64,000 nt of DNA from Nitrososphaerales archaeon. Lineage in GTDB: Archaea; Thermoproteota; Nitrososphaeria; Nitrososphaerales; UBA213. The stretch is from the NCBI GenBank assembly GCA_046759465.1, contig JBHICH010000003.1, forward strand, positions 2,504 through 66,503, written 5' to 3'. Each line of letters opens with the position of its first letter. Position 1 is the stretch's first letter. This document shows, in pieces, positions 1-64,000 of the stretch. The position numbers and the translations under genes are program-made. The notes beneath the pieces are model-generated. The model was not told where the DNA came from, ran no database searches, and worked only from the letters and a program-made list of their open reading frames with translations.

Positions 1-519
1 GGTACAATTTACCTTATCACAAGTGCGAAGAAGGTTGCATATATATCAGCAAGAAGGATCAAGGATGAAAGCGAACTTTCTGTAGAAATAGACCCAATAG
101 TTTACCCTACACCTTACAACCTTAAGTTTATCCTAAAGGAACCAAGCATTGGACTTTACAGCCCATCAAACACTCAAGGAACATTTTCTGCCAATACAGT
201 TACACCCATCCGTGCAGTAGATGTGATTCAACCCATGCAAGCAGATGATTTGGAAAACTACCTCGATTTCTGGATTACCCATAAGGCAAATGATACGTTG
301 GCAATAAAACTAAAGGCAGTGGAAGAAAAGATCAAGAGTATAAAAAGTTCTGCAGAGATTTTAGTAGAATCACTTTTGCTAATGAGCTCGCAACACCCTC
401 CAAGGCAACTGATCTGCTACTGCGAGGATCATGACTACGATCCGACACACAACCATGAAAGAACGGTTCCTCCAACTGCTGTGAAGGGACTGCTAAAACA
501 CCATTTGAAGTTGAACTAG
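1..519 (+). CDS. Hypothetical protein, 5'-truncated by the window edge
   Basis: Frame 1 is open from base 1 to the TAG at 517-519. The ORF track only reports it from an internal Met at 223. No recognisable motif. Confidence 0.4.
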   Translation, partial: GTIYLITSAKKVAYISARRIKDESELSVEIDPIVYPTPYNLKFILKEPSIGLYSPSNTQGTFSANTVTPIRAVDVIQPMQADDLENYLDFWITHKANDTLAIKLKAVEEKIKSIKSSAEILVESLLLMSSQHPPRQLICYCEDHDYDPTHNHERTVPPTAVKGLLKHHLKLN

Positions 520-1752
520 TTAAGAAACTACCTCAAAATCTATATGATTCTTCCTTAGAAATTTCATCAATCTCTCAGTATGTTGCTTGTCTTCCGTCTC
601 AAGGCTAAGAGTAACTTTAGCCTTGCCAACCGCAACATCTTGGCTTAACCTATCATGCAAAACTTCAACAATGTTTACCCTGTTGGCAACTATGCTATCA
701 ACAACGTGCTTCAACTCACCGGGTCTGTCAACTAACTGGATTGAAATCTTCAGCATCCTTCCTGTCTCAAGCAAGCCCTTGGACACTATCTGTCCAAGTA
801 GATACATGTCAACATTCCCTCCTGTAAGTATTGTAACAACTTTTTTACCCGCAAACGAGTTTCCGTTTGAGATTAGGTATGCCAATCCAGCCGCACCGGC
901 CGGTTCAACAACAAGCTTTGCTCTTTCCATGAGCAGAAACATTGTCTTGACAATTTCATTATCGTTTACAGTAACTACCTCATCGATATACTTACTCAAG
1001 ATCTCAAATGTCAACTCTCCAGGACGCTTTACAGATATACCATCAGCAATTGTTGAGCCAGAACTTGTTTCCACAATGGAACCTTTATCAAGTGAAACTT
1101 TCATTGCAGGAAACGCTTTTGACTGAACGCCAATCACCTTTACATGTGGTTTCTTTGACTTGATCGCTATCGCCAGTCCAGCTGCCAATCCACCGCCTCC
1201 AATTGGAACATAGATAGCATCCATGTTTGGCAGTTCTTCAAGTATTTCCAAACCAATCGTACCCTGTCCAGCAATAACATAAGGATCGTCAAACGCATGG
1301 ATCAGCGTTCTTCCCTGCTCTTCTGCTATCTGCTGCGCTTTATCCCATGATTGATCATATAGTATTCCATGCAAAACAACATCAGCACCATAGCTTCTTG
1401 TTGCTGAGACCTTTGCTGGCGAAGCGTTTGCTGGCATCACTATTGTGCAAGGAATTTTCTGCATAATAGATGCAAATGCAACCCCTTGTCCATGATTGCC
1501 TGCAGATGCCGCAACCACACCATTGCTCTTCTGCTTCTTTGAAAGCGAATTTATCTTAACATATGCGCCTCTAACCTTGAACGAACCAGTCTTTTGCAGT
1601 GATTCTAACTTGATGTACAACTTGCAATCTGTCATTCTGCTGAATGTGTTTGAATAGTCAAGAGGAGTTTTACGAATAACGTTGCGTAGAACTCTCTTCG
1701 CCTTTACTACATCCTTTAGATTAGGTTTCACCTCTCTTATCCCATTATACAC
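520..1752 (-). CDS. ilvA: Threonine ammonia-lyase (threonine dehydratase), PLP-dependent, with C-terminal ACT-like domain
   Basis: PLP-lysine motif SFKVRGA, the GNHGQGVA motif and the glycine loop PIGGGGL. The C-terminal ~80 aa look like a regulatory domain (LVDRPGELKHVV). Confidence 0.9.
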   Translation of the reverse strand: MYNGIREVKPNLKDVVKAKRVLRNVIRKTPLDYSNTFSRMTDCKLYIKLESLQKTGSFKVRGAYVKINSLSKKQKSNGVVAASAGNHGQGVAFASIMQKIPCTIVMPANASPAKVSATRSYGADVVLHGILYDQSWDKAQQIAEEQGRTLIHAFDDPYVIAGQGTIGLEILEELPNMDAIYVPIGGGGLAAGLAIAIKSKKPHVKVIGVQSKAFPAMKVSLDKGSIVETSSGSTIADGISVKRPGELTFEILSKYIDEVVTVNDNEIVKTMFLLMERAKLVVEPAGAAGLAYLISNGNSFAGKKVVTILTGGNVDMYLLGQIVSKGLLETGRMLKISIQLVDRPGELKHVVDSIVANRVNIVEVLHDRLSQDVAVGKAKVTLSLETEDKQHTERLMKFLRKNHIDFEVVS

Positions 1753-1936
1753 TCAAATATAATTTTGGTTGGCTCAATTGTTCAAGAGAGATAGCCGGTG
1801 TAAGGTACCATACCTCGATGAAGATGATCTAATCCCCATTATATGGTTCACATTCATCTAAGGACTAGAACGCTCTATCGAGCTAAATTAATAGCTCTAG
1901 AAAAAATTTAAAGGCTTTATACGCATTATCTATGAA

Positions 1937-2167
1937 GTGCGTCAGAGAGATCTCATCTTGATTTTGGTCATTGCGTCGATAGCAATAACCGCAGTCTCTC
2001 TACTCTATGGTGTATTCTTCCTCTTCTTATTTCTCCCGATAATGTTACCATTTGCATTTCGGCGTAGGTTCAGACTTCGGAGACAATCCATCTATAGGAA
2101 GCCACCGCCGGAGCAGAATGCTTGGACTTCTGATGAAGAGAAAGACTGGAGAGAGAAATGGAAGTAA
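1937..2167 (+). CDS. Small hypothetical membrane protein
   Basis: 76-aa ORF with a GTG start. One long hydrophobic stretch is followed by an Arg-rich tail. No homology recognised. Confidence 0.3.
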   Translation: MRQRDLILILVIASIAITAVSLLYGVFFLFLFLPIMLPFAFRRRFRLRRQSIYRKPPPEQNAWTSDEEKDWREKWK

Positions 2168-2222
2168 TAGTGTATAATACGACGGTGGAGAGAATAGGTT
2201 CCTTGTAGATTCGATAGTACCT

Positions 2223-2492
2223 TTAATCAGACACTACTCTTTTGCTTGTAGAACCGCATTTGGAGCACTCACTGCCTGTAAATTTATTTCCGCATAAATT
2301 GCAAACAAATGTTAATGTCTTCTCTCTTAATTCTAATAGTCTCTTCTTCTGCCATCCAACATAAAATTTGACACCAAAATAGATTAGAAGGGAAGCTACT
2401 ATGCCGTAAAGAAAACCAAGATAAGCGACCAAACTGATAGTTATGAAAATCATACCAACTATGAGAAGAATCTCTCTTCGATTGCCTTGCAA
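2223..2492 (-). CDS. Small membrane protein with C-terminal zinc ribbon
   Basis: Two predicted TM segments followed by CNLCG-x9-CSKCG (CxxC...CxxC). Confidence 0.4.
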   Translation of the reverse strand: MQGNRREILLIVGMIFITISLVAYLGFLYGIVASLLIYFGVKFYVGWQKKRLLELREKTLTFVCNLCGNKFTGSECSKCGSTSKRVVSD

Positions 2493-2550
2493 TACCTCTC
2501 GTAAATTTGCAAAAGATAAAAGTGTTTGTTTGAATAGAAACTCTACAAAC

Positions 2551-3510
2551 TTATTGTTTGGAAAGGAGTAGTATCATCCCTTCAACATTTTTCCTATCTA
2601 CGGCCTTGGGACACTGTTCCAGATACCTGGCAAAATCGTCAGCAGCTCCTTTCTTGTTTCCAAGCTCTATCCTTGCTATTGCTCTGTTTTTGTAGATTGG
2701 TCCAAATCTATACTGATTGATCTCGAGCGCTTTTGAATAGTGTTTTTCTGCCTGCGAGAAATCTTTCTTCTTTAGGTAATAATTTCCCAAACCGCGATAC
2801 GCAAGGTAATACTTTAGATTCAGTTTTATTGCCATTTCATAACACTTCACCGCTTCATGAGATCCAAGCTCATTGTATAATGTACCAAGCTGGCTCCATA
2901 TCCTAGGATTATCTGGCTCAATTTCTTTTGCGTTAGTAAGTGTAGAGATCGCATGTTCATACTTTGCCTGCATATGCAACTTTTCAGCGACAAAGCACAA
3001 CCTATTAGATTTAGTAAATGTCAACTCATCACGCTCTACAACCTTTGCCATATCTTCTGGCAGTACCATCAATGTGACGTTCTCATCTTGCTTCCATAGA
3101 TCATTGAACTGCTTGTAGGTTATAGCACCAATTTTGTCAGGTTCTGGGAAGTATGTCAATACTCTATTGGTGCTGTCATCATAGCCCGATATCACAGTAG
3201 CGTGCTGCACAGTTTCCTGTATACCAGGAAGAATAACAATTGGCGGTAAACCTTGATCGATCCTCTTCTTGATATCCTCAAGTGATCCTTTGTAGATGAA
3301 TGATTTGAAGCCATGCTTTTCTGCTAACTCAATGCCCTCCATCATTATCGTGCCCTTGCTCTTTGGATACATTTTAGCAATCTCTTTAGCTTCGTTAATG
3401 GCAATCTCCTCTCCCCAGTACCTTGATACAACGCTAATTACTAGCGGCAAGCAGATGTTGTCCTCCTCCTCTCTAACCAATGGAAGCTCAAGCGTATGAC
3501 CCGATTCCAA
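2551..3510 (-). CDS. C39-like cysteine peptidase domain fused to TPR repeats
   Basis: The N-terminal ~150 aa show a papain-like C39_2 pattern: a Cys in EDNICLPLVISV and a His in VQHATVISGYD. The C-terminal half has TPR-like repeats (AxxxYxxAIxLNP-type, WSQLGTLYNELG, AYRGLGNYY). Confidence 0.65.
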   Translation of the reverse strand: MESGHTLELPLVREEEDNICLPLVISVVSRYWGEEIAINEAKEIAKMYPKSKGTIMMEGIELAEKHGFKSFIYKGSLEDIKKRIDQGLPPIVILPGIQETVQHATVISGYDDSTNRVLTYFPEPDKIGAITYKQFNDLWKQDENVTLMVLPEDMAKVVERDELTFTKSNRLCFVAEKLHMQAKYEHAISTLTNAKEIEPDNPRIWSQLGTLYNELGSHEAVKCYEMAIKLNLKYYLAYRGLGNYYLKKKDFSQAEKHYSKALEINQYRFGPIYKNRAIARIELGNKKGAADDFARYLEQCPKAVDRKNVEGMILLLSKQ

Positions 3511-3564
3511 GGTCGAAAATTAGGAAAATATATGATAAAAATCTATTCAAAAAATGGTTAGAGG

Positions 3565-4065
3565 CTATTCTACGTCTACCTTTTCCTTACCTTGCTTCCC
3601 TTGCAGCTTCTTCAATTCATCTACCAAGAACTTCTTGTACTTCTTCTTCTCTTCTTTTGTCATCTTGTCAACATTGTCGCTTAAAATTACTCCCATCGCT
3701 GTGACTCTATCAAGTATGTCCATTGCAATGAACTTGCCAACATTTCCTATTCGCATCAACACATCAAGTTGCTTCTTTATTACATCCTGTATGGAGCTTA
3801 GATCACCAAGAACGTCAATTCCCTTGTCTGTGATACTGTATTTGCCAGCTTCATCCTCGTCGATCAAGCCCTCCTGCAAAAGTCTGCCAAGCAATGGGTA
3901 AACCAAGCCTGGAGATGGTTTCCACATACCATCGCTCTGCTTTGACGCTGATTCTATGATCTGCTTTCCCGTCATGGGTTGTTCCTGGAGGATGCCAAGC
4001 ACGTAGAAGCGAGAAAAGCCTCTTGGAACAGAACTGCCAACTCTCTGAAGCCAACTTGCTATCAT
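3565..4065 (-). CDS. padR: PadR-family transcriptional regulator
   Basis: Winged-helix PadR signature FYVLGILQEQPMTGKQI...PSPGLVYPLLGRLLQEGLI, followed by a C-terminal coiled region. Confidence 0.8.
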   Translation of the reverse strand: MIASWLQRVGSSVPRGFSRFYVLGILQEQPMTGKQIIESASKQSDGMWKPSPGLVYPLLGRLLQEGLIDEDEAGKYSITDKGIDVLGDLSSIQDVIKKQLDVLMRIGNVGKFIAMDILDRVTAMGVILSDNVDKMTKEEKKKYKKFLVDELKKLQGKQGKEKVDVE

Positions 4066-4082
4066 TTTGTATCACTAGTGAG

Positions 4083-4096
4083 TATCTCTAGAGATA
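4083..4096. promoter_or_regulatory. Perfect 14-bp palindrome tatctctagagata in the padR/sdhA divergent region; candidate PadR operator
   Basis: Read directly from the sequence. It lies 18-31 nt upstream of the padR start codon and overlaps an A/T-rich TATA-like stretch (atatatttaa). Confidence 0.35.
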
Positions 4097-4222
4097 TATT
4101 TAAGCTTTCCTTGCCACGTTTACAGTGTATTTTGCCGTAAACATCCAAGCGGCTGAAAAGTTAGCAAACTGCGTTAGAATAGATTAAACTATAATACATC
4201 ATAATTACATATTTGAAGGGAT

Positions 4223-5935
4223 TTGCCAGACATCATTGAGCATGATGTAATTATTGTAGGTTCTGGTCTTGCTGGTTTGCGTGCAGCCATTGAAGCCGCA
4301 AGAACGAGCAAAAAGTTGAGTATTGCTGTGATTTCCAAGGTTCAAGTAATGCGCTCGCATTCCGTATCTGCAGAAGGCGGCACGGCAGCTGTTCTTTATC
4401 CGGAGGAAGGAGACAGTTTTGAATCTCATATCTATGACACGATCAAGGGAAGCGACTTTCTAGCTGATCAGAACTGCGTTGAGCGTCTAGTCTACAGCAT
4501 GCCAAGTGAAATCTATAAGTTGGAGCATTGGGGTATGCCATGGTCAAGAAAGGAGGATGGAAGGGTCGCTCAGCGCTACTTTGGAGGATATAGCTTCCCA
4601 CGGGCAAGTTATGCGCAAGACAAAGTAGGATTTTACCAAATGCAAACTTTGTATGATACTGCATTGAAGTATGCCAACATAAACTTCTACAACGAATGGT
4701 TTGTAACTTCCTTGCTACACGAAGATCACCAGTTTAGAGGCTTGACTGCAATCGATATTGCAACTGGGAACTTTGGTGTTTTCAAAGCTAAAGCTTGCAT
4801 AATAGCAACTGGTGGTGCTGGTAGAATCTACTCGTTTGCAACATATGCATTGTCATCAACTCCAGACGGTCTTGACATGGCCTATAGAGCAGGTTTGGCA
4901 TTGAAGGACATGGAGTTTGTGCAGTTCCATCCAACAGGCATACTTCCATCTGGTATACTTGTAACCGAAGGAGCGAGGGGCGAAGGTGGATATTTGATAA
5001 ACAAAGATGGAGAACGGCTCATGAAGAAGTACGCGCCAAACAAACTAGAGTTGGCATCTAGAGACATTGTCTCAAGAGGAATGATTATTGAGATAGTTGA
5101 AGGGAGGGGTTTCAAAGATGGGGCAACTGGAATGAGCTACCTTCTGCTTGACTTGAGACATCTAGGGGCTCAAAAGATCAAGGAAAGACTTCTAGGTATC
5201 AGGGAGATCACAATGAAGTTTGCGGGTTTAGATCCAATTGACGAACCGATTCCAGTTAGACCAGTATGTCATTACATGATGGGAGGTGTGCATGTGAACA
5301 TAGACGGAGCGTCGGAGATGCCGGGACTCTGGGCAGCTGGTGAAGCAGCATGCGTAAGCGTTAATGGTGCCAACAGATTGGGTGCCAATTCAACTGCAGA
5401 GTGTTTGGTCTGGGGCAAGTTCACCGGGGAATTGGCGGCGAAGTATGCTTTGGAGCATGGCACACAAGACCTGCCCAATGATATGATCAGAAATGAAGAG
5501 AAAAGGATCTACGATGGAATCTTCCGTGGTGCTGGAGAAGCAAATCCTTACCAGATCACGAAAGAGTTAACAGACATGATGGATGAAAAGGCTCACGTAT
5601 ATAGAAATGAGCAGGGACTTGCAGAGGGGATAAAGAAAGTTAAGGAGTTACAGGCAAGAACATGGAAGCACGTTGATGACAAGGCGAAAGAATACAACAC
5701 GAACTTTACAAATGTGATGGAACTGGATTCGATGCTAAGAGCTTGCGAAGTTGTGCTTGTTAGCGCATACAACAGATTGGAATCTAGGGGCGCACATGCA
5801 AGGCTTGACTATCCACAACGTGATGATAAGAACTTCCTCAAGCACACAGTTGCTTACTATACAGGTGACGGACCCAAACTTGCCTACTATCCAGTAACTA
5901 TTACAAAATATAAACCCGAAGAACGACACTATTGA
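4223..5935 (+). CDS. sdhA: Succinate dehydrogenase/fumarate reductase flavoprotein subunit
   Basis: FAD fold VIIVGSGLAGLRAA, covalent-FAD His context RSHSVSAEGG, and the HPTG and RLGANS motifs. TTG start. Confidence 0.95.
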   Translation: MPDIIEHDVIIVGSGLAGLRAAIEAARTSKKLSIAVISKVQVMRSHSVSAEGGTAAVLYPEEGDSFESHIYDTIKGSDFLADQNCVERLVYSMPSEIYKLEHWGMPWSRKEDGRVAQRYFGGYSFPRASYAQDKVGFYQMQTLYDTALKYANINFYNEWFVTSLLHEDHQFRGLTAIDIATGNFGVFKAKACIIATGGAGRIYSFATYALSSTPDGLDMAYRAGLALKDMEFVQFHPTGILPSGILVTEGARGEGGYLINKDGERLMKKYAPNKLELASRDIVSRGMIIEIVEGRGFKDGATGMSYLLLDLRHLGAQKIKERLLGIREITMKFAGLDPIDEPIPVRPVCHYMMGGVHVNIDGASEMPGLWAAGEAACVSVNGANRLGANSTAECLVWGKFTGELAAKYALEHGTQDLPNDMIRNEEKRIYDGIFRGAGEANPYQITKELTDMMDEKAHVYRNEQGLAEGIKKVKELQARTWKHVDDKAKEYNTNFTNVMELDSMLRACEVVLVSAYNRLESRGAHARLDYPQRDDKNFLKHTVAYYTGDGPKLAYYPVTITKYKPEERHY

Positions 5936-5945
5936 TGCGAATTGT

Positions 5946-6377
5946 TTGGTGCAAAAAGAAAACAGAGAGGGCGTGAAAGGGTGGTTAAACCCATCTAGAT
6001 ACGGGCTATCAAGAATTTCGTACTGGCTGCAGAGATTGACAGGTGTTGGTTTGCTTGCATACTTCATAGCACATGTTATTGAAACTAGCTCTTTGGCTGA
6101 AGGCAAACTTGCTTGGGAAGCGATGCTTGACCTTACGCAAACACCTGGAGGGCATCTAATACTGATTATAGTGATCGGAATGTCTGCTTTTCATGCTGCA
6201 AATGGTGTAAGGTTGTATATTACAGAAGGAGGCAGGGGAATTGGAAGGCCTGGCAGACCAGATTATCCATACAGACCAGTATCCTTGAGCCCAAGGGTAC
6301 GAGCATGCATATGGGTATCCATAGCACTTGCTGCACTTGCAATGATGTATGGTGCTACTGTACTGTTTGGAGAGTGA
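5946..6377 (+). CDS. sdhC: Succinate dehydrogenase membrane (cytochrome b-like) subunit
   Basis: Sits between sdhA and sdhB. It has three hydrophobic helices and an N-terminal pattern (RISYWLQRLTGVGLLAYFIAH) typical of SdhC. Confidence 0.7.
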   Translation: MVQKENREGVKGWLNPSRYGLSRISYWLQRLTGVGLLAYFIAHVIETSSLAEGKLAWEAMLDLTQTPGGHLILIIVIGMSAFHAANGVRLYITEGGRGIGRPGRPDYPYRPVSLSPRVRACIWVSIALAALAMMYGATVLFGE

Positions 6378-6381
6378 TTGC

Positions 6382-6729
6382 ATGCGGGAAAGTCACATAA
6401 TGAACATTCATTACATAACTGCTCTAGCAGCACTCGTGCTGGTTGGCACACACATAATGTTCAGGCTGATAATGCCCTATGCAGAAAGTTTGCAGTATGA
6501 AAACGTGATTGCGAATTACCGGAACTTACCATACTCTATAGTACTGGAATTGATACTTGTTACAGTAGCGATACATGGATTCAATGGATTACGAATAATA
6601 CTGATCGAATGGAGGCAGGGAAAGCACTGGGAGAAGGGTGTGACTTGGACTTGTATAGCAGCTACGATAGCGATCATTGCTTACGGAACAAGAACCATTC
6701 TACTAGCCAGCATGGCAGGTGTAGCCTGA
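6382..6729 (+). CDS. sdhD: Succinate dehydrogenase small membrane anchor subunit
   Basis: The operon position fits and it has three TM helices. I chose ATG 6382 because it lies just after the sdhC stop (6375-6377); the ORF track starts at 6349. Confidence 0.6.
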   Translation: MRESHIMNIHYITALAALVLVGTHIMFRLIMPYAESLQYENVIANYRNLPYSIVLELILVTVAIHGFNGLRIILIEWRQGKHWEKGVTWTCIAATIAIIAYGTRTILLASMAGVA

Positions 6730-6743
6730 CGAAGACAATAAAA

Positions 6744-7487
6744 TTGAAAGTATTCAGGTATATCCCTAGCATTGATGTTCGTCCAAGATACGACACCTTC
6801 GAGGTTCCTGCTGAAAGATGGACTACTGTTCTTGATGCCCTACTTCATGTGAAGGCCTACAAGGATCACTCTATTGCAATCAGGTATTCATGTGGGATGT
6901 CTTCATGTGGTTCCTGTGGCATGATGATCAACGGCATGCCAAAACTTGCTTGCGATACGAAAGTATCTGAACTTAATAATGACACAATTACCTGCGAGCC
7001 AATGGCAAACTTTCCAGTCATAAGGGACCTTGCAACCGACTTTACTAGGTTCTTCCATCACCATAAAGAAATGAGACCTTACATAGTAAACGAGGATGTT
7101 GAAGCGGCAGTTAATGCAGAAACAGGAGAATTTTTGCAGAAACCTAAGCAAGTTGAGGCGTTCCTCCAATTTTCCTACTGCATAAAATGCGGATTATGCT
7201 ATTCTGCATGCCCAACGGTAGCTACTGATAAAAACTTCCCAGGTCCGCAAGCGTTAGCACAAATGTATCGCTACTTGGCAGATAATAGGGATCAATCATC
7301 AGATGAGAGACTGAAGACCGTTGACGACAGACATGGCGTTTGGAGATGCCACTTTGCGGGCTCATGTAGCAAGGTATGTCCAAAGGGTGTTGATCCAGCA
7401 CTTGGCATTCAACTGCTAAGAGGATATATGATGGGATTTTCAAAGAAAGAAAAGAGTACTGCCAAGCTTTACAAGCCTGAAAAATAA
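6744..7487 (+). CDS. sdhB: Succinate dehydrogenase iron-sulfur subunit
   Basis: Three Cys clusters: CGMSSCGSCGMMING, CIKCGLCYSACP and CHFAGSCSKVCP. The start is uncertain. The only in-frame ATG (6609) would overlap sdhD by 121 nt, so TTG 6744 is used here. Confidence 0.9.
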   Translation: MKVFRYIPSIDVRPRYDTFEVPAERWTTVLDALLHVKAYKDHSIAIRYSCGMSSCGSCGMMINGMPKLACDTKVSELNNDTITCEPMANFPVIRDLATDFTRFFHHHKEMRPYIVNEDVEAAVNAETGEFLQKPKQVEAFLQFSYCIKCGLCYSACPTVATDKNFPGPQALAQMYRYLADNRDQSSDERLKTVDDRHGVWRCHFAGSCSKVCPKGVDPALGIQLLRGYMMGFSKKEKSTAKLYKPEK

Positions 7488-7488
7488 T

Positions 7489-7839
7489 TTACTTGTCGTA
7501 AAGTTGGAAGGTCTCCGAGCTAGCACCTGCTTGCGTACTGCCTTCGTTGACCTGCTTGTTTATTGCCTCAGCCATGAAGTGATTGCTAACATTAACTATA
7601 ACTTTCTTTACGCCTTCAATCTTTCCAATATTGTCATGTACGTCCTGCGCTATCTTGAAACCAAATACGGCTGGACAGAAGGGGCTTGTAAGGTGTAGAT
7701 CAACCTTGACATTTCCGTCTTGTATGTCAACGTTATCAACAAGGTTTAACTCCATTATAGATACTCCAATTTCAGGATCTACTATTGGTGATAGTGCATC
7801 GAATATCTTCTTCTTTACCTCCTGCAGATCCATGCTCAT
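7489..7839 (-). CDS. DUF59/MIP18-family Fe-S cluster assembly protein (SufT-like)
   Basis: IVDPEIGVSIMELNLV ... LTSPFCPA signature. The start is trimmed to Met57 (MSMDLQEV) of the 172-aa track ORF. Confidence 0.75.
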   Translation of the reverse strand: MSMDLQEVKKKIFDALSPIVDPEIGVSIMELNLVDNVDIQDGNVKVDLHLTSPFCPAVFGFKIAQDVHDNIGKIEGVKKVIVNVSNHFMAEAINKQVNEGSTQAGASSETFQLYDK

Positions 7840-8025
7840 TGCTGAAATTACACTAACGCTATATATAACCATATACAAGAAAATATCTAATACTGTTTCT
7901 CTCCCTTCCATTTTGAAAATGCAAGAATATCTTTTGTTTAAAACTAGGGGATACCTGTGAAGATGCATCCCTTGTGTGAGAGGCGAAAAATTGAGTATAT
8001 ATACCAATTATAATTTGCATTATGC

Positions 8026-9489
8026 ATGTATCGATCAAGGTTAAAGCGCAAGCTTGACAAAGATGCATTGAAATTCCTGTCTTCGGTTAGTGATGACCTT
8101 GCCCTATTGTATTACGACATTGTTGGCAGTGAAGCTCACTCACTAATGCTTTATGAGAATGGTTTGATAAAGCTGGCAGAACTGAAGAAGATAATCGCCG
8201 CATTGGAGAGCATTAAGAACGCAGACCTGAAGAAACTAGCATCTGATGAATATGAAGACATACATGAAGCTGTAGAAGCTTACGTCGTGGAAAGAGCAGG
8301 TATTAATGCTGGAGGCAAGATGCAGACTGCAAGATCAAGAAACGATCAGGTTTCACTTGACATAAGGATGAAGGTGAGAGATGACATCAATGGTACTTGT
8401 AAAGACTTGCTTACACTTATCGATATGCTGATCGCCAAGGCAGATCGCAACAAGGATGCAATAATGGTAATGTACACGCACCTACAGCATGCACAGATTG
8501 GAACTTTTTCACACTATCTGCTTTCATATGCAGACGCCTTGTTCCGTGACCTAGACAGGCTGTACATCTGCTACGGAAGGGTAAACCAATCCCCATTAGG
8601 AGCAGGCGCTATCGGAGGCACGTCGATCAAGATAGATCGTAAGAACACCGCATCACGGCTTGGCTTTGACAGCTTGGTGGAAAACTCGATCGATGCAACA
8701 ACTGCAAGAGACTTTATGCTCGAATTCTGCTTTGACCTCGCCATGATAATGCTTGATCTAAGCAGGATTGCAGAGGACTATGTGCTCTGGTCATCATCAG
8801 AGTTCAACTACATCGAGATTTCAGACGAGTTTACATCGAGTTCAAGCGTCATGCCCCAAAAGAAAAATCCTTGTCCTTTGGAACTTACGAGAGCCAAGAC
8901 TTCACTATTATTGGGCTTGCTCCTGAGCCTCATGGGAACGGTGAAGTCTTTACCTTCAGGATACAGTAGGGACCTACAAGACACGAAACATATGCTCTGG
9001 CAGGCAATCTCAATCGCTAAAGACGTGTTGAAATTGATGAATTCCATAGTAGGCACTGTAAAGGTAAACAAGAAAGTGATGCTGGAGGCTGCGCAAAACA
9101 GTTATGCAATTTCGCTTGACATTGCAGAAGAACTGGTAAAGAAGGGAGTTGCATTCAGGCAGGCACATAAGATTCTAGGTTCATTGGTAAAGGTTGCCTC
9201 TGACTCCAATAAAAGTTTGAAGGAGCTTAGCGATAAGGAGATAAAATCTGCTGTTGGGAAAGATTTTCCTGTAGATGAAATTGCTGGTATGATTAAGAGC
9301 GCGGATCTAAAACGTTGCTTGGAATCAAGGCCATCATTGGGCTCTCCAAATCCAAAAGAGCAGGAGAGAATGATCAACGATAGGAAGTTAAAGGCAAATG
9401 GCTATAGGATAGGTATAGAAAAGAGGACGAAGCAAATAAGCGACTCCTTTGGCAACCTGGAGAAGAGCGTTAGATCACTGCTAACTTAA
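8026..9489 (+). CDS. argH: Argininosuccinate lyase
   Basis: Fumarate-lyase signature SSVMPQKKNP, plus TARSRNDQV and the HLQHAQ motif. Confidence 0.93.
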   Translation: MYRSRLKRKLDKDALKFLSSVSDDLALLYYDIVGSEAHSLMLYENGLIKLAELKKIIAALESIKNADLKKLASDEYEDIHEAVEAYVVERAGINAGGKMQTARSRNDQVSLDIRMKVRDDINGTCKDLLTLIDMLIAKADRNKDAIMVMYTHLQHAQIGTFSHYLLSYADALFRDLDRLYICYGRVNQSPLGAGAIGGTSIKIDRKNTASRLGFDSLVENSIDATTARDFMLEFCFDLAMIMLDLSRIAEDYVLWSSSEFNYIEISDEFTSSSSVMPQKKNPCPLELTRAKTSLLLGLLLSLMGTVKSLPSGYSRDLQDTKHMLWQAISIAKDVLKLMNSIVGTVKVNKKVMLEAAQNSYAISLDIAEELVKKGVAFRQAHKILGSLVKVASDSNKSLKELSDKEIKSAVGKDFPVDEIAGMIKSADLKRCLESRPSLGSPNPKEQERMINDRKLKANGYRIGIEKRTKQISDSFGNLEKSVRSLLT

Positions 9490-9582
9490 TTATCATGTTG
9501 TTTTCTTGATGATTTTTGTAACTTGAATTAGGTTCATTCCACTGCCGATTAACTGGGAGAGGCAAAAAAGGGCTTTAATTCA

Positions 9583-10260
9583 TCAGATCTTTCTTAATGA
9601 TTCTAAATATCTTTTCTTTATGAACTTGATGAGTTTAATACTGTCTTCTTCCTTCAGGCTTTTTCTATGCGTTCTTAAATACTCCTTTAGTTGTTCAAGT
9701 TCCCGCTGTTTAACTCCAAGTGCTTTAGCGCGCTCAATAATCTCATCATAATTCCTGGACGGAAAATAAGTCTTCTTGGCTATTTTTATCAAAGTCTTTT
9801 TTATTTCATTTGCAAGGATTCCATCCTTTACCGCTGAATACAAGGTGTAGCGTATATCTATCAGTGCTTCGGACTGTAACTTGTAGTCCTGTTCAGAGAA
9901 TGTTACTGCTACCTCGTCATCTGAATCTATCTTGCCCGATTTGTAGAGTTTAAAGATCCTTCCAATGCCTAGCATCCCAAACTTTTCCAGTTCCACAGCA
10001 CGCAAAGCGCCAAGGCTTGCAGCTCCTGCCACAGTCATGTTTTGTTTTTTTATGAGAGTGTAGGTCTCTGTTGGGCTTGGCGGGTAGTCCTGCAAGAAGA
10101 CACTATCAATAAGTCCAATAAAATACACGCCATTTTCTTCATTTGCTATCTTTAGCAAGTCTCCTTTCCTAGCGGGTGATCTATAATCTGCAAGTGGAAA
10201 TATCTTTTTGGCACTTTCCACATCCAAACTTGGACCGAGAAATATTATTGGAAGCAACAT
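9583..10260 (-). CDS. tfuA: TfuA-like protein (YcaO partner for thioamide formation)
   Basis: The N-terminus IIFLGPSL and the overall ~225-aa TfuA pattern. It starts 12 nt after the ycaO stop on the same strand. Confidence 0.85.
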   Translation of the reverse strand: MLLPIIFLGPSLDVESAKKIFPLADYRSPARKGDLLKIANEENGVYFIGLIDSVFLQDYPPSPTETYTLIKKQNMTVAGAASLGALRAVELEKFGMLGIGRIFKLYKSGKIDSDDEVAVTFSEQDYKLQSEALIDIRYTLYSAVKDGILANEIKKTLIKIAKKTYFPSRNYDEIIERAKALGVKQRELEQLKEYLRTHRKSLKEEDSIKLIKFIKKRYLESLRKI

Positions 10261-10272
10261 CTCACCTTATTT

Positions 10273-11631
10273 TCACATGTGAAGCTTAGCGTGAGAAAAA
10301 TATCTCCTTCCGCGCTCTCCAATCGTTCCTTTGGCCACCTTGAAGGTCTCTAATCCAGGCACTATTGCCCTAACTACTGGAATATTTATTCCGCTATTTG
10401 TGAGATTCACTACTATTGCTCTCTTAAATCCTGCTTTCTTTAGACTTGTTAGTATTAGTCGTATATCATCAAGAATATCCTCATTCTCAAATGTCTTAAC
10501 TGCGTTGAAATCTTTCTTCTGTTTTGACCGCATGAACTGCCACGCTTTTGTTTCTGCAGTATTTCCCATTTTGTAATTCATTCTTCGCAGATCATCTCTC
10601 GCACCTTGTATGTTCGCAGCTCTAGTCTGTGATACTTCCGTTATTGCTCTGATCAGTGCTATCCTTGCATCTGGGTTTGTGCCGTGACCCTCCGCAAGGT
10701 ATCCATAATCATGCGTGACCCATTGTACACTCGTAGCAATGAATGTTGGCATCCCAATTTCGGTTGTTATATCTTTAATCAATAACGATATGTTTTCTTC
10801 TTGAAATCTACGTAATAGTGATCGAATGTACTGAAACTCCACTCCTGACACATCTACTTCTGGAAAGATATCTGGATCATCAACAAACTGATCTGATTGT
10901 AAAGGTTTTACATTTAACCCATGGTATCTTAAAGCATCGATCATGGTTCTAAGAACATGGAATGGTACAGCACTTGACCTTAGTTCAGCTAAACTAACTG
11001 CATCCCTCTCTATCACTTCGCAAAGAGCATGGAAGACGGCTTCTTCCAAAATATTTCCACATGCCAGGCCATTGGTATGATGATATTGAAATGGATTTAA
11101 GGTTCCATTTGTTGGCTCATAACGAAATAAGGCTAGAACAGCTGGCACTAATATTATATCTTTTGTAAATAGATCAATGCCTTTGAGAAAATCCATCTGC
11201 ATATGATCTTTATACGGAAATCTTAATGGCTCGACTACATCATCAGGATGTAATACGTATTCTCTTCCGTACTCCTTTGCCAATTCCTCATAACTGCCAG
11301 TTATGAACTGCCGAGGAGCTCCAGTTGGAAGAGCAGAGTACCTCTCAATACTCTCCATCAACGCACTTGCCCTTGCATGCGCCTTTGTTGGTCCTTTCCC
11401 ACTGTAGACCCAGATGTAATCTTCGGTTCCAGGAAGAACTGCGGAGTAATTTGGAATTCTTAATACATCCATGTAAGTGATATCCGCTAACCTAGTTACG
11501 CCAATGTTTTTTGCGATAAGTTCTGCTTTCTTAAGAGTCTCTTCTACAGGACAGACTCTTGACATGGCTTCATTAGCGCATTTTTTATGGCTCTGTAAAT
11601 CAAGCGAATTTGAGTCTGGCATTCTGTTCAC
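10273..11631 (-). CDS. ycaO: YcaO-domain ATP-dependent peptide backbone-activating enzyme
   Basis: Both YcaO ATP/Mg motifs are present (ALMESIERYS and CEVIERDAV). The C-terminal region is Pro-containing (PVVRAIVPGLE). Confidence 0.9.
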   Translation of the reverse strand: MNRMPDSNSLDLQSHKKCANEAMSRVCPVEETLKKAELIAKNIGVTRLADITYMDVLRIPNYSAVLPGTEDYIWVYSGKGPTKAHARASALMESIERYSALPTGAPRQFITGSYEELAKEYGREYVLHPDDVVEPLRFPYKDHMQMDFLKGIDLFTKDIILVPAVLALFRYEPTNGTLNPFQYHHTNGLACGNILEEAVFHALCEVIERDAVSLAELRSSAVPFHVLRTMIDALRYHGLNVKPLQSDQFVDDPDIFPEVDVSGVEFQYIRSLLRRFQEENISLLIKDITTEIGMPTFIATSVQWVTHDYGYLAEGHGTNPDARIALIRAITEVSQTRAANIQGARDDLRRMNYKMGNTAETKAWQFMRSKQKKDFNAVKTFENEDILDDIRLILTSLKKAGFKRAIVVNLTNSGINIPVVRAIVPGLETFKVAKGTIGERGRRYFSHAKLHM

Positions 11632-11666
11632 TTATCTTTTCTTTGGCTATTAATGTATTCATTGTC

Positions 11667-11680
11667 AAAAATTATATAAT
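11667..11680 (+). promoter_or_regulatory. TATA-like box (aaaaattatataat) in the ycaO/small-ORF divergent region
   Basis: An A/T box about 25 nt upstream of ATG 11701, which would fit a leaderless transcript of the small ORF. Confidence 0.3.
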
Positions 11681-11700
11681 TCGTTCTGTCTTTACATGGT

Positions 11701-11880
11701 ATGGAAGAGAAGGGGAAGGAAAAAGAGATCGAAATACTTAATGAAATCTTTGCGAAAGCTGCTAGTGATCGAGAATTCAGGAATATGTTAATTCATGAAA
11801 CTTCTTCTGTTCTGGAAAGATATCCAATATCCAGTGAAACTAAACAAATACTGAAAAAATGTATTTCCGATATGTCATGA
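11701..11880 (+). CDS. 59-aa Nif11/NHLP-leader-like small protein; candidate YcaO-TfuA substrate or partner
   Basis: My own translation is MEEKGKEKEIEILNEIFAKAASDREFRNMLIHETSSVLERYPISSETKQILKKCISDMS, one codon below the 60-aa ORF-track cutoff. The pattern L-x3-F-AKA-x2-D-x2-FR-x2-L ... VLERY-x-IS resembles Nif11/NHLP leader domains. Confidence 0.4.
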   Translation: MEEKGKEKEIEILNEIFAKAASDREFRNMLIHETSSVLERYPISSETKQILKKCISDMS

Positions 11881-11942
11881 ATGCCTATATGAACCCTAAA
11901 GGTTAGCGGGCCCGTCGGGCATTGATCCCGAGACCCCCGGAT

Positions 11943-11956
11943 CTCTTCAGCCAAGT
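11943..11956 (-). other. tRNA-Lys intron 2 (14 nt, ACTTGGCTGAAGAG, canonical position 37/38)
   Basis: An anticodon-intron helix CTTT/GAAG is flanked by the 3-nt bulges TA|A and AG|A next to the anticodon stem. Confidence 0.55.
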
Positions 11957-11963
11957 TAAAAGT

Positions 11964-11976
11964 TTCACCATCGCTT
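11964..11976 (-). other. tRNA-Lys intron 1 (13 nt, AAGCGATGGTGAA, position 30/31)
   Basis: A CACC/GGTG 4-bp helix has the outer helix AGAG/CTTT and an AAA bulge on one side and the unpaired GGA on the other. This is a relaxed bulge-helix-bulge motif. Confidence 0.55.
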
Positions 11977-12026
11977 CCGGTGCTCTACCTGACTGAGCTA
12001 CGGGCCCTTGAAAGTTGTCACGAATG

Positions 12027-12036
12027 CTATAATTTT
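12027..12036 (-). promoter_or_regulatory. TATA-like box for tRNA-Lys
   Basis: The reverse complement reads aaaattatag and is centred about 24 nt upstream of the tRNA 5' end. Confidence 0.3.
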
Positions 12037-12095
12037 AGTCTTTAATCTGTCGTCAAAAGTAAAGGCTTAATCTGCAAACTTGTTTTTTTAGAAAA

Positions 12096-12103
12096 CTTTA
12101 AAG
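12096..12103 (+). promoter_or_regulatory. TATA-like box for tRNA-Asp
   Basis: ctttaaag, centred about 30 nt upstream of tRNA position 1 (12130). Confidence 0.3.
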
Positions 12104-12129
12104 TGGTAACAAAACGGCAGTATATCCGC

Positions 12130-12234
12130 GCCCTGGTAGTATAGCCTGGTCTAGTATGTGGGCCTGTCACGCCTGCGGCCCGGGTTCAAATCCCGGCCAA
12201 GGAATCACTTCGATGATTCCGCCGAAGGGCGCCA
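12130..12234 (+). tRNA. tRNA-Asp(GUC) with a 27-nt intron in the acceptor-stem 3' strand and a genomically encoded CCA
   Basis: The gene reads GCCCTGG-TA-GTAT-AGCCTGGTCTA-GTAT-G-TGGGC-CTGTCAC-GCCTG-CGGC-CCGGG-TTCAAAT-CCCGG-CCA[intron]GGGC-G-CCA. The anticodon GTC is at 12166-12168 and the discriminator is G. Confidence 0.85.
12200..12226 (+). other. tRNA-Asp intron (27 nt, position about 68/69)
   Basis: Removing it restores CCAGGGC, which is complementary to GCCCTGG. The intron contains a perfect 7-bp hairpin GGAATCA-CTTCGA-TGATTCC. The boundary is ambiguous by 1 nt because both junctions are A. Confidence 0.7.
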
Positions 12235-12320
12235 TAAAACTCGGAACCGCAGATACCAGGTCGTTTTAAATTTTTATGAATTAGTAGTTCCATATTTCTG
12301 ATTTCTGATTTCTTCAACAA

Positions 12321-13349
12321 TCAAAGTGCATTCAGCAGCCTTACAAGCTTATCCAGACTTACTTCGAAACCAAACCTCTTTTCTTCCTTCTTCATTTTCC
12401 TGTATATGTTGTAGAGCAGCTTGAAATGTTTGACAGTATTCAGGCTTCCACTCATCTTTAGCCTGATCATTCGATAAACAGCATCGTAGTATCCCAATCT
12501 TTTAAGGACCCTCTTGGCATATTCTTGGGCACTGAAGTCATTATTGTTAAACAGATCAACCAGTATTTCGGAGCAGATCAGTGATGGTATTATGCCTTCA
12601 CCCAGAAGTGGAAAGACACAACCAATCGACTCTCCAACCCCAATAACATTGTTAGTCGTGAATGGCTGCATCCTTGTCGGAGGAGTAATCCTTATCGGTC
12701 TGCCTATCTTCCCTATTACCCTTGCGTTAGGCCTTTCCTTGAAGAACTCGTTTATGCCAAAGTATGCTCGATTCATGTCTCCAGCTCCAACATATCCCCT
12801 TCCATCATTTAGAGGAAAGAACCAGAAATATCCCATGGCTCCCTTGTATCCTATTATGTAAAAATCATTCAGGTCTGAAACGCCATCAACAATATATTCC
12901 CATGCTGGTATTACCAATTCTTTTTCTTCAGGTTTAGGAAGTAGTGATCTATGGAAACCCGTGCAATCCAGTACATAGTCGTATTTGTGAAATGGGAAAT
13001 TATTACTGGTACATCTAACTCCATAGTTTACATTTATTCCGTCGAGCATGTTGCGCTCCCATTTTTGTTTATCATAGGTTACAAGGCCTAGACATTTCAG
13101 AGAATCGCTCTTTCCATTGGGAAGATAGACGCCCATCTTATCTCCAACATGGAAGATGTAGTCATCAAAATTCAATCCAACTGTCTGAGAAAAGTGCGAA
13201 AGCATGTGTCTGGATGCCCCCCAGGCACATACAGGGAAGTGTTGTTCTTTTGGATACCATTCAAAGACTTCAACATCGCTACCCTTTTGCGATAATGCGC
13301 GTGCCAGAAAACTACCTGCAACGCCAGCACCAACAATCGCGAACTTCAT
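12321..13349 (-). CDS. FAD-dependent oxidoreductase, geranylgeranyl-reductase-like
   Basis: N-terminal dinucleotide fold MKFAIVGAGVAGSFLARAL...VEVFE. About 340 aa. The start is trimmed to Met4. Confidence 0.7.
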   Translation of the reverse strand: MKFAIVGAGVAGSFLARALSQKGSDVEVFEWYPKEQHFPVCAWGASRHMLSHFSQTVGLNFDDYIFHVGDKMGVYLPNGKSDSLKCLGLVTYDKQKWERNMLDGINVNYGVRCTSNNFPFHKYDYVLDCTGFHRSLLPKPEEKELVIPAWEYIVDGVSDLNDFYIIGYKGAMGYFWFFPLNDGRGYVGAGDMNRAYFGINEFFKERPNARVIGKIGRPIRITPPTRMQPFTTNNVIGVGESIGCVFPLLGEGIIPSLICSEILVDLFNNNDFSAQEYAKRVLKRLGYYDAVYRMIRLKMSGSLNTVKHFKLLYNIYRKMKKEEKRFGFEVSLDKLVRLLNAL

Positions 13350-13395
13350 GACAATCAAATAGTTGCCAGCAAATGCATAATAATGTTAGGGTTTA

Positions 13396-13890
13396 TCACT
13401 TGAATTTGAGTATATGGAACTCTTCCCGTATTCTAAATTTTGGCTCCCCTCTGTATAGAATTTCATAAATTCTGTAAACGAACCTCTTCTTTGGATAGTA
13501 GCCAACTTCGACTATCCTCCTGAAGGTTTCAAGTCCATGCTTGCTGATTATAGTGCCAATGCCCAACTTGCCAGAGTTAATATCAGCAATTACTTCGTTA
13601 GGCAAACCGTCTGTATGTATCTGCGTTACTGCATGAATAAGATCGTCTTTTGGCCTTTCCTTACTTAGCACAACTTCACGCTCAATTACACCATTTTTAA
13701 TGACCTGTTTCTTCACATTTACAGTGATTGGAGAATCTAGCAATATGCTCAACACTTGCTCGACCGTTCCAATTTCTGCAATTACTATCTTCTGTGACTT
13801 GTTTAACTTTATCTTCGATCTTTTCTCCAATTGCTTCAAGCGCAAAAGCATTTCCCTTCCAAAGTCACGTTCAACTATGCTTACCTTCAT
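13396..13890 (-). CDS. Hypothetical protein, possibly chorismate-lyase-like (DUF98/UbiC fold)
   Basis: The size and a loose pattern (TVEQVLSILL ... REVVL) resemble the UbiC/DUF98 family. The call is weak and made by eye only. It overlaps the upstream membrane-protein gene by 4 nt. Confidence 0.35.
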   Translation of the reverse strand: MKVSIVERDFGREMLLRLKQLEKRSKIKLNKSQKIVIAEIGTVEQVLSILLDSPITVNVKKQVIKNGVIEREVVLSKERPKDDLIHAVTQIHTDGLPNEVIADINSGKLGIGTIISKHGLETFRRIVEVGYYPKKRFVYRIYEILYRGEPKFRIREEFHILKFK

Positions 13891-14618
13891 GCAAGACCAG
13901 ACCTCCAGACGAGAAGTGCAACCGCAACTAAAATTGTTCCGATACTCAAGCTCTTGAGAATCGTTTCATAGCGTCGCATTCTTGTTAGTATTTGCTCGTG
14001 CGATAATGTTTGCGCAAACTTTCCAAGCTTTAACTCCTTGTATGGTCTTGACGTCTTTATCTCTAGATAGCTAAGAAAACCCATGCCGGTTGCGACTATA
14101 AATGCAAGTAAAGATGCCGTGTTTGTCTGCATTATGAAGCCTGCCATTACTGGCAGGACACCCCATGAAAATGCAAACCATCTGTCACTGTGGAACTTGC
14201 CCTTGAACCATTCTAGATTGTATGCAAAGACAAAGAAACCTTCTGCAATTGCGATTATCCATAGCAATGGCACATACAGAACCATGTAGTATACGCCTAT
14301 TGCGTATGCAGGTATCAACGAGCATAAAGATAGTGTCCATAACTGCTTTTTGCTAAAATAACTGCCCCACGGTTTGATTTTTTTTGAACCAAGGGCATCT
14401 AACGAATGAGCGGCTATCCCTAATGCAAGGAAATAGATCAAGGCAATTGCAACAACCCTGTCCCAGTAGATCTTTTCTGCAAGCATTGAACCGATTATCA
14501 CAAAAGAAATATTCATTCCGGTATATGGAAGGAAGAGAAGATTGATGAAAGTCCTTAATTTAGCAGGTCCATATTTTAGAGCAAACCACTCGTTCTCCCT
14601 AGTTTTTTCATCACTCAT
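13887..14618 (-). CDS. Polytopic membrane protein (about 7 TM), unknown function
   Basis: Seven hydrophobic helices. It lacks clear UbiA Asp-rich motifs; only AHSLDALG is present. Confidence 0.5.
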   Translation of the reverse strand: MSDEKTRENEWFALKYGPAKLRTFINLLFLPYTGMNISFVIIGSMLAEKIYWDRVVAIALIYFLALGIAAHSLDALGSKKIKPWGSYFSKKQLWTLSLCSLIPAYAIGVYYMVLYVPLLWIIAIAEGFFVFAYNLEWFKGKFHSDRWFAFSWGVLPVMAGFIMQTNTASLLAFIVATGMGFLSYLEIKTSRPYKELKLGKFAQTLSHEQILTRMRRYETILKSLSIGTILVAVALLVWRSGLA

Positions 14619-14740
14619 TTACAAGTTAGTTATGCGAATTGTCATTTGAATAGTTTTACACTGCTAGTCAAATATCAAACAAGCTTTGAAGAACCGAGAT
14701 AATTAAAAAGATATAAACAGTGTGCAAGGATGTAAGCAGA

Positions 14741-15655
14741 ATGAAAGTTCTCGTAACAGGCGCATCTGGTTTCGTAGGCTCGTCCCTGGTCAATCTTCTA
14801 GTAAACAGGGGCAATGAAGTAACATGCTTGATAAGGAATGAAGAAAAGAAGCAAAAATTTGAAGGGTGCGAAGTTAATTTTTTGGTTGCAGACATAACAG
14901 ACAGGAATGGATTACTTGAGGTGACGAAGAATGTCGATGTTGACGCCTTATTCCATCTTGCAGCAATAAATCCGCTTGAAAAGGACAAGAAGGTACAGCA
15001 ACGTGTTAACATAGATGGAACGAGAAATATCCTTGATGTGTGTTTAAAGAACAACATTGGATTATTTGTCTATGCACAAGGAACTGGCATATTTGGTGAT
15101 GTTAAGGGACAATGGATAGATGAATCAACGCCAAAGAATCCTGATACAGATTTTACAAAGACTAGAAGTAAGGCAGAGGAGATCCTCTGGCAGGCAAACA
15201 AAGAAAATGGTTTACCAGTTACTGTTACCGTTCTTGGTGATGTGTATGGACCTGCAGGATGGTTTGCAGAACTTATTGTGAACAAGTTAAGAGACGGTTC
15301 CTTCATGATTCCAGGCTCTGGCGATTACTACAGAAGTTTTGTACATGTTGATGATGTTGCAAATGCATTGGCCTTGATTACAGAAAAGAATGCGAAAAAC
15401 AATACATACATTGTTGCCGATGATGAACCCATTACCTTTGGTGAATTTGTTAACTTCGTTGCGGAAAAGTTGGGCGTAAAAAGACCTAGGAAGGTGCCGG
15501 CCTTTCTAGCAAAGATGAAGTTAGGTTCAGATATGATTAAACTTCTAACTTATTCTGTGAAGGCAAGAAATGTAAAGATAAAGAAGGAGCTCGGTTTTGC
15601 GCTAAAATATCCAACCTATAGAGAAGGTGTAGAAACTGCATTAAGAGGTTTATAG
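14741..15655 (+). CDS. NAD-dependent epimerase/dehydratase (extended SDR)
   Basis: MKVLVTGASGFVGSSLV Rossmann motif. The start is trimmed to Met8 of the track ORF. Confidence 0.8.
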   Translation: MKVLVTGASGFVGSSLVNLLVNRGNEVTCLIRNEEKKQKFEGCEVNFLVADITDRNGLLEVTKNVDVDALFHLAAINPLEKDKKVQQRVNIDGTRNILDVCLKNNIGLFVYAQGTGIFGDVKGQWIDESTPKNPDTDFTKTRSKAEEILWQANKENGLPVTVTVLGDVYGPAGWFAELIVNKLRDGSFMIPGSGDYYRSFVHVDDVANALALITEKNAKNNTYIVADDEPITFGEFVNFVAEKLGVKRPRKVPAFLAKMKLGSDMIKLLTYSVKARNVKIKKELGFALKYPTYREGVETALRGL

Positions 15656-15658
15656 CTT

Positions 15659-16369
15659 TTATGTGAGATTTCCCCACACTATTGCCGCTGTGTCATGCGT
15701 AAGATTTTTGCATTGAACATTTCTAAATCCGTGACTATCCATCGCTTGTATCAACTCATCTTTCCAATTGCTATGCCTTATGACACCATCAAGTTCATTG
15801 AATACAGGTCTCCATGAGGGAGTGAAGAGCCCCGCAACTCTTAGCATCTTGAAGTATGTATTCCATAAACCTTTCATAACAGAACGTCTTGGATAAGTAA
15901 AATCATGCATTACTAGAATCCCATTATCCTTCAATACTCTCGCAGCTTCGCTTACAACAAGATCGATATTGCAGTATTTTGGAAGATAAGAACCAGTTAC
16001 ACAATCAAAATCATTATCTGGCTTTGGAATTGTTTCAGCGGCTGAAACGCAGAAAGTAATATTATTGATCCCTCTTTTCTTTGTTTTTTTCTTTGCAATT
16101 CTAATATTCTCTTCGATCAGATCAACACCAAATACATGGGTAACTTTGCTTGCTAATGCAAATGTAAGTATCCCAGTTCCGCATGCAAGATCTAGAACTC
16201 TGTAATTACATTTTGGAATAAGATCAAGTATTTCCTTCTTCCATATGACATCTTGACCAAATGTTGTTATGTTTACTACTCTATCATAACTTGCTGATGT
16301 GCCTTTGAAAAACTTCCTTGCTACCTTGTGGCCTTCATGCGCAAGCCTCTGACTACTTGTTTGGCTCAA
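15659..16369 (-). CDS. UbiE/MenG-like class I SAM-dependent methyltransferase
   Basis: The N-terminal pattern SYDRVVNITTFGQDVIWKK parallels the UbiE pattern YDxMNDxxSxGxHRxWK. The SAM motif VLDLACGTG is present. Confidence 0.7.
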   Translation of the reverse strand: MSQTSSQRLAHEGHKVARKFFKGTSASYDRVVNITTFGQDVIWKKEILDLIPKCNYRVLDLACGTGILTFALASKVTHVFGVDLIEENIRIAKKKTKKRGINNITFCVSAAETIPKPDNDFDCVTGSYLPKYCNIDLVVSEAARVLKDNGILVMHDFTYPRRSVMKGLWNTYFKMLRVAGLFTPSWRPVFNELDGVIRHSNWKDELIQAMDSHGFRNVQCKNLTHDTAAIVWGNLT

Positions 16370-16410
16370 TACACATATAATTTAAGAAGCAAGGATTAAA
16401 TCGTTTGTTT

Positions 16411-16800
16411 TTACTTATTGAAAAAGACTCTAACATATGGTCTTGTCAGGTAATAGATTGCAGCTGAAAAAAGTATCAGACCTGCTATGCCGAACGTAGA
16501 AGGTAACTCGAAAGCCCTATTGTAAAGTATATTCAATATTGACGCAACAATTCCAAATGACATGAAAGCTATGCCAAGAAGCAGTGCCCACGACTTTCGC
16601 TTAGCCATACCAAATATCGCTATAAAGATGAATATTCCTATGCCAAGAGTGAAGGAAGCCCCTACAGATGCAATGGCAGCTATTTCGGTCTCATAATACT
16701 CAAGCAGAGTTAAACTTCCTATTACAATATTGTAAGCTGCACCAAGCCCAAGAAGGATCATTATTAGTGGTATGCCCAGCTCTGTTTTCACACTAATCAC
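16411..16800 (-). CDS. Hypothetical 4-TM membrane protein
   Basis: Hydrophobicity pattern only. Confidence 0.45.
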   Translation of the reverse strand: MISVKTELGIPLIMILLGLGAAYNIVIGSLTLLEYYETEIAAIASVGASFTLGIGIFIFIAIFGMAKRKSWALLLGIAFMSFGIVASILNILYNRAFELPSTFGIAGLILFSAAIYYLTRPYVRVFFNK

Positions 16801-16824
16801 CTCAAACTATTTTTCTAATTACTT

Positions 16825-17895
16825 TTACTTTACGGTATCAAACTTCTTCACGCTTGCAATCTTTCTTGCCATGGCAAGTGCAATTATACCACCTAAGAAG
16901 CCGAGGAGTATTGCCGGAATAAAAGTTGATGTCATTACAGTCTGATATGTAGATTGAAACAACGATATACTTGTTATAAATACTTCGACAGGTATGCCAA
17001 TGGATTCTCTAAATGCATGCGTTACCAGCGGAAAGTAAAGTGTGTAGAAGAATGGACCTATTATAGCTCCAGTTATCAATGCCTTGACACTATCAGCAAG
17101 TTTTCTTTTTAGTATATAATCAAGCGCAAACGCAAGTAGAATGTTGATCAAATAGTACGGAAGTGCTGGTGCTATGCCTGGATGCGCCACAATGGTAGTT
17201 GTTGCATTGATAGCCATATATAACGCCATTAGAGTTGTTGCAGGATATGCAATGGGTAGTGTTCTTGCACCTAGCATAATTATCAACGGTCCGATGATTG
17301 GCAGTGTTATGGTAGCAAGCATGGCTGCAAACATCGGATCTAGATTAAAATCATAGTGTTGTCCTTCAGAGAAAGGAAGAGTAAAGAGCATTACCATACC
17401 AACACTTGACATCCACAACGCAGTGAATGAAATCACCGATGCTGACTTGAGCGGGAGTGTGGGTTTCGTTACAGGATTTATTTTTGCTAGGCCAACTACA
17501 CCTGCCAATGCATTTAGTATCATCCCAGATACCAATAGAGCGTGGGGCGGGCTCAGCAAACCGTCAAACCCAAAGTTCGAGTGCCACCAAGAGTCAAAAC
17601 CACCGGAAAATAACTGCAGTGATGAACCTATAACGGCATACTGCAAGAATTTTACCAATCTTGCTTCAAACTTGTGCCTTACCCTTAAGATCACACCTAG
17701 AATTCCCATTGATAGTGACAAAATAACGCCAGCGTATACCACAGAATGTGGAGGGGTGAAGAAAGTTTCAGGCTTTTCCAGCGCATGCCATGTAACATCC
17801 CAGTGACCTCCTCCTATTTGCAAAAAGGCACCCAAACCTATCAGCAGGTAAGCTATCGTTAAAGTCCTAGGCAACTGCAATGTTTGTTCTGTCAA
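16825..17895 (-). CDS. Hypothetical polytopic membrane protein (about 10 TM)
   Basis: Hydrophobicity pattern only. The antisense ORFs in this span look like shadows. Confidence 0.5.
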   Translation of the reverse strand: MTEQTLQLPRTLTIAYLLIGLGAFLQIGGGHWDVTWHALEKPETFFTPPHSVVYAGVILSLSMGILGVILRVRHKFEARLVKFLQYAVIGSSLQLFSGGFDSWWHSNFGFDGLLSPPHALLVSGMILNALAGVVGLAKINPVTKPTLPLKSASVISFTALWMSSVGMVMLFTLPFSEGQHYDFNLDPMFAAMLATITLPIIGPLIIMLGARTLPIAYPATTLMALYMAINATTTIVAHPGIAPALPYYLINILLAFALDYILKRKLADSVKALITGAIIGPFFYTLYFPLVTHAFRESIGIPVEVFITSISLFQSTYQTVMTSTFIPAILLGFLGGIIALAMARKIASVKKFDTVK

Positions 17896-17939
17896 TTATT
17901 GTTATAATGTAGAAATTGTTATTTAAAAACCAACACGTA

Positions 17940-18770
17940 TTAGATCTGCAGCTTTAAGCCAGCATCCTGCGCTATATCGTCCAGTACTCTTCTGTGCGCA
18001 GCTGCTATGAATGACAGCCTAGAATCACCTTCTAGTTCGGAATCAAGATTCTTTCCATCTTCAGAGATCAGTATGCCTCCAGACTCCTTGACTATCAGAT
18101 ATGCAGCAGCCATGTCTGTTATTCTTATCTTTCCTCTTATATCGATGAAGACATCCATCAATCCTCTTGCAAATATGCAGAGTTCCAATGCATTAGAGCC
18201 TAGATGCCTTAAATGATTTGACTTTGACATTATCGGCTTTAACCGCTCGATCTTTTCTTGCTTTACACCTGATATATTCATCCCTACTACATAGTATCTA
18301 CCTTCGTCATGATGTTTTTTAACACGCATTCTGGCACCGTTAAGAAAAGCGCCGTTTCCCTTCGTTGCAGAATAAACATCTCCTCCATAGAGGTCCATTA
18401 CCACACCACATTTTACTGCACTTAATCTGTTCTCATCTGCAAATGCGATTGAGCACGAGTAGAACGGTATACCTCTTAACGCGTTTGTGGTGCCATCAAC
18501 AGCGTCAACTATAATGTAGCTAGATGAGCCTTTTCCGTTGGTTAGATTAACCCTGCCAGCTTCTTCTGCTATAATTGTACAGTTAATACCATGCTCCTTT
18601 ATGGTATTCATTACTATTCGTTCAGCTACAATGTCTATCTTGCGAGAAATGTCTCCTCCTGCACCAACTCCATAGGATTCGTAAGCCTCCTCTCTACCAG
18701 AGAGTTTGCTTACTTCCGATCTTACCTTAGAGCAAGCTTCAATCAAGACTCTTAACATATCATCAGCCAT
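17940..18770 (-). CDS. suhB: Inositol monophosphatase / fructose-1,6-bisphosphatase family protein
   Basis: Metal-binding motifs IIAEEAG and IVDAVDGTTN. The start is trimmed to Met16 (MADDML). Confidence 0.85.
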   Translation of the reverse strand: MADDMLRVLIEACSKVRSEVSKLSGREEAYESYGVGAGGDISRKIDIVAERIVMNTIKEHGINCTIIAEEAGRVNLTNGKGSSSYIIVDAVDGTTNALRGIPFYSCSIAFADENRLSAVKCGVVMDLYGGDVYSATKGNGAFLNGARMRVKKHHDEGRYYVVGMNISGVKQEKIERLKPIMSKSNHLRHLGSNALELCIFARGLMDVFIDIRGKIRITDMAAAYLIVKESGGILISEDGKNLDSELEGDSRLSFIAAAHRRVLDDIAQDAGLKLQI

Positions 18771-18866
18771 AGCGGTCAATGATTGTAGGCATATAATAAA
18801 TTTAATTGTAGGCATTTGAGTGAAAGCAAAAAAAGCATTATATCAAGCACAGATTACATTTTATGT

Positions 18867-19745
18867 ATGAAGCCAAAGACTTCTCCAAAAAGTTCCAAAC
18901 CAGCACTATTTGAAAAGCTGGTTTTCAAAATTGCGAGCAAATGGGTTGCAGGTTACTCGATCAATGATGCGTTAAAGTCAGCAAAGATGGCAAATTCCAA
19001 TGGAATGAACGCGATAATAAACTATCTCGGAGAACATAGGGAGAGTTTGAAGGATATAGAAGCAGGTGTTAAGGAGTACCTAACAATACTTGATGAAATG
19101 GAAAAACTGCAGATAAAAGGCGGTATATCCCCGAAACTAACGCAAATCGGTTTGGAGAAGGATTATGATCTTTCTATAAACAATGCATCAAGAATAATCG
19201 AGCTTGCAAAGCAACTAAACAGGTTCGTCTGGCTTGACATGGAGTCTTCATTGTACCTAAATGATACGATCGAGATCTATCTGAGACTTTTGAATCATTA
19301 CCATAAAGTCGGTCTCGCATTTCAGGCATATCTCAAGAATGCTTCAGATCGCCTTATCCAAATTTTGGTGCACGGGGGAAAGGTCAGGCTTGTAAAAGGG
19401 GCATATAGAGAAGATAGTAACGTAGTTTTCCGTTCGAAGTATACAGTTGACAGAAATTATTCCAAACTCATGCGCTTGCTCTTCCAGCAAGGAAAGGAGT
19501 TTGCTATTGCAACTCATGATCAAAAGTTAATTGAAGAAGCAATAAAGTTGAGCAAGAAGTACCCTAAAAAATTCGAGTTCCAGATGTTAAAGGGTATAAG
19601 AGATGATCTGAAGCCAGCATTGATCAAGCAAGGTTTCTCTCTTAGTGAATATATTCCCTATGGAAAACAAGTGATACCTTATTCTTTTAGAAGGATAAAG
19701 GAGAAGCCTAGCAATATACTACTTCTTGCAAGATCGCTGTTTTAA
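18867..19745 (+). CDS. putA: Proline dehydrogenase
   Basis: TIM-barrel ProDH motifs VRLVKGAY and ATHD. I prefer the ATG start at 18867 over the track's TTG at 18816. Confidence 0.8.
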   Translation: MKPKTSPKSSKPALFEKLVFKIASKWVAGYSINDALKSAKMANSNGMNAIINYLGEHRESLKDIEAGVKEYLTILDEMEKLQIKGGISPKLTQIGLEKDYDLSINNASRIIELAKQLNRFVWLDMESSLYLNDTIEIYLRLLNHYHKVGLAFQAYLKNASDRLIQILVHGGKVRLVKGAYREDSNVVFRSKYTVDRNYSKLMRLLFQQGKEFAIATHDQKLIEEAIKLSKKYPKKFEFQMLKGIRDDLKPALIKQGFSLSEYIPYGKQVIPYSFRRIKEKPSNILLLARSLF

Positions 19746-21310
19746 CTGCAAATAGTTTGGCTCTGCTCTCTCATGAAGATCGTTAAATAATATTCGCTAC
19801 CAGTTCCCTTGCCACTTATACCAGAATATTTCCATCCGACAAATGGTTGGCATCCGACCATTGCACCAGTAGTTGCACTTCTTGCCCTGTTGACATAAAC
19901 AACGCCAGCTTCTATCTTTTCAAGGAATTCGTTTATTTCATTCTGATCATTGCTAAATATTCCCGCGGTCAAGCCATAGTCAACAGAATTGCATAATTTT
20001 ATTGCTTCATTAAAGTCCTTGTAATCGGCAACAGTCAAAATTGGAACGAAGAGTTCGTCTTTGAACATCATATGCTCCTTGGGAAGTTTATCAACAATTG
20101 TTGGTCGAACATAGTATCCATGTTTTAATTCTCCATCGGTAACAACATTCCCACCAACAAGTATCTTGCCATCCTTTCTTGCCACTTCAATATGCTTCTT
20201 GTATTTTTCGTAAGCGCTTTCGTTTATGACTGGACCAATGTATGTATCCTTGTTCAACGGATTTCCAACAACAAGCTCCTTAGTTCGTTTGACCAACCGA
20301 TCAAGAAACTCGTTTCGCAAATTTTCATGCACAAAAGCTCTTGAACATGCACTGCACTTCTGCCCTGAATATCCAAACGCTGCTCGCATTACCCCGTCAA
20401 CAGCCTTGTCAAGATCTGCGTTTTTAGTTACCAAAGCAGGGTTCTTTCCACCCATTTCCGTTATAACTGGTTTTGGCCGCTTTGCATTTGCTTGTTTATA
20501 GATAGACAGACCGACTTCTCTGGAACCTGTGAATACTATACCGTCAACATCATCACTTTCGATCAGAGCATTTCCAACAACGCTCCCTGAACCAGTTACA
20601 AAGTTTATTACACCACTAGGCAGACCAGCCTCTTCAAGTATTTCACAGAACTTGTATGCAGTTAATGGCGTATCACTTGCAGGTTTGAGCACAACCGTAT
20701 TGCCTGTAATTATAGCGCCGGCACACATTCCATCCGTTAGAGCCATTGGAAAGTTAAATGGTGCAATTACTGCCCATACACCATAAGGTTTCATGACACT
20801 CTTGCTCTTTTCATCAGGATATGCGCTTTTGGTTGGCTTGACGAAGCCATTAATCACTTCCATCTGCTCTGCATAGTACCTTACAAAGTCTATCGCTTCG
20901 TCAACATCTCCTACAGATTCGTATCTGTTCTTCCCATTTTCAAACGTGAGTAGAGCAGAAAGTTCATACTTTTTGTTGCTCATTATATCAGCAGCTTTCC
21001 TGAATATTTTAATACGCTGCTTGTAATCTGTCCCACTCCAATGCTTAAACTCATTCTTTGCTGCATCAATAGCAGTTAATGCGTGTCCAGCCTTTCCACT
21101 TTGAAAGTGTGCAACAAAGACCCGCATATCAATTGGGGAAAGAACAGGAAATACACCATCTGCATTTATTCTTTTGCCATCAATTATTATCGAGTAAGTT
21201 TTTCCAAGTTCTTCCTTTACTTTAAGAACAGCATCCTCGTATCTTGCATGAAAATCTTCTTCACCCTTTTGCATTAATGTTTTGAACCATGTGGATTCAT
21301 TTTCAAACAT
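19742..21310 (-). CDS. rocA: 1-pyrroline-5-carboxylate dehydrogenase (aldehyde dehydrogenase family)
   Basis: ALDH motifs EMGGKNP and FGYSGQKCSACSR. It is convergent with the proline dehydrogenase gene, and their 3' ends overlap by 4 nt. Confidence 0.88.
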   Translation of the reverse strand: MFENESTWFKTLMQKGEEDFHARYEDAVLKVKEELGKTYSIIIDGKRINADGVFPVLSPIDMRVFVAHFQSGKAGHALTAIDAAKNEFKHWSGTDYKQRIKIFRKAADIMSNKKYELSALLTFENGKNRYESVGDVDEAIDFVRYYAEQMEVINGFVKPTKSAYPDEKSKSVMKPYGVWAVIAPFNFPMALTDGMCAGAIITGNTVVLKPASDTPLTAYKFCEILEEAGLPSGVINFVTGSGSVVGNALIESDDVDGIVFTGSREVGLSIYKQANAKRPKPVITEMGGKNPALVTKNADLDKAVDGVMRAAFGYSGQKCSACSRAFVHENLRNEFLDRLVKRTKELVVGNPLNKDTYIGPVINESAYEKYKKHIEVARKDGKILVGGNVVTDGELKHGYYVRPTIVDKLPKEHMMFKDELFVPILTVADYKDFNEAIKLCNSVDYGLTAGIFSNDQNEINEFLEKIEAGVVYVNRARSATTGAMVGCQPFVGWKYSGISGKGTGSEYYLTIFMREQSQTICS

Positions 21311-21509
21311 ACGGTATTTTTACCTAGCACTCTTAAAAATCCTTGCAATGTATAGATAATATATTATACCAAATTCATATATCCAAAATGCAAGTGAGTA
21401 ATTATTAAACTAGGGAAGATGGCTCCTGAGTTTTTGAACTAAAAGCAGAGGAAGGGTTTCTAGAGCCTTAGCAAATAAGATAAATAGTGTATGGCAAACT
21501 TAGACTGTA

Positions 21510-22640
21510 ATGAGTAGCAAGGATGAAAATATTTTCTCCAAAAACTCTCTCATGACAACCGAAGCTGGGAAGGAGATTCTGAAACAGGCAGTACTTCACA
21601 GCAAAAGCTACAAGCAATTCCAGCACTACAAGGAAAAGGGTGAAGCAGAGTTTCCTGGATTTCTTAAAAGATTCGTTACTGATTTATATTCCCAAATTAA
21701 AAATGATGATAACCCTGCGTCAACACTTGCTGCTTTTATAGAAGAAGTTGGTGCTAACGAACTCTACTTGGAAACTTCAAAGATAACTGATGTGAAAGCA
21801 AGACTGTTAGATCTTAAGACCCTTACGGGTAGAGTTCGACAGATCTTGAATTCAAACTATGTAAAGATGACCTATCCTGTTTTTCATGCGCTGCTTGATG
21901 GTGCAAATTCTTACCTTAAACTGCAGCTTTCCACCGAATTAAAGGATGAATTGATAGACGGTCATATAATTGCGATAGACCTTAGCGAACCTATGGACAG
22001 GATACTTGACAAGGATGAAGACTTGGAGTATCTGGATGATTACAAACTGATGAATCCTTATATTTTGAATATTGCACGAATGAAGATCAGCAAAGCTGGC
22101 AATGCTGTTTTGAAATCCTTTGAGCAAGGTTTCAAAGATGCGGTAGTTGGACAGTATGTTGATTACAAACTCAAGTTGGAGCCATCATCCATAACAGACG
22201 AAAAGATGATCGAATGCTACAAAAAGTATAGAGCAGTAATGGGCACGGCAGGAAAGAATATGGCATTGAGCAAGGAACCACTTGCTGAAATATTCTATCT
22301 TGGGATGGCAAGAGCTGGAGAATCTGTTGGATGTGGTAATGAGATCGAAGATTCTTTGAAAAACAGTTTCATTAAAGTTCCTTCCTGGCCTCTCTACTAT
22401 GCTATCAATACGAATGATGTCAAAAAGGCGTTTGAACTTACAATGAGGAAGAGTGATTTGTATCTGGAAGATGCTAGCGTTGCTTTGGAAATGCTTCCCG
22501 ATGACTTTGAAACAAAACCGTTCCTAGACTTGTTGTTTTTGACCGTCAGACACTACACTCAGTTCTGGTACAATGAATTGAACGAAGCAAATCCCTTTGA
22601 TAGTTTCGAGAAGAAGTTAAGTGCGATTGTAAAGAATTAA
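21510..22640 (+). CDS. Hypothetical protein (376 aa), no recognisable domain
   Basis: A long, clean ORF with normal composition. I recognised no motif. Confidence 0.5.
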   Translation: MSSKDENIFSKNSLMTTEAGKEILKQAVLHSKSYKQFQHYKEKGEAEFPGFLKRFVTDLYSQIKNDDNPASTLAAFIEEVGANELYLETSKITDVKARLLDLKTLTGRVRQILNSNYVKMTYPVFHALLDGANSYLKLQLSTELKDELIDGHIIAIDLSEPMDRILDKDEDLEYLDDYKLMNPYILNIARMKISKAGNAVLKSFEQGFKDAVVGQYVDYKLKLEPSSITDEKMIECYKKYRAVMGTAGKNMALSKEPLAEIFYLGMARAGESVGCGNEIEDSLKNSFIKVPSWPLYYAINTNDVKKAFELTMRKSDLYLEDASVALEMLPDDFETKPFLDLLFLTVRHYTQFWYNELNEANPFDSFEKKLSAIVKN

Positions 22641-22721
22641 CCAACAGTTTTTGATGCAAATATTTCTTTAATGCTTTTATGATCGATTAGGTAACAGCTG
22701 ATTGTAACAGGTGCTGATAAT

Positions 22722-23963
22722 ATGATGTGGTCAGAAAAGTACAGACCTCAAAGTGTGAAGGAGATGGTGGGTAATGAGGAGTCTAGGATAACTTTTCTTG
22801 AATGGTTTGCAAACTGGAAGAATGGTAGCAAGCCAGTTCTTCTTGTTGGCCCTCCTGGAATCGGAAAAACGACGCTTGTAAAGGCAGCAGCAAAAGAGTT
22901 TGGATATGATATGGTTGAGCTGAATGCCAGCGATGTTAGAACGAAGGAAAAGTTGCGATCTATTATACCACCACTGCTTAACAATGCAAGTGTTCTTGGC
23001 AAAAATGTGTTACTCTTTCTTGACGAAGTTGATGGCATAAGCAGTAGAGGCGATCGTGGAGGATTTCCGGCATTACTTACATTACTGAAAAGTCCAACAG
23101 TGCCTATAATCATGGCGGCAAATGCAGAAGTCGGAGAGCACATTAAGGAACTGAAAAGAGTTGTCACTGTAATCAAGTTCAAGCACATTCCTCCAAGGTT
23201 ACTCATTCTTTACTTGGATCATATTTTGAAGATCGAAAATGCCAAATTAAGTATGGGTGACAAGTTTAGGCTTGTAGGAGTTAGTTTGGGAGATGTTAGA
23301 ACACTACTCAATGAGGCGCAGTCACTTGCAACAGCTGGATTTTCAGAAAGTCAGCAGCCAGTAAACTTTTCTATTGAGATCGACAAAGCAATTGCCGGTT
23401 TCTTCTCTGCCGATGAACTTGAGAACGCCCTAGACAAACTTATTCGCAGCGAAGGTTTCTACAACGACCCAAGGTTTGCCGGCTACGATACAGAAAAGAG
23501 GAGAACTGACAAACTTGCAGCACTGTTTTCAAGCATAGTCACAAGCAAGGTCGATGTTGACGAGATGGCTGAAATGCTAGGCGTATTGGCATACGCAGAC
23601 GTTTTGGTTGGAAGAATGGGCAGAACAAGGCAGTGGAGGCTTTTGCGATACATAGACAGAATACTTTCGTACAAGTTGTTCAAGGAAAGTAGAGGTTTAA
23701 CATACAACCAGTACGACGTGCCTTTTGTGCTTATGAACAGGGTCTTCAGGGAAGCCAGACTTATCAGACAATTCATAGCAAGCTTGGCTAAACATTTGCA
23801 CGCATCAAAGCGCGTAGTTGCAACGTACTATCTACCCTACCTTTTCTTAATACTTGCCAAATCAAAGATCGATGTTAAAGAATTTCTGGAGAAAAATAAC
23901 ATAGATTCATTAATTGAGGAAGTCATCAGGAGCGAAATGGGCAAGGTGGGAAAGAAGAAATGA
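22722..23963 (+). CDS. rfcL: Replication factor C large subunit
   Basis: WSEKYRP N-terminus, Walker A GPPGIGKTT and Walker B LFLDEVDG. Confidence 0.88.
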   Translation: MMWSEKYRPQSVKEMVGNEESRITFLEWFANWKNGSKPVLLVGPPGIGKTTLVKAAAKEFGYDMVELNASDVRTKEKLRSIIPPLLNNASVLGKNVLLFLDEVDGISSRGDRGGFPALLTLLKSPTVPIIMAANAEVGEHIKELKRVVTVIKFKHIPPRLLILYLDHILKIENAKLSMGDKFRLVGVSLGDVRTLLNEAQSLATAGFSESQQPVNFSIEIDKAIAGFFSADELENALDKLIRSEGFYNDPRFAGYDTEKRRTDKLAALFSSIVTSKVDVDEMAEMLGVLAYADVLVGRMGRTRQWRLLRYIDRILSYKLFKESRGLTYNQYDVPFVLMNRVFREARLIRQFIASLAKHLHASKRVVATYYLPYLFLILAKSKIDVKEFLEKNNIDSLIEEVIRSEMGKVGKKK

Positions 23964-24334
23964 TCAAGATCTTGCTTGGAAGCTGGTTCAATCTGCCAAG
24001 AGTTGGTCCTGATGTATTTTCAAAATTGATGAGGTATGCAAAGCTAAAGTATGACAGGGAGAAACGCATGTTCCTTGTACAACCAGAAACTGATCTAGCG
24101 GCTCTTACCGGAATTCTAAAGGAAGCGCTGAAGGGTGATGTAATCATCGAACTTCCTTGCTTTGTGTGTAGCAAAAGTGCTGGCTGTTCCGAATGCGAGT
24201 TTGTGGATGTCTGTGACCGAACGATTGTATCCAGTCATTGTGTATGCAAAGGTTGTTTTGAAAAAAAGGATGCGTATAAGGACTACTGTGATGCCTTTGA
24301 AGAAAGGCTGGCAGCAGCAAAAGTTAAAATTTGA
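23960..24334 (+). CDS. Cys-rich hypothetical protein translationally coupled to rfcL
   Basis: ATGA start/stop overlap with rfcL. Eight Cys are arranged as CFVC-x5-CSEC-x5-C ... CVCKGC. Confidence 0.55.
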   Translation: MIKILLGSWFNLPRVGPDVFSKLMRYAKLKYDREKRMFLVQPETDLAALTGILKEALKGDVIIELPCFVCSKSAGCSECEFVDVCDRTIVSSHCVCKGCFEKKDAYKDYCDAFEERLAAAKVKI

Positions 24335-24347
24335 TCCCATTGCAGGT

Positions 24348-24560
24348 ATGCATATGGCTACGTTATACGAAGACAACGTTACGCGATTACTTGATGAAAA
24401 GAAAAAGAAGCTTGAAGAACTGAAGCAGAACTCCCGTGCAGAACGATATGAGATCGAAAAACTCGAAGAGGAGATAAGAATACTAACAATGCTATACGAG
24501 AACTATTCAAGCGGTATGGGTGCGTTCAGAAGGGTAAAAGGTGCTAGGGACCACCGCTGA
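24348..24560 (+). CDS. Small coiled-coil hypothetical protein (70 aa)
   Basis: An internal ATG of track ORF 24162..24560, lying after the Cys-rich gene ends. The sequence is heptad-rich (LLDEKKKKLEELKQNSRAERYEIEKLEEEIRIL). Confidence 0.3.
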   Translation: MHMATLYEDNVTRLLDEKKKKLEELKQNSRAERYEIEKLEEEIRILTMLYENYSSGMGAFRRVKGARDHR

Positions 24561-24620
24561 CAAATTATTTTGGGATAGACTACATGTGATTTATATATCT
24601 CTTGGGAAGATTTTATTTCT

Positions 24621-26174
24621 ATGACTATGCATGAAGATAAAATCAAAAAGCTATCACAAGTAGACAAGAGTGCAGAGGATGGCGGGGGAGAAGATAAGAT
24701 CAAAGCCCAGCATGCGAAGGGAAAGCTTACCGCTAGAGAAAGAATTGCCTTATTGCTCGATGTGGGCACATTTTTTGAGCTAGACAAGCTAGTGACAAGT
24801 AGATCAACCGACTTTGGAATGGATCAAAAGAAGTTTTATGGTGATGGTGTTATAACAGGATACGGTAATATCCATGGCAGGCAGGTATTCCTATTTTCCT
24901 ACGACTTTACAGTCTTTGGTGGCTCCTTGGGTGAAATGACTGGGGAAAAGATTTCAAAAGTAATGGATCACGGCATGAAGGTTGGATGCCCTATAATTGG
25001 AATAATTGATTCTGGAGGGGCAAGGATTCAAGAAGGAGTTTTGAGCCTTGCTGCGTATGGTGATATATTTTATAGAAATACCTTAGCCTCTGGAGTAGTA
25101 CCTCAGATCACTATAAGCGTTGGGCCATGTGCTGGTGGAGCTGTGTATTCTCCAGCAATAACAGATTTTGTTATCATGGTTGATAAGATAAGCCAGATGT
25201 TCGTAACTGGACCAGACGTAGTGAAGGCAGCATTGGGTGAAGATGTTACTTTCGAAGAATTAGGTGGTCCATATACACACGGAAGGTTTAGTGGGGTAGC
25301 ACACTTCACACCTAGAGATGAATATGATTGCATGGAAATTGTGAAGAAACTTTTGTCCTACCTGCCTCAAAATAATGCCGAAGAGCCACCTATAGTTGAA
25401 ACCAACGACGATCCAAACCGAACCGATACCAGTTTGGTGAATGTGGTACCAGAAAATCCGTATGAACCTTACGATATCAAGAAGATATTGACATCGATTT
25501 TGGACAATAATGAGTTATTTGAAGTTCACGAGCTATGGGCTCCAAACGCAGTTGTTGGTTTTAGTAGATTAAAAGGTAGATCGGTTGGTATCATCGCAAA
25601 TCAACCACTTAACCTTGCTGGTGCATTAGACATTGATTCATCAAACAAGATCGCACGGTTCATAAGAACTTGTGATTGCTTTAATATTCCTCTAATAACC
25701 TTTGTAGATACTCCTGGGTACCTCCCTGGTTTAGAGCAAGAGCAAGGAGGAATAATAAGACATGGTAGTAAGGTACTATTTGCTTACAGTGAGGCAACTG
25801 TACCAAAAATAACCGTAATAATTGGCAAGGCTTATGGAGGGGCTTATATTGCTATGTGTAGCAAGCACATGCGCGCAGATATCAACTATGCTTGGCCAAC
25901 TGCTGAGATAGCAGTTCTGGGTCCTGATGCAGCGATTAACATAATATTTCGTAAAGAGCTTGCTGAATCGAAGGATCCGGAGACTGTGAGAGAGAGAATC
26001 ATCAGAGAGTATAGAGAAAAATTTGCAAATCCCTATGTCGCTGCAGAAAAGGGAATACTTGATGCTGTTATTGATCCAATAGAAACTAGACCAATGCTGA
26101 TAAGAGCACTTGAATCAATGACAAACAAAAGAGAATCAAGGCCACCAAAGAAGCACGGAAACATGAATCTTTGA
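24621..26174 (+). CDS. pccB: Acetyl-/propionyl-CoA carboxylase carboxyltransferase subunit
   Basis: A full-length (517 aa) carboxyltransferase with the GGARIQEG motif and two crotonase-like halves. Confidence 0.93.
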   Translation: MTMHEDKIKKLSQVDKSAEDGGGEDKIKAQHAKGKLTARERIALLLDVGTFFELDKLVTSRSTDFGMDQKKFYGDGVITGYGNIHGRQVFLFSYDFTVFGGSLGEMTGEKISKVMDHGMKVGCPIIGIIDSGGARIQEGVLSLAAYGDIFYRNTLASGVVPQITISVGPCAGGAVYSPAITDFVIMVDKISQMFVTGPDVVKAALGEDVTFEELGGPYTHGRFSGVAHFTPRDEYDCMEIVKKLLSYLPQNNAEEPPIVETNDDPNRTDTSLVNVVPENPYEPYDIKKILTSILDNNELFEVHELWAPNAVVGFSRLKGRSVGIIANQPLNLAGALDIDSSNKIARFIRTCDCFNIPLITFVDTPGYLPGLEQEQGGIIRHGSKVLFAYSEATVPKITVIIGKAYGGAYIAMCSKHMRADINYAWPTAEIAVLGPDAAINIIFRKELAESKDPETVRERIIREYREKFANPYVAAEKGILDAVIDPIETRPMLIRALESMTNKRESRPPKKHGNMNL

Positions 26175-27701
26175 TTGAAAATGATAAACAGGATTCTCAT
26201 CGCAAATAGGGGAGAGATTGCAATAAGGCTAATTAGGGCATGCAGAGAGTTAAGTATCAAAAGTGTTGCAGTTTATTCCGATGAAGACGCACAGGCAATG
26301 CATGTTAGACTTGCAGACGAAGCTTACCATATTGGTCCGCCAAGTCCAGCTGAAAGTTATCTTAAGATAAACAAGATAATTGAAACAGCAGAGAACGTAG
26401 GTGCAGATGCAATACACCCAGGTTATGGATTTCTGGCAGAAAATGCAGAATTTGCTGGTGCATGTGAAAATGCTGGAATAATATTCATCGGTCCAACAAG
26501 TAAAACACTAAGACTTACTGGGGACAAGATGCAGTGCAAAGGTGTTATGAAGAAAGCTAGTGTACCCGTTGTGCCTGGAAGTGATGATACACTTGAGGAA
26601 GTGGAGAAGGCGCTTGACATTGCAGAAGATGTTGGCTGGCCTGTTTTGCTGAAGTCGGCTTATGGTGGTGGAGGCAGGGGTATAAGGGTTGCAAATAATG
26701 AGAAACAGCTTAGGCAAGAATTTGAAATGGTATTGACGGAAGCCAAAAATGCCTTCGGTCGTTCCGCACTTTACGTTGAAAAATTTATGCCAAGAGTAAG
26801 GCACATCGAATTTCAGTTAGTTAGAGATTCATATGGAAATGCCTTGCATTTATTCGAGAGAGAGTGCTCGATTCAAAGAAGGCATCAGAAATTAATTGAA
26901 ATCTCACCATCTCCGGTTGTTAACAATGAAACTAGAAATAAAATTGGTAGCATTGGTGTTAAAGCTGTCAATGCTGCAAACTACCTTAATGCTGGCACGG
27001 TTGAATTTTTGTGCGACGAGAAGGGAAAATTCTACTTTATGGAAATTAACTCTAGGTTGCAAGTTGAACATCCAGTAACTGAACTGATTACTGGAATAGA
27101 TCTCGTAAAGTTGCAGATAAACATCGCTTCTGGAAAAGATATATCTTTCAAGCAAAATGATCTAAAACTAAGCGGATGTGCAATTGAGTGCAGAATCAAT
27201 GCCGAGGATCCGTTGAATGACTTCGCGCCTTCATCTGGTCCAGTTCCACGTTGCAGTATACCATATGGTCCTGGAATAAGAGTTGACACTTATCTTTACC
27301 CGGGCTGTACGGTATCTGGATATTACGATTCACTTGTTGCCAAGTTAATTGCATGGGGCAGGGACTTCGACGAAGCAAGGAGAAGGATGAAGAATGCACT
27401 GGACGAATTCTACATTGAAGGAATAAGCACTACAATACCATTGTATAAAACAATAATGAATGATCCAATATTCATTCGAGGAGATCTCTCAACAGATTAT
27501 CTTGAAAGGTTCAAGATATTTGAAAAGGTCGAGTCCACGGCAAAGGCAAGCGCGAAGGATAATGTTGATGCCATAGTTGCAGCTGCCCTGCTTCACTCCA
27601 CTCTGATAAGAATGGGGAACTCATCGGAACAAAACACAAATAAGCAATCAGGATGGAAGGAAGCAGGAAGATTCGTAAGGAGCTACAGCTATGGAATTTA
27701 A
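26175..27701 (+). CDS. accC: Biotin carboxylase subunit
   Basis: ILIANRGEIAIR, the ATP-grasp loop GGGGRGIR and EMNSRLQVEHPVTE. Confidence 0.95.
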   Translation: MKMINRILIANRGEIAIRLIRACRELSIKSVAVYSDEDAQAMHVRLADEAYHIGPPSPAESYLKINKIIETAENVGADAIHPGYGFLAENAEFAGACENAGIIFIGPTSKTLRLTGDKMQCKGVMKKASVPVVPGSDDTLEEVEKALDIAEDVGWPVLLKSAYGGGGRGIRVANNEKQLRQEFEMVLTEAKNAFGRSALYVEKFMPRVRHIEFQLVRDSYGNALHLFERECSIQRRHQKLIEISPSPVVNNETRNKIGSIGVKAVNAANYLNAGTVEFLCDEKGKFYFMEINSRLQVEHPVTELITGIDLVKLQINIASGKDISFKQNDLKLSGCAIECRINAEDPLNDFAPSSGPVPRCSIPYGPGIRVDTYLYPGCTVSGYYDSLVAKLIAWGRDFDEARRRMKNALDEFYIEGISTTIPLYKTIMNDPIFIRGDLSTDYLERFKIFEKVESTAKASAKDNVDAIVAAALLHSTLIRMGNSSEQNTNKQSGWKEAGRFVRSYSYGI

Positions 27702-28203
27702 TATTGAAGACCTAGCAATTACTCTCAATGCAGAGATATTAAAGAGAGTCAGCGGTGACGAAATGGTCATCAAGATTGGCGATAAAGAGCACAAGATACA
27801 TATTCTCTGCAGCAACAGCAACGAGGTTCAGTTCATGCTTGATAATTCTTATCACTATGCAAAGTATGTGCAAGTTAACAGCACTGACATGAAGTTAATA
27901 GTCGATGGGTATCCGGTTACTGTAAGCAAGTTTGCCGAGTTGCGCTCGATAGCACAAAAATCATCTGGAGCACAGTCATCAAGTGCAGCTCAGAGATTTC
28001 TTACAAGTTCGATTCCTGGCAGGGTAGTTTCTGTTGTTGCAAAACTAAATGATGAGATAAAGAAGGGAGATATCGTGGTTGTTCTTGAATCAATGAAGAT
28101 GCAAGTGGCAATTAAAGCACACAAGGATGGCACAGTTAAGGAGCTCAAGGTTAAGGAAGGCTTAGGCATCTCAAGAAATGATGTTGTTGCTGTGATTGAA
28201 TAA
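27691..28203 (+). CDS. accB: Biotin carboxyl carrier protein
   Basis: C-terminal biotinyl domain with LESMKMQ. It overlaps accC by 11 nt. Confidence 0.85.
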   Translation: MEFNIEDLAITLNAEILKRVSGDEMVIKIGDKEHKIHILCSNSNEVQFMLDNSYHYAKYVQVNSTDMKLIVDGYPVTVSKFAELRSIAQKSSGAQSSSAAQRFLTSSIPGRVVSVVAKLNDEIKKGDIVVVLESMKMQVAIKAHKDGTVKELKVKEGLGISRNDVVAVIE

Positions 28204-28208
28204 AAAGT

Positions 28209-28760
28209 TTAGATGTCTCTTAATACCTGCTTGATCTCTTCGTAGTTTGGCTCTATCAGCGGATTTTCAGATACCCACTTGTATTTTACATTGCCATTTG
28301 GGTCTATAACGAATACTGATCGCTTTGCCGCGTTGTACTGCTTTACGTGTAACAGATCTGGCATTACCACACCATACTTTCTTACAGCTTCTCTTGCATA
28401 GTCACTTAACACTGGAAAGTTCAGAGCATGCATCTCTACAAACTGCTTATTTGCAAAAGGCCCATCAACGCTTACAGCGACTACCTGCGCATCCACTTGA
28501 CTTATCTCATCCAAGGAGTCCCTGAATGAACACATCTCTCTAGTGCATACTGGGGACATTGCAGCAGGAAAGAATGCAAGTACAACTTTCTTACCCTTGA
28601 AATCCTGCAAACTCCTCATATTCAATGTGGGATCTGGGAGCACAAAGTCTGGCGCTTTACTGCCAACTTCTGGTGCCTTCATCTGTGGTTTTGGTTTTGG
28701 CCTTGCAGCTCGTTTCCTCTTTTTCTTCGCTTTTACCTTGGAAGCTCTTTTTTTGGCCAT
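28209..28760 (-). CDS. bcp: Peroxiredoxin (Bcp-type) with a polybasic N-terminal extension
   Basis: FFPAAMSPVCTREMC (CxxxxC Bcp motif). The N-terminal 26 aa are Lys/Arg/Pro-rich. An alternative ATG lies at 28682. Confidence 0.88.
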   Translation of the reverse strand: MAKKRASKVKAKKKRKRAARPKPKPQMKAPEVGSKAPDFVLPDPTLNMRSLQDFKGKKVVLAFFPAAMSPVCTREMCSFRDSLDEISQVDAQVVAVSVDGPFANKQFVEMHALNFPVLSDYAREAVRKYGVVMPDLLHVKQYNAAKRSVFVIDPNGNVKYKWVSENPLIEPNYEEIKQVLRDI

Positions 28761-28841
28761 AACTTGAAATGTGCTAAGAGATTATAAAAGAGTTTCTGGA
28801 TTTATCGAAAATGCTATTAACTTTTGCACTAAAGCACTGAT

Positions 28842-29372
28842 ATGGTTAAAGTAAACAAATTTTCCGTTGAATTGATTAAAGGTGACATAACTGAACTTCA
28901 TACTGATGCAATTGTTAACGCTGCAAATTCAAAATTGCGGCATGGAGCAGGTGTTGCATGGGCAATTATAAACAAAGGCGGATACGTAATTCAGAAAGAG
29001 TCAGATAAACTGCATTTCTGTCTAGTTGGTAATGCTGTTATAACTACTGCTGGAAAGCTCAAAGCGAAATATGTTATACATGCGGTTGGTCCTGTCAGGG
29101 GTGAAGGCAATGAGGATGCCAAACTGAAGAGTGCAACCTTAAGTGCACTGAAACTTGCAGATAAATACAAACTCAGGAGCATCGCTTTTCCGGCCATTTC
29201 AACTGGGGCCTTTAGATTTCCAAAAGATAGATGCGCAAATGTGATGTTAAATGCCGTAGCAGACTATGCTGAGGAGACTACTGGTCTAGAGAAGGTCATC
29301 TTCTGCCTTTATGATGATGAAACCTTCGAAGTCTTTAAAGATGTCCTACAGCAGGTAACTAAAACTCACTGA
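28842..29372 (+). CDS. Macro-domain protein (ADP-ribose binding/hydrolase)
   Basis: GDITELHTDAIVNAANSKLRHGAGVA and FPAISTGAFRFP motifs. Confidence 0.88.
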   Translation: MVKVNKFSVELIKGDITELHTDAIVNAANSKLRHGAGVAWAIINKGGYVIQKESDKLHFCLVGNAVITTAGKLKAKYVIHAVGPVRGEGNEDAKLKSATLSALKLADKYKLRSIAFPAISTGAFRFPKDRCANVMLNAVADYAEETTGLEKVIFCLYDDETFEVFKDVLQQVTKTH

Positions 29373-30532
29373 TTCAGGGCATACTTAAATTTGTAGGGAG
29401 AAACTTCTCTCAACGTACTCACAACGTTACCCAGAGTTCTAACTGTCTGGTCAATCTCACCAGAAGTATTCTGAATCCCAAGTGTTAATCTCAACGAGCC
29501 GGTTATCTCTTCATGATTGAACCCCATTGCTTTGAGCACATAGGATGCTTTCTGCTTTTGAACCGAACATGCAGAGCCTGTTGAGGCAGCAATTCCATTT
29601 TCATCAAGTTTTATGATCAGATCCTCGCCGTTAACTCCTAAGAATGTAAAGTGTACGTTGTTAGGCAATCTTTTTGTTGGATGACCGTTTAGTTTTGAAT
29701 GTGTTATATTTTTTAACAAATCGCTAATCAATCTGTCACTTAAATTTCTGACGTTGTTAGAATAATAATCGATATTCTGCAAAGCAACTTCTGCAGCTTT
29801 GCCCATGCCAACTATTCCTGCAACATTCTGTGTTCCTGACCTCATTTCCTTCTCCTGTCCTCCTCCATGGAGTATTGGTTCCATTTTTAGGCCATTGTTT
29901 ATGTATAAAGCACCTACACCCTTTGGCCCATACATTTTATGAGCAGATAGTGTTATCATATCTACTCCAAGTTTTTTAACATCAACTGGAATCTTTCCAA
30001 CAGCTTGAACCGCATCTGTATGGAATATCACTTGATGTTTGTGAACAATATTTACAATTTCCTTTACAGGCTGTATTGTTCCAACTTCGTTGTTTGCAAA
30101 CATTACGCTAACTAGAATTGTCTTTTCATTTATTGAACGCTCTAAAGCATCTAGATCAACCATGCCGTATCTGTCTACCGGAAGATAGTTTACATCGAAT
30201 CCAGCACCTTGAAGTTCCTTGCATGACTCCAGAACGGCTTCATGTTCTATGCTACTTGTGATTATTTGATTGCCCTTACTTCTCATTGCATAAGCAAAAC
30301 CTTTCAATGCAAGATTATTTGCTTCTGTTGCTCCCGAAGTAAATATAATCTCACCTTGAGAATTTATCAGTTTAGAAATTCTTTTCCTTGCAAGTTCAAT
30401 AGCATTAGCTGCCTGTCTTCCAAGTTTGTGAATAGACGACGGATTCCCATAGTACTCCTTCAAGTAGGGAAGTATTTCATTCAATACATCATCGGATAAC
30501 GGTGTGGAGGCTGCATTGTCTAAATAGATCAT
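29366..30532 (-). CDS. nifS: Cysteine desulfurase (NifS/IscS class)
   Basis: MIYLDNAASTP N-terminus, PLP-lysine context SAHKMYGPKG and active-site Cys STGSACS. Confidence 0.92.
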   Translation of the reverse strand: MIYLDNAASTPLSDDVLNEILPYLKEYYGNPSSIHKLGRQAANAIELARKRISKLINSQGEIIFTSGATEANNLALKGFAYAMRSKGNQIITSSIEHEAVLESCKELQGAGFDVNYLPVDRYGMVDLDALERSINEKTILVSVMFANNEVGTIQPVKEIVNIVHKHQVIFHTDAVQAVGKIPVDVKKLGVDMITLSAHKMYGPKGVGALYINNGLKMEPILHGGGQEKEMRSGTQNVAGIVGMGKAAEVALQNIDYYSNNVRNLSDRLISDLLKNITHSKLNGHPTKRLPNNVHFTFLGVNGEDLIIKLDENGIAASTGSACSVQKQKASYVLKAMGFNHEEITGSLRLTLGIQNTSGEIDQTVRTLGNVVSTLREVSPYKFKYALNQ

Positions 30533-31339
30533 TTAAACTACATTCAAACTACCAGTTTTATAACCGCTTGCTTCTATCGCAACAAACTTGAAACCTAATT
30601 TCTTTAATTCAACATCCAGCTGATCCAACTTTTCCTGATCAAACAACAATTTGCGCTCATTCATTCCAACCTCTATCCTTGCAATCTCACCATGATCTCT
30701 TACTCTGACCTGCTTAACGCCAAAGAGTTTCTTTACTACAATTTCTGCTTGCTCTATCTTCTTCAGTTTGTCAGCTGTGACTTGCGTGCCGTGTGGAATC
30801 CTTGATGCCAAACAGGCATTAGAGGGTTTATCGAATATAGATAAGTTTACCGAATTGGCTATCTGCCTAACTTCTTCCTTTGTTATAGAAAGTTCAACAA
30901 GTGGGCTCTTAACTCCATGTTGGCTTAGCGCTTTTATTCCAGGACGAAAATCAGTCAAGTCATCAGCATTTGTTCCATCTACAACCAACTTCGCTCTTTC
31001 TTTTTTGGCAACATCAATCAGATGCTTTCCCAATTCGTCTCTGCAGTAAAAGCATCTAAACTCGTCATTCTTGACGAAGTCCTCATTATCCAATTCACTG
31101 TATTCAATTATTTTATGCCTTATTCCGATCTCTTCCGCTACCTTTCTAGCACTCTGGAGCTCCTCATCTGAGAACGTTTTGTAGTCTGCAGTAACTGCAA
31201 TCGCATTACCATTTAATGCCTTTTTTGCTGCATATGCAACCACTGCACTATCAACCCCACCAGACAGTGCTACAATAACCTTACCTTTATCAACGAACCA
31301 GTACACCAGTTCATCAAACTTTCTGTCCACTTGCATCAT
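30533..31339 (-). CDS. larE: LarE-type ATP-dependent sulfur transferase (PP-loop), three-Cys variant
   Basis: PP-loop ALSGGVDSAV. Cys residues occur in RCFYCRDE (CxxC) and SNACLASRIP. The gene abuts nifS with no spacer. Confidence 0.85.
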   Translation of the reverse strand: MMQVDRKFDELVYWFVDKGKVIVALSGGVDSAVVAYAAKKALNGNAIAVTADYKTFSDEELQSARKVAEEIGIRHKIIEYSELDNEDFVKNDEFRCFYCRDELGKHLIDVAKKERAKLVVDGTNADDLTDFRPGIKALSQHGVKSPLVELSITKEEVRQIANSVNLSIFDKPSNACLASRIPHGTQVTADKLKKIEQAEIVVKKLFGVKQVRVRDHGEIARIEVGMNERKLLFDQEKLDQLDVELKKLGFKFVAIEASGYKTGSLNVV

Positions 31340-32580
31340 TTTTTTAACACCGAGAGTTTCTCCAGTATTGCTTGATTTATCATTGACGATGCTATTCTAT
31401 AAGGAATGTTAAGCTTTGCAGCAACATTCTTTACATCATCGTACTCAGGCTTTGCATACAGAATTTTATCCTGTTCTTTAACAACCTTAACTCTAATAAC
31501 AAACTCTTCTCCCCGGATGCTCACTGGAACTGAAAGCACGACCCTAGGCACAACATATCTTGAAGTTTCCTGCACTCTAACGCCAAGAGTTCCAGATTCC
31601 TGTATCAATGTATTTAGAACCGTGTTTAACTGTTCATAACCACATATTACCCTGATTATGTGTGCTGGCCTACTCTTCTTACTTATTACCGGAATCACGC
31701 TGACATCCTTAGCACCTGTTTCCATCAAGTTATCAATCAAACTGCCAATTACTTCTCCACTTGCATCATCAACATTTGTTTCAAGCAAGTGAACTGTATC
31801 CATCTCCAACTTTTGCACCTCCTTGCCAAGAACCAACTTTAACACATTCGGAAAGTTTTCAAAGTTCTTACTTCCAGCACCATAGCCAACCTTGATTGGT
31901 TGTAGCGTAGGGTAAAAATCCAATGAGCCTTTTGCCAGATTAACTAGCATAGATGCCCCAGTTGGAGTTGTAAGCTCGCTGTCAGCGGGTCCTCCCATGA
32001 GTGTAAAGTTCCTGTTCTTGAATATCTCAAGTATAGCACTCCCAGGGTTTGTGGTAGTGCCATGCGAGAATGTAAGCGAGCTACCTCCAACCGCAACTCT
32101 GCTGGAATAGATGTCAGCACTAAACAATCCAAGGTCCTGTATTGCAACTGCTGAACCCACTATATCGACCAACGTATCTATACTAGAAGCTTCATGCAGA
32201 TGCACCATGCTGTACGCTTCCCCATGAACCTTTGACTCTGCTTCTATAAGCACCTTTATGCTCGCAAGTGCAAAGGACTTTGTTTTGTTTTCTAAATCAA
32301 GTGAATCGCAGCACCTTGCTATGGCGTCGTAAACTTCCACACCTTTGCGTTCGTGACCTTTGTCATCGTACTTAATGTTGAGCACAGTTGCCCGAAAACC
32401 TGATCTCTTAACTTCTTCAAAAGACGCATTGATTATCCTGCTTCCTTCAAGAAACTTTTGGCAGGACATGATAGCATCGATGACCTTCATCCTGTTTGCA
32501 CCAAGATCGACCAATGAAGATAGTAACATATCGCCAGATATTCCAGCGATCTGGCAATCAAACACCGCTAACATGCACAA
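31336..32580 (-). CDS. larC: LarC nickel-insertion protein (DUF111)
   Basis: N-terminal AGISGDMLLSSLVDLG and the DUF111 length (414 aa). It overlaps larE by 4 nt. Confidence 0.85.
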   Translation of the reverse strand: MCMLAVFDCQIAGISGDMLLSSLVDLGANRMKVIDAIMSCQKFLEGSRIINASFEEVKRSGFRATVLNIKYDDKGHERKGVEVYDAIARCCDSLDLENKTKSFALASIKVLIEAESKVHGEAYSMVHLHEASSIDTLVDIVGSAVAIQDLGLFSADIYSSRVAVGGSSLTFSHGTTTNPGSAILEIFKNRNFTLMGGPADSELTTPTGASMLVNLAKGSLDFYPTLQPIKVGYGAGSKNFENFPNVLKLVLGKEVQKLEMDTVHLLETNVDDASGEVIGSLIDNLMETGAKDVSVIPVISKKSRPAHIIRVICGYEQLNTVLNTLIQESGTLGVRVQETSRYVVPRVVLSVPVSIRGEEFVIRVKVVKEQDKILYAKPEYDDVKNVAAKLNIPYRIASSMINQAILEKLSVLKK

Positions 32581-32664
32581 AGTGTAATTGTCGTTATTAA
32601 TATAAATTTATTTTACAGTTGTACATTAAATCAACATTGTAATTTAATGAAAACCTATAAGTAA

Positions 32665-33597
32665 TTGCACTATCTACGGCATTGCGTGATAACTATTATT
32701 GGCTCTGGCAAAGTTGGTAGCTCGATAGCGTTGCAGATCGCATTAAAAGAGTTGGATGATATCTTATTGCTTGACATAATTCAAGGATTACCCCAAGGAG
32801 AAGCTATGGATATAACTCATCTTCTTTCTGAGCGTGGAATCGATGTTAATGTGAGGGGTTCCAATGATTACTCTGAAATGCAAGGTTCAGATATCGTTGT
32901 TTTAGTTGCGGGAGTTGGCAGAAAGCCTGGAATGACTAGAATGGATCTTTTGAACCAAAACGCGTCAATAGTAAATGATGTTGCAGGAAAGATAGCTCAA
33001 CATGCAAAGGATTGCAAGGTAATCACGGTTACCAATCCACTCGACCCCATGACATATCTAACATTAAAGGTAACAAAGTTAAAGCCTAACAAGGTGTGCG
33101 GAATGGGAAACATGCTCGATGTGTCCAGGTTCAAGAGTTCAATTGCGGATGCTCTAAAAGTCTCTAGAGGAACGATAAAGGCTTTGGTTATTGGTGAGCA
33201 TGGCGAGAATATGTTGCCATTGATAAGATACTCATCTGTATCAGGAGAATCGTTAACAAAATTTCTCTCAAACGAGAAGGCAAAAGAGTTAGTTGAAAAC
33301 ACAAGAAAGGTAGCGATAGAAGTTATTACTCTTAAGGGTGCAACGATCTATGCTCCAGCAAATGGTGTAACTAGAATTGTTGAATCGATGGTTAAAGACA
33401 AGAAAGAGGTTTTGCCTGTTGCCGCTTATCTAAATGGAGAATATGGTCTTAGAGATATCTGTATTGGGGTTCCAGCAGTTATAGGCAGTGATGGTGTTGA
33501 GCGTATAATAGAACTTGAACTTAATAGCGAAGAAAAGGAATGGTTTTCGAAAGGGGTCGAAAGTATAAAGAACGCAGTAGGCAGCTTGACACTTTAG
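32665..33597 (+). CDS. mdh: Malate (L-2-hydroxyacid) dehydrogenase, LDH-like family
   Basis: [10 protein letters not shown] Rossmann motif, [19 protein letters not shown] and the catalytic IGEHG. The start could instead be GTG 32686. Confidence 0.85.
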
Positions 33598-33726
33598 TTT
33601 GAAACCACAAATACTTTTATATCGTTTCTCTCGTGGGGATATTCAAGCGATGATTGCTCAGATCGCAGACTCCTGCCTGCGGTTTTTGTCCGAGTTAGAT
33701 CATTCAGCTAGCGGTAGTGTATCAAT

Positions 33727-34599
33727 ATGAGAAACACAATAAATGTAGCTGTGATGGTGAAGCTAGAGCCAGATCTTTCGGAAGGTAATGTTAGTTATAA
33801 TCGCGATGGTACGCTCAACAGATCACAAACAAAGAGCATCCTTGGAGCGCATAGTGCGATTGCCTCTAGAGCTGCATTTTACTCTAAGGTTCTGTATGAT
33901 GCCAACATCAAAGTGTGTTCGATGGGTCCTCCTATAGCTGAAGTTGCATTGAAACAATCAATGGAAATATGCGGTGCAGATGAATTACATTTGTACAGTG
34001 ACAGGCTCTTCGCAGGTGCAGATACGCTTTCGACTGCCGAAGTTCTTAAGAATGGCATTCAGAAGATGGATTCAATTGATCTTGTAATAAGCGGGCACAG
34101 AGCAGTTGATGGTGAGACTGGTCAAACAGGTCCACAAACTGCATGGAAGTTAGGTTTTAATTTTTTGGGCAATGTGATCGGCTATAGCATCGATATAGCT
34201 GCCAAAACACTACATGCTAGACGACTTATTGAACTGCAGGGACTTTACAACGTTCTTGAAGAAGTGGATTGCTCGTTACCAGCTGTTATTTCGGTCGATC
34301 CTAGTTACAAAGAATCATACACTGTAGTCTCGCAGAGGTTAAAGTATGTCAGATTGCTAAAAGAAGCAGCAAAGAGAGTACAGAATTACAAGCATTATAT
34401 CAAGGTCTGGAATTCGGAAGACTTGGGAGCAGATGCCAAGTATGTTGGTTTGCCAGGTTCTCCAACGATCGTATACAAGGTTGAAAGAATCCCGAAGGCG
34501 AAGGCTAGCAGAAAGGCGCAGATCATAGGTGCCAGCGATATAAACGCAATAGCAAGTCTAGGAAAGAAACTGGTTGAGCTTGCAAATAGAAGGGGATAG
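33727..34599 (+). CDS. etfB: Electron transfer flavoprotein beta subunit (FixA-like)
   Basis: EtfB pattern ADTLSTAEVL ... DLVISGHRAVDGETGQTGPQTAWKLG. Confidence 0.88.
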   Translation: MRNTINVAVMVKLEPDLSEGNVSYNRDGTLNRSQTKSILGAHSAIASRAAFYSKVLYDANIKVCSMGPPIAEVALKQSMEICGADELHLYSDRLFAGADTLSTAEVLKNGIQKMDSIDLVISGHRAVDGETGQTGPQTAWKLGFNFLGNVIGYSIDIAAKTLHARRLIELQGLYNVLEEVDCSLPAVISVDPSYKESYTVVSQRLKYVRLLKEAAKRVQNYKHYIKVWNSEDLGADAKYVGLPGSPTIVYKVERIPKAKASRKAQIIGASDINAIASLGKKLVELANRRG

Positions 34600-34602
34600 A
34601 CT

Positions 34603-35778
34603 ATGCGAGAGAAGTATCAGCATCTAGTGGTTTGTTTCGAGCATGATGATGGAGAACCCTTGAATATAAGTTTTGAAATGCTCGGAGAGGCCAGAAGACT
34701 GATGGATGGTTACAACAAAAAATATTCTACAAATGAAAAGGTAATTGCAATCATTCTTGGCCATAATATCAAGCCTCTTTGTAATGAGGCAATATATCAT
34801 GGCGCAGATGCTATTATCTTCTCAGATCATCAAGAATTAAGATATCCCAAGATAATGGTTGATACAAAAATAATAAGTTCTATCGTTAAGGATAGAAAAA
34901 TAATTTCTGCAGCAGTTCCCAGTACGTCGGAAGATTACATCAAACCAAGATACATGTTCTTCGGCGCAGATGCTATTGGAAGACATCTTTCTTCTACAGT
35001 ATTAGCCGAACTTGAATCCGGGCTTGCCTCCGATGTTAACAAGTTGGCGGTTGATGATGTTACTATAACACATATGCATAAAACAAAAGGTAAACCAGAG
35101 AGTTATGGCAAGATACTCTTCATGTACAGACCTGACTTCAGTGGATTTCTTTGGACTCAAATATTATGTCTGGACAACATGAATTCCGACATCCAGCGTG
35201 AATATTCTCCACAGGGTTGCAGTATAATTCCTGGAGTGTTTCAGCCACTGGCGAGAGATGAAAATAGAAAAGGTAGAATCGTAGGATATGAACCCAGTTT
35301 TGCTGCCAAAGATCTCAAGTTCGTTATAAAGAAAAGAGAAATAATCAAGAGCGAGGTACCACTTGAAGACAAGACTGCTGTTATAGCTTTTGGAAGAGGA
35401 ATAAAAGATAGTCCAGAAAGTAACATCAAACTCATTGAGCAGTTTGCAAAAGAGCTGAATGCTGAGGTTGCAATTTCGCTTCCTCTCTCTAAGCAACCGT
35501 ACAGTGTCAGCCAGTCAATAAACTCAACATATTTTATACCAGCAAGGGTAGTAGGCACGAGCGGCAAGAAGATAAAGCCCCAACTTTACGTAGCAATTGG
35601 TATAAGCGGTGCAGTGCAACATATAGTTGGAATGAAGGATTCCGATTTCGTTATTTCAATAAATCCTGATGAAAATGCTCCAATAAAGGATGAAAGTGAT
35701 GTATTCATACATGGTAGACTAGAGGATGTTTTACCCAATTTGATAACCTCGATCAAGAAGTTCAAGAGTGATAAGTAA
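34603..35778 (+). CDS. etfA: Electron transfer flavoprotein alpha subunit (FixB-like)
   Basis: C-terminal FAD domain PQLYVAIGISGAVQHIVGM...VISINPDENAPI. Confidence 0.88.
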   Translation: MREKYQHLVVCFEHDDGEPLNISFEMLGEARRLMDGYNKKYSTNEKVIAIILGHNIKPLCNEAIYHGADAIIFSDHQELRYPKIMVDTKIISSIVKDRKIISAAVPSTSEDYIKPRYMFFGADAIGRHLSSTVLAELESGLASDVNKLAVDDVTITHMHKTKGKPESYGKILFMYRPDFSGFLWTQILCLDNMNSDIQREYSPQGCSIIPGVFQPLARDENRKGRIVGYEPSFAAKDLKFVIKKREIIKSEVPLEDKTAVIAFGRGIKDSPESNIKLIEQFAKELNAEVAISLPLSKQPYSVSQSINSTYFIPARVVGTSGKKIKPQLYVAIGISGAVQHIVGMKDSDFVISINPDENAPIKDESDVFIHGRLEDVLPNLITSIKKFKSDK

Positions 35779-37670
35779 TGGAAAAGTATGATGTTGTGAT
35801 AATTGGTGGTGGATCTGCTGGTCTAGCTGCCTTAGTTGAGCTTTCAAAGCTTGGCTTGCAGGCAGTTGTCTTGGAGGCGGGAAAACCGGTTGGCTCTAAA
35901 AGCGTAACTGGAGGAATATTTTACTCGAAAAGATATCGTGATGCGAAGGTTTACAATGTTGAGGATGTTTATGGCGAGTCCTTTCTTTCCCAGGCACCAT
36001 TGGAAAGGAAGATAACGAAGTATTACTTGAATGCCGTATCTGGAAACAAGGCCTACACAGTAGATTTGACTGATGCACACAACTACCAGACAAACTTTGC
36101 TTATTCTGTACTGATGGTCAAGATGAACCGGTGGTTTGCAGAGCGAGCTGAAGAGGAAGCATCTGGGCTTGGCGGCGGTATCGTTTCTGGTGTCCATGTA
36201 AGCAATATAGCCTGGCAAAATGGCAAAACGATAGTTGAGACTGATGAGCTGGAGCCAATCGAAGTTAGAGCTGTAGTAGCTGCAGATGGCGTCAATTCAG
36301 AAACTGCGTTGATGACAGGTGCCAGGCAGAAGTTTGAGCCAGATACTCTCTACCACGGAGTCAAGTCTGTTGTAAGATTGCCTGAAGATATAATTGATGA
36401 AAGATACGATTTGAAAGACGGCGAAGGCATTGCTCACTTGTTTGCTGGCGACATTTCAAGAGGCCACAACGGCGGGGGTTTTCTTTACACAAATAAAGAC
36501 ACATTATCTGTTGGAGTTGTTTATCATCTAGACTCACTGATAAAAAGTCCAATTGAACCATACAACTTGCTTGACAGTTTCCTCAGCATCCCATTAATTA
36601 GAAATTACATCAGGGACGAAGTTCCATACGTAAAAGAGACCGATAGAGATCTTCCGAAAGAAGAGCAACTAAGAATAAAGTTTGGCATAAGCAAGTTGCT
36701 GAAATCGTGGGATGAACTAAGATACACCTACTATTCTAAAACTGCAAGAAAAAAGGCAATTGAGCAGGGGAACTATAAGGATGAAGATGAAATAAGAACC
36801 AAGTTGCAGGAAACAAGAAAGCAACTGGAAGAAAAGTTCGGTGTGTCTTTCGAAACCAATTATGTGGAATTGGAATATTCTGCAAAGCTTGTTCCAGATG
36901 GCAAGCGTGCGTTAATGGAGAAACCATACAAGAAGAATGTGCTATTTATTGGTGATGCTGCTGGCAGGGGTGTATTCGTTGGAACTAGAATCGAAGGCAT
37001 AAATATTGGCATAGACGATGCCGCAAGGTCTGCAAAGGCAGTTGCAAGAGCAAAGGAAAGGAATGCATTCTCAGAAGAGTATCTAGGTAGGTTTTATGGA
37101 GAATTGATAAAAGAAAGTCCTTACACCACTGATCTAAAGACAATCAATTTTGAATATCTGAAGATCTTTGTAAATGCATGCAGGGAGATACCACGGGAAT
37201 CTTTGAGTTTGTTTTTAAGATTGGGATTCACACTTCTATCAAAAGCTTCCGTTCAGGACTTTGCAAGGAGCATTACTAAGATGCTAGACCAACGAACGTT
37301 GCTGAATCTGATTGAAAGCAATGAAGCATATGTCAAGATTCCAATGGAAGTTGCACAAAAGATTGGCAGAAATGTTGAATCCGATTACGACGTCAAATTT
37401 CCTAGCGTAGAAGACAGAATTGCTAAGATAAAGATCAATGACTATCCTGAATCTCACATAAAGATAATAGATCCAAATGCAAAGTTCATTAAGAGCATGG
37501 TTCAGCTATGTCCCACACAATGCTACATAATGGAACTTATCGACAAGGAGAGATTCAAATCCCAAGTGGTCTTGCAACATGAAGGTTGCATTGAATGTGG
37601 GACATGCGCAAAACAGACAGAGTGGAAGCATCCTAAAGGAGAGAAAGGCGTAATTTACGAATACGGATGA
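35778..37670 (+). CDS. fixCX: Fused FixC-FixX: FAD-dependent ETF-quinone oxidoreductase with a C-terminal ferredoxin-like domain
   Basis: The N-terminus is YDVVIIGGGSAGLAA. The C-terminal ~70 aa read CPTQCY...EGCIECGTCA...W.HPKGEKGVIYEYG, the FixX pattern. The start overlaps the etfA stop (TAATG). Confidence 0.85.
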   Translation: MEKYDVVIIGGGSAGLAALVELSKLGLQAVVLEAGKPVGSKSVTGGIFYSKRYRDAKVYNVEDVYGESFLSQAPLERKITKYYLNAVSGNKAYTVDLTDAHNYQTNFAYSVLMVKMNRWFAERAEEEASGLGGGIVSGVHVSNIAWQNGKTIVETDELEPIEVRAVVAADGVNSETALMTGARQKFEPDTLYHGVKSVVRLPEDIIDERYDLKDGEGIAHLFAGDISRGHNGGGFLYTNKDTLSVGVVYHLDSLIKSPIEPYNLLDSFLSIPLIRNYIRDEVPYVKETDRDLPKEEQLRIKFGISKLLKSWDELRYTYYSKTARKKAIEQGNYKDEDEIRTKLQETRKQLEEKFGVSFETNYVELEYSAKLVPDGKRALMEKPYKKNVLFIGDAAGRGVFVGTRIEGINIGIDDAARSAKAVARAKERNAFSEEYLGRFYGELIKESPYTTDLKTINFEYLKIFVNACREIPRESLSLFLRLGFTLLSKASVQDFARSITKMLDQRTLLNLIESNEAYVKIPMEVAQKIGRNVESDYDVKFPSVEDRIAKIKINDYPESHIKIIDPNAKFIKSMVQLCPTQCYIMELIDKERFKSQVVLQHEGCIECGTCAKQTEWKHPKGEKGVIYEYG

Positions 37671-37749
37671 AGAAAAATATGAATCGAACCTAAGCATTAC
37701 TTGGCTTCTGACAATTAGGCTTTTATCCGATTGTCATATTATTGCTAGT

Positions 37750-38526
37750 GTGCAACTGAAGGAGATACTTGAAAAGCTGGCAAAGGGAAAGATCTCTGTT
37801 GAAGACGCACAGAGAATGCTATCACTGCATACTATAGAGTATGTTGAAGATCTTGCAAAGTTGGATATTGGCAGGGATATGCGAAAGGGAATGCCGGAGG
37901 TTGTTTATGGGGAAAATAAAACTTATTCAGTTTTAGCCAAGATTGCAGGTGCCGCATTGAAGAGAAAGAGTTCTGTAATAATCAGCAAGATAAATAACAA
38001 CCACATAAAACAGTTACAGAAATTCCTGAAGAAGAAAAAGGTAAAGGTGATCGTAAGTGACACAGCTAGAACTTTGGTAGCAGAAAAACACAAGACAAAT
38101 AGTACTGGAGGCAAAGTTGCAATAATAACCGCTGGCACTTCCGATATTGCTGTAGCAGAAGAAGCTAGGCTGATGGTAGAGGCAATGGGATGCAGGACAA
38201 TTACTAGTTATGATGTTGGTATTGCAGGGATGCATAGATTATTCCCAGTATTAAAAGATGTTATTAAAAATGACGTTGATGCGATAATCATAGTCGCTGG
38301 TATGGAAGGTGCGTTAGCATCTGTAGTTGCAACAATGGTTGATGTTCCAGTGATAGGGGTGCCAACTTCAGTAGGCTATGGTTTTGGATCAGACGGCGTT
38401 GCTGCTCTTGCATCTATGTTGCAGAGTTGCACCTTCGGACTTGCTGTGATGAACATTGATAATGGTATAGGTGCCGGTGCTCTAGCAGCTACGATAGCAA
38501 ACAGAGTCGCGAGATACAAAAAATAG
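37750..38526 (+). CDS. larB: LarB (pyridinium-3,5-biscarboxylic acid mononucleotide synthase, PurE-like)
   Basis: PEVVYGENKT, IITAGTSDIAVAEEA and VAGMEGALASVVA motifs. GTG start. Confidence 0.85.
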   Translation: MQLKEILEKLAKGKISVEDAQRMLSLHTIEYVEDLAKLDIGRDMRKGMPEVVYGENKTYSVLAKIAGAALKRKSSVIISKINNNHIKQLQKFLKKKKVKVIVSDTARTLVAEKHKTNSTGGKVAIITAGTSDIAVAEEARLMVEAMGCRTITSYDVGIAGMHRLFPVLKDVIKNDVDAIIIVAGMEGALASVVATMVDVPVIGVPTSVGYGFGSDGVAALASMLQSCTFGLAVMNIDNGIGAGALAATIANRVARYKK

Positions 38527-39246
38527 TTACTTTATTGATTCAGCTATTCTCACTAAATCTTCTAATGGCATATTTGCTTCAATATTGTACAGCATCTTGT
38601 TTACTACTACAAATATTCTGGCAGGAAATGGAAATAAACCCACTGAAGCGTCACTGATACCAGTCGCAGACAATCCACCGCTAGGATCGTAGCCTATTGC
38701 TGGATTCCCGTTTATTGTTAGTTGATGCACACTGTACTTTGGAACTATTTTGTTGATGGCATCAATCATCTGTGCTTGCGAGTCAGGTACACGTAATGAC
38801 TCTGCTATGCGAACCACAACGGCGCCGTTCAGAGCTGGCCCTCCTGAAAGTTCACTTGCATTGCACAATGGTCTGTCCCAGTAATACATAGTTATCATTT
38901 CAACACTATTGTTACTCACTACATCTACTCCCTCCAAGGAATATCCGATGGGTAAAAAATGTGGTGTCATGATCTGAAACTTGATCTTTGAGCCTTCATC
39001 TAGTACAGGTGAAAAATTTGGCGAGCAAGTTAATGGTTCAACAGCTGGATACTTTTCTGCACCAGCTGGAACTGGCAGTACGTCCAGAGATGTATCGTGT
39101 ATAATGCTTGGACTTGGAATAGGCATCTGCACAATTATTGCAAAAGCTAGAAGTGATCCTATACCAACTATTGTATACAGGTACGGTTTGTGCTTAGTTT
39201 CTTCGTTCAATTCTATTAGCACAAGAATTTTACGTATTAATGTCAA
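38527..39246 (-). CDS. Hypothetical N-terminally anchored extracytoplasmic protein
   Basis: A single N-terminal TM segment (YLYTIVGIGSLLAFAIIV) followed by a ~190-aa soluble domain. No motif recognised. Confidence 0.5.
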   Translation of the reverse strand: MTLIRKILVLIELNEETKHKPYLYTIVGIGSLLAFAIIVQMPIPSPSIIHDTSLDVLPVPAGAEKYPAVEPLTCSPNFSPVLDEGSKIKFQIMTPHFLPIGYSLEGVDVVSNNSVEMITMYYWDRPLCNASELSGGPALNGAVVVRIAESLRVPDSQAQMIDAINKIVPKYSVHQLTINGNPAIGYDPSGGLSATGISDASVGLFPFPARIFVVVNKMLYNIEANMPLEDLVRIAESIK

Positions 39247-39479
39247 GCTGTAAAGAAATGTTGTCCTTCATTGAACGTATTGCAACACCAATTATTAGCG
39301 AACCTGAACATTGAGGAGCCTGGCGATAAAGAAGGTGCACCACATCCAATTGACAAAACCTCTTATAGCAAAAGCATAAAGCTACTTATGGGATCAATGG
39401 AATCTGCTGAAATTGAAAGAGAAAATAGATTGGATGCATTAAAGCGTCTAGCAAAATATTCTCAAACACTTTATCAGTA

Positions 39480-40217
39480 CTATCCGCTTATCACGGCGCT
39501 TCCAATTATGCCTAGATCCACCAATTCTGCACCGATACCGTATCCCACCAATGCTATACCAGTGCCCAATCCTGCCATCTCTATTCCTCCTCTTACCCAA
39601 CTCTTCTTTGCCATCCTAGACTTTAGGGCACCAACGACGAAAGATGATGTCACGCTAACAACAATTGCTATTAGCAGCGCAGTTAATCCCGCGATGAAGA
39701 AGAACGGTATAATAGGTAATATTCCTCCCAACAAGAACGAACCAAACATTATAAATGCGCTCTTTAAAGGCTTCCCAGCAATTTCTAGATTCAATCCTAA
39801 TTCTTCCGTCAACATTGTTTTCAACCAAACATCTTTGTTCGCCGTTATTTTATCAACAATCATGCGCAACTCGTCTCCCTCAAACCCTTTTGCTTTGTAG
39901 ATATCCTCGATCTCCTTGCGTTCCAAATGCGGCAGGTGCTCGATTTCATAAAGTTCCCTCTTGATCTCTGATTCCAAAACTTCTCTCTGTGACTTTACTG
40001 CCAAGTAGTTCTGCACCGCCATTGCCTTTGCCCCTGTAAACATTCCTACTAATGCAGCAAGGATCACTATACCTGCAGACACCTCTGCCGCTCCTACCCC
40101 AGCCACGATTCCAAGCGATGTGTTTACGCCATCACCAAAACCAAAAACAACATCGCGGATGTAGCTGCTCTGGCTTATGTGCGGTTCACTGTGTCTAGGC
40201 TCAACGTCTATCGGCAC
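39480..40217 (-). CDS. VIT1/CCC1-family iron/manganese transporter
   Basis: FGDGVNTSLGIVAGV, a central ferritin-like helical region (ELYEIEHLPHLERKEIEDIY) and C-terminal TM helices. Confidence 0.85.
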   Translation of the reverse strand: MPIDVEPRHSEPHISQSSYIRDVVFGFGDGVNTSLGIVAGVGAAEVSAGIVILAALVGMFTGAKAMAVQNYLAVKSQREVLESEIKRELYEIEHLPHLERKEIEDIYKAKGFEGDELRMIVDKITANKDVWLKTMLTEELGLNLEIAGKPLKSAFIMFGSFLLGGILPIIPFFFIAGLTALLIAIVVSVTSSFVVGALKSRMAKKSWVRGGIEMAGLGTGIALVGYGIGAELVDLGIIGSAVISG

Positions 40218-40409
40218 AGCTAAAATTGTTAATTATTCAATATAAATATAGCAAATATTAGGAGTTACTAATTGGGCGTTGCAACTCTTTCCTGATATCT
40301 TGAACAAAGATAGGTAGCATTTTCGTTATTTCTCGACCATCTATTACATTTATTATAAATCCAATAGGATGAAAAAGAGTTTTATAGTAAATATAACTAA
40401 TGGGAGGAC

Positions 40410-41960
40410 ATGCCTGGAAAACGTATTGTTCTAACGGCCGACCGCAGCTTAATGACAAATTACAGGGGCAACTTCCTGTATGGTTTCATTGCCTGTGGTC
40501 CTTACGAGTTGATACCAGAGTGGGTCTACGACACTGTTTTTTGTCCCAGCGTTGAAACCGATCAAATTACTGGGGAAGCTAAAGTTGCTCAATGCGGTTT
40601 AAGACGCATCGAAAGTGCTTTATTAAAAGAGTACAAGCGTGAAGATGTCTTTGTATGTCATCCAGAGATGGTCGATAAGGCGATTGGTGAAGACACTAAG
40701 GTTGTTGGTGTGAATGTGATGGACCCATTGGGGATGGCTCCAGTTACAACCACTATGTCACCTGAAAAGCTTTCTTACGTTGCGATGAAGTTCAAGAGGA
40801 TGTGTGCTAGGATTATTCAATTAAAGAAGCAGTACAAGTTCAAGGTTCTTGTTGGAGGTAACGGTGCTTGGGAGTTGGCAAAACCCGACAGAATGAGGAT
40901 ACATGGCATAGACACTGTTGTTGTTGGAGAAGCAGACGAATTGGCATTAGATATTTTCAAGGACGCAGAAAATGGTGGCACTCCAGAACTGTTGCACACG
41001 TTTGTTAGAACTATAGAAAATGTTCCTGAGATAACTGGTCCAACAGTTAACTCCTTAGTAGAGGCAATGCGTGGGTGTGGAAGGGGCTGTGACTTTTGTG
41101 ATGTCAACAAGAGATCAAAGAAGGATTTCCCAGTGGAACGTTTGCAGAGGGAAGCCAGGATTAATCTTGGCTACGGTTTCGACTCCATATGGTTACAGTC
41201 AGATGAGATGCTGCTCTACGGATGCACAAGCAGGGACTTTATCCCGAACAAGGATGCAATAACAGAACTATGGAGGGGCCTGAAGTCTACGGGTGCAAGA
41301 TTTGTTGGAACAACGCATATGACACTTTCAGCCGTAATGGCTGCTCCAGATTTGCTTGAAGAAATTTCAGAAATTAATCAGATGAGCAATTCCAGGTGGC
41401 TAGCAACCAATCTTGGCATTGAAACGGTTTCTCCAAAGCTGGTAAAAAAGCACTTGGGTATAAAGATGAAACCGTTCCAGCCAGACGAATGGGGGACAGT
41501 TGTAAGGCAAGGCTGCAAGATCCTTAACAAAAACCACTGGTTCCCAGCATTGACATTGATAGTTGGCTGGCCAGACGAAACTCCAGAAGATACGCAATAC
41601 ACGATTGATCTTGTGGAAGATTTGATGTCATGGAAGATGAAGGGGTTGATTGCACCACTGCTCTATCAGGACTACAGCGAAAAGAATTCAATGCACTTTG
41701 GTAACTTGAACGAGGCTCAGTTCACCCTGTTCTGGAGATGCTGGCAACACAATCTAAAGATCATCAATGATATAATTCCAATAATTGTTAGAAACAAATC
41801 ATACGGTCCACTGATGAAGGTCTTCATGGCGATGCTAGTAAAAGCTGGCACATGGGCAATATTCAAGTACCTTAGGGGAATATGCAAGGAACTCTTTGCA
41901 CAAACACCAGACGATATAGTCGAAAGGTACGCGAGAAAGTCTATTACAGTTTCAGTCTAA
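40410..41960 (+). CDS. Radical SAM protein with an N-terminal B12-binding-like domain
   Basis: CGRGCDFC (CxxxCxxC) at about residue 230, preceded by a Rossmann-like region (KVLVGGNGAW). Confidence 0.85.
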   Translation: MPGKRIVLTADRSLMTNYRGNFLYGFIACGPYELIPEWVYDTVFCPSVETDQITGEAKVAQCGLRRIESALLKEYKREDVFVCHPEMVDKAIGEDTKVVGVNVMDPLGMAPVTTTMSPEKLSYVAMKFKRMCARIIQLKKQYKFKVLVGGNGAWELAKPDRMRIHGIDTVVVGEADELALDIFKDAENGGTPELLHTFVRTIENVPEITGPTVNSLVEAMRGCGRGCDFCDVNKRSKKDFPVERLQREARINLGYGFDSIWLQSDEMLLYGCTSRDFIPNKDAITELWRGLKSTGARFVGTTHMTLSAVMAAPDLLEEISEINQMSNSRWLATNLGIETVSPKLVKKHLGIKMKPFQPDEWGTVVRQGCKILNKNHWFPALTLIVGWPDETPEDTQYTIDLVEDLMSWKMKGLIAPLLYQDYSEKNSMHFGNLNEAQFTLFWRCWQHNLKIINDIIPIIVRNKSYGPLMKVFMAMLVKAGTWAIFKYLRGICKELFAQTPDDIVERYARKSITVSV

Positions 41961-42013
41961 TTCAATCTAATTCAAGCAAACAATATATTCTGGTGCTCAA
42001 AATATAGTACGAA

Positions 42014-42895
42014 ATGGCGAAGGCTGAAAGATTTATTGGAGAGAATGTGGACCCAGAAAGACTTGCAACTAGGATTGAAACATACTTGCAGGACAATCAG
42101 TTTGAAGTCGCATTCTCCAAGGACCCCAAGGAACCAGCTTCATGGTTCTTCATTCAGGCAAGAAAAGCTGGTGCTTTAAGGACTGTTGCTGGCGCAAGAC
42201 GCAGCACAGACATTGCCATAGAAGGTGAACCAAATAACTTCGATGTAACGATCGGAACAGGAGAGTGGGGCAAGAATCTCCTCACATCAGCTCCATTGTT
42301 TATAATACCAATAGTGGGAATAGCAGCAACTGTAACAAAACTATACACGGCCAAGAAATTTGAAAGCAATTTGTGGAATTATATAAGGGATCAGGTAAGA
42401 TTTCTAAAGGATAGCTCTCTTTCAAAGACCTCAGCTACCCAGTTAGACACGAGAATGTATGCCTGTGATTATGTAGAAGGATATCCAGGATGGGGCCCAC
42501 AAGTAGAGGGTGGAAAACTACTTCTCGAAAGGCAGAAGGGAGGTAAGAACAGGATCGTCTTCAGGGCAGATTCAAAAGAAATAGTTATCCCGGCTGAGCA
42601 GGTCTCTGAAGCTAGCATTATCAAGAGGAAGAAAGGATTGCATGAGCACGAACTCATGGTACAGATTAGCTGCAGTGATCCGACTGGGAGAACCAGTAAG
42701 ACTATCTTCAACCTGAACGATGATATAATAAGAGGGGTTCTAGCTGGAATAAATGAGCTGGTGGGAGAGGATAAAGTTCTTAGGAGCTTCGAACAGGTAA
42801 GCGTGATAACAGATGTGAAGTTCTGCACCAGCTGCGGTGTTCAGATCGCAAAGGCAGCAAGGTTCTGCTCAGAATGTGGCGCTGGACAGCAGTAG
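42014..42895 (+). CDS. Hypothetical protein with central TM segments and a C-terminal zinc ribbon
   Basis: CTSCG-x10-CSECG at the C-terminus and a hydrophobic segment LLTSAPLFIIPIVGIAATV. Confidence 0.55.
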   Translation: MAKAERFIGENVDPERLATRIETYLQDNQFEVAFSKDPKEPASWFFIQARKAGALRTVAGARRSTDIAIEGEPNNFDVTIGTGEWGKNLLTSAPLFIIPIVGIAATVTKLYTAKKFESNLWNYIRDQVRFLKDSSLSKTSATQLDTRMYACDYVEGYPGWGPQVEGGKLLLERQKGGKNRIVFRADSKEIVIPAEQVSEASIIKRKKGLHEHELMVQISCSDPTGRTSKTIFNLNDDIIRGVLAGINELVGEDKVLRSFEQVSVITDVKFCTSCGVQIAKAARFCSECGAGQQ

Positions 42896-43103
42896 TGTAA
42901 GAATGCAGAACCTTCTAAAGTAACCATATGACACCTTTGAAATAATCCAACTTACTTCTTTCCCTATTTGATATATTCCGGGACAGTTATCTACATTTGT
43001 ATCTGTCTATGTGAAATCTGATTTTAGGCAAGTAGTTTGGTACACCCAGTGCAATTTCATGGGGAGCCTAAAATGTGCAAATAATAAAAAGTGAGGTTAA
43101 TGC

Positions 43104-43931
43104 CTACTGAGGCAGCAACTTCAGTATCTGGTTCTTCCTACTCACCGCTATAATCGCACCTACCGCCACTACCAACACAAGTGCAGCAAGAATACCAAAC
43201 TCTGGAACCACAACTGTTCCAATTATCTCTACCTCCTCAGCTCCAGCGGGAATTGGTATCACCAATGTTCTTGAAGTTGAAGTTGTCTCGGTCTCCTCAA
43301 AGTCTGCTTCTTCTCCATCAACCAGCAGTATATAATCGTCGTCGTCACCATTGATTCTTGAATCGATCAGGTCTCTAGGTAATGTTATCAGTAATTCGCC
43401 ATCTTCAGTTTCACTTGTACTTATAAATAATATTATGCTCGTAAAGTCTGGATCAACTTCAACGCTCTGAATGTTTCCATTCGACAGGGAGGCTTTGACA
43501 TTGAAGACATTGCCTTCAAACTCCACCCTTATGGTACCTGGTTCAGTAACGGCTTCACCGCCAGTGAACTCAAATGTTGCCTGCACGCTCTGTCCTGAAT
43601 ATGTTGCTTTTACTGTATATATCCCACTTATTCCTAGCTTACCTCCAATCTTAACTGTAGTTGAATAAGTTCCATCAGCATTTGGTGTTACTTGATCAAT
43701 TGTATACATTGTATTCCTTGGGTTAAAGACCTGTATTGCAACCGGCACACCTTCCAGAACTGCTGGAACGGTTCCGCTTATCATGACCTCTTCTCCTGCA
43801 CCATAACTTGTTTTGTCGACCTTCACTGTCAATGCTGCGGCCTGAGAATATGCCACATTTGGAACGATTGATATTATAGACGCGACCAGCACAGCTGCTA
43901 CAAAGCATTTTGCGTAAAGCATACCACTCAT
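43104..43931 (-). CDS. Secreted Ig-like-domain protein with a PEF-CTERM sorting signal
   Basis: - Signal-like N-terminus from Met46 (MSGMLYAKCFVAAVLVASIISIV).
- C-terminus VPEFG followed by a hydrophobic helix and SRK, the PEF-CTERM architecture.
- Acidic Asp/Glu-rich linker. Confidence 0.7.
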   Translation of the reverse strand: MSGMLYAKCFVAAVLVASIISIVPNVAYSQAAALTVKVDKTSYGAGEEVMISGTVPAVLEGVPVAIQVFNPRNTMYTIDQVTPNADGTYSTTVKIGGKLGISGIYTVKATYSGQSVQATFEFTGGEAVTEPGTIRVEFEGNVFNVKASLSNGNIQSVEVDPDFTSIILFISTSETEDGELLITLPRDLIDSRINGDDDDYILLVDGEEADFEETETTSTSRTLVIPIPAGAEEVEIIGTVVVPEFGILAALVLVVAVGAIIAVSRKNQILKLLPQ

Positions 43932-44144
43932 GCTCCAACGACATATATTTCTCTTGGTATATATCCTTTTATTATATGAATATTGATGAATTTTATCATT
44001 GCAATGCCAAGTTTGTGTCAACATCGTTTGAGACGCTGACTGAATTCCACAAGATTTATATACCAACTGGGAACTTCATTATAAGTTTGGGTTTGAATCA
44101 CAAATTATTTGTCAGCACATGCTATTATTAGGAGGTTTTTAGTT

Positions 44145-44402
44145 GTGTTGGATCAGAAAAACAAGGAGAATTTCGATGTACTTAAACATGTATATGTGCC
44201 GAAGCATGAAATATTGCCGAAGAAGGAAACAGATGAAATTTTGATAAGGTATAATACAAAATATGCGCAGCTTCCTTACATCTTCTTGAACGATCCTGCA
44301 ATTAGGGAGCTGGGAGCAAAACCTGGTGATATAATCAAGATAACAAGAAAGAGTCCAACTGCCGGTGAAAGTATCTATTATAGATACGTAGTGGAGGGAT
44401 AG
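44145..44402 (+). CDS. rpoH: DNA-directed RNA polymerase subunit H (Rpb5-like)
   Basis: HVYVPKHEIL...PAIRELGAKPGDIIKITRKSPTAGESIYYRYVV. I chose GTG 44145, which lies 9 nt after a GGAGG. Confidence 0.85.
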   Translation: MLDQKNKENFDVLKHVYVPKHEILPKKETDEILIRYNTKYAQLPYIFLNDPAIRELGAKPGDIIKITRKSPTAGESIYYRYVVEG

Positions 44403-44403
44403 A

Positions 44404-47400
44404 ATGGCGAAGAACGGCCTCGATATGTGGCCAATAACCTCCGATACTCTGCGCAGGGAAGGAGTTGCAAGGCAGCACCTTAATTCTTATAATGAATTCA
44501 TTGAACGCGGTTTTCAGAGTATAATTGATGAAGTCAGTGAAGTTGAGATAGAAACTGCTGAATATCCGTACAAGATCAAACTTGGAAAGTTAAAGTTGCA
44601 GCATCCAAGGATAATGGAACTCGATGGTTCTATAACACATGTAGCTCCAATGGAAGCTAGGCTACGCAATCTAACATATGGTTCACCTATAATGCTGGAG
44701 TGCAGTGTTGTGGAAGATGGCAAGATACTAGAATCAAAGTTCATACATATTGGCGATATGCCTATTATGGTAAAATCAAATGCATGTATTCTGCACAACA
44801 TGCCAGAAAATAGGTTGGTCGATAATGGTGAGGACCCAAGGGACCCTGGCGGCTACTTTGTAATTAATGGTTCAGAGCGTGTAATAGTTGGGCTTGAAGA
44901 TCTGTCTTACAACAAGATAATTGTTGATTATGAAGAGACCAGCAGCAATTGGGTCTACAAGGCAAAGGTTTATTCATCAATTGTCGGCTACAGGGCAAAG
45001 CTCGAACTTGTTATGAAGCAGGACGGTTCTATAACGGCAAAGATACCAGGTTCTCCAGTCGACATACCATTAGTAATACTCATGCGTGCACTGGGACTGG
45101 AGTCAGACAAGGAAATTGCAGATGCCGTATCGCTAAAACCAACGATTCAAGACGAATTGGAGCCGTCGTTTGAAAAGCCTAGCGAAGTGACAACAAGCAA
45201 GGAATCTGTGATCTATATAAGTAAAAGAATTGCTCCTGGTATGCTGGAAGAGTTTCAGATCAAGAGGGCAGAAACATTACTTGACTGGGGCTTGTTACCG
45301 CATTTGGGCAAGAGCCAAGAGAACAGGCAGGAAAAGGCTTTATTCCTAGGTGAAGCCGCCTGCAAGCTGGTCGAACTGAAATTGGGCTGGGTCGATCCAG
45401 ATAACAAGGATCACTATGGCAACAAGGTGATAAGATTTGCTGGGCAGATGCTTGCTGATCTGTTCAGAACCGCATTTAGAAACTTGAACAGAGATATGAA
45501 GTATCAGTTGGAGCGCTCTGGGCAGAAGCGTGGAATAAACGCGGTCGCCGCTGCTGTTAGGCCGGGTATTATAACTGACAAGTTGAACAATGCTATTGCA
45601 ACTGGAAACTGGGGCAGGGGCAGGGTTGGTGTTACCCAATTGCTTGATAGAACAAACTATCTATCAACAATAAGCCATCTAAGGAGAATTCAATCACCGC
45701 TTAGCAGAAGCCAGCCAAACTTCGAAGCAAGAGACCTGCATCCAACACATTTTGGCAGGATCTGTCCAAACGAAACCCCAGAAGGTTCCAACTGCGGGCT
45801 TGTAAAGAACCTAGCGTTATCTGCAGTGATTTCTGTTAGCGTTCCGACAGCGCAAGTAATCGAAAAGTTGTACGAGTTGGGAGTAATGCATGTTATGGAA
45901 GCTAAAGATCCATTGAAGGAAAATGGGGCTAGAGTCTTTGTTGATGGAAGACTCGTTGGTTATACTGAAGATGGAGATGAACTTGCAGAAACTCTAAGGT
46001 CGCTTAGAAGATCAGGGAAACTGCATCCACATATTAGTGTTTACTCCTATACGCCAAAGATTACCAGTGCAACGAGTAGGATATACATCAGCTGTAATGC
46101 GGGAAGGGTGCTGAGACCTCTCATAGTAGTCAAGGAGGGCAAACCATTGGTTAATGATGAAATCATAGAAAAGATCACAAAGAAGTTCCTGTCGTGGCAT
46201 GATCTTCTGTCTATGGGCATAATCGATCTCATCGATGCAAACGAAGAGGAGAACTGCTATGTTGCACTTGATTGTTCAGCTGTAACCAAGAAGCATACAC
46301 ATGTGGAGATATTTCCATCCGCAATACTTGGAGTTGCAGCTTCGATAATTCCTTACCCAGAGCACAATCAATCACCTAGAAATACGTATGAATCTGCAAT
46401 GGCAAAGCAGTCGCTGGGCTTTTCGACTCCAGTAATGAACTTCAGCACCTACGTCAGACAACACTTCATGCTCTACCCACAGGTGCCTGTTGTCAACACG
46501 AGAGCGATACTCTTACTTGATCTGGAGGAAAGACCGACTGGGCAGAACTGCATAGTAGCTGTTTTGCCATTCGAGGGTTACAATATCGAAGATGCAATAG
46601 TGATTAACAAATCATCTATTGATAGAGGTTTGGGAAGAACGTTCTTCTACAGAGTGTATGAAGCTGAAGCCAAGCAGTATCCTGGAGGAATGAAGGATAA
46701 CTTTGAGATTCCGGCAAGCGAGGCAAACATAAGGGGCTATCGTGGCGAAAAGGCTTACCGGTTGCTTGAAGCCGATGGCGCTATAATGTATGAATCCGTG
46801 GTAACAGGTGGCGATATACTGATCGGAAGAACAAGTCCTCCACGGTTTATGGAGGAGTATAAAGAATTTGAGGTCAAGGGCCCCTACAGAAGAGATACAA
46901 GCGTTGGTGTAAGGCCTTCAGAAGCTGGTGTTGTTGATACGGTTGTTATGACGCAGTCAGTGGAAGGAGGAAAGATGTTCAAGGTTAGGGTTAGAGATAT
47001 GCGCATTCCCGAAATTGGCGACAAGTTTGCATCACGGCACGGACAGAAGGGAGTGATTGGAATGCTTGTGAACCATGAGGATATGCCTTATACCGAAGAG
47101 GGCGTTGTTCCTGATGTTATCATAAATCCGCATGCATTCCCATCAAGAATGACTGTAGGTCAGTTCATGGAGTCGCTTACAGGAAAGGCTGCAGCGGTAA
47201 GAGGGCGGCTTGTTGATGGGTCTGCATTTGTCGGTGATAAATTGGACGATGTAAAGGGAGCCTTACAACAGTATGGTTTCAAGTATAGCGGGAAGGAAAC
47301 TATGTACGATGGAAGGACAGGTAGAAAGTTTCCTGCTGATATCTTCATTGGAGTAGTTTACTATCAGAAGCTGCATCACATGGTTGCTGACAAGATACAT

Positions 47401-47754
47401 TCAAGGGCGAGGGGACAGGTGCAGATGCTGACCAAGCAGCCAACAGAAGGAAGAGCTAGAGGTGGTGGTTTAAGGTTTGGAGAGATGGAACGTGACTGCT
47501 TGATTGCGTATGGCGCATCGATGATGCTAAAGGACAGATTGCTTGAGGAGTCCGACAAGGCAGAAATTTACATTTGCGAAAGATGCGGCTTGCTAGCATT
47601 CTATGATATAAAGCAGAGAAGGTACGTCTGCAAGGTCTGTGGTGACAAAGCAAAGGTCTCTTCAGTTATAATCGCGTATGCGTTCAAGCTACTACTGCAG
47701 GAGATGATGAGCCTCAATGTTGCTCCTAGGTTGCTTGTAAAGGATAAGGTGTAG
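44404..47754 (+). CDS. rpoB: DNA-directed RNA polymerase subunit B (unsplit)
   Basis: 1116 aa, with the GDKFASRHGQKGV motif and a C-terminal Zn ribbon CERCG...CKVCG. Confidence 0.97.
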   Translation: MAKNGLDMWPITSDTLRREGVARQHLNSYNEFIERGFQSIIDEVSEVEIETAEYPYKIKLGKLKLQHPRIMELDGSITHVAPMEARLRNLTYGSPIMLECSVVEDGKILESKFIHIGDMPIMVKSNACILHNMPENRLVDNGEDPRDPGGYFVINGSERVIVGLEDLSYNKIIVDYEETSSNWVYKAKVYSSIVGYRAKLELVMKQDGSITAKIPGSPVDIPLVILMRALGLESDKEIADAVSLKPTIQDELEPSFEKPSEVTTSKESVIYISKRIAPGMLEEFQIKRAETLLDWGLLPHLGKSQENRQEKALFLGEAACKLVELKLGWVDPDNKDHYGNKVIRFAGQMLADLFRTAFRNLNRDMKYQLERSGQKRGINAVAAAVRPGIITDKLNNAIATGNWGRGRVGVTQLLDRTNYLSTISHLRRIQSPLSRSQPNFEARDLHPTHFGRICPNETPEGSNCGLVKNLALSAVISVSVPTAQVIEKLYELGVMHVMEAKDPLKENGARVFVDGRLVGYTEDGDELAETLRSLRRSGKLHPHISVYSYTPKITSATSRIYISCNAGRVLRPLIVVKEGKPLVNDEIIEKITKKFLSWHDLLSMGIIDLIDANEEENCYVALDCSAVTKKHTHVEIFPSAILGVAASIIPYPEHNQSPRNTYESAMAKQSLGFSTPVMNFSTYVRQHFMLYPQVPVVNTRAILLLDLEERPTGQNCIVAVLPFEGYNIEDAIVINKSSIDRGLGRTFFYRVYEAEAKQYPGGMKDNFEIPASEANIRGYRGEKAYRLLEADGAIMYESVVTGGDILIGRTSPPRFMEEYKEFEVKGPYRRDTSVGVRPSEAGVVDTVVMTQSVEGGKMFKVRVRDMRIPEIGDKFASRHGQKGVIGMLVNHEDMPYTEEGVVPDVIINPHAFPSRMTVGQFMESLTGKAAAVRGRLVDGSAFVGDKLDDVKGALQQYGFKYSGKETMYDGRTGRKFPADIFIGVVYYQKLHHMVADKIHSRARGQVQMLTKQPTEGRARGGGLRFGEMERDCLIAYGASMMLKDRLLEESDKAEIYICERCGLLAFYDIKQRRYVCKVCGDKAKVSSVIIAYAFKLLLQEMMSLNVAPRLLVKDKV

Positions 47755-47757
47755 AAA

Positions 47758-50700
47758 ATGGTGGAAGAGTCCGTCAAGATAATAGGTGGTATAAAGTTCT
47801 CCGCCTGGTCCCCGAGCGAGGTTAGGAAGTATTCTGTAGCGGAGATAACCGCACCAGAGACCTATGATGAGGACGGGATGGCGGTTCAGGGTGGTTTAAT
47901 GGACAACCGTTTGGGCACTCTGGAACCCGGGCAAAAGTGTGCTACCTGCGGAAACACATCTGCAAAATGTCCAGGACACTTTGGACACATCGAACTTGCT
48001 GAGCCAGTTCTACACATTGCGTTTGTTGATCAAATACACAAAGTACTTTTGGTCACATGCAGGTCATGCAACAGAATCAATCTACCGCAAGAAGAACTTA
48101 GTACATACAGAGCAAAGCTAACCAACAAGCAAGCTTACGCAGTTATTGAAGTTGAAAATATCAGAGAAGAGATCATTGATAAAGGAAAGAAGATCAAGAC
48201 ATGTCCTCACTGCGGAAAGACACAGTACGACATTATATTTACAAAACCAACAATGTTCATAGAGAAGACAGATACTGGCGAAAACAGGTTGCTTCCAATT
48301 ACTATAAGGGAAAGACTTACACATATGCCTGATGATGATTTAATACTACTTGGATTCGATCCAAAGACTGCAAGACCGGAGTGGTTCATCTTGCAGGTTC
48401 TGCCAGTTCCTCCTGTTACAGTTAGACCATCAATAATCCTAGAGACTGGTATAAGATCCGAAGATGATCTTACGCACAAACTCGTCGATATCATCAGGGT
48501 TAATCAACGACTTAGGGAGAGCAAGGAAGCTGGAACACCACCACTGATCGTGCAAGATTTGGTTGATCTCTTGCAGTATCATGTTACAACTTACTTCGAT
48601 AATGAGGTCTCTGGAATTCCGCAGGCTCACCATAGATCAGGCAGACCACTTAAGACTTTAACACAGAGATTGAAGGGTAAGGAAGGAAGGTTCAGGGGCA
48701 GTTTATCTGGCAAGAGAGTTGACTTCTCCAGCAGAACTGTAATCTCTCCGGATCCCAACCTAGACATATCAGAAGTTGGGGTTCCAAGCGATGTTGCAAA
48801 AAAGTTAACCATACCGGAAAGGGTTTCTGAATGGAATATTCCTAGATTAAAGCAGTTGATATTGAATGGACCAAACAACTATCCTGGTGCGAATTACATC
48901 GTCAGGCCAGACGGCGTAAAGATAAGACTTGACTATGTTACGGAGAGACAGACAGTTGCCGATTCACTTGCGCCTGGATACTTGGTTGAACGACATCTAT
49001 CAGATGGTGATATTGTGATGTTCAACAGGCAACCATCATTGCATAGAATGTCTATAATGGCTCACTTTGTTAGGGTCTTACCCTACAGAACTTTTAGATT
49101 GCATCCTGCGGTTTGCCCACCATACAATGCGGACTTTGATGGTGATGAGATGAATCTTCATGTGCCACAAGGCGATGAAGCCAGAGCAGAGGCAATGCTG
49201 CTAATGCAGGTTCATGATCAACTCCTATCCCCAAGATACGGCGGTCCTATAATTGGAGGTATAAGGGACTTCATTACTGCGGCCTATCTGCTTACGAAGG
49301 ACGATACCTATATTACTAAAGAAGAGTTTGCCAACCTAGCACTGATTGGTGGCTACAACGGCCCACTGCCAAAACCAGAGAAGAGTATAGAGGGAGTGAA
49401 GTATTACTCTGGCAAGCAACTTTTTTCGCTTTTCTTTCCCAAGGACTTCAACTACATTATCACATCAAAGTGGCTGAAGAGCGCTAAGACGGGAGAGCGT
49501 AAGGACGTTATAATAAAGAATGGAAAACTTATGAGCGGTGTAATAGACAAGGCTTCAATAGGGGCAGAAGAACCCGACAGTGTTCTGCATAGGGTTGCGA
49601 AGGATTATGGAACGAGCGCTGCCCGAAAGTTCCTGAATTCAATTCTGATCGTGTTGAAGACATTCATAACGCAACATGGTTTTACCTATGGTTTTGACGA
49701 TCTTGTTTTGTCTGACACCGCAAGGAAGGAAACCAACGACATAATTCAAACTGCGTACGACAAAGTATATGATCTTATCAAGCAATATAAGGAAGGTAAA
49801 CTGGCATTGACAAGAGGTTTGTCCCCTGAAGAGGCTTTGGAACTTCAGATAGTTACCGAACTTGCAAGAGCAAGGGACCGCGCAGGAAGGGCAGCTGATA
49901 AGGCTTTTCCAGATGACAATTCTGGTGTGATAATGGCATCAACAGGTGCAAGAGGATCTACTCTTAATATTGGGCAAATGACTGCAGCATTGGGTCAACA
50001 GTCAATCAGGGGTAAAAGAATTGAGAACGGGTACCACAACAGAGCACTGTCGCATTATATGCCAAATGAAATCAATCCCGATGCAAAGGGTTTTATAAAA
50101 TCAAACTATAGAGACGGTCTTAATCCACTAGAATTCTTCTTCCACGCGATGGGTGGAAGGGAAGGTCTTGTTGATACCGCAGTTAGAACGCAGCAGAGCG
50201 GTTACATGCAGAGAAGGTTGATCAATGCACTTGAACACCTTAAGATCGAATATGATCAGACTGTCAGAGATCCAGGCGGCAATATAATACAGTTCCTTTA
50301 CGGTGAGGATGGTGTCGACCCTGCAAAGAGCGATCATGGTAGTGCAGTTAACATAGAAAGATTGACTGAATCTGAATCGGTTGTTGATGAAGGCAAGAAA
50401 GCAACTGATGCTGAAATCAACGCAATCATTAGCAAATATGCCAGAGTGGTCAATCCAAAGATATCTGAAAGCCTGCATACTGAGCTAAAGAAGAACAAGT
50501 TAAGCAAGAAGGGGGTTGAAAAGGTTTGTAAGCACACCGTTGAACTTGTTGACAGAGCCAGTGCAGAGCCAGGTGAGGCAATTGGCGTTGTCACTGCACA
50601 ATCGATTGGTGAACCTGGTACGCAGATGACACTAAGAACGTTTCACTTTGCTGGAGTAAAGGAGCGCAATGTTACGCTAGGTCTGCCAAGGTTGATTGAA

Positions 50701-51555
50701 CTGGTAGACGCAAGGAAGAAACCAGTTACCCCAACAATGGATATCTACCTTGATGTAAAGTCTAGTGCTTCAAAGGAGAAGACGTTAGAAATTGCTAGAG
50801 AGATTCTCTTCACAAAGATAAACGACCTTGTTGAAAGAGTAGAGACTGATTATAGCAGCATGCTGAAGTTCATTTTTAGCAAGGAAAAGATGGAAGAACG
50901 AGGGTGCGATATGGAGTTGATACGGAGTATGCTGAAGACCTCTAAGAAGAAGCTTGATTTAACTGTCAGGGGTACAACGTTGATTATAAAGAGTCCTAGC
51001 GCAACGGACGCACAAACCCTAATGATATTAAGAGGCAAGATACTCAATGCCAGAATCAAAGGTGTTCCGGACATAGAGCGAGTTACAGTTGTTAAGCAAG
51101 GAGAGGAATGGATGATACAGACAGCTGGTTCGAACATACAAAAAGTGCTTGCCGTTGAGGGAGTAGATCCAGGTAGAACCACGACAAACAATGTTTATGA
51201 GATTAACGTTGCACTTGGTATAGAAGCTGCAAGAACCGCATTGATAAAGGAGATCACAAACACTCTAGAAGAGCAAGGTCTAGAGGTTGACATGAGGCAC
51301 ATAATGCTTGTGGCAGATCTTATGACATCAAAAGGCTATTTGCAACAGATAGGAAGACACGGCATTGCTGGCACAAAGACCAGTGTTCTTGCACGGGCTG
51401 CGTTTGAAATTACGGTTCCGACCATTGCGCAGGCGGCACTTAAGGGAGAGGTGGAAGCTTTAAGAGGTGTTACTGAAAATGTTATCGTTGGTTCAACTAT
51501 TCCTGTTGGTACTGGGATAGTCAATCTATATATGAAGGTTGACGGAGAAAGTTGA
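47758..51555 (+). CDS. rpoA: DNA-directed RNA polymerase subunit A, with A' and A'' fused in one ORF
   Basis: The catalytic NADFDGDEMN motif (A' part) and the trigger-loop region AQSIGEPGTQMTLRTFHFAG (A'' part) lie in one uninterrupted 1265-aa frame. Confidence 0.97.
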   Translation: MVEESVKIIGGIKFSAWSPSEVRKYSVAEITAPETYDEDGMAVQGGLMDNRLGTLEPGQKCATCGNTSAKCPGHFGHIELAEPVLHIAFVDQIHKVLLVTCRSCNRINLPQEELSTYRAKLTNKQAYAVIEVENIREEIIDKGKKIKTCPHCGKTQYDIIFTKPTMFIEKTDTGENRLLPITIRERLTHMPDDDLILLGFDPKTARPEWFILQVLPVPPVTVRPSIILETGIRSEDDLTHKLVDIIRVNQRLRESKEAGTPPLIVQDLVDLLQYHVTTYFDNEVSGIPQAHHRSGRPLKTLTQRLKGKEGRFRGSLSGKRVDFSSRTVISPDPNLDISEVGVPSDVAKKLTIPERVSEWNIPRLKQLILNGPNNYPGANYIVRPDGVKIRLDYVTERQTVADSLAPGYLVERHLSDGDIVMFNRQPSLHRMSIMAHFVRVLPYRTFRLHPAVCPPYNADFDGDEMNLHVPQGDEARAEAMLLMQVHDQLLSPRYGGPIIGGIRDFITAAYLLTKDDTYITKEEFANLALIGGYNGPLPKPEKSIEGVKYYSGKQLFSLFFPKDFNYIITSKWLKSAKTGERKDVIIKNGKLMSGVIDKASIGAEEPDSVLHRVAKDYGTSAARKFLNSILIVLKTFITQHGFTYGFDDLVLSDTARKETNDIIQTAYDKVYDLIKQYKEGKLALTRGLSPEEALELQIVTELARARDRAGRAADKAFPDDNSGVIMASTGARGSTLNIGQMTAALGQQSIRGKRIENGYHNRALSHYMPNEINPDAKGFIKSNYRDGLNPLEFFFHAMGGREGLVDTAVRTQQSGYMQRRLINALEHLKIEYDQTVRDPGGNIIQFLYGEDGVDPAKSDHGSAVNIERLTESESVVDEGKKATDAEINAIISKYARVVNPKISESLHTELKKNKLSKKGVEKVCKHTVELVDRASAEPGEAIGVVTAQSIGEPGTQMTLRTFHFAGVKERNVTLGLPRLIELVDARKKPVTPTMDIYLDVKSSASKEKTLEIAREILFTKINDLVERVETDYSSMLKFIFSKEKMEERGCDMELIRSMLKTSKKKLDLTVRGTTLIIKSPSATDAQTLMILRGKILNARIKGVPDIERVTVVKQGEEWMIQTAGSNIQKVLAVEGVDPGRTTTNNVYEINVALGIEAARTALIKEITNTLEEQGLEVDMRHIMLVADLMTSKGYLQQIGRHGIAGTKTSVLARAAFEITVPTIAQAALKGEVEALRGVTENVIVGSTIPVGTGIVNLYMKVDGES

Positions 51556-51566
51556 CCTTAGTTAGA

Positions 51567-51604
51567 TTTTTAGAATTTTTACTACAAAGCAAAACATTCT
51601 TTTT
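51567..51604. terminator. Oligo-T tracts between the convergent rpoA and the surface-protein gene
   Basis: Three T5 runs lie within 40 nt. This is the archaeal intrinsic terminator style. Confidence 0.3.
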
Positions 51605-51637
51605 GGTACCCTACATTTTATGAGTTGTAATAGTTGG

Positions 51638-52855
51638 TCAAATCACACTAATTGTTGTCATCGCAGATTTTGTGTCCTGCTTTACAGTTACATCCCATGT
51701 TCCCTTATTCGCGTCTGCCTTCACTGCAAATATGGTTCTATAGTTACCGTCATCATCCGAGTTTACTACTAGCAAGAAGACATCTCCTGATGGTGGTTTA
51801 ACTAGTATTGTAACTTTGCTATTTGCTGCTGCTTTGCCTGTTATAATTACGAATTCACCCCTTTCATACTCAGGCTTATCTGTCGCTACCCTTAGTTCCA
51901 AAGGAGAATTAGCCACAGAAGTTACTACATCAAACCTGATGGTTGCTTGCTTATCTGTATAGGTAGCCTTGATGGTATAAGTTCCTAATCTATCATCAGA
52001 ATTGATGGTATATGAATACTTGAAATTGCCCGAAGAATCTGATATTACTGAAGTTCTTGCTATCTGAGTATCACGGTCATCGAATATATCCAAATCCACA
52101 ACCACATTGGGATCTATTCTACCGCTTATCGACACTCTATCTCCCCTCTCATACTGTGATCTGTCAACTGAGAGAGCCAAACCTTGAGCAGCTGGGATAC
52201 CCTCTATTATGCTAAACTCTCTTTGTACTAGATCTTGCTCCTGACTCATGTCAAGTTTGTACGTTCCAGATGACAGGCTTTTCGGAAGCTGTATTGTAAC
52301 TATGAAATTTCCAGCAGCGTCAGACATGGTCGATCCTTCACTAAGAACAAGTCTGTCTGCATCCATTAACGAAATCTTTACTGACGTATCCGGTAATCCA
52401 ACACCATGTACCGTCAAGGATTCTCCTGCTCTATATTCAAACTTATCAAGATCCGCTGTAAGTGTCTTTGCTGAAGCTGTGTTTGGGCTATCTTTGCTTA
52501 GTTCTGCCTGTAATTTCTGTATCTGATCTTCAAGATTGTTTATATCATTAGCCGAGTCTTTTAGCCTATCAAGCTTGGTATTTATCAGTTTGATATTTTT
52601 ATCGAGCTTTGCATTCATCATATCGATATCTTTCTTGAGACTTGTTATGTCGGTGCTATTGAATCCTTGTATTGTGCCTACATAGTTGATAGCTTCTATT
52701 TGGCTAGAAAGTTCATCTACCCTTTCATTTATTGTAGTAAGATCGCCATTCAGAGGAGCTTTAGATAATATCACAACTTGGCCTAATGTTATACCAATCG
52801 CGAATGAAGCAACTACAATTGTAACGATCCAATATCTAGAAACTACTATGGTCAT
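51638..52855 (-). CDS. Membrane-anchored coiled-coil protein with three tandem Ig-like repeats
   Basis: An N-terminal TM segment (WIVTIVVASFAIGITLG) is followed by a ~100-aa heptad-rich stalk. Then come three ~90-aa repeats of the form D[KR]xxYxxG[ED]xhxhxG...GNFxh...GTYxh. Confidence 0.6.
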   Translation of the reverse strand: MTIVVSRYWIVTIVVASFAIGITLGQVVILSKAPLNGDLTTINERVDELSSQIEAINYVGTIQGFNSTDITSLKKDIDMMNAKLDKNIKLINTKLDRLKDSANDINNLEDQIQKLQAELSKDSPNTASAKTLTADLDKFEYRAGESLTVHGVGLPDTSVKISLMDADRLVLSEGSTMSDAAGNFIVTIQLPKSLSSGTYKLDMSQEQDLVQREFSIIEGIPAAQGLALSVDRSQYERGDRVSISGRIDPNVVVDLDIFDDRDTQIARTSVISDSSGNFKYSYTINSDDRLGTYTIKATYTDKQATIRFDVVTSVANSPLELRVATDKPEYERGEFVIITGKAAANSKVTILVKPPSGDVFLLVVNSDDDGNYRTIFAVKADANKGTWDVTVKQDTKSAMTTISVI

Positions 52856-53117
52856 ATGAGCGCCTCCCATTCTCCAACAACAGATATTTACGACGATCGC
52901 CTATAGAAACAGGCTTTGTTCTGAATCTCATACCACAGCATGGACACCTAAGACTTTTAGTTCTCGTAAAGTAATCGCATGTTCTACATCGCTTGTAACC
53001 CATAACATAGAGTAGTTTACCGCCGCCACGCGATCTCTCCAATGGGAAATTAATCAGTTCACACAAGCCTTTGCATGTCATACTATCTCCTCCTTTCTTA
53101 TGTCCTCTTTGTCCCAC
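52836..53117 (-). CDS. Small zinc-ribbon protein
   Basis: CRTC-x11-CPCC plus an upstream CKGLC. The start is uncertain; Met13 at 53081 is an alternative. Confidence 0.4.
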   Translation of the reverse strand: MGQRGHKKGGDSMTCKGLCELINFPLERSRGGGKLLYVMGYKRCRTCDYFTRTKSLRCPCCGMRFRTKPVSIGDRRKYLLLENGRRSYDHSSF

Positions 53118-53282
53118 TCTCTATTCAACTCAAGGATTAACTTGCCATTTATGAAGACCATTGAAGTCCAAAATGGTATCATAACCAATAGGAAAAGATC
53201 CATCCCCATTTAGTATCCCTCCAACTTCTGCTTCATATGTCATCACTGTAAGATGGATTAAGATTCAAAAGCTCAGATTCGC

Positions 53283-53642
53283 TCAATTAATTATCACCCT
53301 CGCCCTAAGACTTTTAGCGATTTCACTATGCGCATGAATGCTTGTTACGTGGAGGATCATGTCATCTTCATGACTGAATCTGTGGTTATCACCATAAGGG
53401 CAGATGTACGTTTTTCCATTTCCGTTTCCATTTTTTATGATGCCATGAACGGCTAGAGGGATCTTGTTTGCCCTCTGCAGAGCCATCGCCACAACAGTTT
53501 CAATAACCAGTTTAAGTACCCCATATGCTATCTGCTTCCGCGCATCCATGAGATATATATACAAACATTGATGCCAAAAGGAATTCTGCGAAACGGAAGG
53601 AACGGATGTTTCAAATATGTTCCAAATGATCATAGATTCCAT
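53283..53642 (-). CDS. Hypothetical protein with a C/H-rich C-terminal segment
   Basis: A 119-aa ORF containing ICPYGDNHRFSHEDDMILHVTSIHAH. The call is weak. Confidence 0.35.
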   Translation of the reverse strand: MESMIIWNIFETSVPSVSQNSFWHQCLYIYLMDARKQIAYGVLKLVIETVVAMALQRANKIPLAVHGIIKNGNGNGKTYICPYGDNHRFSHEDDMILHVTSIHAHSEIAKSLRARVIIN

Positions 53643-53839
53643 AGCTCTAATTTTCTGGTAATTTTAGGTATGAATTGAAGTGATGTCTCCTTACTTTACG
53701 CTACTAGCTGTACAAATGTCACTATTTAACTCGAGGATGGTATAGTAAGCAAGTGAACTATTGGTAAGTAGGGAAGATCGATTAGATGGTTTATGAGACA
53801 TAATATAGGTTGCAAATGGGTAAGGCTAACAGATGCTTT

Positions 53840-54046
53840 CTACGATTCAGGCCAGTCAGAATTGCATCTAGGACAGTAACCTCTATAGCCGTTATAGGTA
53901 GGCTCCCATCTGATCATAATTGAACTCTTACAGTTAGTACATACCGATGTTGAGCTACCGCCTATCTTGCTTGCCATCTTTAACCATTCTTGCCTTTTGT
54001 TCTCCTTAAGCATTGCTACAGTAAATCCTATAACAGGTAAATTCAA
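53840..54046 (-). CDS. Small zinc-ribbon protein (68 aa)
   Basis: CTNC-x20-CPRC arrangement. Confidence 0.4.
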   Translation of the reverse strand: MNLPVIGFTVAMLKENKRQEWLKMASKIGGSSTSVCTNCKSSIMIRWEPTYNGYRGYCPRCNSDWPES

Positions 54047-54205
54047 TTCTAAGCCAATTTTTCCGAATTGCTTGATTTAGTTTGTAACACTTATATGGTA
54101 AACCTTGCCAGTTAGGATGACAGGGGATAAAACGTTGATCTTTATGCCCTTGAAATTGCTAGTAGGTCAACGAAAAAAGCAGTTTATACATGAAGGTAGA
54201 GCCAA

Positions 54206-54526
54206 ATGAACAAGATTCTTGAAAAAGTTATAAAGGATGCAATTTCTAGTGAAAAATGCAAGATCGGAAGCAAGGACGTATTAAATTCAGTAAATGGCTC
54301 AAAGCTGATTGTTTGCACGAGCTCCCTTTCAGGAAATGTAAAGAAAGAAATCGAAGACTCCGCAAGATCATCAAAGGTGCCAGTATACAATTTTAACGAT
54401 ACGTCGATGGCGCTGGGAAGACTTTGCAGCAAACCATTTAGGATCTCCGTAATTTCTATTGATGGTGCAAGTGATTCAGATATATCTGCCTTATTGGAAG
54501 AAATTGATAAGGAAGCAACAAATTAA
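54206..54526 (+). CDS. rpl30e: Ribosomal protein L30e
   Basis: Fits the L7Ae/L30e fold pattern (KIGSKDVLNSV...LIVCTSS...VPVYNF...LGRLCSKPFRISVISI), and its position upstream of nusA-S12-S7 is conserved. Confidence 0.85.
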   Translation: MNKILEKVIKDAISSEKCKIGSKDVLNSVNGSKLIVCTSSLSGNVKKEIEDSARSSKVPVYNFNDTSMALGRLCSKPFRISVISIDGASDSDISALLEEIDKEATN

Positions 54527-54954
54527 TTAATAGTGATAGAGCAGCAACGTCTGTTCGTTGCTGACAACTTCATTCACCAATCCAGTTGTGGTCCCAAAGG
54601 AATGGTCCAATAACATCGGAAATACCAAAAGGGGGGTTCTAGTAAAATAATATTGTGGAGACCAGTTCCAATAATGTGGGGGGAATTATAGTTCGTATCT
54701 CGGTGATGATGTTGTTATCACTTATTTTGCCTACTAATGTTGAACAATTACCGAAACAGAGGTTCACATACAAATTTCCATTTGTATTTTCTTGGGCTTC
54801 CCCAGATTTGCTAACAGTAATTCCTCTTATAATAGCAGCAATTGTACTATCGATAATAATGGTATTACAAAATTAATCACTTTGTTGATGAAAGTAATAT
54901 CAAGATTTAAATGAGGCTTTATCGATATGCGTGTATTCGTAGCTGAGAACTGGA

Positions 54955-55410
54955 ATGACTGAAATCAAATTGACATCAGAAGAGCTGCAATTAATATCAC
55001 TCTTCCAGAGTGTGACAGGTGCAACTGCTAGAGATTGCATAATTGATGAAAAAATGGATAGGGTGATATTCGTGGTTAATAAGGGCGATATGGGTCTTGC
55101 AATTGGGAAGAACGGCGCGACTATAAAGACTTTGCAAGGTGTTGTAGATAAAAAGATCGAACTTGTTGAATATTCCGATGATGCTACTGAATTTATCAGA
55201 AATATGTTAAGTTCAAATTTGGTTCTTGATATTAATATAAATGATAAGGATGACGGCACCAAGGTTGCTGTTGCTGTAGTCGATCCAAAGAAGAAAGGTG
55301 TTGTTGTTGGGAGAGAAGGAAGGAACGCAGAGAGGGCAAGGCTTCTTGCCAAGCGGTACTTCCAAATATCCAACGTGCTAATCGTTAGCCCAGAACAGGT
55401 ACCAAGGTGA
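54955..55410 (+). CDS. nusA: Archaeal NusA-like protein (two KH domains)
   Basis: KH motifs [11 protein letters not shown] and [19 protein letters not shown]. Confidence 0.88.
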
Positions 55411-55414
55411 CAAT

Positions 55415-55855
55415 TTGGCAAAGAAGTCTCCTCTGGGACTGTTTGCTGGGCGCGTGCTTAAGCAAAAGAGAGGTAGGCTTCAATGGTCAAACAAGTATTA
55501 CAACAGAAAGATGCTCATGCTTGACAAGAAAGCAAATCCATTGGAGGGCTCTCCCCAGGCAAAAGGTATAGTTCTGGAAAAGGTAGGTGTTGAATCAAAG
55601 CAGCCGAATTCCGCAGTTAGAAAGTGTGTTAGGGTGCAGCTTATTAAGAATGGAAAGACTGTTACAGCATTCTTGCCTAGAGATGGTGCATTGAACTATG
55701 TTGATGAACATGATGAAGTAATGGTTGAGGGTATTGGTGGTTCAATGGGAGGCGCGATGGGCGACATACCGGGGGTTCGATGGCAGATTTTTAAAGTGAA
55801 TGGTGTGTCTTTGAAGGAACTTGTTTTGGGTAAGAAAGAAAAGCCAAGGCGATGA
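55415..55855 (+). CDS. rps12: Ribosomal protein S12 (uS12)
   Basis: [20 protein letters not shown] signature. TTG start. Confidence 0.95.
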
Positions 55856-56460
55856 TCATGAGTAAGTCTGCACCAAACCTTTTGCTGTTCAGAAAGTGGG
55901 ATCTTACGGAACCGAAGATCCATGATCCTGGTATGCAGAAAGTCCTTTCGCTAAACATGTGCATAATACCAACATCTTTTGGAAGGCATGAACACAAACG
56001 CTTCAGGAAGGCGAATGTAAATGTAGTTGAGCGATTGGCAAGCAAGCTCATGCACTTTGGCAAAAAGTATGCCAAGAATACTGGAAGGATGGGTGGCAAG
56101 AAGGCACGGTCAATTAATATTGTAAAGACAGCACTCGAGATAATACACCTCAAAGCAGGAGAAAATCCAGTTTCAGTTCTGATCAAGGCGCTTGAAAACG
56201 CAGCACCGAATGAAGACACTACCAGAATAGTTTATGGTGGTGTTGTTTACCACGTTTCTGTCGATGTGTCTCCACTAAGGAGGATCGATTTGGCACTGAG
56301 ATTTATAACGGAGGGTGCAAAGGAATCGGCATTCTCCAATCCCAAGACTGTTGAGGAGGCCCTTGCTGATGAAATAATACTTGCTGCACAAAAGGACATG
56401 AACAGCTTTGCGATCAAAAAGAAGAACGAGCAAGAACGCATTGCACTGGCGTCACGTTAG
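55852..56460 (+). CDS. rps7: Ribosomal protein S7 (uS7)
   Basis: Follows S12 with a 4-nt overlap and carries archaeal uS7 patterns (LFRKWDL..., [18 protein letters not shown]). Confidence 0.93.
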
Positions 56461-56602
56461 CAGGATTTAGATTACCATTTCGGATTCGGACGGCCAGCAT
56501 TTGCACAGTTAACGATTGCGACAACGTGAGAGCAAGTGAGCACAAGCGTTTCTGCGATATTCCTGATAGATTAATACAAACCTTCAGCTTTTGTTTTGTA
56601 AG

Positions 56603-57820
56603 ATGGAAATATCTAAAGATAATCTTAGAAAGCATATTAGTTATTTGGCATCGGGAGAACTAAAAGGTAGAGAATTTGCAAGCGAAGAAGATATGCTGGC
56701 AGCGCAATACATACAAAAACACTTTAAAGAATATGGGCTTGTTGCTCCCAAACAATGCGCTGATTATCTGCAGAAGCTTCCTTTCGGAGGACAGAATGTA
56801 ATTGGCGTTTTAAACGGCAATAATCCAGAACTTTCGACGGAGTGCTTAGTTATAGATGCTCATCACGACCATATGGGACCTGGTTTTGTTGGCGCAAGTG
56901 ATAATGCAGCAGGAGTAGCAATTTTATTGGAACTTGCCAGACTTTTTGCCACAAGTAAAGAGAAAATTCAACGAAGTTTGTTATTCACCTGTTTTGATGG
57001 GGAAGAACAAATTCTCAATATTGATGGCAAAAAACAACTCATGCAGGGAGCAACGTACTACGTTCAGAACCCTGTATTTGACCTGAAGAATATAGCCGCT
57101 ATGTTAACCTTGGACACTCTAGGAAGAAACGCCCTTTCAAATAATTTGATGTTCATTCTTGGAACAGAACGTTCAGTGTTTCTTCAGAGTATAATTGATG
57201 ACTGTCCAACAAATCTTCGAAAGATAATTTTTAGCATTAATATGCTAACTGGAATAAAGGGCAATTATTTACCATTCGTGGATAAGAAGATTCCGAGTCT
57301 CTTTATCACCAATGGAATCCATCAAGATTATCATGGTAAAGGGGATTCTCCTGAAAAATTGTCAGATGAATTGTTGTTTAATGATACTGCATTCTTAATT
57401 GAATTGATTTCTAGAATTGATAATTCTGAAAACAAGCCCGATTTCTGCAGGAATCCAATCTGCCCTCAAGGCGAAGCCGAAGATATTCTTCATTTGCTTA
57501 CTTTATTGAAGGAGGCTGTCAGCAAGAATAGTCCAGAGCGTGCTGATAAGTTTGATTATATAATTAGCAAACTTGCAGGCAAAGCATCACAGAAGGATAT
57601 GAAACAGGCAGTACAGATTGTGTTAGGATTTTCAACTCCTAATTTTGCAAAGTTGTATTTGCTACTTAACGATGCACAAAACGCAGAAAAGAAAAAGGAT
57701 TACAAAAACTCTTTAACCCACTATAATAGAATCCTTGAACTTTACAATGAATACAGAATTCCGTACATCTGGTTACAAGACATCAATGATAAGGTTCAAA
57801 ATTTACAAGAAAGGATTTGA
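56603..57820 (+). CDS. M28-family metallopeptidase with a C-terminal helical/TPR-like region
   Basis: Zn-ligand contexts DAHHDHMG, SDNAAGVAILLELAR and CFDGEE. Confidence 0.8.
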   Translation: MEISKDNLRKHISYLASGELKGREFASEEDMLAAQYIQKHFKEYGLVAPKQCADYLQKLPFGGQNVIGVLNGNNPELSTECLVIDAHHDHMGPGFVGASDNAAGVAILLELARLFATSKEKIQRSLLFTCFDGEEQILNIDGKKQLMQGATYYVQNPVFDLKNIAAMLTLDTLGRNALSNNLMFILGTERSVFLQSIIDDCPTNLRKIIFSINMLTGIKGNYLPFVDKKIPSLFITNGIHQDYHGKGDSPEKLSDELLFNDTAFLIELISRIDNSENKPDFCRNPICPQGEAEDILHLLTLLKEAVSKNSPERADKFDYIISKLAGKASQKDMKQAVQIVLGFSTPNFAKLYLLLNDAQNAEKKKDYKNSLTHYNRILELYNEYRIPYIWLQDINDKVQNLQERI

Positions 57821-57827
57821 GAAATAG

Positions 57828-57960
57828 TGGTAGCCCGGGGCAGATTCGAACTGCCGTCTCCAGGTATCTTCTCCTGGGATCCAGAGCCTGGAATCCCTAG
57901 CCCTTAGAAGATTGACCACTAGATTCGGCGGTGGGTTGCCTCGACCGGGCTTCCCGGGCT
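57828..57960 (-). tRNA. tRNA-Gln(CUG), heavily interrupted (about three intervening sequences), CCA encoded
   Basis: - Acceptor AGCCCGG/CCGGGCT with discriminator A and an encoded CCA, the archaeal tRNA-Gln type.
- T arm GGCAG-TTCGAAT-CTGCC.
- Anticodon arm CCAGG-CTCTGG[15-nt intron]A-CCTGG, with the anticodon at 57882-57884.
- The 5' half carries about 33-42 extra nt.
- The true 5' end may be the second AGCCCGG copy, at 57951. Confidence 0.7.
57866..57880 (-). other. tRNA-Gln anticodon-loop intron (15 nt, position 37/38)
   Basis: Removing it restores the 7-nt loop CTCTGGA between CCAGG and CCTGG. The boundary is ambiguous by 1 nt. Confidence 0.55.
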
Positions 57961-58037
57961 GATAGACTGAAATATTGCTGAGTATTTGTTCTTTTACTTG
58001 TCAGAAAAGATGTTCACTAATCAAAATCTGTTGATAT

Positions 58038-58364
58038 CTATTTTGTGATTGTTTCCCTAACTGCCTGACCATATTCTAGCTTGATCTTTTTCCTCATGTA
58101 TGGTATGATCCTGTAATGTACTGAGTAAACTTCTTTATTTTTGTCTTTGATAAGCAAGCCTTTAACGATAAGGGAAACGAAACCACCTGCCACTTTTGAC
58201 TGGTTGATTTCAGAACTGTTGCAAAAATTATCACGGACTACATGATATTCTTCAATAGAAAAGTATGGCCTGTTGTTCTCCAATATCAACGGCCAGATTA
58301 TGTTTTCCCATACCAGCCTCCTATTTTCAGTTGAAGCGGCATACTTGCCCTTAGTTCTTAGCAT
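58038..58364 (-). CDS. Hypothetical protein (108 aa)
   Basis: A clean ORF between the tRNA and a divergent gene. No motif recognised. Confidence 0.4.
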   Translation of the reverse strand: MLRTKGKYAASTENRRLVWENIIWPLILENNRPYFSIEEYHVVRDNFCNSSEINQSKVAGGFVSLIVKGLLIKDKNKEVYSVHYRIIPYMRKKIKLEYGQAVRETITK

Positions 58365-58403
58365 AGGTAAGATTTAAACAGGTAATAATATAATATAAAA
58401 TTA

Positions 58404-59135
58404 ATGGATGAAAATTATCTAAAATCGGCACTTGACGAGTTGTCCAAAAAGTGGAAGATAGATCCAACAATTTACGAACTTACACTAGGTAAGAGAATAG
58501 ATGTTAAAGATACTGCAGTTGATGTTAATGGCGTAATATTTCACATACCCACACTTACAAACGATAACTCATACGTGCTCTGGAATTGTTTGTGGCCTGA
58601 CTGTCATAATTGTTGCGAAAAGCAGGGCAGGTTGCCATTAACAACAAACGATATTAAATCTATTTCAGAAAAACTTGGCTATGAAAAGTCTGACTTTATC
58701 AATAAAGAGACTAGAATTGCAACTTGGACTGAATCAGAGCCTTTCGTTCCGGTCAGTACCACCTTCTCCATGATTTCGTTGAAGAGAAAGGAAGATGAGA
58801 AGGATGAACAAGACGGAAAGCCACTACAGTGCAGGTTTTTGGATGGTGAAGGTTACTGCAAGTTACATCCGCAAAGACCAGGATGTTGCCAGCTCTATCC
58901 TTTCACATCTTGGACTACAATTAACAACGGAAAACCACAGTTAAATGCAACCTTACAGTTTGATGGCCGCTGTCCAGGATTTTACAAATCAAAATCATTG
59001 GATGATATGGTAGAAGTGCTAGAAGAATATTCGAAAAGAATCTTTGAATACAATATGGATGTAAACAGAACTACAAGAGAAGGTTACGGCTTCATAAGTA
59101 TAGTTGATCTTCGCTCTAGACGTCAGTTATCTTGA
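58404..59135 (+). CDS. YkgJ-family (CxxCxxCC) zinc/iron-chelating domain protein
   Basis: CPDCHNCCEKQG motif plus downstream Cys residues (CRF...CKLHPQRPGCCQLYPF). Confidence 0.7.
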   Translation: MDENYLKSALDELSKKWKIDPTIYELTLGKRIDVKDTAVDVNGVIFHIPTLTNDNSYVLWNCLWPDCHNCCEKQGRLPLTTNDIKSISEKLGYEKSDFINKETRIATWTESEPFVPVSTTFSMISLKRKEDEKDEQDGKPLQCRFLDGEGYCKLHPQRPGCCQLYPFTSWTTINNGKPQLNATLQFDGRCPGFYKSKSLDDMVEVLEEYSKRIFEYNMDVNRTTREGYGFISIVDLRSRRQLS

Positions 59136-59201
59136 ACATATCAGACATCTTAACTTCCATACCAAATCTCCTGTGTTGAAGTTGGATTAATTTGCTTTTT
59201 A

Positions 59202-62096
59202 CTATTCCATGTACAGTGCTGGTTTGTAAGGTCTTGCTACTTTGGCTTTGTTCTTTGGATCCAACTTACCTAAATCATCCTCACGATAAATTGCAATATT
59301 GGCAGCGAGTTCCTTGCCTAGATAGCTTCTTGCATCTTCAAAAATTAGCGCTTCATCAATGAAGTCTAGTTCTGCCTTTCTCTGTCTTGAATTCAAAGGA
59401 TCAGATAAAATGTCGCCTATCATATGCCTGACTATTTCTGGAGTTTCTTTCACTTTACTTGTACTTCTATCGCTAACGAGTATTTTCATGATTTCACCAA
59501 AGTTGATTTTGCCTTGCATAACCATGCTCAGCACCTTCATGTATACATTCCACTTCCAGCTTGTTGCTGTGTAGATGAAAACCTTCTTCGGCTTAATCTT
59601 TGTAACCTTCATTACGTTGTGTGCGTCAGCAAGCAAATTGACTATTAATGTTTCAGATTCATCTGCAACATAATTTACCTTGGTTTCATCAAACTTAGGC
59701 CAACTTGCAAGCATAATAGATCTGTCATTGCCCAGTGCTTCCCATATTTCTTCGCTTATGAAAGGAGCAAAAGGTGCCAGCATTCTGACCCTAATATCTA
59801 ACACCTGTCTTACTACACCTGATATGGAATCTTTGCTTCTCTCCTTTGCAGTTACACGTTTTAGATACCACTGCGTATCCTGATCCATTGAATAGATTAT
59901 GTTGTGCAGTGCTTCTCTTATCCTTAATTTGTCCATCGCATTAGTAGTATTCTCCACTACATGCTGCAACTTGCTTAGAATCCATTGGTCTTCCAATTCT
60001 AACTTCACAGAATTCATCTTCGTAAATTCTCTGCACAAGTCATAAATTCGTTCTAGCCTCCCCCTTATTCCTTTAACAGCATCTAGCGTAAAATCAGCAT
60101 CTTGCAACAGTTCTGCAGCAACAAGCATCGATACTCTGATAGCATCTGCACTGTGATCTCTAACCGCAATTCTTAACGGAACTATGTTGCCAAACGATTT
60201 TGACATCTTCCTTCCCTCCATCAACACGCTACCGTTAACAACTATCTGCCTTGGCCACATTGATTCTGGAAATATTTCTACATGATTAAATATGAAGAAT
60301 GTAAGATGATTGGGAACCAAGTCCCTGCCAGAATGTCTGCTGTCAACAGGGTAGAAATACCTAAATTCGTTTCTAATCGTGTTTGCCAATTCGATCGAAA
60401 TGTTGCAAGATTTAGCAACTTCATTAACATTTCCGTTACCAAGCAGTACATAATCGAAGAATGCATCATTTACTTGTGTATCTCTAAGCGATGCATTGTT
60501 AACATACTTTGCAATTATGTAGTATGCCATATAGATCACTGAGTCAGACAAGCTTTCGATTATCCATTCATCATCCCATGGGAGTTTTGTCCCTAGACCA
60601 GACTTCCTTGCACACGCACGTTCCTTTAACCAGTCCACAGTGTAATCAAATTCCCGTTTTATCTCTTCAGGCATTATCCGCATTGAGTTTACGCAGTCAT
60701 GTGCTAAAGACTTCCAGTTGGCATCTAGATAATTTATGAACCACTGATCACTTAACAACTTGACAACACATTCTGCACCACACCTGCATCTAACAGGCTT
60801 GATTAGGTCTAGCATTACATCTCCAAGTTTCTTGTCCAACATATCTTGCTTAACTTCCTCTCTGGCTCTTGCGACATTCATACCAGCATACTGCATTGTG
60901 TTGTTCAGCATTTTTCCTTTGTAAAATTCATGCAAGTAAATATCTGATGTAGCCTCTTCTAATTTAGGATCGTCCTGAGTCTTTATCTTATACTTATTGA
61001 TTACAGCAAGTGCAGGCACACCACTGTAACCTTCTGATTCAATTATCACAATTGGTTTTATGGCTTCCAGTTGATTGTTATCAATACTAAAACTTGAAAA
61101 CAATGATTTCTTCTGCTTCAAGTCTTCCAGTGCTTGGTAATCATAAGGTGCATGTGCTGGCACAGACATAACAATACCAGTCCCATCACCAGGCTCCACA
61201 AAACTTGCGGGAAATATTGTTACCGTTCTGTTTGCTAGAGGTACTCCAAACTTTTTACCTGCAAGCTCCTTACCACTTAACTTGTTTTGTACGTTGATAT
61301 TCCGGTTCAGCAACTTCAACTTATCTGCACACTTGCTGCTAATTATCCAGTTTTCACCATCTACCAATGCTTTTACATATTTAGCTTCAGGGTTTATCCA
61401 GAGGTTGGTTACGCCGAATACTGTTTCGGGTCTCAACGTAGCAGTAGGAACCTTGTATCCGTCGAGTTCAAACTTGATTATGGTGTATTCGGTGAACTCT
61501 GGTTCAACATCGCCGATTGTATCATGCTGACCAACTGCGTTGCCATCACTGGGACACCATCCAACTGGATGCGAGCCCTGTGCAACAAGACGTTTTTCTT
61601 TCAACTTCCTGAACTGCCATGATATAAACTTCGTGTAAACATTATCGATCGTTGTGAACTCCCTTCTCCAGTCAATTGAATAGCCCATCTCCTGCATTCC
61701 TTGCTTGATCTCATTATGGAAGTACGTTGCAATATTTATTGGCTCTTTAAAACTTGCTATCTTCTCTTTGGGCACCTTGTATATACTAGTGAATGTATCA
61801 ACCAGTTCTTCATCATTTGCAGCTAGCCTTCTTGACATTGCAAGTATTGGAGTTCCCGTGTAGTGAAAGCCCATAGGAAAGAGAACATTGTAACCCTGCA
61901 TTCGCATGTATCTAGCATGTACATCTGCTAGTGTGTAAGTTCTGCCATGCCCAATATGTTGTGGAGAATTAGGATACGGATAAGCAACCGTAACAAAATA
62001 TTTTCTCTTATTCGGATCTGGCTCAGCATCAAATATCTTTTGCTCTTCCCACTTTTTTCTCCACTTTTCCTGTATCGCATGCCAGTCTATAGGCAT
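59202..62096 (-). CDS. leuS: Leucyl-tRNA synthetase
   Basis: The HIGH motif (PQHIGHGRTY), the KMSKS motif and the archaeal-type length of about 964 aa. Confidence 0.95.
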   Translation of the reverse strand: MPIDWHAIQEKWRKKWEEQKIFDAEPDPNKRKYFVTVAYPYPNSPQHIGHGRTYTLADVHARYMRMQGYNVLFPMGFHYTGTPILAMSRRLAANDEELVDTFTSIYKVPKEKIASFKEPINIATYFHNEIKQGMQEMGYSIDWRREFTTIDNVYTKFISWQFRKLKEKRLVAQGSHPVGWCPSDGNAVGQHDTIGDVEPEFTEYTIIKFELDGYKVPTATLRPETVFGVTNLWINPEAKYVKALVDGENWIISSKCADKLKLLNRNINVQNKLSGKELAGKKFGVPLANRTVTIFPASFVEPGDGTGIVMSVPAHAPYDYQALEDLKQKKSLFSSFSIDNNQLEAIKPIVIIESEGYSGVPALAVINKYKIKTQDDPKLEEATSDIYLHEFYKGKMLNNTMQYAGMNVARAREEVKQDMLDKKLGDVMLDLIKPVRCRCGAECVVKLLSDQWFINYLDANWKSLAHDCVNSMRIMPEEIKREFDYTVDWLKERACARKSGLGTKLPWDDEWIIESLSDSVIYMAYYIIAKYVNNASLRDTQVNDAFFDYVLLGNGNVNEVAKSCNISIELANTIRNEFRYFYPVDSRHSGRDLVPNHLTFFIFNHVEIFPESMWPRQIVVNGSVLMEGRKMSKSFGNIVPLRIAVRDHSADAIRVSMLVAAELLQDADFTLDAVKGIRGRLERIYDLCREFTKMNSVKLELEDQWILSKLQHVVENTTNAMDKLRIREALHNIIYSMDQDTQWYLKRVTAKERSKDSISGVVRQVLDIRVRMLAPFAPFISEEIWEALGNDRSIMLASWPKFDETKVNYVADESETLIVNLLADAHNVMKVTKIKPKKVFIYTATSWKWNVYMKVLSMVMQGKINFGEIMKILVSDRSTSKVKETPEIVRHMIGDILSDPLNSRQRKAELDFIDEALIFEDARSYLGKELAANIAIYREDDLGKLDPKNKAKVARPYKPALYME

Positions 62097-62101
62097 CCAT
62101 A

Positions 62102-64000
62102 TCACTTACGTGAGAGTTCTTCTATCACAAGGAGGGCCTCTTTAACTCTATCCACAAACTTTCCTCCTCCCTGTCCGAACCTATCATCTCCTCCACCTGA
62201 ACCGCCTAACACACCAGCAACCTGTTTTGCAATTGCACCAGCTTTGATTCCACTCTTCCTTGCTTGCTCTCCAACAAAAACTATCACACGAATTCCCTGC
62301 TCTCTAGGTAGAAGCGCACAATAGATCAATGATGCGTCTGCGTTGGTTGCATTCTCACCAACAGAGATATGGTACTCTTCATCAAGCTCTTCATCATAAA
62401 CGCTGTATAGTTTGATACTTCCAAGAGCCTTTGCATTTTTTAAAACATCTTTTGCAATCGTAGGTGCTAATTTCTTAATCGCATTACGCAACTTCTTCCT
62501 TGATATATCGGCATCTTCCATCATCTTCTGGAACGATTCGATTAACTTTTCTTTACTTGCGCCAAGAGATTGTGCAATTATATTTACCAGCTCTTCCTGC
62601 TTTTGCAAATACTTTAGCGCTGCTTGACCTGCCACAAATTGAAGTCTAACAACACCATCCTGTATCCGTTCAGCCTTGGTTATCTTCAATATACCAACTT
62701 CTCCAGTTCTGGCTACATGGGTTCCTGCGCAAGCCTCAATATCCCAACCCTCAACATTTACGATCCTTATTGACTTGCTTGGAACATATCCACCTTGATA
62801 GATCCTGAAGCCATAAAGCTTTTCTGCCTGATTTCTATCGACGGTCTTGATTGTAACTGGCAGATTTGCTTGAATTTTTTTATTCGCTAGTTGCTCTATC
62901 ATGATTATATCATCCCTAGTTAGGTGTGAATGGTGCGTTATATCTAATCTAGCATAATCTTCTTCCTTAAATGCAGAGTGTTGCCAGACCCACGAACCTA
63001 GAGCATTGCGAGCAGCAGAGTTCAGAATATGCGTTGCAGTGTGATGGCTCATTATCAATCCTCTTCTTTCTGCATCAACCATGCACTTTAGCATCGAACC
63101 TTCCTTCAAGCTACCATTTACAACTTCGTGCAGAATAATGTCGCCCTGTTTGACAACATCTTTCACAACAGCATTACCTATCTTCCCATGGTCAGGTTCC
63201 TGTCCTCCTCCTCTGGCATAGAAGGCTGTTTTGTCAAGGACGACGTACTTGCCAAGTATCTTCAGTATCTTTGCTTCAAAATCGAACAGATTTTGATCTT
63301 CGTAGAATAGCAATCCGGTAGGTTCGATATTATCAAGGCCTGCAATCGATTCTGGTGCCTGCTGCAATGCTTGTTCGCTATGCAGAGCTGCAAGTTTGGT
63401 GTAAAATTTTGCAGGTATGCTTGCGATAACACTCTGCTCTTTGAGAAAGTCTGGTGTGATTCCATCAGATTCGTAAAGTTTGATCAAATCATCATCACTC
63501 AACTGCTTCTTTCCCTTTGCAATACTGTTTGCAATTCCCTTCATCCTTTCTATCGAATCTTGGTACCTATTGGTCTCTATGCCAAGTATAGTTTTTACTT
63601 CTTCCCTATGCTCTACCAATTCTGGATAGACACTCTTTAGATAATCTATATGCATGTCGGCAATATCTCCAAGTTTGATATTCCATCCCAACCTGTGCAA
63701 TGTTGCCAAAGCTCTTCTAACCACAACGCGCAAGTTGTATCCACCGCTAACATTGCTTGGTAACGCACCATCAGATATAGCAAACAGTAGTGTGCGTGTG
63801 TGATCTGCTATCGTGTAAATAGCCCCCAAAGGTAATATTAATTTCTCAAGTCGTTCATCACTTAACTTCAATTCCTTCGCAGCTCTAGACTTCAGTTCTT
63901 TTGTGCTAACAGCTTCCAACCTGCTGGATACTGTGGTGAAATACTTTGAAAGAAGTTCATTATCAAAGTCTACACCAACCTTCTCACCAATTTTTTTAAC
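62102..64000 (-). CDS. alaS: Alanyl-tRNA synthetase, N-terminal part beyond the window edge
   Basis: Editing-domain motif HHTATHILN and the C-terminal GGSGGGDDRFGQGGG. The frame stays open from 63919 up to base 64000, so the 5' end lies outside the window. Confidence 0.93.
   Translation of the reverse strand, partial: VKKIGEKVGVDFDNELLSKYFTTVSSRLEAVSTKELKSRAAKELKLSDERLEKLILPLGAIYTIADHTRTLLFAISDGALPSNVSGGYNLRVVVRRALATLHRLGWNIKLGDIADMHIDYLKSVYPELVEHREEVKTILGIETNRYQDSIERMKGIANSIAKGKKQLSDDDLIKLYESDGITPDFLKEQSVIASIPAKFYTKLAALHSEQALQQAPESIAGLDNIEPTGLLFYEDQNLFDFEAKILKILGKYVVLDKTAFYARGGGQEPDHGKIGNAVVKDVVKQGDIILHEVVNGSLKEGSMLKCMVDAERRGLIMSHHTATHILNSAARNALGSWVWQHSAFKEEDYARLDITHHSHLTRDDIIMIEQLANKKIQANLPVTIKTVDRNQAEKLYGFRIYQGGYVPSKSIRIVNVEGWDIEACAGTHVARTGEVGILKITKAERIQDGVVRLQFVAGQAALKYLQKQEELVNIIAQSLGASKEKLIESFQKMMEDADISRKKLRNAIKKLAPTIAKDVLKNAKALGSIKLYSVYDEELDEEYHISVGENATNADASLIYCALLPREQGIRVIVFVGEQARKSGIKAGAIAKQVAGVLGGSGGGDDRFGQGGGKFVDRVKEALLVIEELSRK

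Follow-up and report, generated by a model that had tools for sequence, protein, structure and literature searches.

The question raised by this locus is which protein serves as substrate of a YcaO-TfuA pair in an archaeon whose lineage assignment places it in the Nitrososphaeria, a lineage that, to our knowledge, has no methyl-coenzyme M reductase (MCR). YcaO-TfuA homologues in ammonia-oxidizing archaea (AOA) have been noted since 2017, with the AOA YcaOs clustering with the methanogen clade (PMC5589413), and in 2021 they were counted among 'TfuA-related' clusters (PMC8120280). The occurrence of the pair in this lineage, to which the initial annotation of this DNA had drawn attention, is therefore already published, but the small candidate partner described here apparently is not. 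No substrate of AOA YcaO-TfuA was named in the literature searched, and searches for RiPP reports on Nitrososphaeria and for YcaO reports on Nitrososphaera gave nothing relevant. Only two thioamidated proteins are known, MCR and uL16 (Rice et al. 2026, PMC13063428).

Organization of the ycaO-tfuA locus

In the window, that is the whole stretch of 64,000 nucleotides that was analysed, the locus is arranged as follows.

9583..10260, minus strand: tfuA, 225 aa, TfuA partner of thioamide-forming YcaO enzymes
10273..11631, minus strand: ycaO, enzyme that activates backbone amides with ATP, TfuA-associated type
11632..11700, no strand: intergenic region between the divergent ycaO and small gene, holds the small-gene promoter
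11701..11880, plus strand: small gene, 59 aa, predicted NHLP-clan mini-protein, candidate substrate or partner of YcaO-TfuA

Coordinates and strands of all three genes had been given correctly before, and the earlier translation of the small ORF was identical to ours. The ycaO stop codon is located at 10273-10275 and the ATG of tfuA at 10260, which leaves the 12-nt gap on the same strand that had been described. There are two options for the start of ycaO, GTG at 11631 (452 aa) and ATG at 11622 (449 aa), and homologue gene calls in loci L001 and L004 use the ATG form (449 aa). The ATG of the small ORF at 11701 is 69 nt away from GTG 11631, the distance reported initially, or 78 nt if ycaO starts with ATG 11622. 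With 59 aa, the product is indeed below the limit of the 60-aa ORF track that missed it, but the ORF is not unannotated, as had been stated, since NCBI lists it, in a MAG of the Nitrososphaerales, as the hypothetical protein ACE5J2_01005. An Rfam scan left the intron-containing tRNA uncalled.

YcaO and TfuA are related to the McrA thioamidation pair of methanogens

YcaO matched Pfam PF02624 with 244.9 bits (cutoff 25.7) and TfuA matched PF07812 with 121.2 bits. The best NCBIfam model for YcaO was methan_mark_1, with 273.5 bits where 365 are required, and TfuA reached 215.4 bits with ThioGly_TfuA_rel, whose equivalog cutoff is 235.2. Unlike the McrA pair, both window enzymes missed the cutoffs of the equivalogs for McrA-glycine thioamidation (TIGR03266/NF033432), and they belong to a host lineage in which we know of no MCR. 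Nevertheless, the top NCBIfam models make the McrA thioglycine pair of methanogens the closest relative of both enzymes, and it has the same two-gene ycaO-tfuA arrangement in an archaeal host (PMC5589413). The ATP/Mg residues E93, E96, R97, E205, E208, R209 and D210 of YcaO were invariant in an alignment of 13 sequences, and the motifs MESIERY and CEVIERDA are intact, as had been read from the window alone. Among Nitrososphaeria relatives, YcaO identity across orders was 60-74%. Median pI values, compared with the electrostatic-complementarity heuristic of Rice et al. in mind, were ~7.3 for YcaO and ~5.3 for the small protein.

Purifying selection marks the small ORF as a genuine gene

The small-protein family comprises 467 clusters of 57-62 aa and is restricted to Nitrososphaeria; start position as well as length are conserved among the homologues. 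The dN/dS ratio, the measure proposed earlier for this ORF, was 0.03-0.43 overall; pairs of Nitrososphaeraceae gave 0.03-0.27, and the clade of the window gave 0.22-0.43. These values are well below 1, and together with the homologues of equal length and start position they identify the small ORF as a genuine gene that is kept by purifying selection. A TATA-like box is located at 11670-11679 (ttatataa at 11672-11679), ~25-28 nt upstream of the ATG. This box had been recognised in the single sequence at about 25 nt and was now found family-wide: across 34 loci, the consensus (a/g)gATTATATA lies at -33 to -26 with an A/T content of at least 91%, and relocated copies of the gene still carry the TATA promoter. 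The short distance between box and ATG points to a leaderless or near-leaderless mRNA.

The small protein is conserved as a whole, with a tail that is more variable than the preceding helical bundle (entropy of 1.73 vs 1.22 bits) and in which the amphipathic positions I50, L51, I55 and D57 are conserved. A conserved Gly, Cys, Ser or Thr as target residue was not found in the 25-member alignment of the family. The short Cys-containing tail pointed out initially is no family feature, since Cys54 is replaced by Ser or Thr in most relatives.

The small protein resembles a truncated NHLP leader domain

HMM scans with the 59-aa sequence alone gave weak matches (E 0.0013-0.16), and the NHLP matches became convincing once the scans were extended to each of the 25 members and to a profile of the family. 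TIGR03793 (NHLP leader) was matched by 25 of 25 members at E <= 1 (best 8.5e-6) and NF038399 (Os1348 family NHLP clan protein) likewise by all 25 (best 1.5e-7, 31.4 bits), but every match remained below the curated cutoffs, which are 50.9 bits for TIGR03793 (18.5 bits, E 0.0013, for the window protein; 22.3 for the best of seven scored individually) and 40 for NF038399. Furthermore, 14 of the 25 matched the TOMM_nitrile_2 model. The match covers positions 3-43 of the 77 of the NHLP model only. None of the Nif11 models of NCBIfam and Pfam was matched by any of the 25 members at E <= 1; the relation is therefore to NHLP and not to Nif11, and from the proposed likeness to Nif11/NHLP leaders, as from the leader-family HMM check proposed with it, the NHLP part was retained. 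The family profile matched nitrile hydratase alpha (1v29_A, 4.4e-6) and the NHLP leader 9cjx_A (6e-4), and the motif DPEFRxxLLxDP is common to the small-protein family, NHLP precursors and nitrile hydratase alpha. In the HMMER register to 9CJX, I12, I16, F26, L30, T/P34 and L38 of the small protein align to the core residues V12, I16, F26, C30, P34 and V38 of DprE2. An exhaustive representative search with a 3-sequence profile returned the small-protein family alone, canonical NHLP and Nif11 proteins being absent from the result. As nearest outgroup we found P0144, a protein of the NHLP clan (37.3 bits with NF038399) that adjoins a radical SAM enzyme, which follows the same precursor-beside-maturase logic as the small gene next to ycaO.

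The AF2 model of the small protein is a helical bundle with a pLDDT of 90.4, in which helices are predicted at 2-22, 24-32 and 34-38. The predicted layout is a three-helix bundle (1-42), a loop (39-44) and a C-terminal amphipathic helix (45-58). The tail is predicted with high confidence to be a packed helix and not a disordered hypervariable core. No beta-strand follows the bundle in the model, the protein ending at residue 59, and a search for a GG/GA cleavage motif revealed that none of the 25 sequences in the alignment has a GG. Judged by sequence and predicted fold, the small protein is a truncated NHLP-clan domain, homologous to NHLP.

Linkage of the small gene to ycaO and tfuA

Of 80 species-level ycaO loci, 33 have the small ORF directly beside ycaO in divergent orientation, 52-96 bp away. 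These linked loci span Nitrososphaeraceae, Nitrosopolaris, Nitrosomirales and Nitrosocaldus. In metagenomes, linkage was found in 37 of 67 informative loci. Even P0141, the most divergent member of the small-protein family, is still linked to ycaO. Around the small ORF, the conserved neighbours are ycaO (34/34) and tfuA (33/34), followed by the next family with 14/34; ycaO, tfuA and the small gene are thus a conserved three-gene module. However, about half of the lineages have the small gene and ycaO apart (47/80 genome loci, 30/67 metagenome loci), so that the expectation that a homologous ORF would sit beside ycaO-tfuA in other genomes was borne out in part. Both genes are kept but unlinked in one MAG, DATEUD01 (loci L031 and L174), the one genome from which co-occurrence of the unlinked genes was established. 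No protease or peptidase-containing ABC exporter was found near the module, where the listed neighbours are housekeeping genes only, none of them conserved.

Comparison with known YcaO systems

NHLP leaders are known YcaO substrates that dock as folded domains (PMC12455567). They do so via protein-protein contacts, and the same would be expected of the folded domain of the small protein. In NHLP precursors (MprE/MprC; DprE2, PDB 9CJX; MprE7, PDB 8TB1), the three-helix bundle and the hydrophobic core positions are the same as predicted for the small protein, and the gene lies beside that of a YcaO enzyme as well. On the other hand, NHLP leaders have at least 80 aa plus a core, whereas the small protein has ~58 aa in total, and their two-strand beta-sheet, disordered linker, GG site and hypervariable Cys/Ser/Thr-rich core are absent from it. 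An L(X)4L/RRE pairing was not seen for the small protein, and the YcaOs of NHLP systems are azoline-forming cyclodehydratases, whereas the window YcaO is of the TfuA-associated thioamide type. Moreover, the small protein is archaeal and scores below the curated cutoffs.

In the thioamitide and thiovarsolin systems, a YcaO-TfuA pair adjoins a small precursor-like gene, as in the window. Nif11-like precursors have been predicted for bacterial TfuA clusters, a bioinformatic precedent for a leader of the Nif11/NHLP superfamily (PMC8120280), but the small-protein family is unmatched by Nif11 models. Bacterial thioamide RiPP precursors come with GG motifs, variable cores, tailoring enzymes and transporters, all of which the archaeal module lacks.

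The McrA pair acts on a large leaderless protein (PMC5589413), whereas the window pair has a dedicated small protein next door which, compared with McrA thioglycine, has no conserved Gly. EcYcaO recognises folded uL16 by its tertiary structure and is strongly conserved (PMC13063428), as is the window YcaO. In contrast to the latter, which has a TfuA and a pI of ~7.3, EcYcaO has no TfuA, a pI of 4.4 and a TPR domain, and its substrate uL16 is encoded elsewhere, whereas the candidate in the window is a dedicated mini-protein.

Proposed function and alternative explanations

In the most likely reading, to which we give slightly less than even weight, YcaO-TfuA would have the small protein as its encoded substrate and turn it into a thioamidated mini-protein that is not cleaved. 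The small gene would be driven by its own strong TATA promoter and translated from a near-leaderless mRNA. The folded bundle would then dock to YcaO through protein-protein contacts, in the way known for structured NHLP leaders and the YcaO MprC, and YcaO would use ATP to O-phosphorylate a backbone amide C-terminal to the bundle, in loop 39-44 or tail 45-59. TfuA would supply sulfide by hydrolysis of a thiocarboxylated ThiS-like carrier, and departure of the phosphate would leave a thioamide (+15.977 Da). Of this scheme, four points are inferred: docking on YcaO, thioamidation of the small protein, where it is modified, and that it stays uncleaved. As the module comes with neither a protease nor an exporter, a cleavage motif is missing too and the tail is conserved, the thioamidated product probably remains uncleaved inside the cell and is not a secreted peptide. 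Missing a cleavage motif, a hypervariable core and an exporter, the small protein is not a canonical RiPP precursor; of that earlier reading there remains a selected, NHLP-related gene beside ycaO.

The substrate model is favoured as most likely by the reality of the gene, its NHLP homology, the role of NHLP leaders as YcaO substrates, the linkage, the precursor-beside-maturase arrangement of P0144 and a tail that is variable relative to the bundle. Against it stand the conservation of the whole protein, the absence of cleavage site, target residue, protease and exporter, the sub-cutoff NHLP scores, the unlinked half of the lineages, enzymes that are nearest to a pair with a large leaderless substrate, and the strong conservation of YcaO. 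The main rival, which we consider unlikely, is that YcaO-TfuA thioamidates another folded protein, housekeeping or lineage-specific, as in the case of McrA and uL16, and that the mini-protein is an unmodified YcaO-binding adaptor, an activator ('leader in trans') or a regulator. This would suit the McrA-type affinity of the enzymes and the position of AOA YcaOs in the methanogen clade (PMC5589413). It would also agree with the ability of YcaOs to read the tertiary structure of whole proteins and with the association of slowly diverging YcaOs with static housekeeping substrates (PMC13063428), to which the 60-74% identity of this YcaO corresponds. A small protein that is conserved end to end and predicted to be fully folded fits this rival too, as do the role of the NHLP/nitrile hydratase alpha N-terminal module as a protein-protein interaction element and the capacity of the small gene to leave the ycaO neighbourhood without being lost. 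However, the neighbourhood yields no alternative substrate, nothing else being conserved there, and with a median pI of 7.3 YcaO is near neutral, whereas the uL16-type enzyme is acidic (pI 4.4). In addition, every characterised NHLP case has the modified segment attached to the domain, and no precedent for a free-standing NHLP domain acting in trans was found in the literature searched.

Less probable still, and in our view improbable, is that adjacency reflects inherited gene order without a functional link and that the mini-protein does something unrelated, for instance as a small structural or regulatory helical protein. The genes are apart in about half of the lineages, the self-contained promoter moves along with the small gene, and Haft et al. 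reportedly described in 2010 stand-alone members of the Nif11/nitrile-hydratase-like superfamily that have no RiPP function. Yet the small gene and ycaO are kept together across several orders, as no other neighbour is, the divergent P0141 included, and the domain, here next to a YcaO, is characterised as presenting peptides to YcaO, LanM or radical SAM enzymes, so that domain type and position are two independent indications that agree. A mildly acidic protein (median pI 5.3) is, moreover, untypical of a DNA-binding regulator, and such a role was considered unlikely for this reason. The idea that the 59-codon ORF is an accidental reading frame without product has practically no chance of being true: the ORF is small enough to fall under common ORF thresholds and matches no family above threshold, but the conservation and selection data refute this view, with 467 homologous clusters of fixed length and start position, a dN/dS down to 0.03, a conserved promoter, a confident AF2 model and retention of the gene after relocation. 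Two further ideas on the small protein were rejected, a ThiS-like sulfur carrier because there is no C-terminal GG, and a likeness of the C-terminal ..IDLTQ to the McrA thioglycine region because the D/L positions are not conserved beyond Nitrososphaeraceae.

Implications

If the substrate model holds, AOA may, and we put this forward with a little more reserve than the model itself, add a third kind of thioamidated protein to the two already known, McrA and uL16: a dedicated uncleaved mini-protein whose minimal NHLP bundle would serve as a built-in docking domain for YcaO-TfuA, intermediate between a RiPP precursor and a protein substrate. Thioamides are strong ligands of soft metals and ammonia-oxidizing archaea rely heavily on copper. 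A role of the product in metal handling is therefore conceivable, although this is pure speculation.

The small protein is the first concrete candidate substrate in archaea without the only known archaeal target, and it offers a specific, cloneable candidate of ~58 aa with a recognisable enzyme-docking fold that is co-inherited with the enzymes in soil nitrifiers of global importance. With it, the known range of the NHLP fold extends to Archaea, where it is reduced to a version without beta-hairpin, cleavage site and core. This is relevant to the question of how protein domains gave rise to RiPP leaders and to the indistinct boundary between RiPP maturation and post-translational modification of proteins.

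Results

The ycaO-tfuA pair and the divergent small gene

All three genes described in the initial annotation, tfuA, ycaO and a small ORF, were found in the window, and the translation of the small ORF matched the quoted sequence exactly.

9583..10260, minus strand: tfuA (PF07812, 121.2 bits)
10273..11631, minus strand: ycaO (PF02624, 244.9 bits)
11701..11880, plus strand: small ORF of 59 codons (translation, family homologues)
11906..12007, minus strand: probable intron-containing tRNA (ARAGORN with introns enabled; 75 nt mature, 27-nt intron in the anticodon loop)
12130..12204, plus strand: tRNA-Asp, after the intron-containing tRNA

The identity of YcaO and TfuA is unambiguous by Pfam. The top NCBIfam models for both were those of the McrA-glycine thioamidation pair, with scores under the cutoffs (YcaO 273.5 vs the equivalog cutoff of 365 bits, TfuA 215.4 vs 235.2 bits). 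The ATP/Mg motif residues of YcaO, described before as intact, are invariant in an alignment of 13 sequences, and 12 nt separate the tfuA start from the ycaO stop. For ycaO itself the start is ambiguous (11622..11631): GTG at 11631 is the earliest in-frame start and gives the reported gap of 69 nt to the small ORF, whereas the 449-aa gene calls of close homologues correspond to ATG at 11622 and a gap of 78 nt. On the tfuA side, the window (7489..9489) has genes for FeS assembly and argininosuccinate lyase in common with a retrieved locus of a close relative (L001, 1..3357 in its own coordinates), but the latter has an additional Fic and PaREP1 gene, which points to recent, local flux of genes around a ycaO module that is otherwise fixed. 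The 3' end of the intron-containing tRNA, which was missed by default ARAGORN and by Rfam at gathering threshold, lies 26 nt from the small-ORF stop; ARAGORN with introns enabled called it Ser(cga), an identity that is doubtful because a long variable arm is absent.

The small ORF had been taken as unannotated, but NCBI has it as a called gene of a Nitrososphaerales MAG, with the product labelled hypothetical protein and without name or function. A YcaO-profile scan of species-representative genomes yielded 80 loci, all from Nitrososphaeria. When all six-frame ORFs were searched with an iterated profile, 33 of the loci proved to encode a homologue of the small protein, always on the strand opposite ycaO and usually at a distance of 52–96 bp. 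Among these were Nitrososphaeraceae, Ca. Nitrosopolaris, Ca. Nitrosomirales (487 bp from ycaO) and Ca. Nitrosocaldus (1264 bp). The protein is 57–62 aa long throughout and its start codon, TTG in Nitrososphaeraceae and ATG in the window's clade, is fixed in position. Purifying selection was evident from dN/dS values (Nei-Gojobori) of 0.03–0.27 for unsaturated Nitrososphaeraceae pairs and 0.22–0.43 for the window against its two close relatives. A spurious small ORF is excluded. A word-indexed profile search gave 467 clusters of the family, all unnamed and with named sources all in Nitrososphaeria. HMMER, run exhaustively over 1.84 billion representatives, gave only 27; the sequences retrieved for 25 of those 27 included the mini-protein family, its divergent member P0141 and an outgroup relative, P0144.

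The proposed leaderless transcription extends to the family: nearly all loci have a TATA box (consensus around aggATTATATAg) ahead of the start codon, the region from −33 to −26 is at least 91% A/T, and this position indicates a leaderless or near-leaderless mRNA. The Nitrososphaeraceae gene always has a TTG start with the TATA box centred ~28 nt upstream (L012, L013, L021 and others, as well as the relocated copies L089 and L174), which implies that its mRNA would be leaderless and begin with UUG, an unusual combination.

Linkage to ycaO-tfuA and relocated copies

All ORFs of at least 70 aa were clustered across the 34 loci holding the small gene. All 34 had YcaO and 33 had TfuA, but no other genuine neighbour family exceeded 14 loci, so that the small gene, ycaO and tfuA are the only unit conserved across orders; the functional linkage suggested initially holds. 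In the reverse direction, metagenomes were scanned using the profile of the small protein. Of 67 informative loci, the small gene had ycaO as its directly adjacent divergent gene in 37 and no ycaO in its vicinity in 30. Even the gene for P0141, the most divergent member, is a divergent neighbour of ycaO (65-bp gap).

The unlinked copies look like lineage-specific relocation. They group in sequence sub-clades of their own, with unchanged length and C-terminus, and keep the TATA cassette and TTG start. The median GC of their contigs is 0.49, which agrees with the 0.48 of ycaO loci without the small-gene neighbour and is higher than the 0.38–0.39 of the linked sets. A single ancestral rearrangement in which both genes were kept fits this pattern better than loss; one MAG, DATEUD01, does have both, with ycaO lacking its neighbour at L031 and the small gene elsewhere, at L174. 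The cases examined (L089 1..6200, L174, L176) share one syntenic place: Amt ammonium transporter, a 61-aa ORF, Na+/H+ exchanger (−), small gene (+) and OGG glycosylase (−). The 61-aa ORF (MSARGKFTTGQTWGALKKAWKGYK...) is another conserved unannotated small protein.

In 40 of the 47 ycaO loci without the small gene, the slot upstream of ycaO is filled by a ~130-aa gene without Pfam hit, which was never found where the small gene is present. Its product (RELDWYLRDHLFRQS...CAKCFYINYL) is possibly a zinc ribbon. Often a DUF6659 gene comes next; L019 (4575..4958, +, and 4179..4556, −) is an example of this region. DUF6659 is also found just downstream of tfuA in L085 and L087.

The mini-protein is a minimal NHLP-clan bundle

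The mini-protein had been likened to Nif11 and NHLP (nitrile hydratase-like leader peptide) leaders. Only the latter likeness stood: all 25 diverse members matched TIGR03793 (best 8.5e-6) and NF038399 (best 1.5e-7, 31.4 bits), 14 matched the nitrile-hydratase-type TOMM precursor model and 10–16 nitrile hydratase alpha, and no Nif11 model was among the matches of the 25. All NHLP-clan scores were under the curated cutoffs. The window protein alone gave weak matches to the NHLP leader (E 0.0013), Os1348 NHLP-clan (0.056), nitrile hydratase alpha (0.15) and Frankia_peptide (0.16). Against the PDB, the family profile retrieved nitrile hydratase alpha chains (1v29_A, 4.4e-6) and the NHLP leader of solved structure, DprE2 (9cjx_A, 6e-4; the length of its 107-aa chain corresponds to a 21-residue tag and the 86-residue leader). 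The motif ..RA..DPEFR..LL.DP..VL..Y, plain in the alignments, is common to the family and its nitrile hydratase alpha/NHLP matches.

AlphaFold2 (68-sequence alignment; pLDDT 90.4, pTM 0.72) confidently predicted helices at 2–22, 24–32, 34–38 and 45–58. By NMR, DprE2 is a three-helix bundle with V12, I16, F26, C30, P34 and V38 as hydrophobic nucleus; after the bundle come a beta-hairpin and then a disordered tail (PMC12537861). By HMMER offsets, I12, I16, F26, L30, T34 and L38 of the window protein align exactly to these positions; position 34 is Pro in 72% of members. This register and the family-level matches identify the mini-protein as a minimal NHLP-clan bundle. Unlike canonical NHLP precursors, it has neither beta-hairpin nor disordered linker, and neither a GG site nor a Cys/Ser/Thr-rich hypervariable core. 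Variability is higher in the last 11 residues (1.73 bits) than in the bundle (1.22 bits), but an amphipathic pattern is kept there. A Cys-containing tail, as first described, is not general, since Cys54 is confined to few clades.

The nearest outgroup, P0144 (73 aa), has a longer, Cys-containing C-terminus and scored 37.3 bits with the Os1348 NHLP-clan model (cutoff 40). Its gene (L181 956..1177, +; also in L182) overlaps the end of a radical SAM gene (L181 1..1017, +; PF04055, 72.7 bits), an order that matches the usual arrangement of precursor next to maturase. The two look like an uncharacterised NHLP-clan/radical-SAM RiPP pair. The source contigs are low in GC (0.37).

Discussion

YcaO enzymes activate backbone amides with ATP, and together with TfuA the outcome is a thioamide. 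In organisms not living in sulfide, TfuA-type systems obtain sulfide from a thiocarboxylated ThiS-like carrier (PMC13063428). NHLP leaders are folded and contact YcaO cyclodehydratases via protein-protein interactions (PMC12455567). From this chemistry and these contacts we tentatively propose, as the likeliest of the readings considered, that the bundle of the mini-protein may dock on YcaO, and an amide beyond the bundle on its C-terminal side would be converted to a thioamide. The tail is conserved and the module comes without functions for cleavage or export, so the product would probably be the intact modified mini-protein.

As the main alternative, YcaO-TfuA could modify another folded protein, as in MCR and uL16, the only two known protein cases, with the mini-protein as adaptor. 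The enzymes resemble the McrA type, YcaO diverges slowly and the mini-protein is conserved end to end, all of which would suit such a role. However, no other conserved gene is nearby, the YcaO is not acidic (pI ~7.3 vs 4.4 for EcYcaO) and the characterised NHLP domains all carry the segment that is modified; we consider an external substrate less likely than the mini-protein itself. That the small gene lies beside ycaO by pure historical synteny is improbable, since an enzyme-docking RiPP domain is found beside a RiPP-type enzyme across several orders.

YcaO-TfuA was already known in ammonia oxidizers (PMC5589413; PMC8120280), and Nif11-type precursors with GG motifs were predicted in bacterial TfuA clusters (PMC8120280). 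In the literature searched outside subscription journals, no paper was found that names this family of archaeal mini-proteins or a substrate of the enzymes in ammonia-oxidizing archaea. The mini-protein is a candidate NHLP-type partner of YcaO, yet minimal, archaeal, TfuA-coupled and apparently uncleaved. As a putative YcaO-TfuA substrate, it makes a question that dates from 2017 accessible to one simple and specific experiment.

Follow-up and report, generated by a model that had tools for sequence, protein, structure and literature searches.

An ancestral lar-mdh-fix gene cluster of ammonia-oxidising archaea carries a predicted complete nickel-pincer nucleotide pathway and no neighbouring LarA gene

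The window analysed here, by which we mean the whole stretch of 64,000 nt, corresponds to positions 2,504-66,503 of contig JBHICH010000003.1 (assembly GCA_046759465.1) of a Nitrososphaerales archaeon (UBA213). It contains eight genes organised in two divergent units, larC-larE-nifS on the minus strand and mdh-etfB-etfA-fixCX-larB on the plus strand, an arrangement bracketed by lar genes at both ends, with larC-larE-nifS on one side and larB on the other. An initial annotation had proposed these eight ORFs; their coordinates and strands were confirmed in the sequence, and profile searches showed that all eight of its family assignments hold, such that the family identity of every gene in the cluster is established. 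On the minus strand, larC and larE overlap by 4 nt and larE and nifS are separated by 0 nt; on the plus strand, the etfB/etfA gap is 3 nt, and etfA and fixCX overlap by 1 nt. The two units diverge from an A/T-rich promoter region (32581..32664). The 84 bp previously given for this region, and the 79 bp given for the gap preceding larB, are right for the mechanically defined ORFs, although homologues suggest later starts. Thus, the third codon (32574) is the probable start of LarC, given that a 100% identical NCBI LarC protein from a 'Nitrososphaerales archaeon' MAG has 412 aa, and Mdh probably starts at the GTG at 32686, because its orthologues begin MTITVIGSGKVG. With these homology-supported starts the divergent spacer is about 111 bp long (32575-32685). 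Family matches identify the flanking genes, which serve here as context only, as three acetyl/propionyl-CoA carboxylase (ACC) genes, a peroxiredoxin and a macro-domain protein on one side (24621..29372), and as a 239-aa hypothetical protein, a VIT1-family transporter and a 516-aa radical-SAM protein on the larB side (38527..41960).

Judged by sequence, LarB, LarC and LarE, all of which exceed curated equivalog cutoffs, form a complete set for the biosynthesis of the nickel-pincer nucleotide (NPN). LarB (37750..38526, plus strand; NF033503, 249 bits versus a cutoff of 175), the predicted NaAD carboxylase/hydrolase making P2CMN, aligns over its full length to Lactiplantibacillus plantarum LarB (7MJ0, E = 7.6e-49) and keeps the Cys of the 'SC' motif, which we take to be Cys221. 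LarC (31336..32580, minus strand; PF01969, 362 bits), the predicted nickel-inserting cyclometallase, comprises both LarC1 (TIGR00299, 143 versus 90) and LarC2 (NF052512, 117 versus 50), and its His-rich block (H117, H125, H127 and H171) is invariant in a 13-sequence alignment (A1). LarE (30533..31339, minus strand; TIGR00268, 286 bits versus 150), the ATP-dependent sulfur insertase, for which a full-length PDB alignment was likewise obtained, has the SGGVDS PP-loop, a CFYC sequence that aligns to the CxxC of PDB 8CNZ, and a third Cys at the alignment position of Cys176 in L. plantarum LarE, a protein without CxxC. These three motifs are kept in 82/82 orthologues of ammonia-oxidising archaea (AOA). 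LarE proteins with the CxxC...C motif are reported to belong to the [4Fe-4S] class, which needs a cysteine desulfurase (PMC9283937). The LarE encoded here therefore belongs to the catalytic [4Fe-4S] type, and this accounts for the adjoining nifS gene (29366..30532, minus strand), the last of the larC-larE-nifS operon. It encodes a NifS/IscS-type PLP cysteine desulfurase of the class-V aminotransferases (PF00266, 309 bits) that scores just below the cutoff for TIGR03402 (511 versus 531 bits) and above that for the IscS subfamily PRK02948 (349 versus 304).

By analogy with characterised systems, we infer that LarB would carboxylate and hydrolyse nicotinic acid adenine dinucleotide to P2CMN; that the desulfurase would supply the [4Fe-4S] cluster of LarE with sulfur from cysteine in persulfide form, LarE then inserting two sulfurs catalytically with ATP, sacrificing no cysteine, to give P2TMN; and that LarC would insert nickel in a CTP-dependent manner. 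The LarB, LarC and LarE proteins are orthologous to those of the larA-larBCE operon of L. plantarum, as indicated by the curated models and the full-length alignments, and they presumably convert NaAD to NPN by the same chemistry. Unlike that operon, the locus described here has no LarA, has a cysteine desulfurase built in, and carries its lar genes in two divergent units, mdh (and etf-fix) lying between the two sets; moreover, L. plantarum LarE is of the sacrificial single-Cys type. The system is in this respect more like the [4Fe-4S] LarE of Thermotoga maritima with its IscS donor (PMC9283937) and like 8CNZ, with which it shares the CxxC...C motif and the PP-loop, and a similar dependence on a desulfurase is expected. 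Whereas the desulfurase genes of T. maritima lie far from larE (PMC9283937), nifS directly follows larE in 60/71 AOA loci with enough sequence, which provides in-genome support for the partnership between LarE and the desulfurase.

The first gene of the plus-strand unit, mdh (32665..33597), encodes an LDH-like NAD-type malate dehydrogenase (PRK06223, 381 bits versus a cutoff of 283) that would interconvert malate and oxaloacetate with NAD(H). Its closest PDB structures are malate dehydrogenases, 4PLH being first (E = 6.5e-88). AOA seem to rely on this enzyme as their main Mdh, it is treated as their TCA Mdh, and in Nitrososphaera viennensis it is among the most abundant proteins; the caveat raised earlier, that it may simply be the TCA-cycle enzyme, therefore stands.

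The genes that follow encode an Etf-Fix module. EtfB (33727..34599, plus strand; PF01012), the FixA-like small subunit, has as its closest PDB structures the bifurcating Etfs CarD (6FAH_B) and T. maritima EtfABCX (7KOE_A), and its motif GHRAVDGETGQTG resembles what is presumably the FAD-binding DGDT motif of bifurcating EtfB. EtfA (34603..35778, plus strand; PF00766 and PF01012), the FixB-like large subunit, matches bifurcating EtfA proteins over its full length (7KOE_B, E = 3.7e-36, followed by CarE, Bcd-Etf and LctC), whereas its match to non-bifurcating ETFs is confined to the C-terminus. The fixCX gene (35778..37670, plus strand) encodes a fusion of an ETF:quinone-oxidoreductase-like flavoprotein with a C-terminal FixX-like ferredoxin domain. 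Its scores against FixC (PRK10157, 186 bits; PRK10015, 173 bits) are both below the cutoffs, and its sole PDB match is 7KOE_C, the FixC of T. maritima EtfABCX (E = 4.7e-35); the C-terminal 110 aa, with the FixX-like 4-Cys domain, give a weak FixX match (PRK15449, E = 5e-6) and contain a CPxxC...CxxCxxC pattern. All four components of a FixABCX/EtfABCX system, of which that of Azotobacter is a further known example, are thus present, and the module resembles the bifurcating EtfABCX of Thermotoga. It differs in that FixC and FixX are fused, in an insertion of about 85 aa in FixC, and in that its genes are embedded between mdh and larB; its bifurcation is putative. A complex of this type would oxidise NADH and reduce quinone and ferredoxin.

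A check of synteny in relatives had been proposed, and the gene order was found to persist in both close and deep AOA lineages. Close relatives (L005 and L087-L090; in L090 the match runs up to fixCX, where the contig ends) and deep lineages (the Ca. Nitrosocaldus MAG L085, and in addition L097 and L151) share the order of the eight genes, and in two relatives larB is separated from fixCX. The possibility that the linkage was coincidental thus no longer applies in the sense of a local accident. Firstly, 60 of the 64 informative loci have mdh next to larC, 51 of them divergent and adjacent and nine with one gene inserted, and loci with the mdh-lar core were found in Nitrosopumilaceae, Nitrosotalea, Nitrosotenuis, Nitrosarchaeum, Nitrosopelagicus and Nitrososphaera. 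Secondly, larB is directly downstream of mdh in 46/49 AOA loci, with a median gap of about 40 nt, and downstream of fixCX where etf-fix is present. In four Nitrososphaeraceae loci mdh and larB are not beside larC. Nitrosopumilales and most Nitrososphaera have no etfBA-fixCX at this place, and their directly adjacent mdh-larB pair diverges from larC-larE-nifS; etfBA-fixCX was found at the lar site in none of the sampled Nitrosopumilaceae and Nitrosotalea loci, and is located elsewhere in Nitrososphaera. It has been reported that a fixABCX cluster is known from soil Thaumarchaeota and is absent from marine ones (PMC3379541). The degree of divergence is about equal for the Etf/Fix proteins, the Lar proteins and Mdh, as would fit vertical inheritance. 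The layout of the cluster hence dates back to the ancestor of the AOA; etfBA-fixCX is an ancestral but dispensable passenger, and the conserved partner of the lar genes is mdh, not etf-fix.

The divergent spacer keeps two separate TATA-like boxes in AOA loci, TAATTAAA near mdh and AATTTATAT near larC, and on inspection no palindrome common to the sampled AOA mdh-larC spacers stood out. TATA-like boxes are also present upstream of etfB, within the 129-nt mdh-etfB gap, and possibly upstream of larB, and the plus-strand genes may therefore not form a single transcript. In the proteome of N. viennensis, LarB (NVIE_013930) and NVIE_013960 ('UPF0142'), which occupies the larC position as assigned from gene order, were both detected, and Mdh was about 100-fold more abundant than the adjoining LarB.

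The earlier statement that the 64 kb contain no LarA holds by three approaches. Pfam scans of 47 window ORFs (all those of at least 150 aa except four) revealed no DUF2088/Lar_N domain; tblastn of the window with L. plantarum LarA, Geobacter LarAH11 and two thaumarchaeal LarAH12 proteins gave nothing better than E = 0.2; and phmmer with the same four queries against all stop-free stretches of at least 100 aa in the window gave nothing at E <= 10. Neither the window nor 2.12 Mb of AOA lar/fix loci yielded a LarA-type neighbour. Canonical LarA has been reported in sediment AOA clades only (PMC8397731). The divergent LarAH12 proteins have no equivalents of the cofactor-binding residues H108, H174, K184 and H200, and the single member tested was inactive (PMC7583248); they give no Pfam match and a marginal hhalign match to LarA.

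A complete NPN set, an ancient layout and the absence of a known user nearby together point to a candidate new nickel enzyme. Our favoured explanation, which we hold to be somewhat better than an even bet, is that this ancestral lar-mdh-fix cluster provides a complete and expressed NPN pathway whose user, a protein other than canonical LarA, is encoded elsewhere; the earlier suggestion that NPN serves a still unknown client thus remains the best reading. Why mdh has been retained is a separate question. It may have been kept because the putative NPN enzyme shares the malate/2-hydroxyacid/NAD node with Mdh and is co-regulated with it, to which we give roughly equal chances of being right or wrong; what would tie lar to mdh in function is their gene order.

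On the other hand, the lar genes may merely have been inherited from the AOA ancestor beside a housekeeping mdh (TCA/gluconeogenesis) and an ancestral fixABCX, in an arrangement seldom disrupted by rearrangement and meaningless for function or regulation. Gene order in AOA does show real inertia, as the unrelated flanks AhpC-ACC (by nifS) and VIT1-rSAM (by larB) are also adjacent across orders: ACC-AhpC-nifS is shared with Nitrososphaera and L151 but not with Nitrosocaldus L085 or Nitrosopumilales, and Nitrosopumilales retain rSAM-VIT1-larB, an adjacency missing from Nitrososphaera and Nitrosocaldus. Simple inheritance would also suit a very abundant, canonical TCA-type Mdh, the separate core promoters with no obvious shared operator, the departure of etf-fix that left the lar genes unaffected, and the splitting of mdh-larB from larC-larE in some Nitrososphaeraceae. 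However, the core is present in all four sampled groups (Nitrosocaldus-like, the lineage of the window, Nitrososphaera and Nitrosopumilales), whereas each flank is present in at most two to three. In the Ca. Nitrosocaldus MAG (L085) the eight genes are colinear, at 54-66% identity, despite both flanks being different. Furthermore, after removal of etf-fix the mdh-larB distance closed to about 40 nt rather than the genes drifting apart, and both ends of the unit are bracketed by lar genes. We therefore consider mere inheritance unlikely, while giving it real weight.

It is also conceivable that Mdh itself is the client and that its Rossmann site holds, instead of or alongside NAD, a nickel-pincer cofactor, for which the adenine dinucleotide form NPAD is the most plausible candidate; the cluster would then be self-contained, like larA-larBCE operons. 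Mdh is the only AOA-wide gene inside the lar cluster without an assigned role in cofactor synthesis, and its substrate is a 2-hydroxyacid, the class used by all LarA enzymes, the largest group of which are malate racemases (PMC11770544). There is precedent in that NAD(P)-oxidoreductase homologues encoded beside larBCE in the absence of LarA use NPN, such as the AKR NphT, and in that an ornithine cyclodeaminase (OCD) uses NPAD non-covalently (PMC13524815). Like these clusters, ours combines larB, larC and larE, no LarA, and an annotated NAD-dependent oxidoreductase (PMC13524815); the neighbour here is of the LDH/MDH family, not an AKR or OCD, and the cluster is archaeal and conserved clade-wide, whereas those studies mined bacteria. 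The literature searched gave no biochemical characterisation of any AOA Mdh. In a comparison of 62 AOA and 129 outgroup sequences, a few substitutions were AOA-invariant and rare in the outgroup (K9 in GSGKVG, Thr-to-Val in 'TAG' and Pro-to-Gly before R102), in motifs that presumably lie near the cofactor. However, the same comparison showed that the GxGxxG loop, the adenosine-ribose-binding Asp (D30) and the equivalents of R102, R109, D168, R171 and H195 are invariant, which argues against a mononucleotide cofactor, and revealed no AOA-specific invariant His or Cys that could act as the fourth ligand of nickel, in contrast to NphT and LarA with their His/Lys motif. Together with 298 bits against canonical NAD-MDH structures, this indicates that Mdh is, as far as its sequence tells, a canonical NAD-type enzyme with no new nickel ligand. 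Some Nitrososphaeraceae also keep larC-larE without a nearby mdh, and a role of Mdh as client is improbable.

The initial annotation had drawn an analogy with Ldh/Etf complexes, in which Mdh-EtfBA-FixCX would pass electrons from a hydroxyacid racemised with NPN to quinone; this is very improbable, although etfB comes straight after mdh in the ancestral order and the Etf subunits are related to Acetobacterium LctBC (7QH2), less closely than to EtfABCX, because Mdh is a Rossmann NAD enzyme, the mdh-etfB gap holds its own TATA-like box, neither the window nor the surroundings of the sampled AOA lar loci contain a gene for a racemase, and Nitrosopumilaceae and Nitrosotalea retain mdh and lar genes with no etf-fix at the site. 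The known Etf-coupled hydroxyacid dehydrogenases are flavoproteins of the GlcD type that dock to Etf, as is the FAD-dependent dehydrogenase whose gene adjoins etf in Acetobacterium woodii LctBCD, a system that also differs in having a lactate racemase, in that EtfA here is without a ferredoxin domain, and in that the host here is an aerobic archaeon. As etfBA-fixCX is dispensable, the proposed feeding of the quinone pool cannot be the reason for the conservation of the lar genes.

We therefore return to an NPN user that would be encoded elsewhere. The candidate new nickel enzyme would belong to a globally abundant group of archaea, and the orphan lar cluster described here is a good experimental lead towards it.

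The order and strands of eight genes proposed in the initial annotation were reproduced exactly, coordinate by coordinate, by our ORF map, and Pfam and NCBIfam searches confirmed the family of each product. On the minus strand, nifS (29366-30532), larE (30533-31339) and larC (31336-32580) are tightly packed, with one 4-nt overlap and one 0-nt gap, and they diverge from mdh (32665-33597), etfB (33727-34599), etfA (34603-35778), fixCX (35778-37670) and larB (37750-38526) on the plus strand. The genes etfB, etfA and fixCX are likewise tightly packed (3-nt gap, 1-nt overlap), and real gaps are present between mdh and etfB (129 nt) and between fixCX and larB (79 nt). An archaeal TATA-like element, ACTTTTATATCG, is located directly past the mdh stop codon, about 100 nt ahead of etfB (33598-33726), and a weaker one, CTTTTATCC, about 30 nt ahead of the larB start (37671-37749). 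Because such elements precede each of these two genes, etfB and larB may have separate promoters of their own. Comparison with homologues places the probable start of LarC at the third codon and that of Mdh at the GTG at 32686, and the divergent mdh/larC spacer would then span about 111 bp instead of 84 bp. On inspection no shared operator was seen in this spacer, and the conserved elements are just two separate TATA-like boxes. The window has a GC content of about 41%, which is compatible with the terrestrial 'Nitrosomirales', and it also encodes an acetyl/propionyl-CoA carboxylase typical of the carbon-fixation cycle of ammonia-oxidising archaea (AOA).

LarB, LarE and both LarC domains exceed the NCBI curated equivalog cutoffs, and the three genes make up a complete biosynthesis set for the nickel-pincer nucleotide (NPN). 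Firstly, LarB (NF033503, 249 against a cutoff of 175) aligns end to end with Lactiplantibacillus plantarum LarB (7MJ0) and has the features of an AIR-carboxylase-fold carboxylase/hydrolase, including the TAGTSD and AGMEGALASVV motifs and the active-site Cys of the conserved 'SC' motif, which we take to be Cys221 in L. plantarum. Secondly, LarC contains both the nickel-binding LarC1 domain (TIGR00299, 143 against 90) and the CTP-binding LarC2 domain (NF052512, 117 against 50), and its His-rich block is invariant in 13/13 AOA LarC sequences (alignment A1). Thirdly, LarE (TIGR00268, 286 against 150) is a PP-loop ATP pyrophosphatase (SGGVDS) with a CxxC...C cluster site. Alignment to 5UDQ and 8CNZ covers SGGVDS, CFYC and the third Cys; the CxxC...C motif matches that of 8CNZ, a CxxC-type LarE homologue, and in L. 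plantarum LarE, which itself has no CxxC, the counterpart of the third Cys is Cys176. This motif, kept in 82/82 AOA LarE sequences, defines the [4Fe-4S]-dependent, non-sacrificial LarE class that is recharged by the persulfide of a cysteine desulfurase (PMC9283937). Since the AOA LarE proteins are of this desulfurase-recharged type, the role of the adjacent nifS is clear.

Conservation of the neighbourhood across relatives had been put forward as a check on the linkage, and the gene order does recur. The LarC alignment was used to search a collection in which each GTDB species is represented by one genome, which gave 593 LarC-encoding stretches, and the flanks were annotated by tblastn with the window proteins. 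The best 80 of the 593 are all AOA-type and carry the labels Nitrososphaera, Nitrosotalea, Nitrosotenuis, Nitrosarchaeum, Nitrosopumilus, Nitrosopelagicus and Nitrosopumilaceae. Among the 64 loci with sufficient upstream sequence, mdh is divergent from and directly adjoins larC in 51, and in nine more, all with Nitrososphaera-type flanks, one extra gene, encoding a His-rich membrane protein of about 190 aa, lies between the two. The remaining four loci, in which mdh is absent beside larC, all belong to Nitrososphaeraceae and include Ca. N. evergladensis. Furthermore, larB is directly downstream of mdh in 46/49 loci (median gap between alignment ends about 40 nt), nifS directly follows larE in 60 of 71, and no etf or fix gene was found between mdh and larB in the crown-group loci of this set. 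The His-rich protein (for example L030 9390-9959 and L011 5133-5705, both Nitrososphaera loci) is membrane-anchored, has no Pfam or NCBIfam match and could be a metal-binding protein. In Ca. Nitrososphaera evergladensis, a putative cobalt/nickel transporter subunit of the CbtA family is encoded, together with a small partner gene (L004 7980-8941), near the upstream site of the mdh-less larC.

All four modules of a FixABCX/EtfABCX system are present in the window, namely EtfA, EtfB, an ETF-QO-like FixC and a ferredoxin-like FixX. The closest solved relatives of EtfA, EtfB and FixC are the subunits of the bifurcating EtfABCX of Thermotoga maritima, followed by other bifurcating Etfs; EtfA matches bifurcating Etfs over its full length, and all best PDB relatives of EtfA and EtfB are bifurcating Etfs, which makes the EtfAB of the window a candidate bifurcating pair. 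FixC is a divergent member, as the FixC models score under their curated cutoffs (186 against 610), and the FixX-like C-terminus of the fusion shows a weak match to PRK15449 (E = 5e-6) with the 4-Cys pattern present. Based on homology to 7KOE, we infer that this module could carry out NADH-dependent bifurcation to quinone and ferredoxin.

The LarC-anchored scan had suggested that etf-fix is a recent insertion into an mdh-larB pair. This idea was overturned by a Ca. Nitrosocaldus metagenome-assembled genome and by a second, FixCX-anchored scan of metagenome contigs. This genome, from a lineage regarded as early-branching among AOA, has the exact order of the window, nifS-larE-larC divergent from mdh-etfB-etfA-fixCX-larB, at 54-66% identity and with both flanks different. 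The second scan recovered the full cluster in two other lineages (L097 and L151), with a FixCX identity of 62-65%, and in the window's own lineage, where it is whole in L089, runs as far as fixCX at the contig end in L090, and is covered by partial contigs in L087 and L088. In another group of loci (L091-L094), aconitase is followed by etfB-etfA-fixCX-larB without mdh, L092 showing only fixCX-larB, and the FeS-assembly/PqqD gene further downstream is common to this group and the Nitrosocaldus locus. Whichever upstream unit is retained, larB remains its last gene. In L091 itself (4772-12723), the aconitase gene directly precedes etfB, and neither mdh nor larC-larE-nifS is nearby. Only fixCX-larB is visible in L096, and 68 loci have etfB-etfA-fixCX alone; their FixCX identity of 52-57% equals that seen in Nitrososphaera comparisons. 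The Etf and Fix proteins have diverged to much the same extent as Mdh and the Lar proteins. The most parsimonious history is therefore that the eight-gene order is ancestral, and that etf-fix is now missing from the site in marine lineages and was relocated in Nitrososphaera. The fixABCX genes have been reported absent from marine Thaumarchaeota (PMC3379541). Separation of larB from fixCX is seen in two relatives of the window lineage, with a transposase at the spot in the first and larB beside purK/purE in the second. In the first of these, a 2.63-Mb relative (L002 3522-4575), the gene at the place of larB encodes a DDE transposase, and the opposite flank, past nifS and a macro-domain gene, contains a Cas1 fragment and a HEPN/AbiV gene, which marks a recent rearrangement hotspot.

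The initial annotation saw no LarA (DUF2088) in the 64 kb, and Pfam, tblastn and phmmer searches of the window all agreed with it. DUF2088 was not found by Pfam in 47 window ORFs (all but four of those of at least 150 aa), and L. plantarum LarA and Geobacter LarAH11 gave tblastn E values no better than 0.5 and nothing by phmmer at E <= 10. A hidden divergent LarA was also considered, with the thaumarchaeal LarAH12 proteins Ngar_c34640 and CENSYa_1687 (taken from the supplement of PMC7583248) as queries, but tblastn and phmmer yielded no significant match in the window (best tblastn E = 0.2). The LarA, LarAH11 and LarAH12 queries likewise had no match in 166 AOA loci totalling 2.12 Mb. Thus, no LarA homologue with H108, H174, K184 and H200 was found beside the lar genes in either set. 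Canonical LarA has been reported only from sediment AOA clades (PMC8397731). Two non-LarA NPN scaffolds, an aldo-keto reductase (AKR) and an ornithine cyclodeaminase (OCD), were described in 2025-2026 (PMC13524815); neither an NphT-like AKR gene nor an OCD gene is present in the window.

LarAH12, known from N. gargensis and Cenarchaeum (supplement of PMC7583248), is a doubtful client. According to the published alignment, E, D, T and A replace H108, H174, K184 and H200, and the protein was inactive when assayed, albeit as refolded protein (PMC7583248). In our searches it had no Pfam match, and its similarity to LarA was marginal, limited to the LarA C-terminus by phmmer (E = 0.02) and to LarA residues 206-328 by hhalign (probability 22%), for which reason the residue replacements are given here as published. 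Among its best 120 of 400 relatives, all taxon-labelled ones are Nitrososphaera or Thermoproteota. The NPN pathway, whose activity is predicted, appears to be expressed, because LarB and the presumed LarC (NVIE_013960, encoded at the larC position) were detected in the N. viennensis proteome. Mdh ranks with the most abundant proteins there, and the two Lar proteins reach about 1% of its level. NVIE_013950, a 'hypothetical protein' that by position is the N. viennensis counterpart of the His-rich mdh/larC insert, has roughly the abundance of Mdh and exceeds LarB or LarC by a factor of about 50-100.

On balance, we lean towards the view that this cluster, inherited from the AOA ancestor, serves to make NPN, that NifS and a catalytic LarE form the sulfur relay for its synthesis, and that the user would be a non-canonical enzyme encoded outside the cluster. 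The mdh gene would have been kept by a shared malate, 2-hydroxyacid or NAD context or by shared regulation, and etf-fix would be a FixABCX-type NADH:quinone/ferredoxin module, ancestral yet dispensable. A possible but less probable explanation is that the lar-mdh linkage is pure synteny inertia, given that conservation between some orders extends to the unrelated flanks AhpC-ACC and VIT1-rSAM.

It seems unlikely that Mdh itself binds the cofactor, probably as the adenine dinucleotide form NPAD. The precedents of NphT, an AKR that uses NPN, and of OCD, which uses NPAD, speak for it, as does the fact that mdh is the sole gene kept inside the cluster without an assigned cofactor-making role. However, Mdh is a typical LDH-like malate dehydrogenase (best PDB E = 6.5e-88) with an intact NAD site and no new nickel ligand. 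In an alignment of 62 AOA and 129 diverse outgroup sequences obtained by a full-library HMMER search, GxGxxG, the ribose-binding Asp, Arg102 (the malate specificity residue), Arg109, Asp168, Arg171 and His195 are invariant; numbered from the GTG at 32686, these hallmarks are G6, G8, G11, D30, R79, R85, D145, R148 and H172. The Asp that is retained in AOA and outgroups alike binds the adenosine ribose. Only a handful of positions are invariant specifically in AOA, namely K9 in the glycine loop (the sole new invariant Lys), Thr-to-Val in 'TAG', Pro-to-Gly before R102, M86, P121, N175 and N226. No AOA-specific invariant His or Cys was found among the 62 AOA sequences compared with the 129 outgroup sequences, so that this alignment shows no AOA-specific nickel ligand and just subtle substitutions. 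The NphT-like combination of AMP pocket loss and/or a lineage-specific His, with or without Lys, was not seen in Mdh. No biochemical study of any AOA Mdh was found in the literature searched. We regard it as equally improbable that the abundant LDH-like AOA Mdh is a nickel-pincer enzyme, probably an NPAD one, that was ancestrally re-oxidised through EtfBA-FixCX. If this were true, central carbon metabolism would rely, at the step from malate to oxaloacetate, on a nickel-containing organometallic cofactor in a microbial group that ranks among the most abundant on Earth. LDH/MDH would then be the fourth superfamily to serve as an NPN scaffold, after LarA, AKR and OCD. Finally, the analogy first drawn with lactate-oxidising Ldh/Etf complexes encoded next to a racemase is very improbable, because defining features of these complexes are lacking and the dehydrogenase (Ldh_1_N plus Ldh_1_C) belongs to the NAD Rossmann family and not to the FAD-dependent GlcD type.

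Several other genes in the window deserve mention. A YcaO gene adjoins a TfuA gene (9583-11631, minus strand), and the two are, by family assignment, a predicted peptide-thioamidation pair. The best match of YcaO is the McrA-glycine thioamidation type (TIGR03266, 273 bits, under the cutoff of 365), although methyl-coenzyme M reductase is not expected in an apparent ammonia oxidiser. The genes at 12321-16369, which encode a geranylgeranyl-reductase-like flavoprotein, a chorismate-lyase-like protein, a UbiA prenyltransferase, an NAD-dependent epimerase/dehydratase-family protein and a UbiE-type methyltransferase, look like a quinone biosynthesis or modification set. Proline dehydrogenase and aldehyde (P5C-type) dehydrogenase genes, convergent and overlapping on the plus and minus strands (18816-21310), point to proline catabolism in this lineage. 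A 516-aa radical-SAM protein (40410-41960, plus strand) has weak family matches only (TIGR04013 B12/radical-SAM, 55 bits). It is more conserved than the products of the adjoining lar genes: sequences from close relatives are 87-89% identical, those from Nitrosopumilales and related loci 72-77%, and in Nitrosopumilales its gene is located beside VIT1-larB.

It is already known that lar clusters can lack LarA, that soil Thaumarchaeota contain fixABCX, and that larB and larC are listed for sediment AOA. The AOA-wide lar-mdh cluster, its eight-gene etf-fix form and the fixed larE-nifS pairing were not found in the literature searched. This pairing provides natural genomic support for the [4Fe-4S]-LarE/cysteine desulfurase mechanism, for which the demonstration to date is an in vitro one that used a heterologous IscS. 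We consider the cluster to be of moderately high interest, because it makes the question of other NPN users directly testable in cultured, dominant archaea; N. viennensis and N. maritimus are both cultured and have public proteomes, so that a search for non-LarA NPN enzymes is feasible there. If AOA broadly keep and express the NPN pathway without a recognisable LarA, they probably possess a hidden nickel-dependent enzyme, possibly near central carbon metabolism. This would imply a nickel demand of AOA beyond urease, with a possible bearing on nitrification and trace-metal limitation.

Follow-up and report, generated by a model that had tools for sequence, protein, structure and literature searches.

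Within the window, by which we mean the whole 64-kb stretch of DNA analysed, the minus strand from 57960 to 57828 carries what its sequence and conservation identify as a functional tRNA-Gln(CUG) gene of an ammonia-oxidising archaeon of the Nitrososphaeria (Thaumarchaeota), and this gene is interrupted by three introns and preceded by a seven-nucleotide copy of its own acceptor 5' strand. We regard the gene structure and its splice junctions, which have been deduced from comparative evidence, as highly reliable, and a functional link between the upstream copy and the first intron is indicated with good confidence by their co-occurrence and conservation. The copy may act as a decoy for the 3' acceptor strand, and towards this mechanism and the order of processing that it implies we lean somewhat. 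Taken as one statement, the gene structure, the leader-intron link and the decoy mechanism make up an account that we consider likely.

The locus lies between the end of an M28 peptidase ORF (57820) and the start of the next ORF (58038), an interval in which no ORF of 60 aa or more is listed, and it reads from 57960 to 57828 AGCCCGG GA AGCCCGGTCG AGGCAACCCACCGCCGAA TCTAGTGGTCAA TCTTCTAAGGGCTAG GGATTCCAGGCTCTGG ATCCCAGGAGAAGAT ACCTGGAGACGGCAGTTCGAATCTGCCCCGGGCTACCA. A sequence-only reading of the same DNA had described a 133-nt tRNA-Gln(CUG) gene with an A1-U72 acceptor pair and about three intervening sequences, and the parts that it named are indeed found on this strand: the variable loop AGAC, the T arm GGCAG-TTCGAAT-CTGCC and the acceptor end CCGGGCT-A-CCA in the 3' half, the anticodon arm CCAGG-CTCTGG[15 nt]A-CCTGG, the D-loop core AGTGGTCAA with extra sequence on both sides, and AGCCCGG at 57954-57960 and again at 57945-57951, 9 nt apart. 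The locus has thus proved real, but its length needs correction; AGCCCGG and the following GA, 9 nt in all, are on comparative grounds a leader, and therefore the tRNA gene proper is 124 nt long. In the 64-kb window AGCCCGG is found at five sites against about 2.1 expected, and three of the five fall inside the tRNA-Gln locus, two of them as the duplicated 5' strand and one as the complement of the 3' strand; around the other two sites nothing tRNA-like was found. The parts of the locus are as follows.

57983..57997, minus strand: promoter-like block GTAAAAGAACAAATA, a TATA/BRE-like A+T element, conserved in the syntenic loci L150, L155 and L156.
57954..57960, minus strand: leader copy of the acceptor 5' strand, AGCCCGG, outside the mature tRNA; putative decoy partner for the 3' acceptor strand.
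57952..57953, minus strand: spacer GA between the leader copy and A1, variable among relatives.
57942..57951, minus strand: exon 1, AGCCCGGUCG, with acceptor 5' strand 1-7, U8, C9 and G10, assigned from intronless orthologues and by ARAGORN on the spliced product.
57924..57941, minus strand: intron 1, 18 nt, AGGCAACCCACCGCCGAA, at positions 10/11; relaxed BHB without outer helix.
57912..57923, minus strand: exon 2, UCUAGUGGUCAA, with D-stem 11-13 and the D loop through A21, assigned by comparison with relatives.
57897..57911, minus strand: intron 2, 15 nt, TCTTCTAAGGGCTAG, between A21 and G22 (21/22), assigned by BHB geometry.
57881..57896, minus strand: exon 3, GGAUUCCAGGCUCUGG, with the D-stem 3' strand, position 26, the anticodon-stem 5' strand and the loop through G37 (anticodon CUG).
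57866..57880, minus strand: intron 3, 15 nt, ATCCCAGGAGAAGAT, at the canonical position 37/38; BHB with outer helix.
57828..57865, minus strand: exon 4, with A38, the anticodon-stem 3' strand, the variable loop AGAC, the T arm, the acceptor 3' strand, A73 and the encoded CCA.

The encoded CCA corresponds to 57830-57828, and the splice junctions are 57942|57923, 57912|57896 and 57881|57865. When the locus is spliced in silico at these junctions, the resulting 76-mer is assigned by ARAGORN to tRNA-Gln(ctg) with a normal cloverleaf, and, together with the intronless orthologues, this agrees with the identity and the A1-U72 pair proposed earlier. The four exons stand in order on one strand within 124 nt and join to a canonical cloverleaf of a single isotype, as expected for an archaeal tRNA gene with BHB introns, and the arrangement of a split or circularly permuted tRNA gene is not seen.

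The geometry of possible splice motifs is by itself ambiguous, and so the gene structure had to be decided by comparison with orthologues. In a brute-force enumeration 30 BHB-like candidate sites were found in the locus by geometry alone, and several of their combinations are acceptable to ARAGORN, in accord with the earlier statement that no choice could be made by eye; the proposed alignment with tRNA-Gln genes of related Nitrososphaeria gives one consistent solution for the window gene, by which three introns are fixed and the sizes suggested for the two extra ones turn out to be approximately right (18 and 15 nt). In this solution the D stem consists of G10-U11-C12-U13 paired with G22-G23-A24-U25, G10 being supplied by exon 1 and UCU by exon 2. 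The assignment is made because of the intronless orthologues (L005 and L028 for UUG, L010 and L024 for CUG), each of which ARAGORN calls directly, and because of pair 12:24, which covaries as G-C in the UUG family and C-G in the CUG family. The mature template taken from intronless L005 is AGCCCGG-UC-GUCU-AGUGGUCAA-GGAU-A-..., and the spliced window tRNA of 76 nt matches the intronless Nitrososphaeria orthologues position for position; since the splice sites were chosen to fit the template, agreement with the cloverleaf is partly built in, while the intronless genes and the 12:24 covariation do not depend on that choice. The final base of intron 1 is G, A, U or C in relatives, ahead of UGU, UCU or UGC, and this variation is neutral only if the base belongs to the intron and exon 1 supplies G10.

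The following sources of related genes have been used. A scan with the 3' half (GGCAGTTCGAATCTGCCCCGGGCTA), one genome per species, gave 29 loci, 27 from Nitrososphaeria MAGs and two from Methanoregulaceae. Syntenic contigs, found through homologues of the neighbouring M28 peptidase, gave tRNA-Gln(CUG) genes in L150, L155 and L156, in which the peptidase has a protein identity to that of the window of 88% (L150) and about 70% (L155 and L156). A metagenome scan with the pattern GCCCGG-N(0-15)-AGCCCGGTSGA gave seven tRNA-Gln genes among the 120 matches listed, most of the listed matches being chance occurrences in G+C-rich bacterial contigs. Because the exons are common to the 38 related tRNA-Gln genes, from other Nitrososphaeria and the two Methanoregulaceae, with introns that differ, the window locus is more than a chance assembly of motifs.

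All 39 collected genes, when spliced in silico, are assigned to tRNA-Gln by ARAGORN (37 were given as 73-nt cores without CCA, that of L155 being 72 nt, and L044/L067 as 76-mers with CCA). In an alignment of 22 distinct spliced sequences, 99.6% of the cloverleaf positions are paired, and nine pairs show compensatory changes, including T-stem pair 49:65, which in L155 and L156 is A-U in place of G-C. When the columns of this alignment were shuffled or its register was slid, the pairing never came near the real one. Three introns are found in seven of the 39 genes (the window gene, L150, L155, L156, L003, L018 and L022), and four introns in two genes on metagenome contigs, among the matches listed. 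The leader copy and three introns are retained in the syntenic L150, L155 and L156, although in L156 the D-arm intron is at 24/25 in place of the window's 21/22.

Two 3-nt bulges flanking a 4-bp helix form the substrate of the archaeal tRNA splicing endonuclease. In the geometry used here, the four bases 5' of the 3-nt bulge on each strand pair with each other as the central helix, and cleavage is placed after the second bulge base. All three introns of the window gene have 3-nt bulges, a 4-bp central helix and, as accepted for relaxed forms, at least one flanking helix, and their relatives are alike; the gene therefore has three separate BHB introns. For intron 1, C5-G6-G7-U8 pair with GCCG in the central helix (4/4), the bulges are CGA and AAU, the inner helix is GG/CC and the outer helix is absent. 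In intron 2, GGUC (G18 G19 U20 C20a) pairs with GGCU (4/4) and the inner helix has 2 bp. In intron 3 the anticodon stem provides an outer helix of 5/5, the central helix CUCU/GAAG has 3/4 pairs and the inner helix has 2 bp; its C.A mismatch is kept in L150, L155, L156 and L011. The geometry of intron 1 is found in all 22 distinct intron-1 sequences with the central helix always intact, its changes being U8:G to U8:A and G7:C to G7:U, and covariation among GC, AU, CG and GU types is seen in the inner helix. An intron of the 21/22 type is present also in nine other tRNA-Gln(CUG) genes (L001, L003, L006, L008, L011-L013, L025 and L150). A broad-specificity alpha2beta2 splicing endonuclease is present in Thaumarchaeota (PMC4090602).

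The upstream AGCCCGG (57960-57954) is, as judged from the alignment of relatives, a 5' leader element outside the mature tRNA. Among the genes found without reference to either feature, which are not phylogenetically independent, the 10/11 intron is accompanied by the leader copy in every case (20 of 20), and genes that have no such intron never carry the copy (0 of 12). Marine MAGs (L002, L007 and L015) are among the carriers, with a UUG gene that has both features. When pattern-selected genes are included the counts become 27 of 27 and 0 of 12; the seven metagenome genes were left out of the former count because the search pattern required both features. Positions 2-7 of the copy are fixed, with the exception of one change from C to U in L004, by which G-U pairing is kept, while position 1 is A, G, U or C in relatives. 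Between the copy and A1 the spacer measures 0-13 nt in the unbiased set, or as much as 14 nt when the metagenome genes are included, and its forms are none, A, GA, TC, TTT, AGA, AAAA, GAC, 10-nt forms and a 13-nt form. Since each state, leader copy with intron 1 or neither, is seen both in the UUG family and in the CUG family, the two features should have been gained or lost jointly at least two times.

In nearly all lineages that bear the leader copy, the end of a TATA-like box lies 21-23 nt upstream of it, whatever the spacer length, and for the TATA-like block of the window (57997-57983) the distance is 22 nt. This constancy points to the leader copy as the approximate beginning of the transcripts, and the transcription start is probably at or near it (about 57960). 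The partial gene duplication that accompanies a mobile element is not what is seen here, since the copy lies 2 nt upstream of the gene (0-14 nt in relatives) and no DNA is inserted.

A possible explanation of the link lies in the position of intron 1, which is the sole intron whose central helix needs bases of the acceptor stem (C5-U8). Without such a rearrangement these bases would be locked in a G+C-rich helix of 7 bp with the 3' acceptor strand, and the intron-1 motif would form only when C5-U8 pair with GCCG of the intron and not with that strand. According to the proposed mechanism, the leader copy acts as a decoy and pairs with the 3' acceptor strand (66-72), by which the strongest competitor would be removed and the acceptor/T-arm minihelix kept. 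Cleavage by the endonuclease and ligation at the three BHBs would then give a canonical 76-nt tRNA with encoded CCA; once intron 1 is out, the true 5' strand could displace the decoy, and RNase P, subunits of which are present in Thaumarchaeota (PMC4919917), would cut at A1 and make the process irreversible. This reading would explain the coupling of the two features, since an intron could not be spliced if the decoy were missing, and a decoy would do no more than disturb folding if there were no intron.

Partition-function folding of pre-tRNAs is largely in line with such a role. In 17 of 17 pre-tRNAs the pairing of the leader with the 3' strand has a probability of 0.83-1.0, and with the leader present the central helix of intron 1 reaches at least 0.79 in 12 of the 17. 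When the leader is deleted in silico, the probability of the central helix falls to 0.13 or less in all 17, because the true acceptor stem forms (0.94-0.98), and scrambled leader copies give intermediate to low values. Further loci fold likewise with and without leader. The RNAalifold consensus of seven genes having intron 1 only contains both the leader:3' strand helix and the C5-U8:GCCG helix, and this result is independent of the decoy hypothesis. In the window RNA, when the three BHBs are drawn, the pairing of the leader contributes about 9 kcal/mol.

In four sequences, those of the window, L150, L156 and L014, the central helix of intron 1 has a probability of about 0 under the nearest-neighbour model even with the leader. 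In the window precursor the MFE structure has the leader copy paired with the 3' strand and none of the three BHBs, and the splice-competent drawing lies 13-21 kcal/mol above it. Because the model misses not only the 21/22 motif but even the canonical 37/38 one, it is uninformative for the window and was not used for intron placement. In spliced RNA still carrying the leader, the model slightly favours the decoy pairing (0.77 vs 0.22), so release of the decoy must rest on tertiary structure and RNase P, both of which are outside the model. The acceptor sequence is invariant in all the tRNA-Gln genes, and the leader:3' strand pairing is therefore proposed without covariation. Among the collected loci and the window, no intron adjoining the acceptor stem was found in other tRNA isotypes. 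Two other roles for the copy, as an outer helix of the intron-1 BHB or as part of a leader-trailer BHB cutting at A1, were checked by hand, and the required pairings are absent. On balance we are evenly divided on whether the leader copy is a dedicated cis-acting 'decoy acceptor strand', a previously undescribed pre-tRNA processing element that would impose splicing first and RNase P second.

Other readings of the locus have been weighed against this account. That it might be a decaying pseudogene whose insertions are debris could be thought of because standard tRNA finders miss it and because the relative L155 lacks U8. However, between the window and L156 the exons are 95% conserved (69 of 73 positions, two of the four differences forming one compensatory pair), as against at most 67% in the introns (12 of 18 for intron 1) and 76% in the upstream DNA (38 of 50 nt), at about 70% identity of the neighbouring protein; stem changes are compensatory and all stems are paired, the three insertions have exact BHB geometry, and the architecture is syntenic in several lineages. 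Conservation of exons above introns and flanks is, on this alignment, the pattern of a functional gene and not of a pseudogene, which makes decay very improbable; such purifying selection on the exons also speaks, though only indirectly, for transcription and splicing of the precursor in vivo. Equally hard to accept is any of the alternative cloverleaves of the sequence-only reading, whether with the D stem AUCU/GGAU (ATCT/GGAT in the DNA) and an intron at 8/9 or 9/10, or with GAGG/CUUC (GAGG/CTTC) and introns at 13/14 and 25/26. Both pairings exist in the sequence, and GAGG:CUUC appears in the MFE fold of the unspliced RNA, but neither reproduces the mature UC-GUCU-AGUGGUCAA-GGAU of intronless L005 and of L011/L003, the variable last base of intron 1 is neutral only with G10 from exon 1, and neither the GAGG nor the CUUC tract is kept in L155 and L156; we thus replace both stems by G10|UCU with GGAU. 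A second CCAGG inside the anticodon intron, which had been offered as an alternative partner of CCTGG, is incidental: the closest relative L150 has CCTAGG in its place, and L155 and L156 lack it.

The two copies of AGCCCGG themselves admit two further explanations. The upstream one could be the true mature 5' end, in which case a fourth intron would be made up of the stretch between the copies or of that from the first copy into intron 1; AGCCCGG at 57960-57954 is able to pair perfectly with the 3' strand, and in the enumeration BHB-like combinations such as c427 let ARAGORN start a tRNA-Gln at the first copy. We find this hardly credible, since the copy begins with G, U or C in about half of the related genes, which would destroy the invariant A1-U72, since the copies are adjacent (L022, spacer 0) or 1 nt apart in some genes, below any BHB intron length, and since the products have neither U8 nor the D-arm register of the intronless orthologues. 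A more serious rival, though still an unlikely one, is that the copy is a neutral remnant of a small tandem duplication, or of the event by which intron 1 arose, and has no role in processing. The copy is only 7 nt long, its position 1 and its spacer drift, and the co-occurrence may partly reflect shared ancestry of the 5' module in UUG and CUG genes, the window and the UUG genes L014, L027 and L029 having AGCCCGGGA in common. A neutral remnant would not be expected, however, to have six positions fixed across several orders (Nitrosopumilales, Nitrososphaerales, Nitrosomirales and other MAG lineages) in which the rest of the leader, the spacer and the loops of the introns have diverged, nor to show as its single change one that still pairs with G; no gene of the unbiased set has one feature alone, both states occur in both families, and deletion of the copy in silico abolishes the predicted splice motif.

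Neither ARAGORN nor Rfam, the latter in gathering and E-value modes, calls a tRNA in the unspliced locus. The only nearby Rfam match, on the plus strand to HPnc0260 (35.9 bits vs a gathering score of 59), the 3' end of which aligns to the reverse complement of the acceptor/T-arm region, was judged spurious.

Comparison with known systems places the gene among those of a known kind, in a clade where interruption by three introns appears to have been unrecorded, with the leader element as its new part. Up to three BHB introns per tRNA gene have been described in Thermoproteales such as Pyrobaculum and Thermofilum (PMC4033280; PMC3218864). In the tRNAscan-SE 2.0 survey of 2021, Table S7 lists 16 three-intron genes, all of them from Thermoproteales; the 11 Thaumarchaeota genomes, with 498 tRNA genes, contributed none (PMC8450103). 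Thaumarchaeal tRNAs with one or two non-canonical introns are known, and the program has a Thaumarchaeota-specific BHB model (PMC8450103). The fragmentation had been called extreme in the earlier description; three introns do equal the published maximum, but three-intron relatives are common in the MAG data and four introns occur on the two metagenome contigs. With the multi-intron tRNAs of Thermoproteales the window gene shares short introns at canonical and non-canonical positions, colinear exons, (relaxed) BHB motifs and, presumably, removal of the introns by a broad-specificity endonuclease, and it differs from them in its clade, in its intron set of 10/11, 21/22 and 37/38 and in having a conserved leader copy besides. 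It resembles the one- or two-intron tRNAs of Thaumarchaeota in clade, in its short relaxed-BHB introns and in being missed by ordinary tRNA finders; in contrast to these, which have at most two introns, it has three, one splice motif is made from acceptor-stem nucleotides, and an accessory leader element is present.

In split and tri-split tRNAs of Nanoarchaeum equitans and Caldivirga maquilingensis, leader or trailer sequence likewise pairs within the precursor and enables BHB formation (PMC4090602; PMC4033280), but there the pairing is in trans between separate transcripts and the flanks form the BHB, whereas in the window it is in cis, and the leader lies outside the BHB and is proposed to occupy the 3' acceptor strand. 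Duplications made by integrating elements, such as the tRNA-Thr fragment of Caldiarchaeum (PMC3293823), also leave a partial tRNA copy near the gene; those copies are longer and have a mobile element in between, unlike the 7-nt copy described here, which lies 0-14 nt upstream with no element and has been kept across orders. In the part of the literature covered, neither a leader copy nor a decoy strand was found to be described, and an earlier description is possible.

Because this gene and its intron-bearing relatives escape ARAGORN and the Rfam tRNA model, genomes of abundant ammonia-oxidising archaea can seem to be without tRNA-Gln, and multi-intron tRNAs in Nitrososphaeria may be undercounted. 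If the proposed mechanism is true, the decoy strand would be a simple RNA device that resolves a folding conflict between cloverleaf and splice motif, and would explain both how BHB introns can exist beside a very stable acceptor helix and why decoy and intron come and go only as a pair. The precursor itself would then lay down in which order splicing and maturation of the 5' end take place, and archaeal tRNA maturation would gain a new element, along with a testable rule for where BHB introns settle.

Four bulge-helix-bulge (BHB) introns apiece were found in two metagenomic tRNA-Gln(CUG) genes, L044 (Ga0315280_10080487) and L067 (Ga0315282_10047182), and this number exceeds the published maximum of three per tRNA. 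The exons of the two genes are identical and their introns differ, and splicing yields a 76-nt tRNA-Gln(ctg). The 7-nt leader copy of the acceptor 5' strand is also present in both genes, which were obtained by a scan requiring this pattern. These genes and the three-intron tRNA-Gln genes of other loci are as follows, with each intron denoted by its flanking tRNA positions.

L044 and L067: tRNA-Gln(CUG); introns 10/11 (20 nt), 29/30 (29 nt), 37/38 (21 nt) and 53/54 (14-15 nt)
L003 (JACAEJ010000037.1): tRNA-Gln(CUG); introns 15/16 (16 nt), 21/22 and 37/38
L018 and L022 (Thaumarchaeota MAGs UBA141 and SAT139): tRNA-Gln(UUG); introns 10/11, 24/25 and 37/38, with leader copy

The central helix of the 15/16 intron in L003, GUCU/GGAU, mimics the D stem, and the 10/11 intron is absent from this gene. 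TCTCGG-T lies immediately 5' of A1 in L003, perhaps as a degenerate remnant of the leader copy. GGU or GGUAGU is located directly 5' of A1 in the tRNA-Gln genes of L005, L003, L011 and L013, and upstream of the leader copy in L004. This sequence is the complement of A73-C74-C75 in the encoded ACCA end, and pairing between them could extend the acceptor helix of the precursor.

Insertions were also found in a gene for another amino acid: a tRNA-Arg(CCG) gene of locus L006, which lies on the minus strand some 120-150 nt upstream of position 7043, where the match is, has three. Its D loop is enlarged by 35 nt, insertions of 22 and 15 nt interrupt it at 29/30 and 37/38, respectively, and its spliced sequence is called tRNA-Arg by ARAGORN. 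No BHB motif could be fitted to the 35-nt D-loop insertion. In the window itself, standard tools call only one tRNA gene.

12130-12204, plus strand: tRNA-Asp(GUC), intronless

The hit of 57720-57862 (plus strand) to HPnc0260, a bacterial antisense RNA in Rfam, scores 35.9 bits, below the gathering score of 59, and is spurious, because its 3' end just aligns with the reverse complement of the acceptor/T-arm region of the window's tRNA-Gln(CUG) gene.

In L155 (Ga0180335_1000513), a syntenic close relative of the window locus, the tRNA-Gln(CUG) gene has no U8 (AGCCCGG-CG-intron), so that splicing leaves 75 nt and the central helix of intron 1 is reduced to 2/4; the gene has been misassembled or is a damaged allele. 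The D-arm intron of L155 and of another close relative, L156, is at 24/25 with the central helix CAAG/CUUG, whereas that of the window gene is at 21/22 (57897-57911). Because the position differs and AGGGCTAG is common to both intron types, sequence comparison suggests that the D-arm intron slid or was replaced over a short evolutionary distance. As the tRNA-Gln(UUG) genes of L018 and L022 show, several lineages of Nitrososphaeria have tRNA-Gln genes with three introns.
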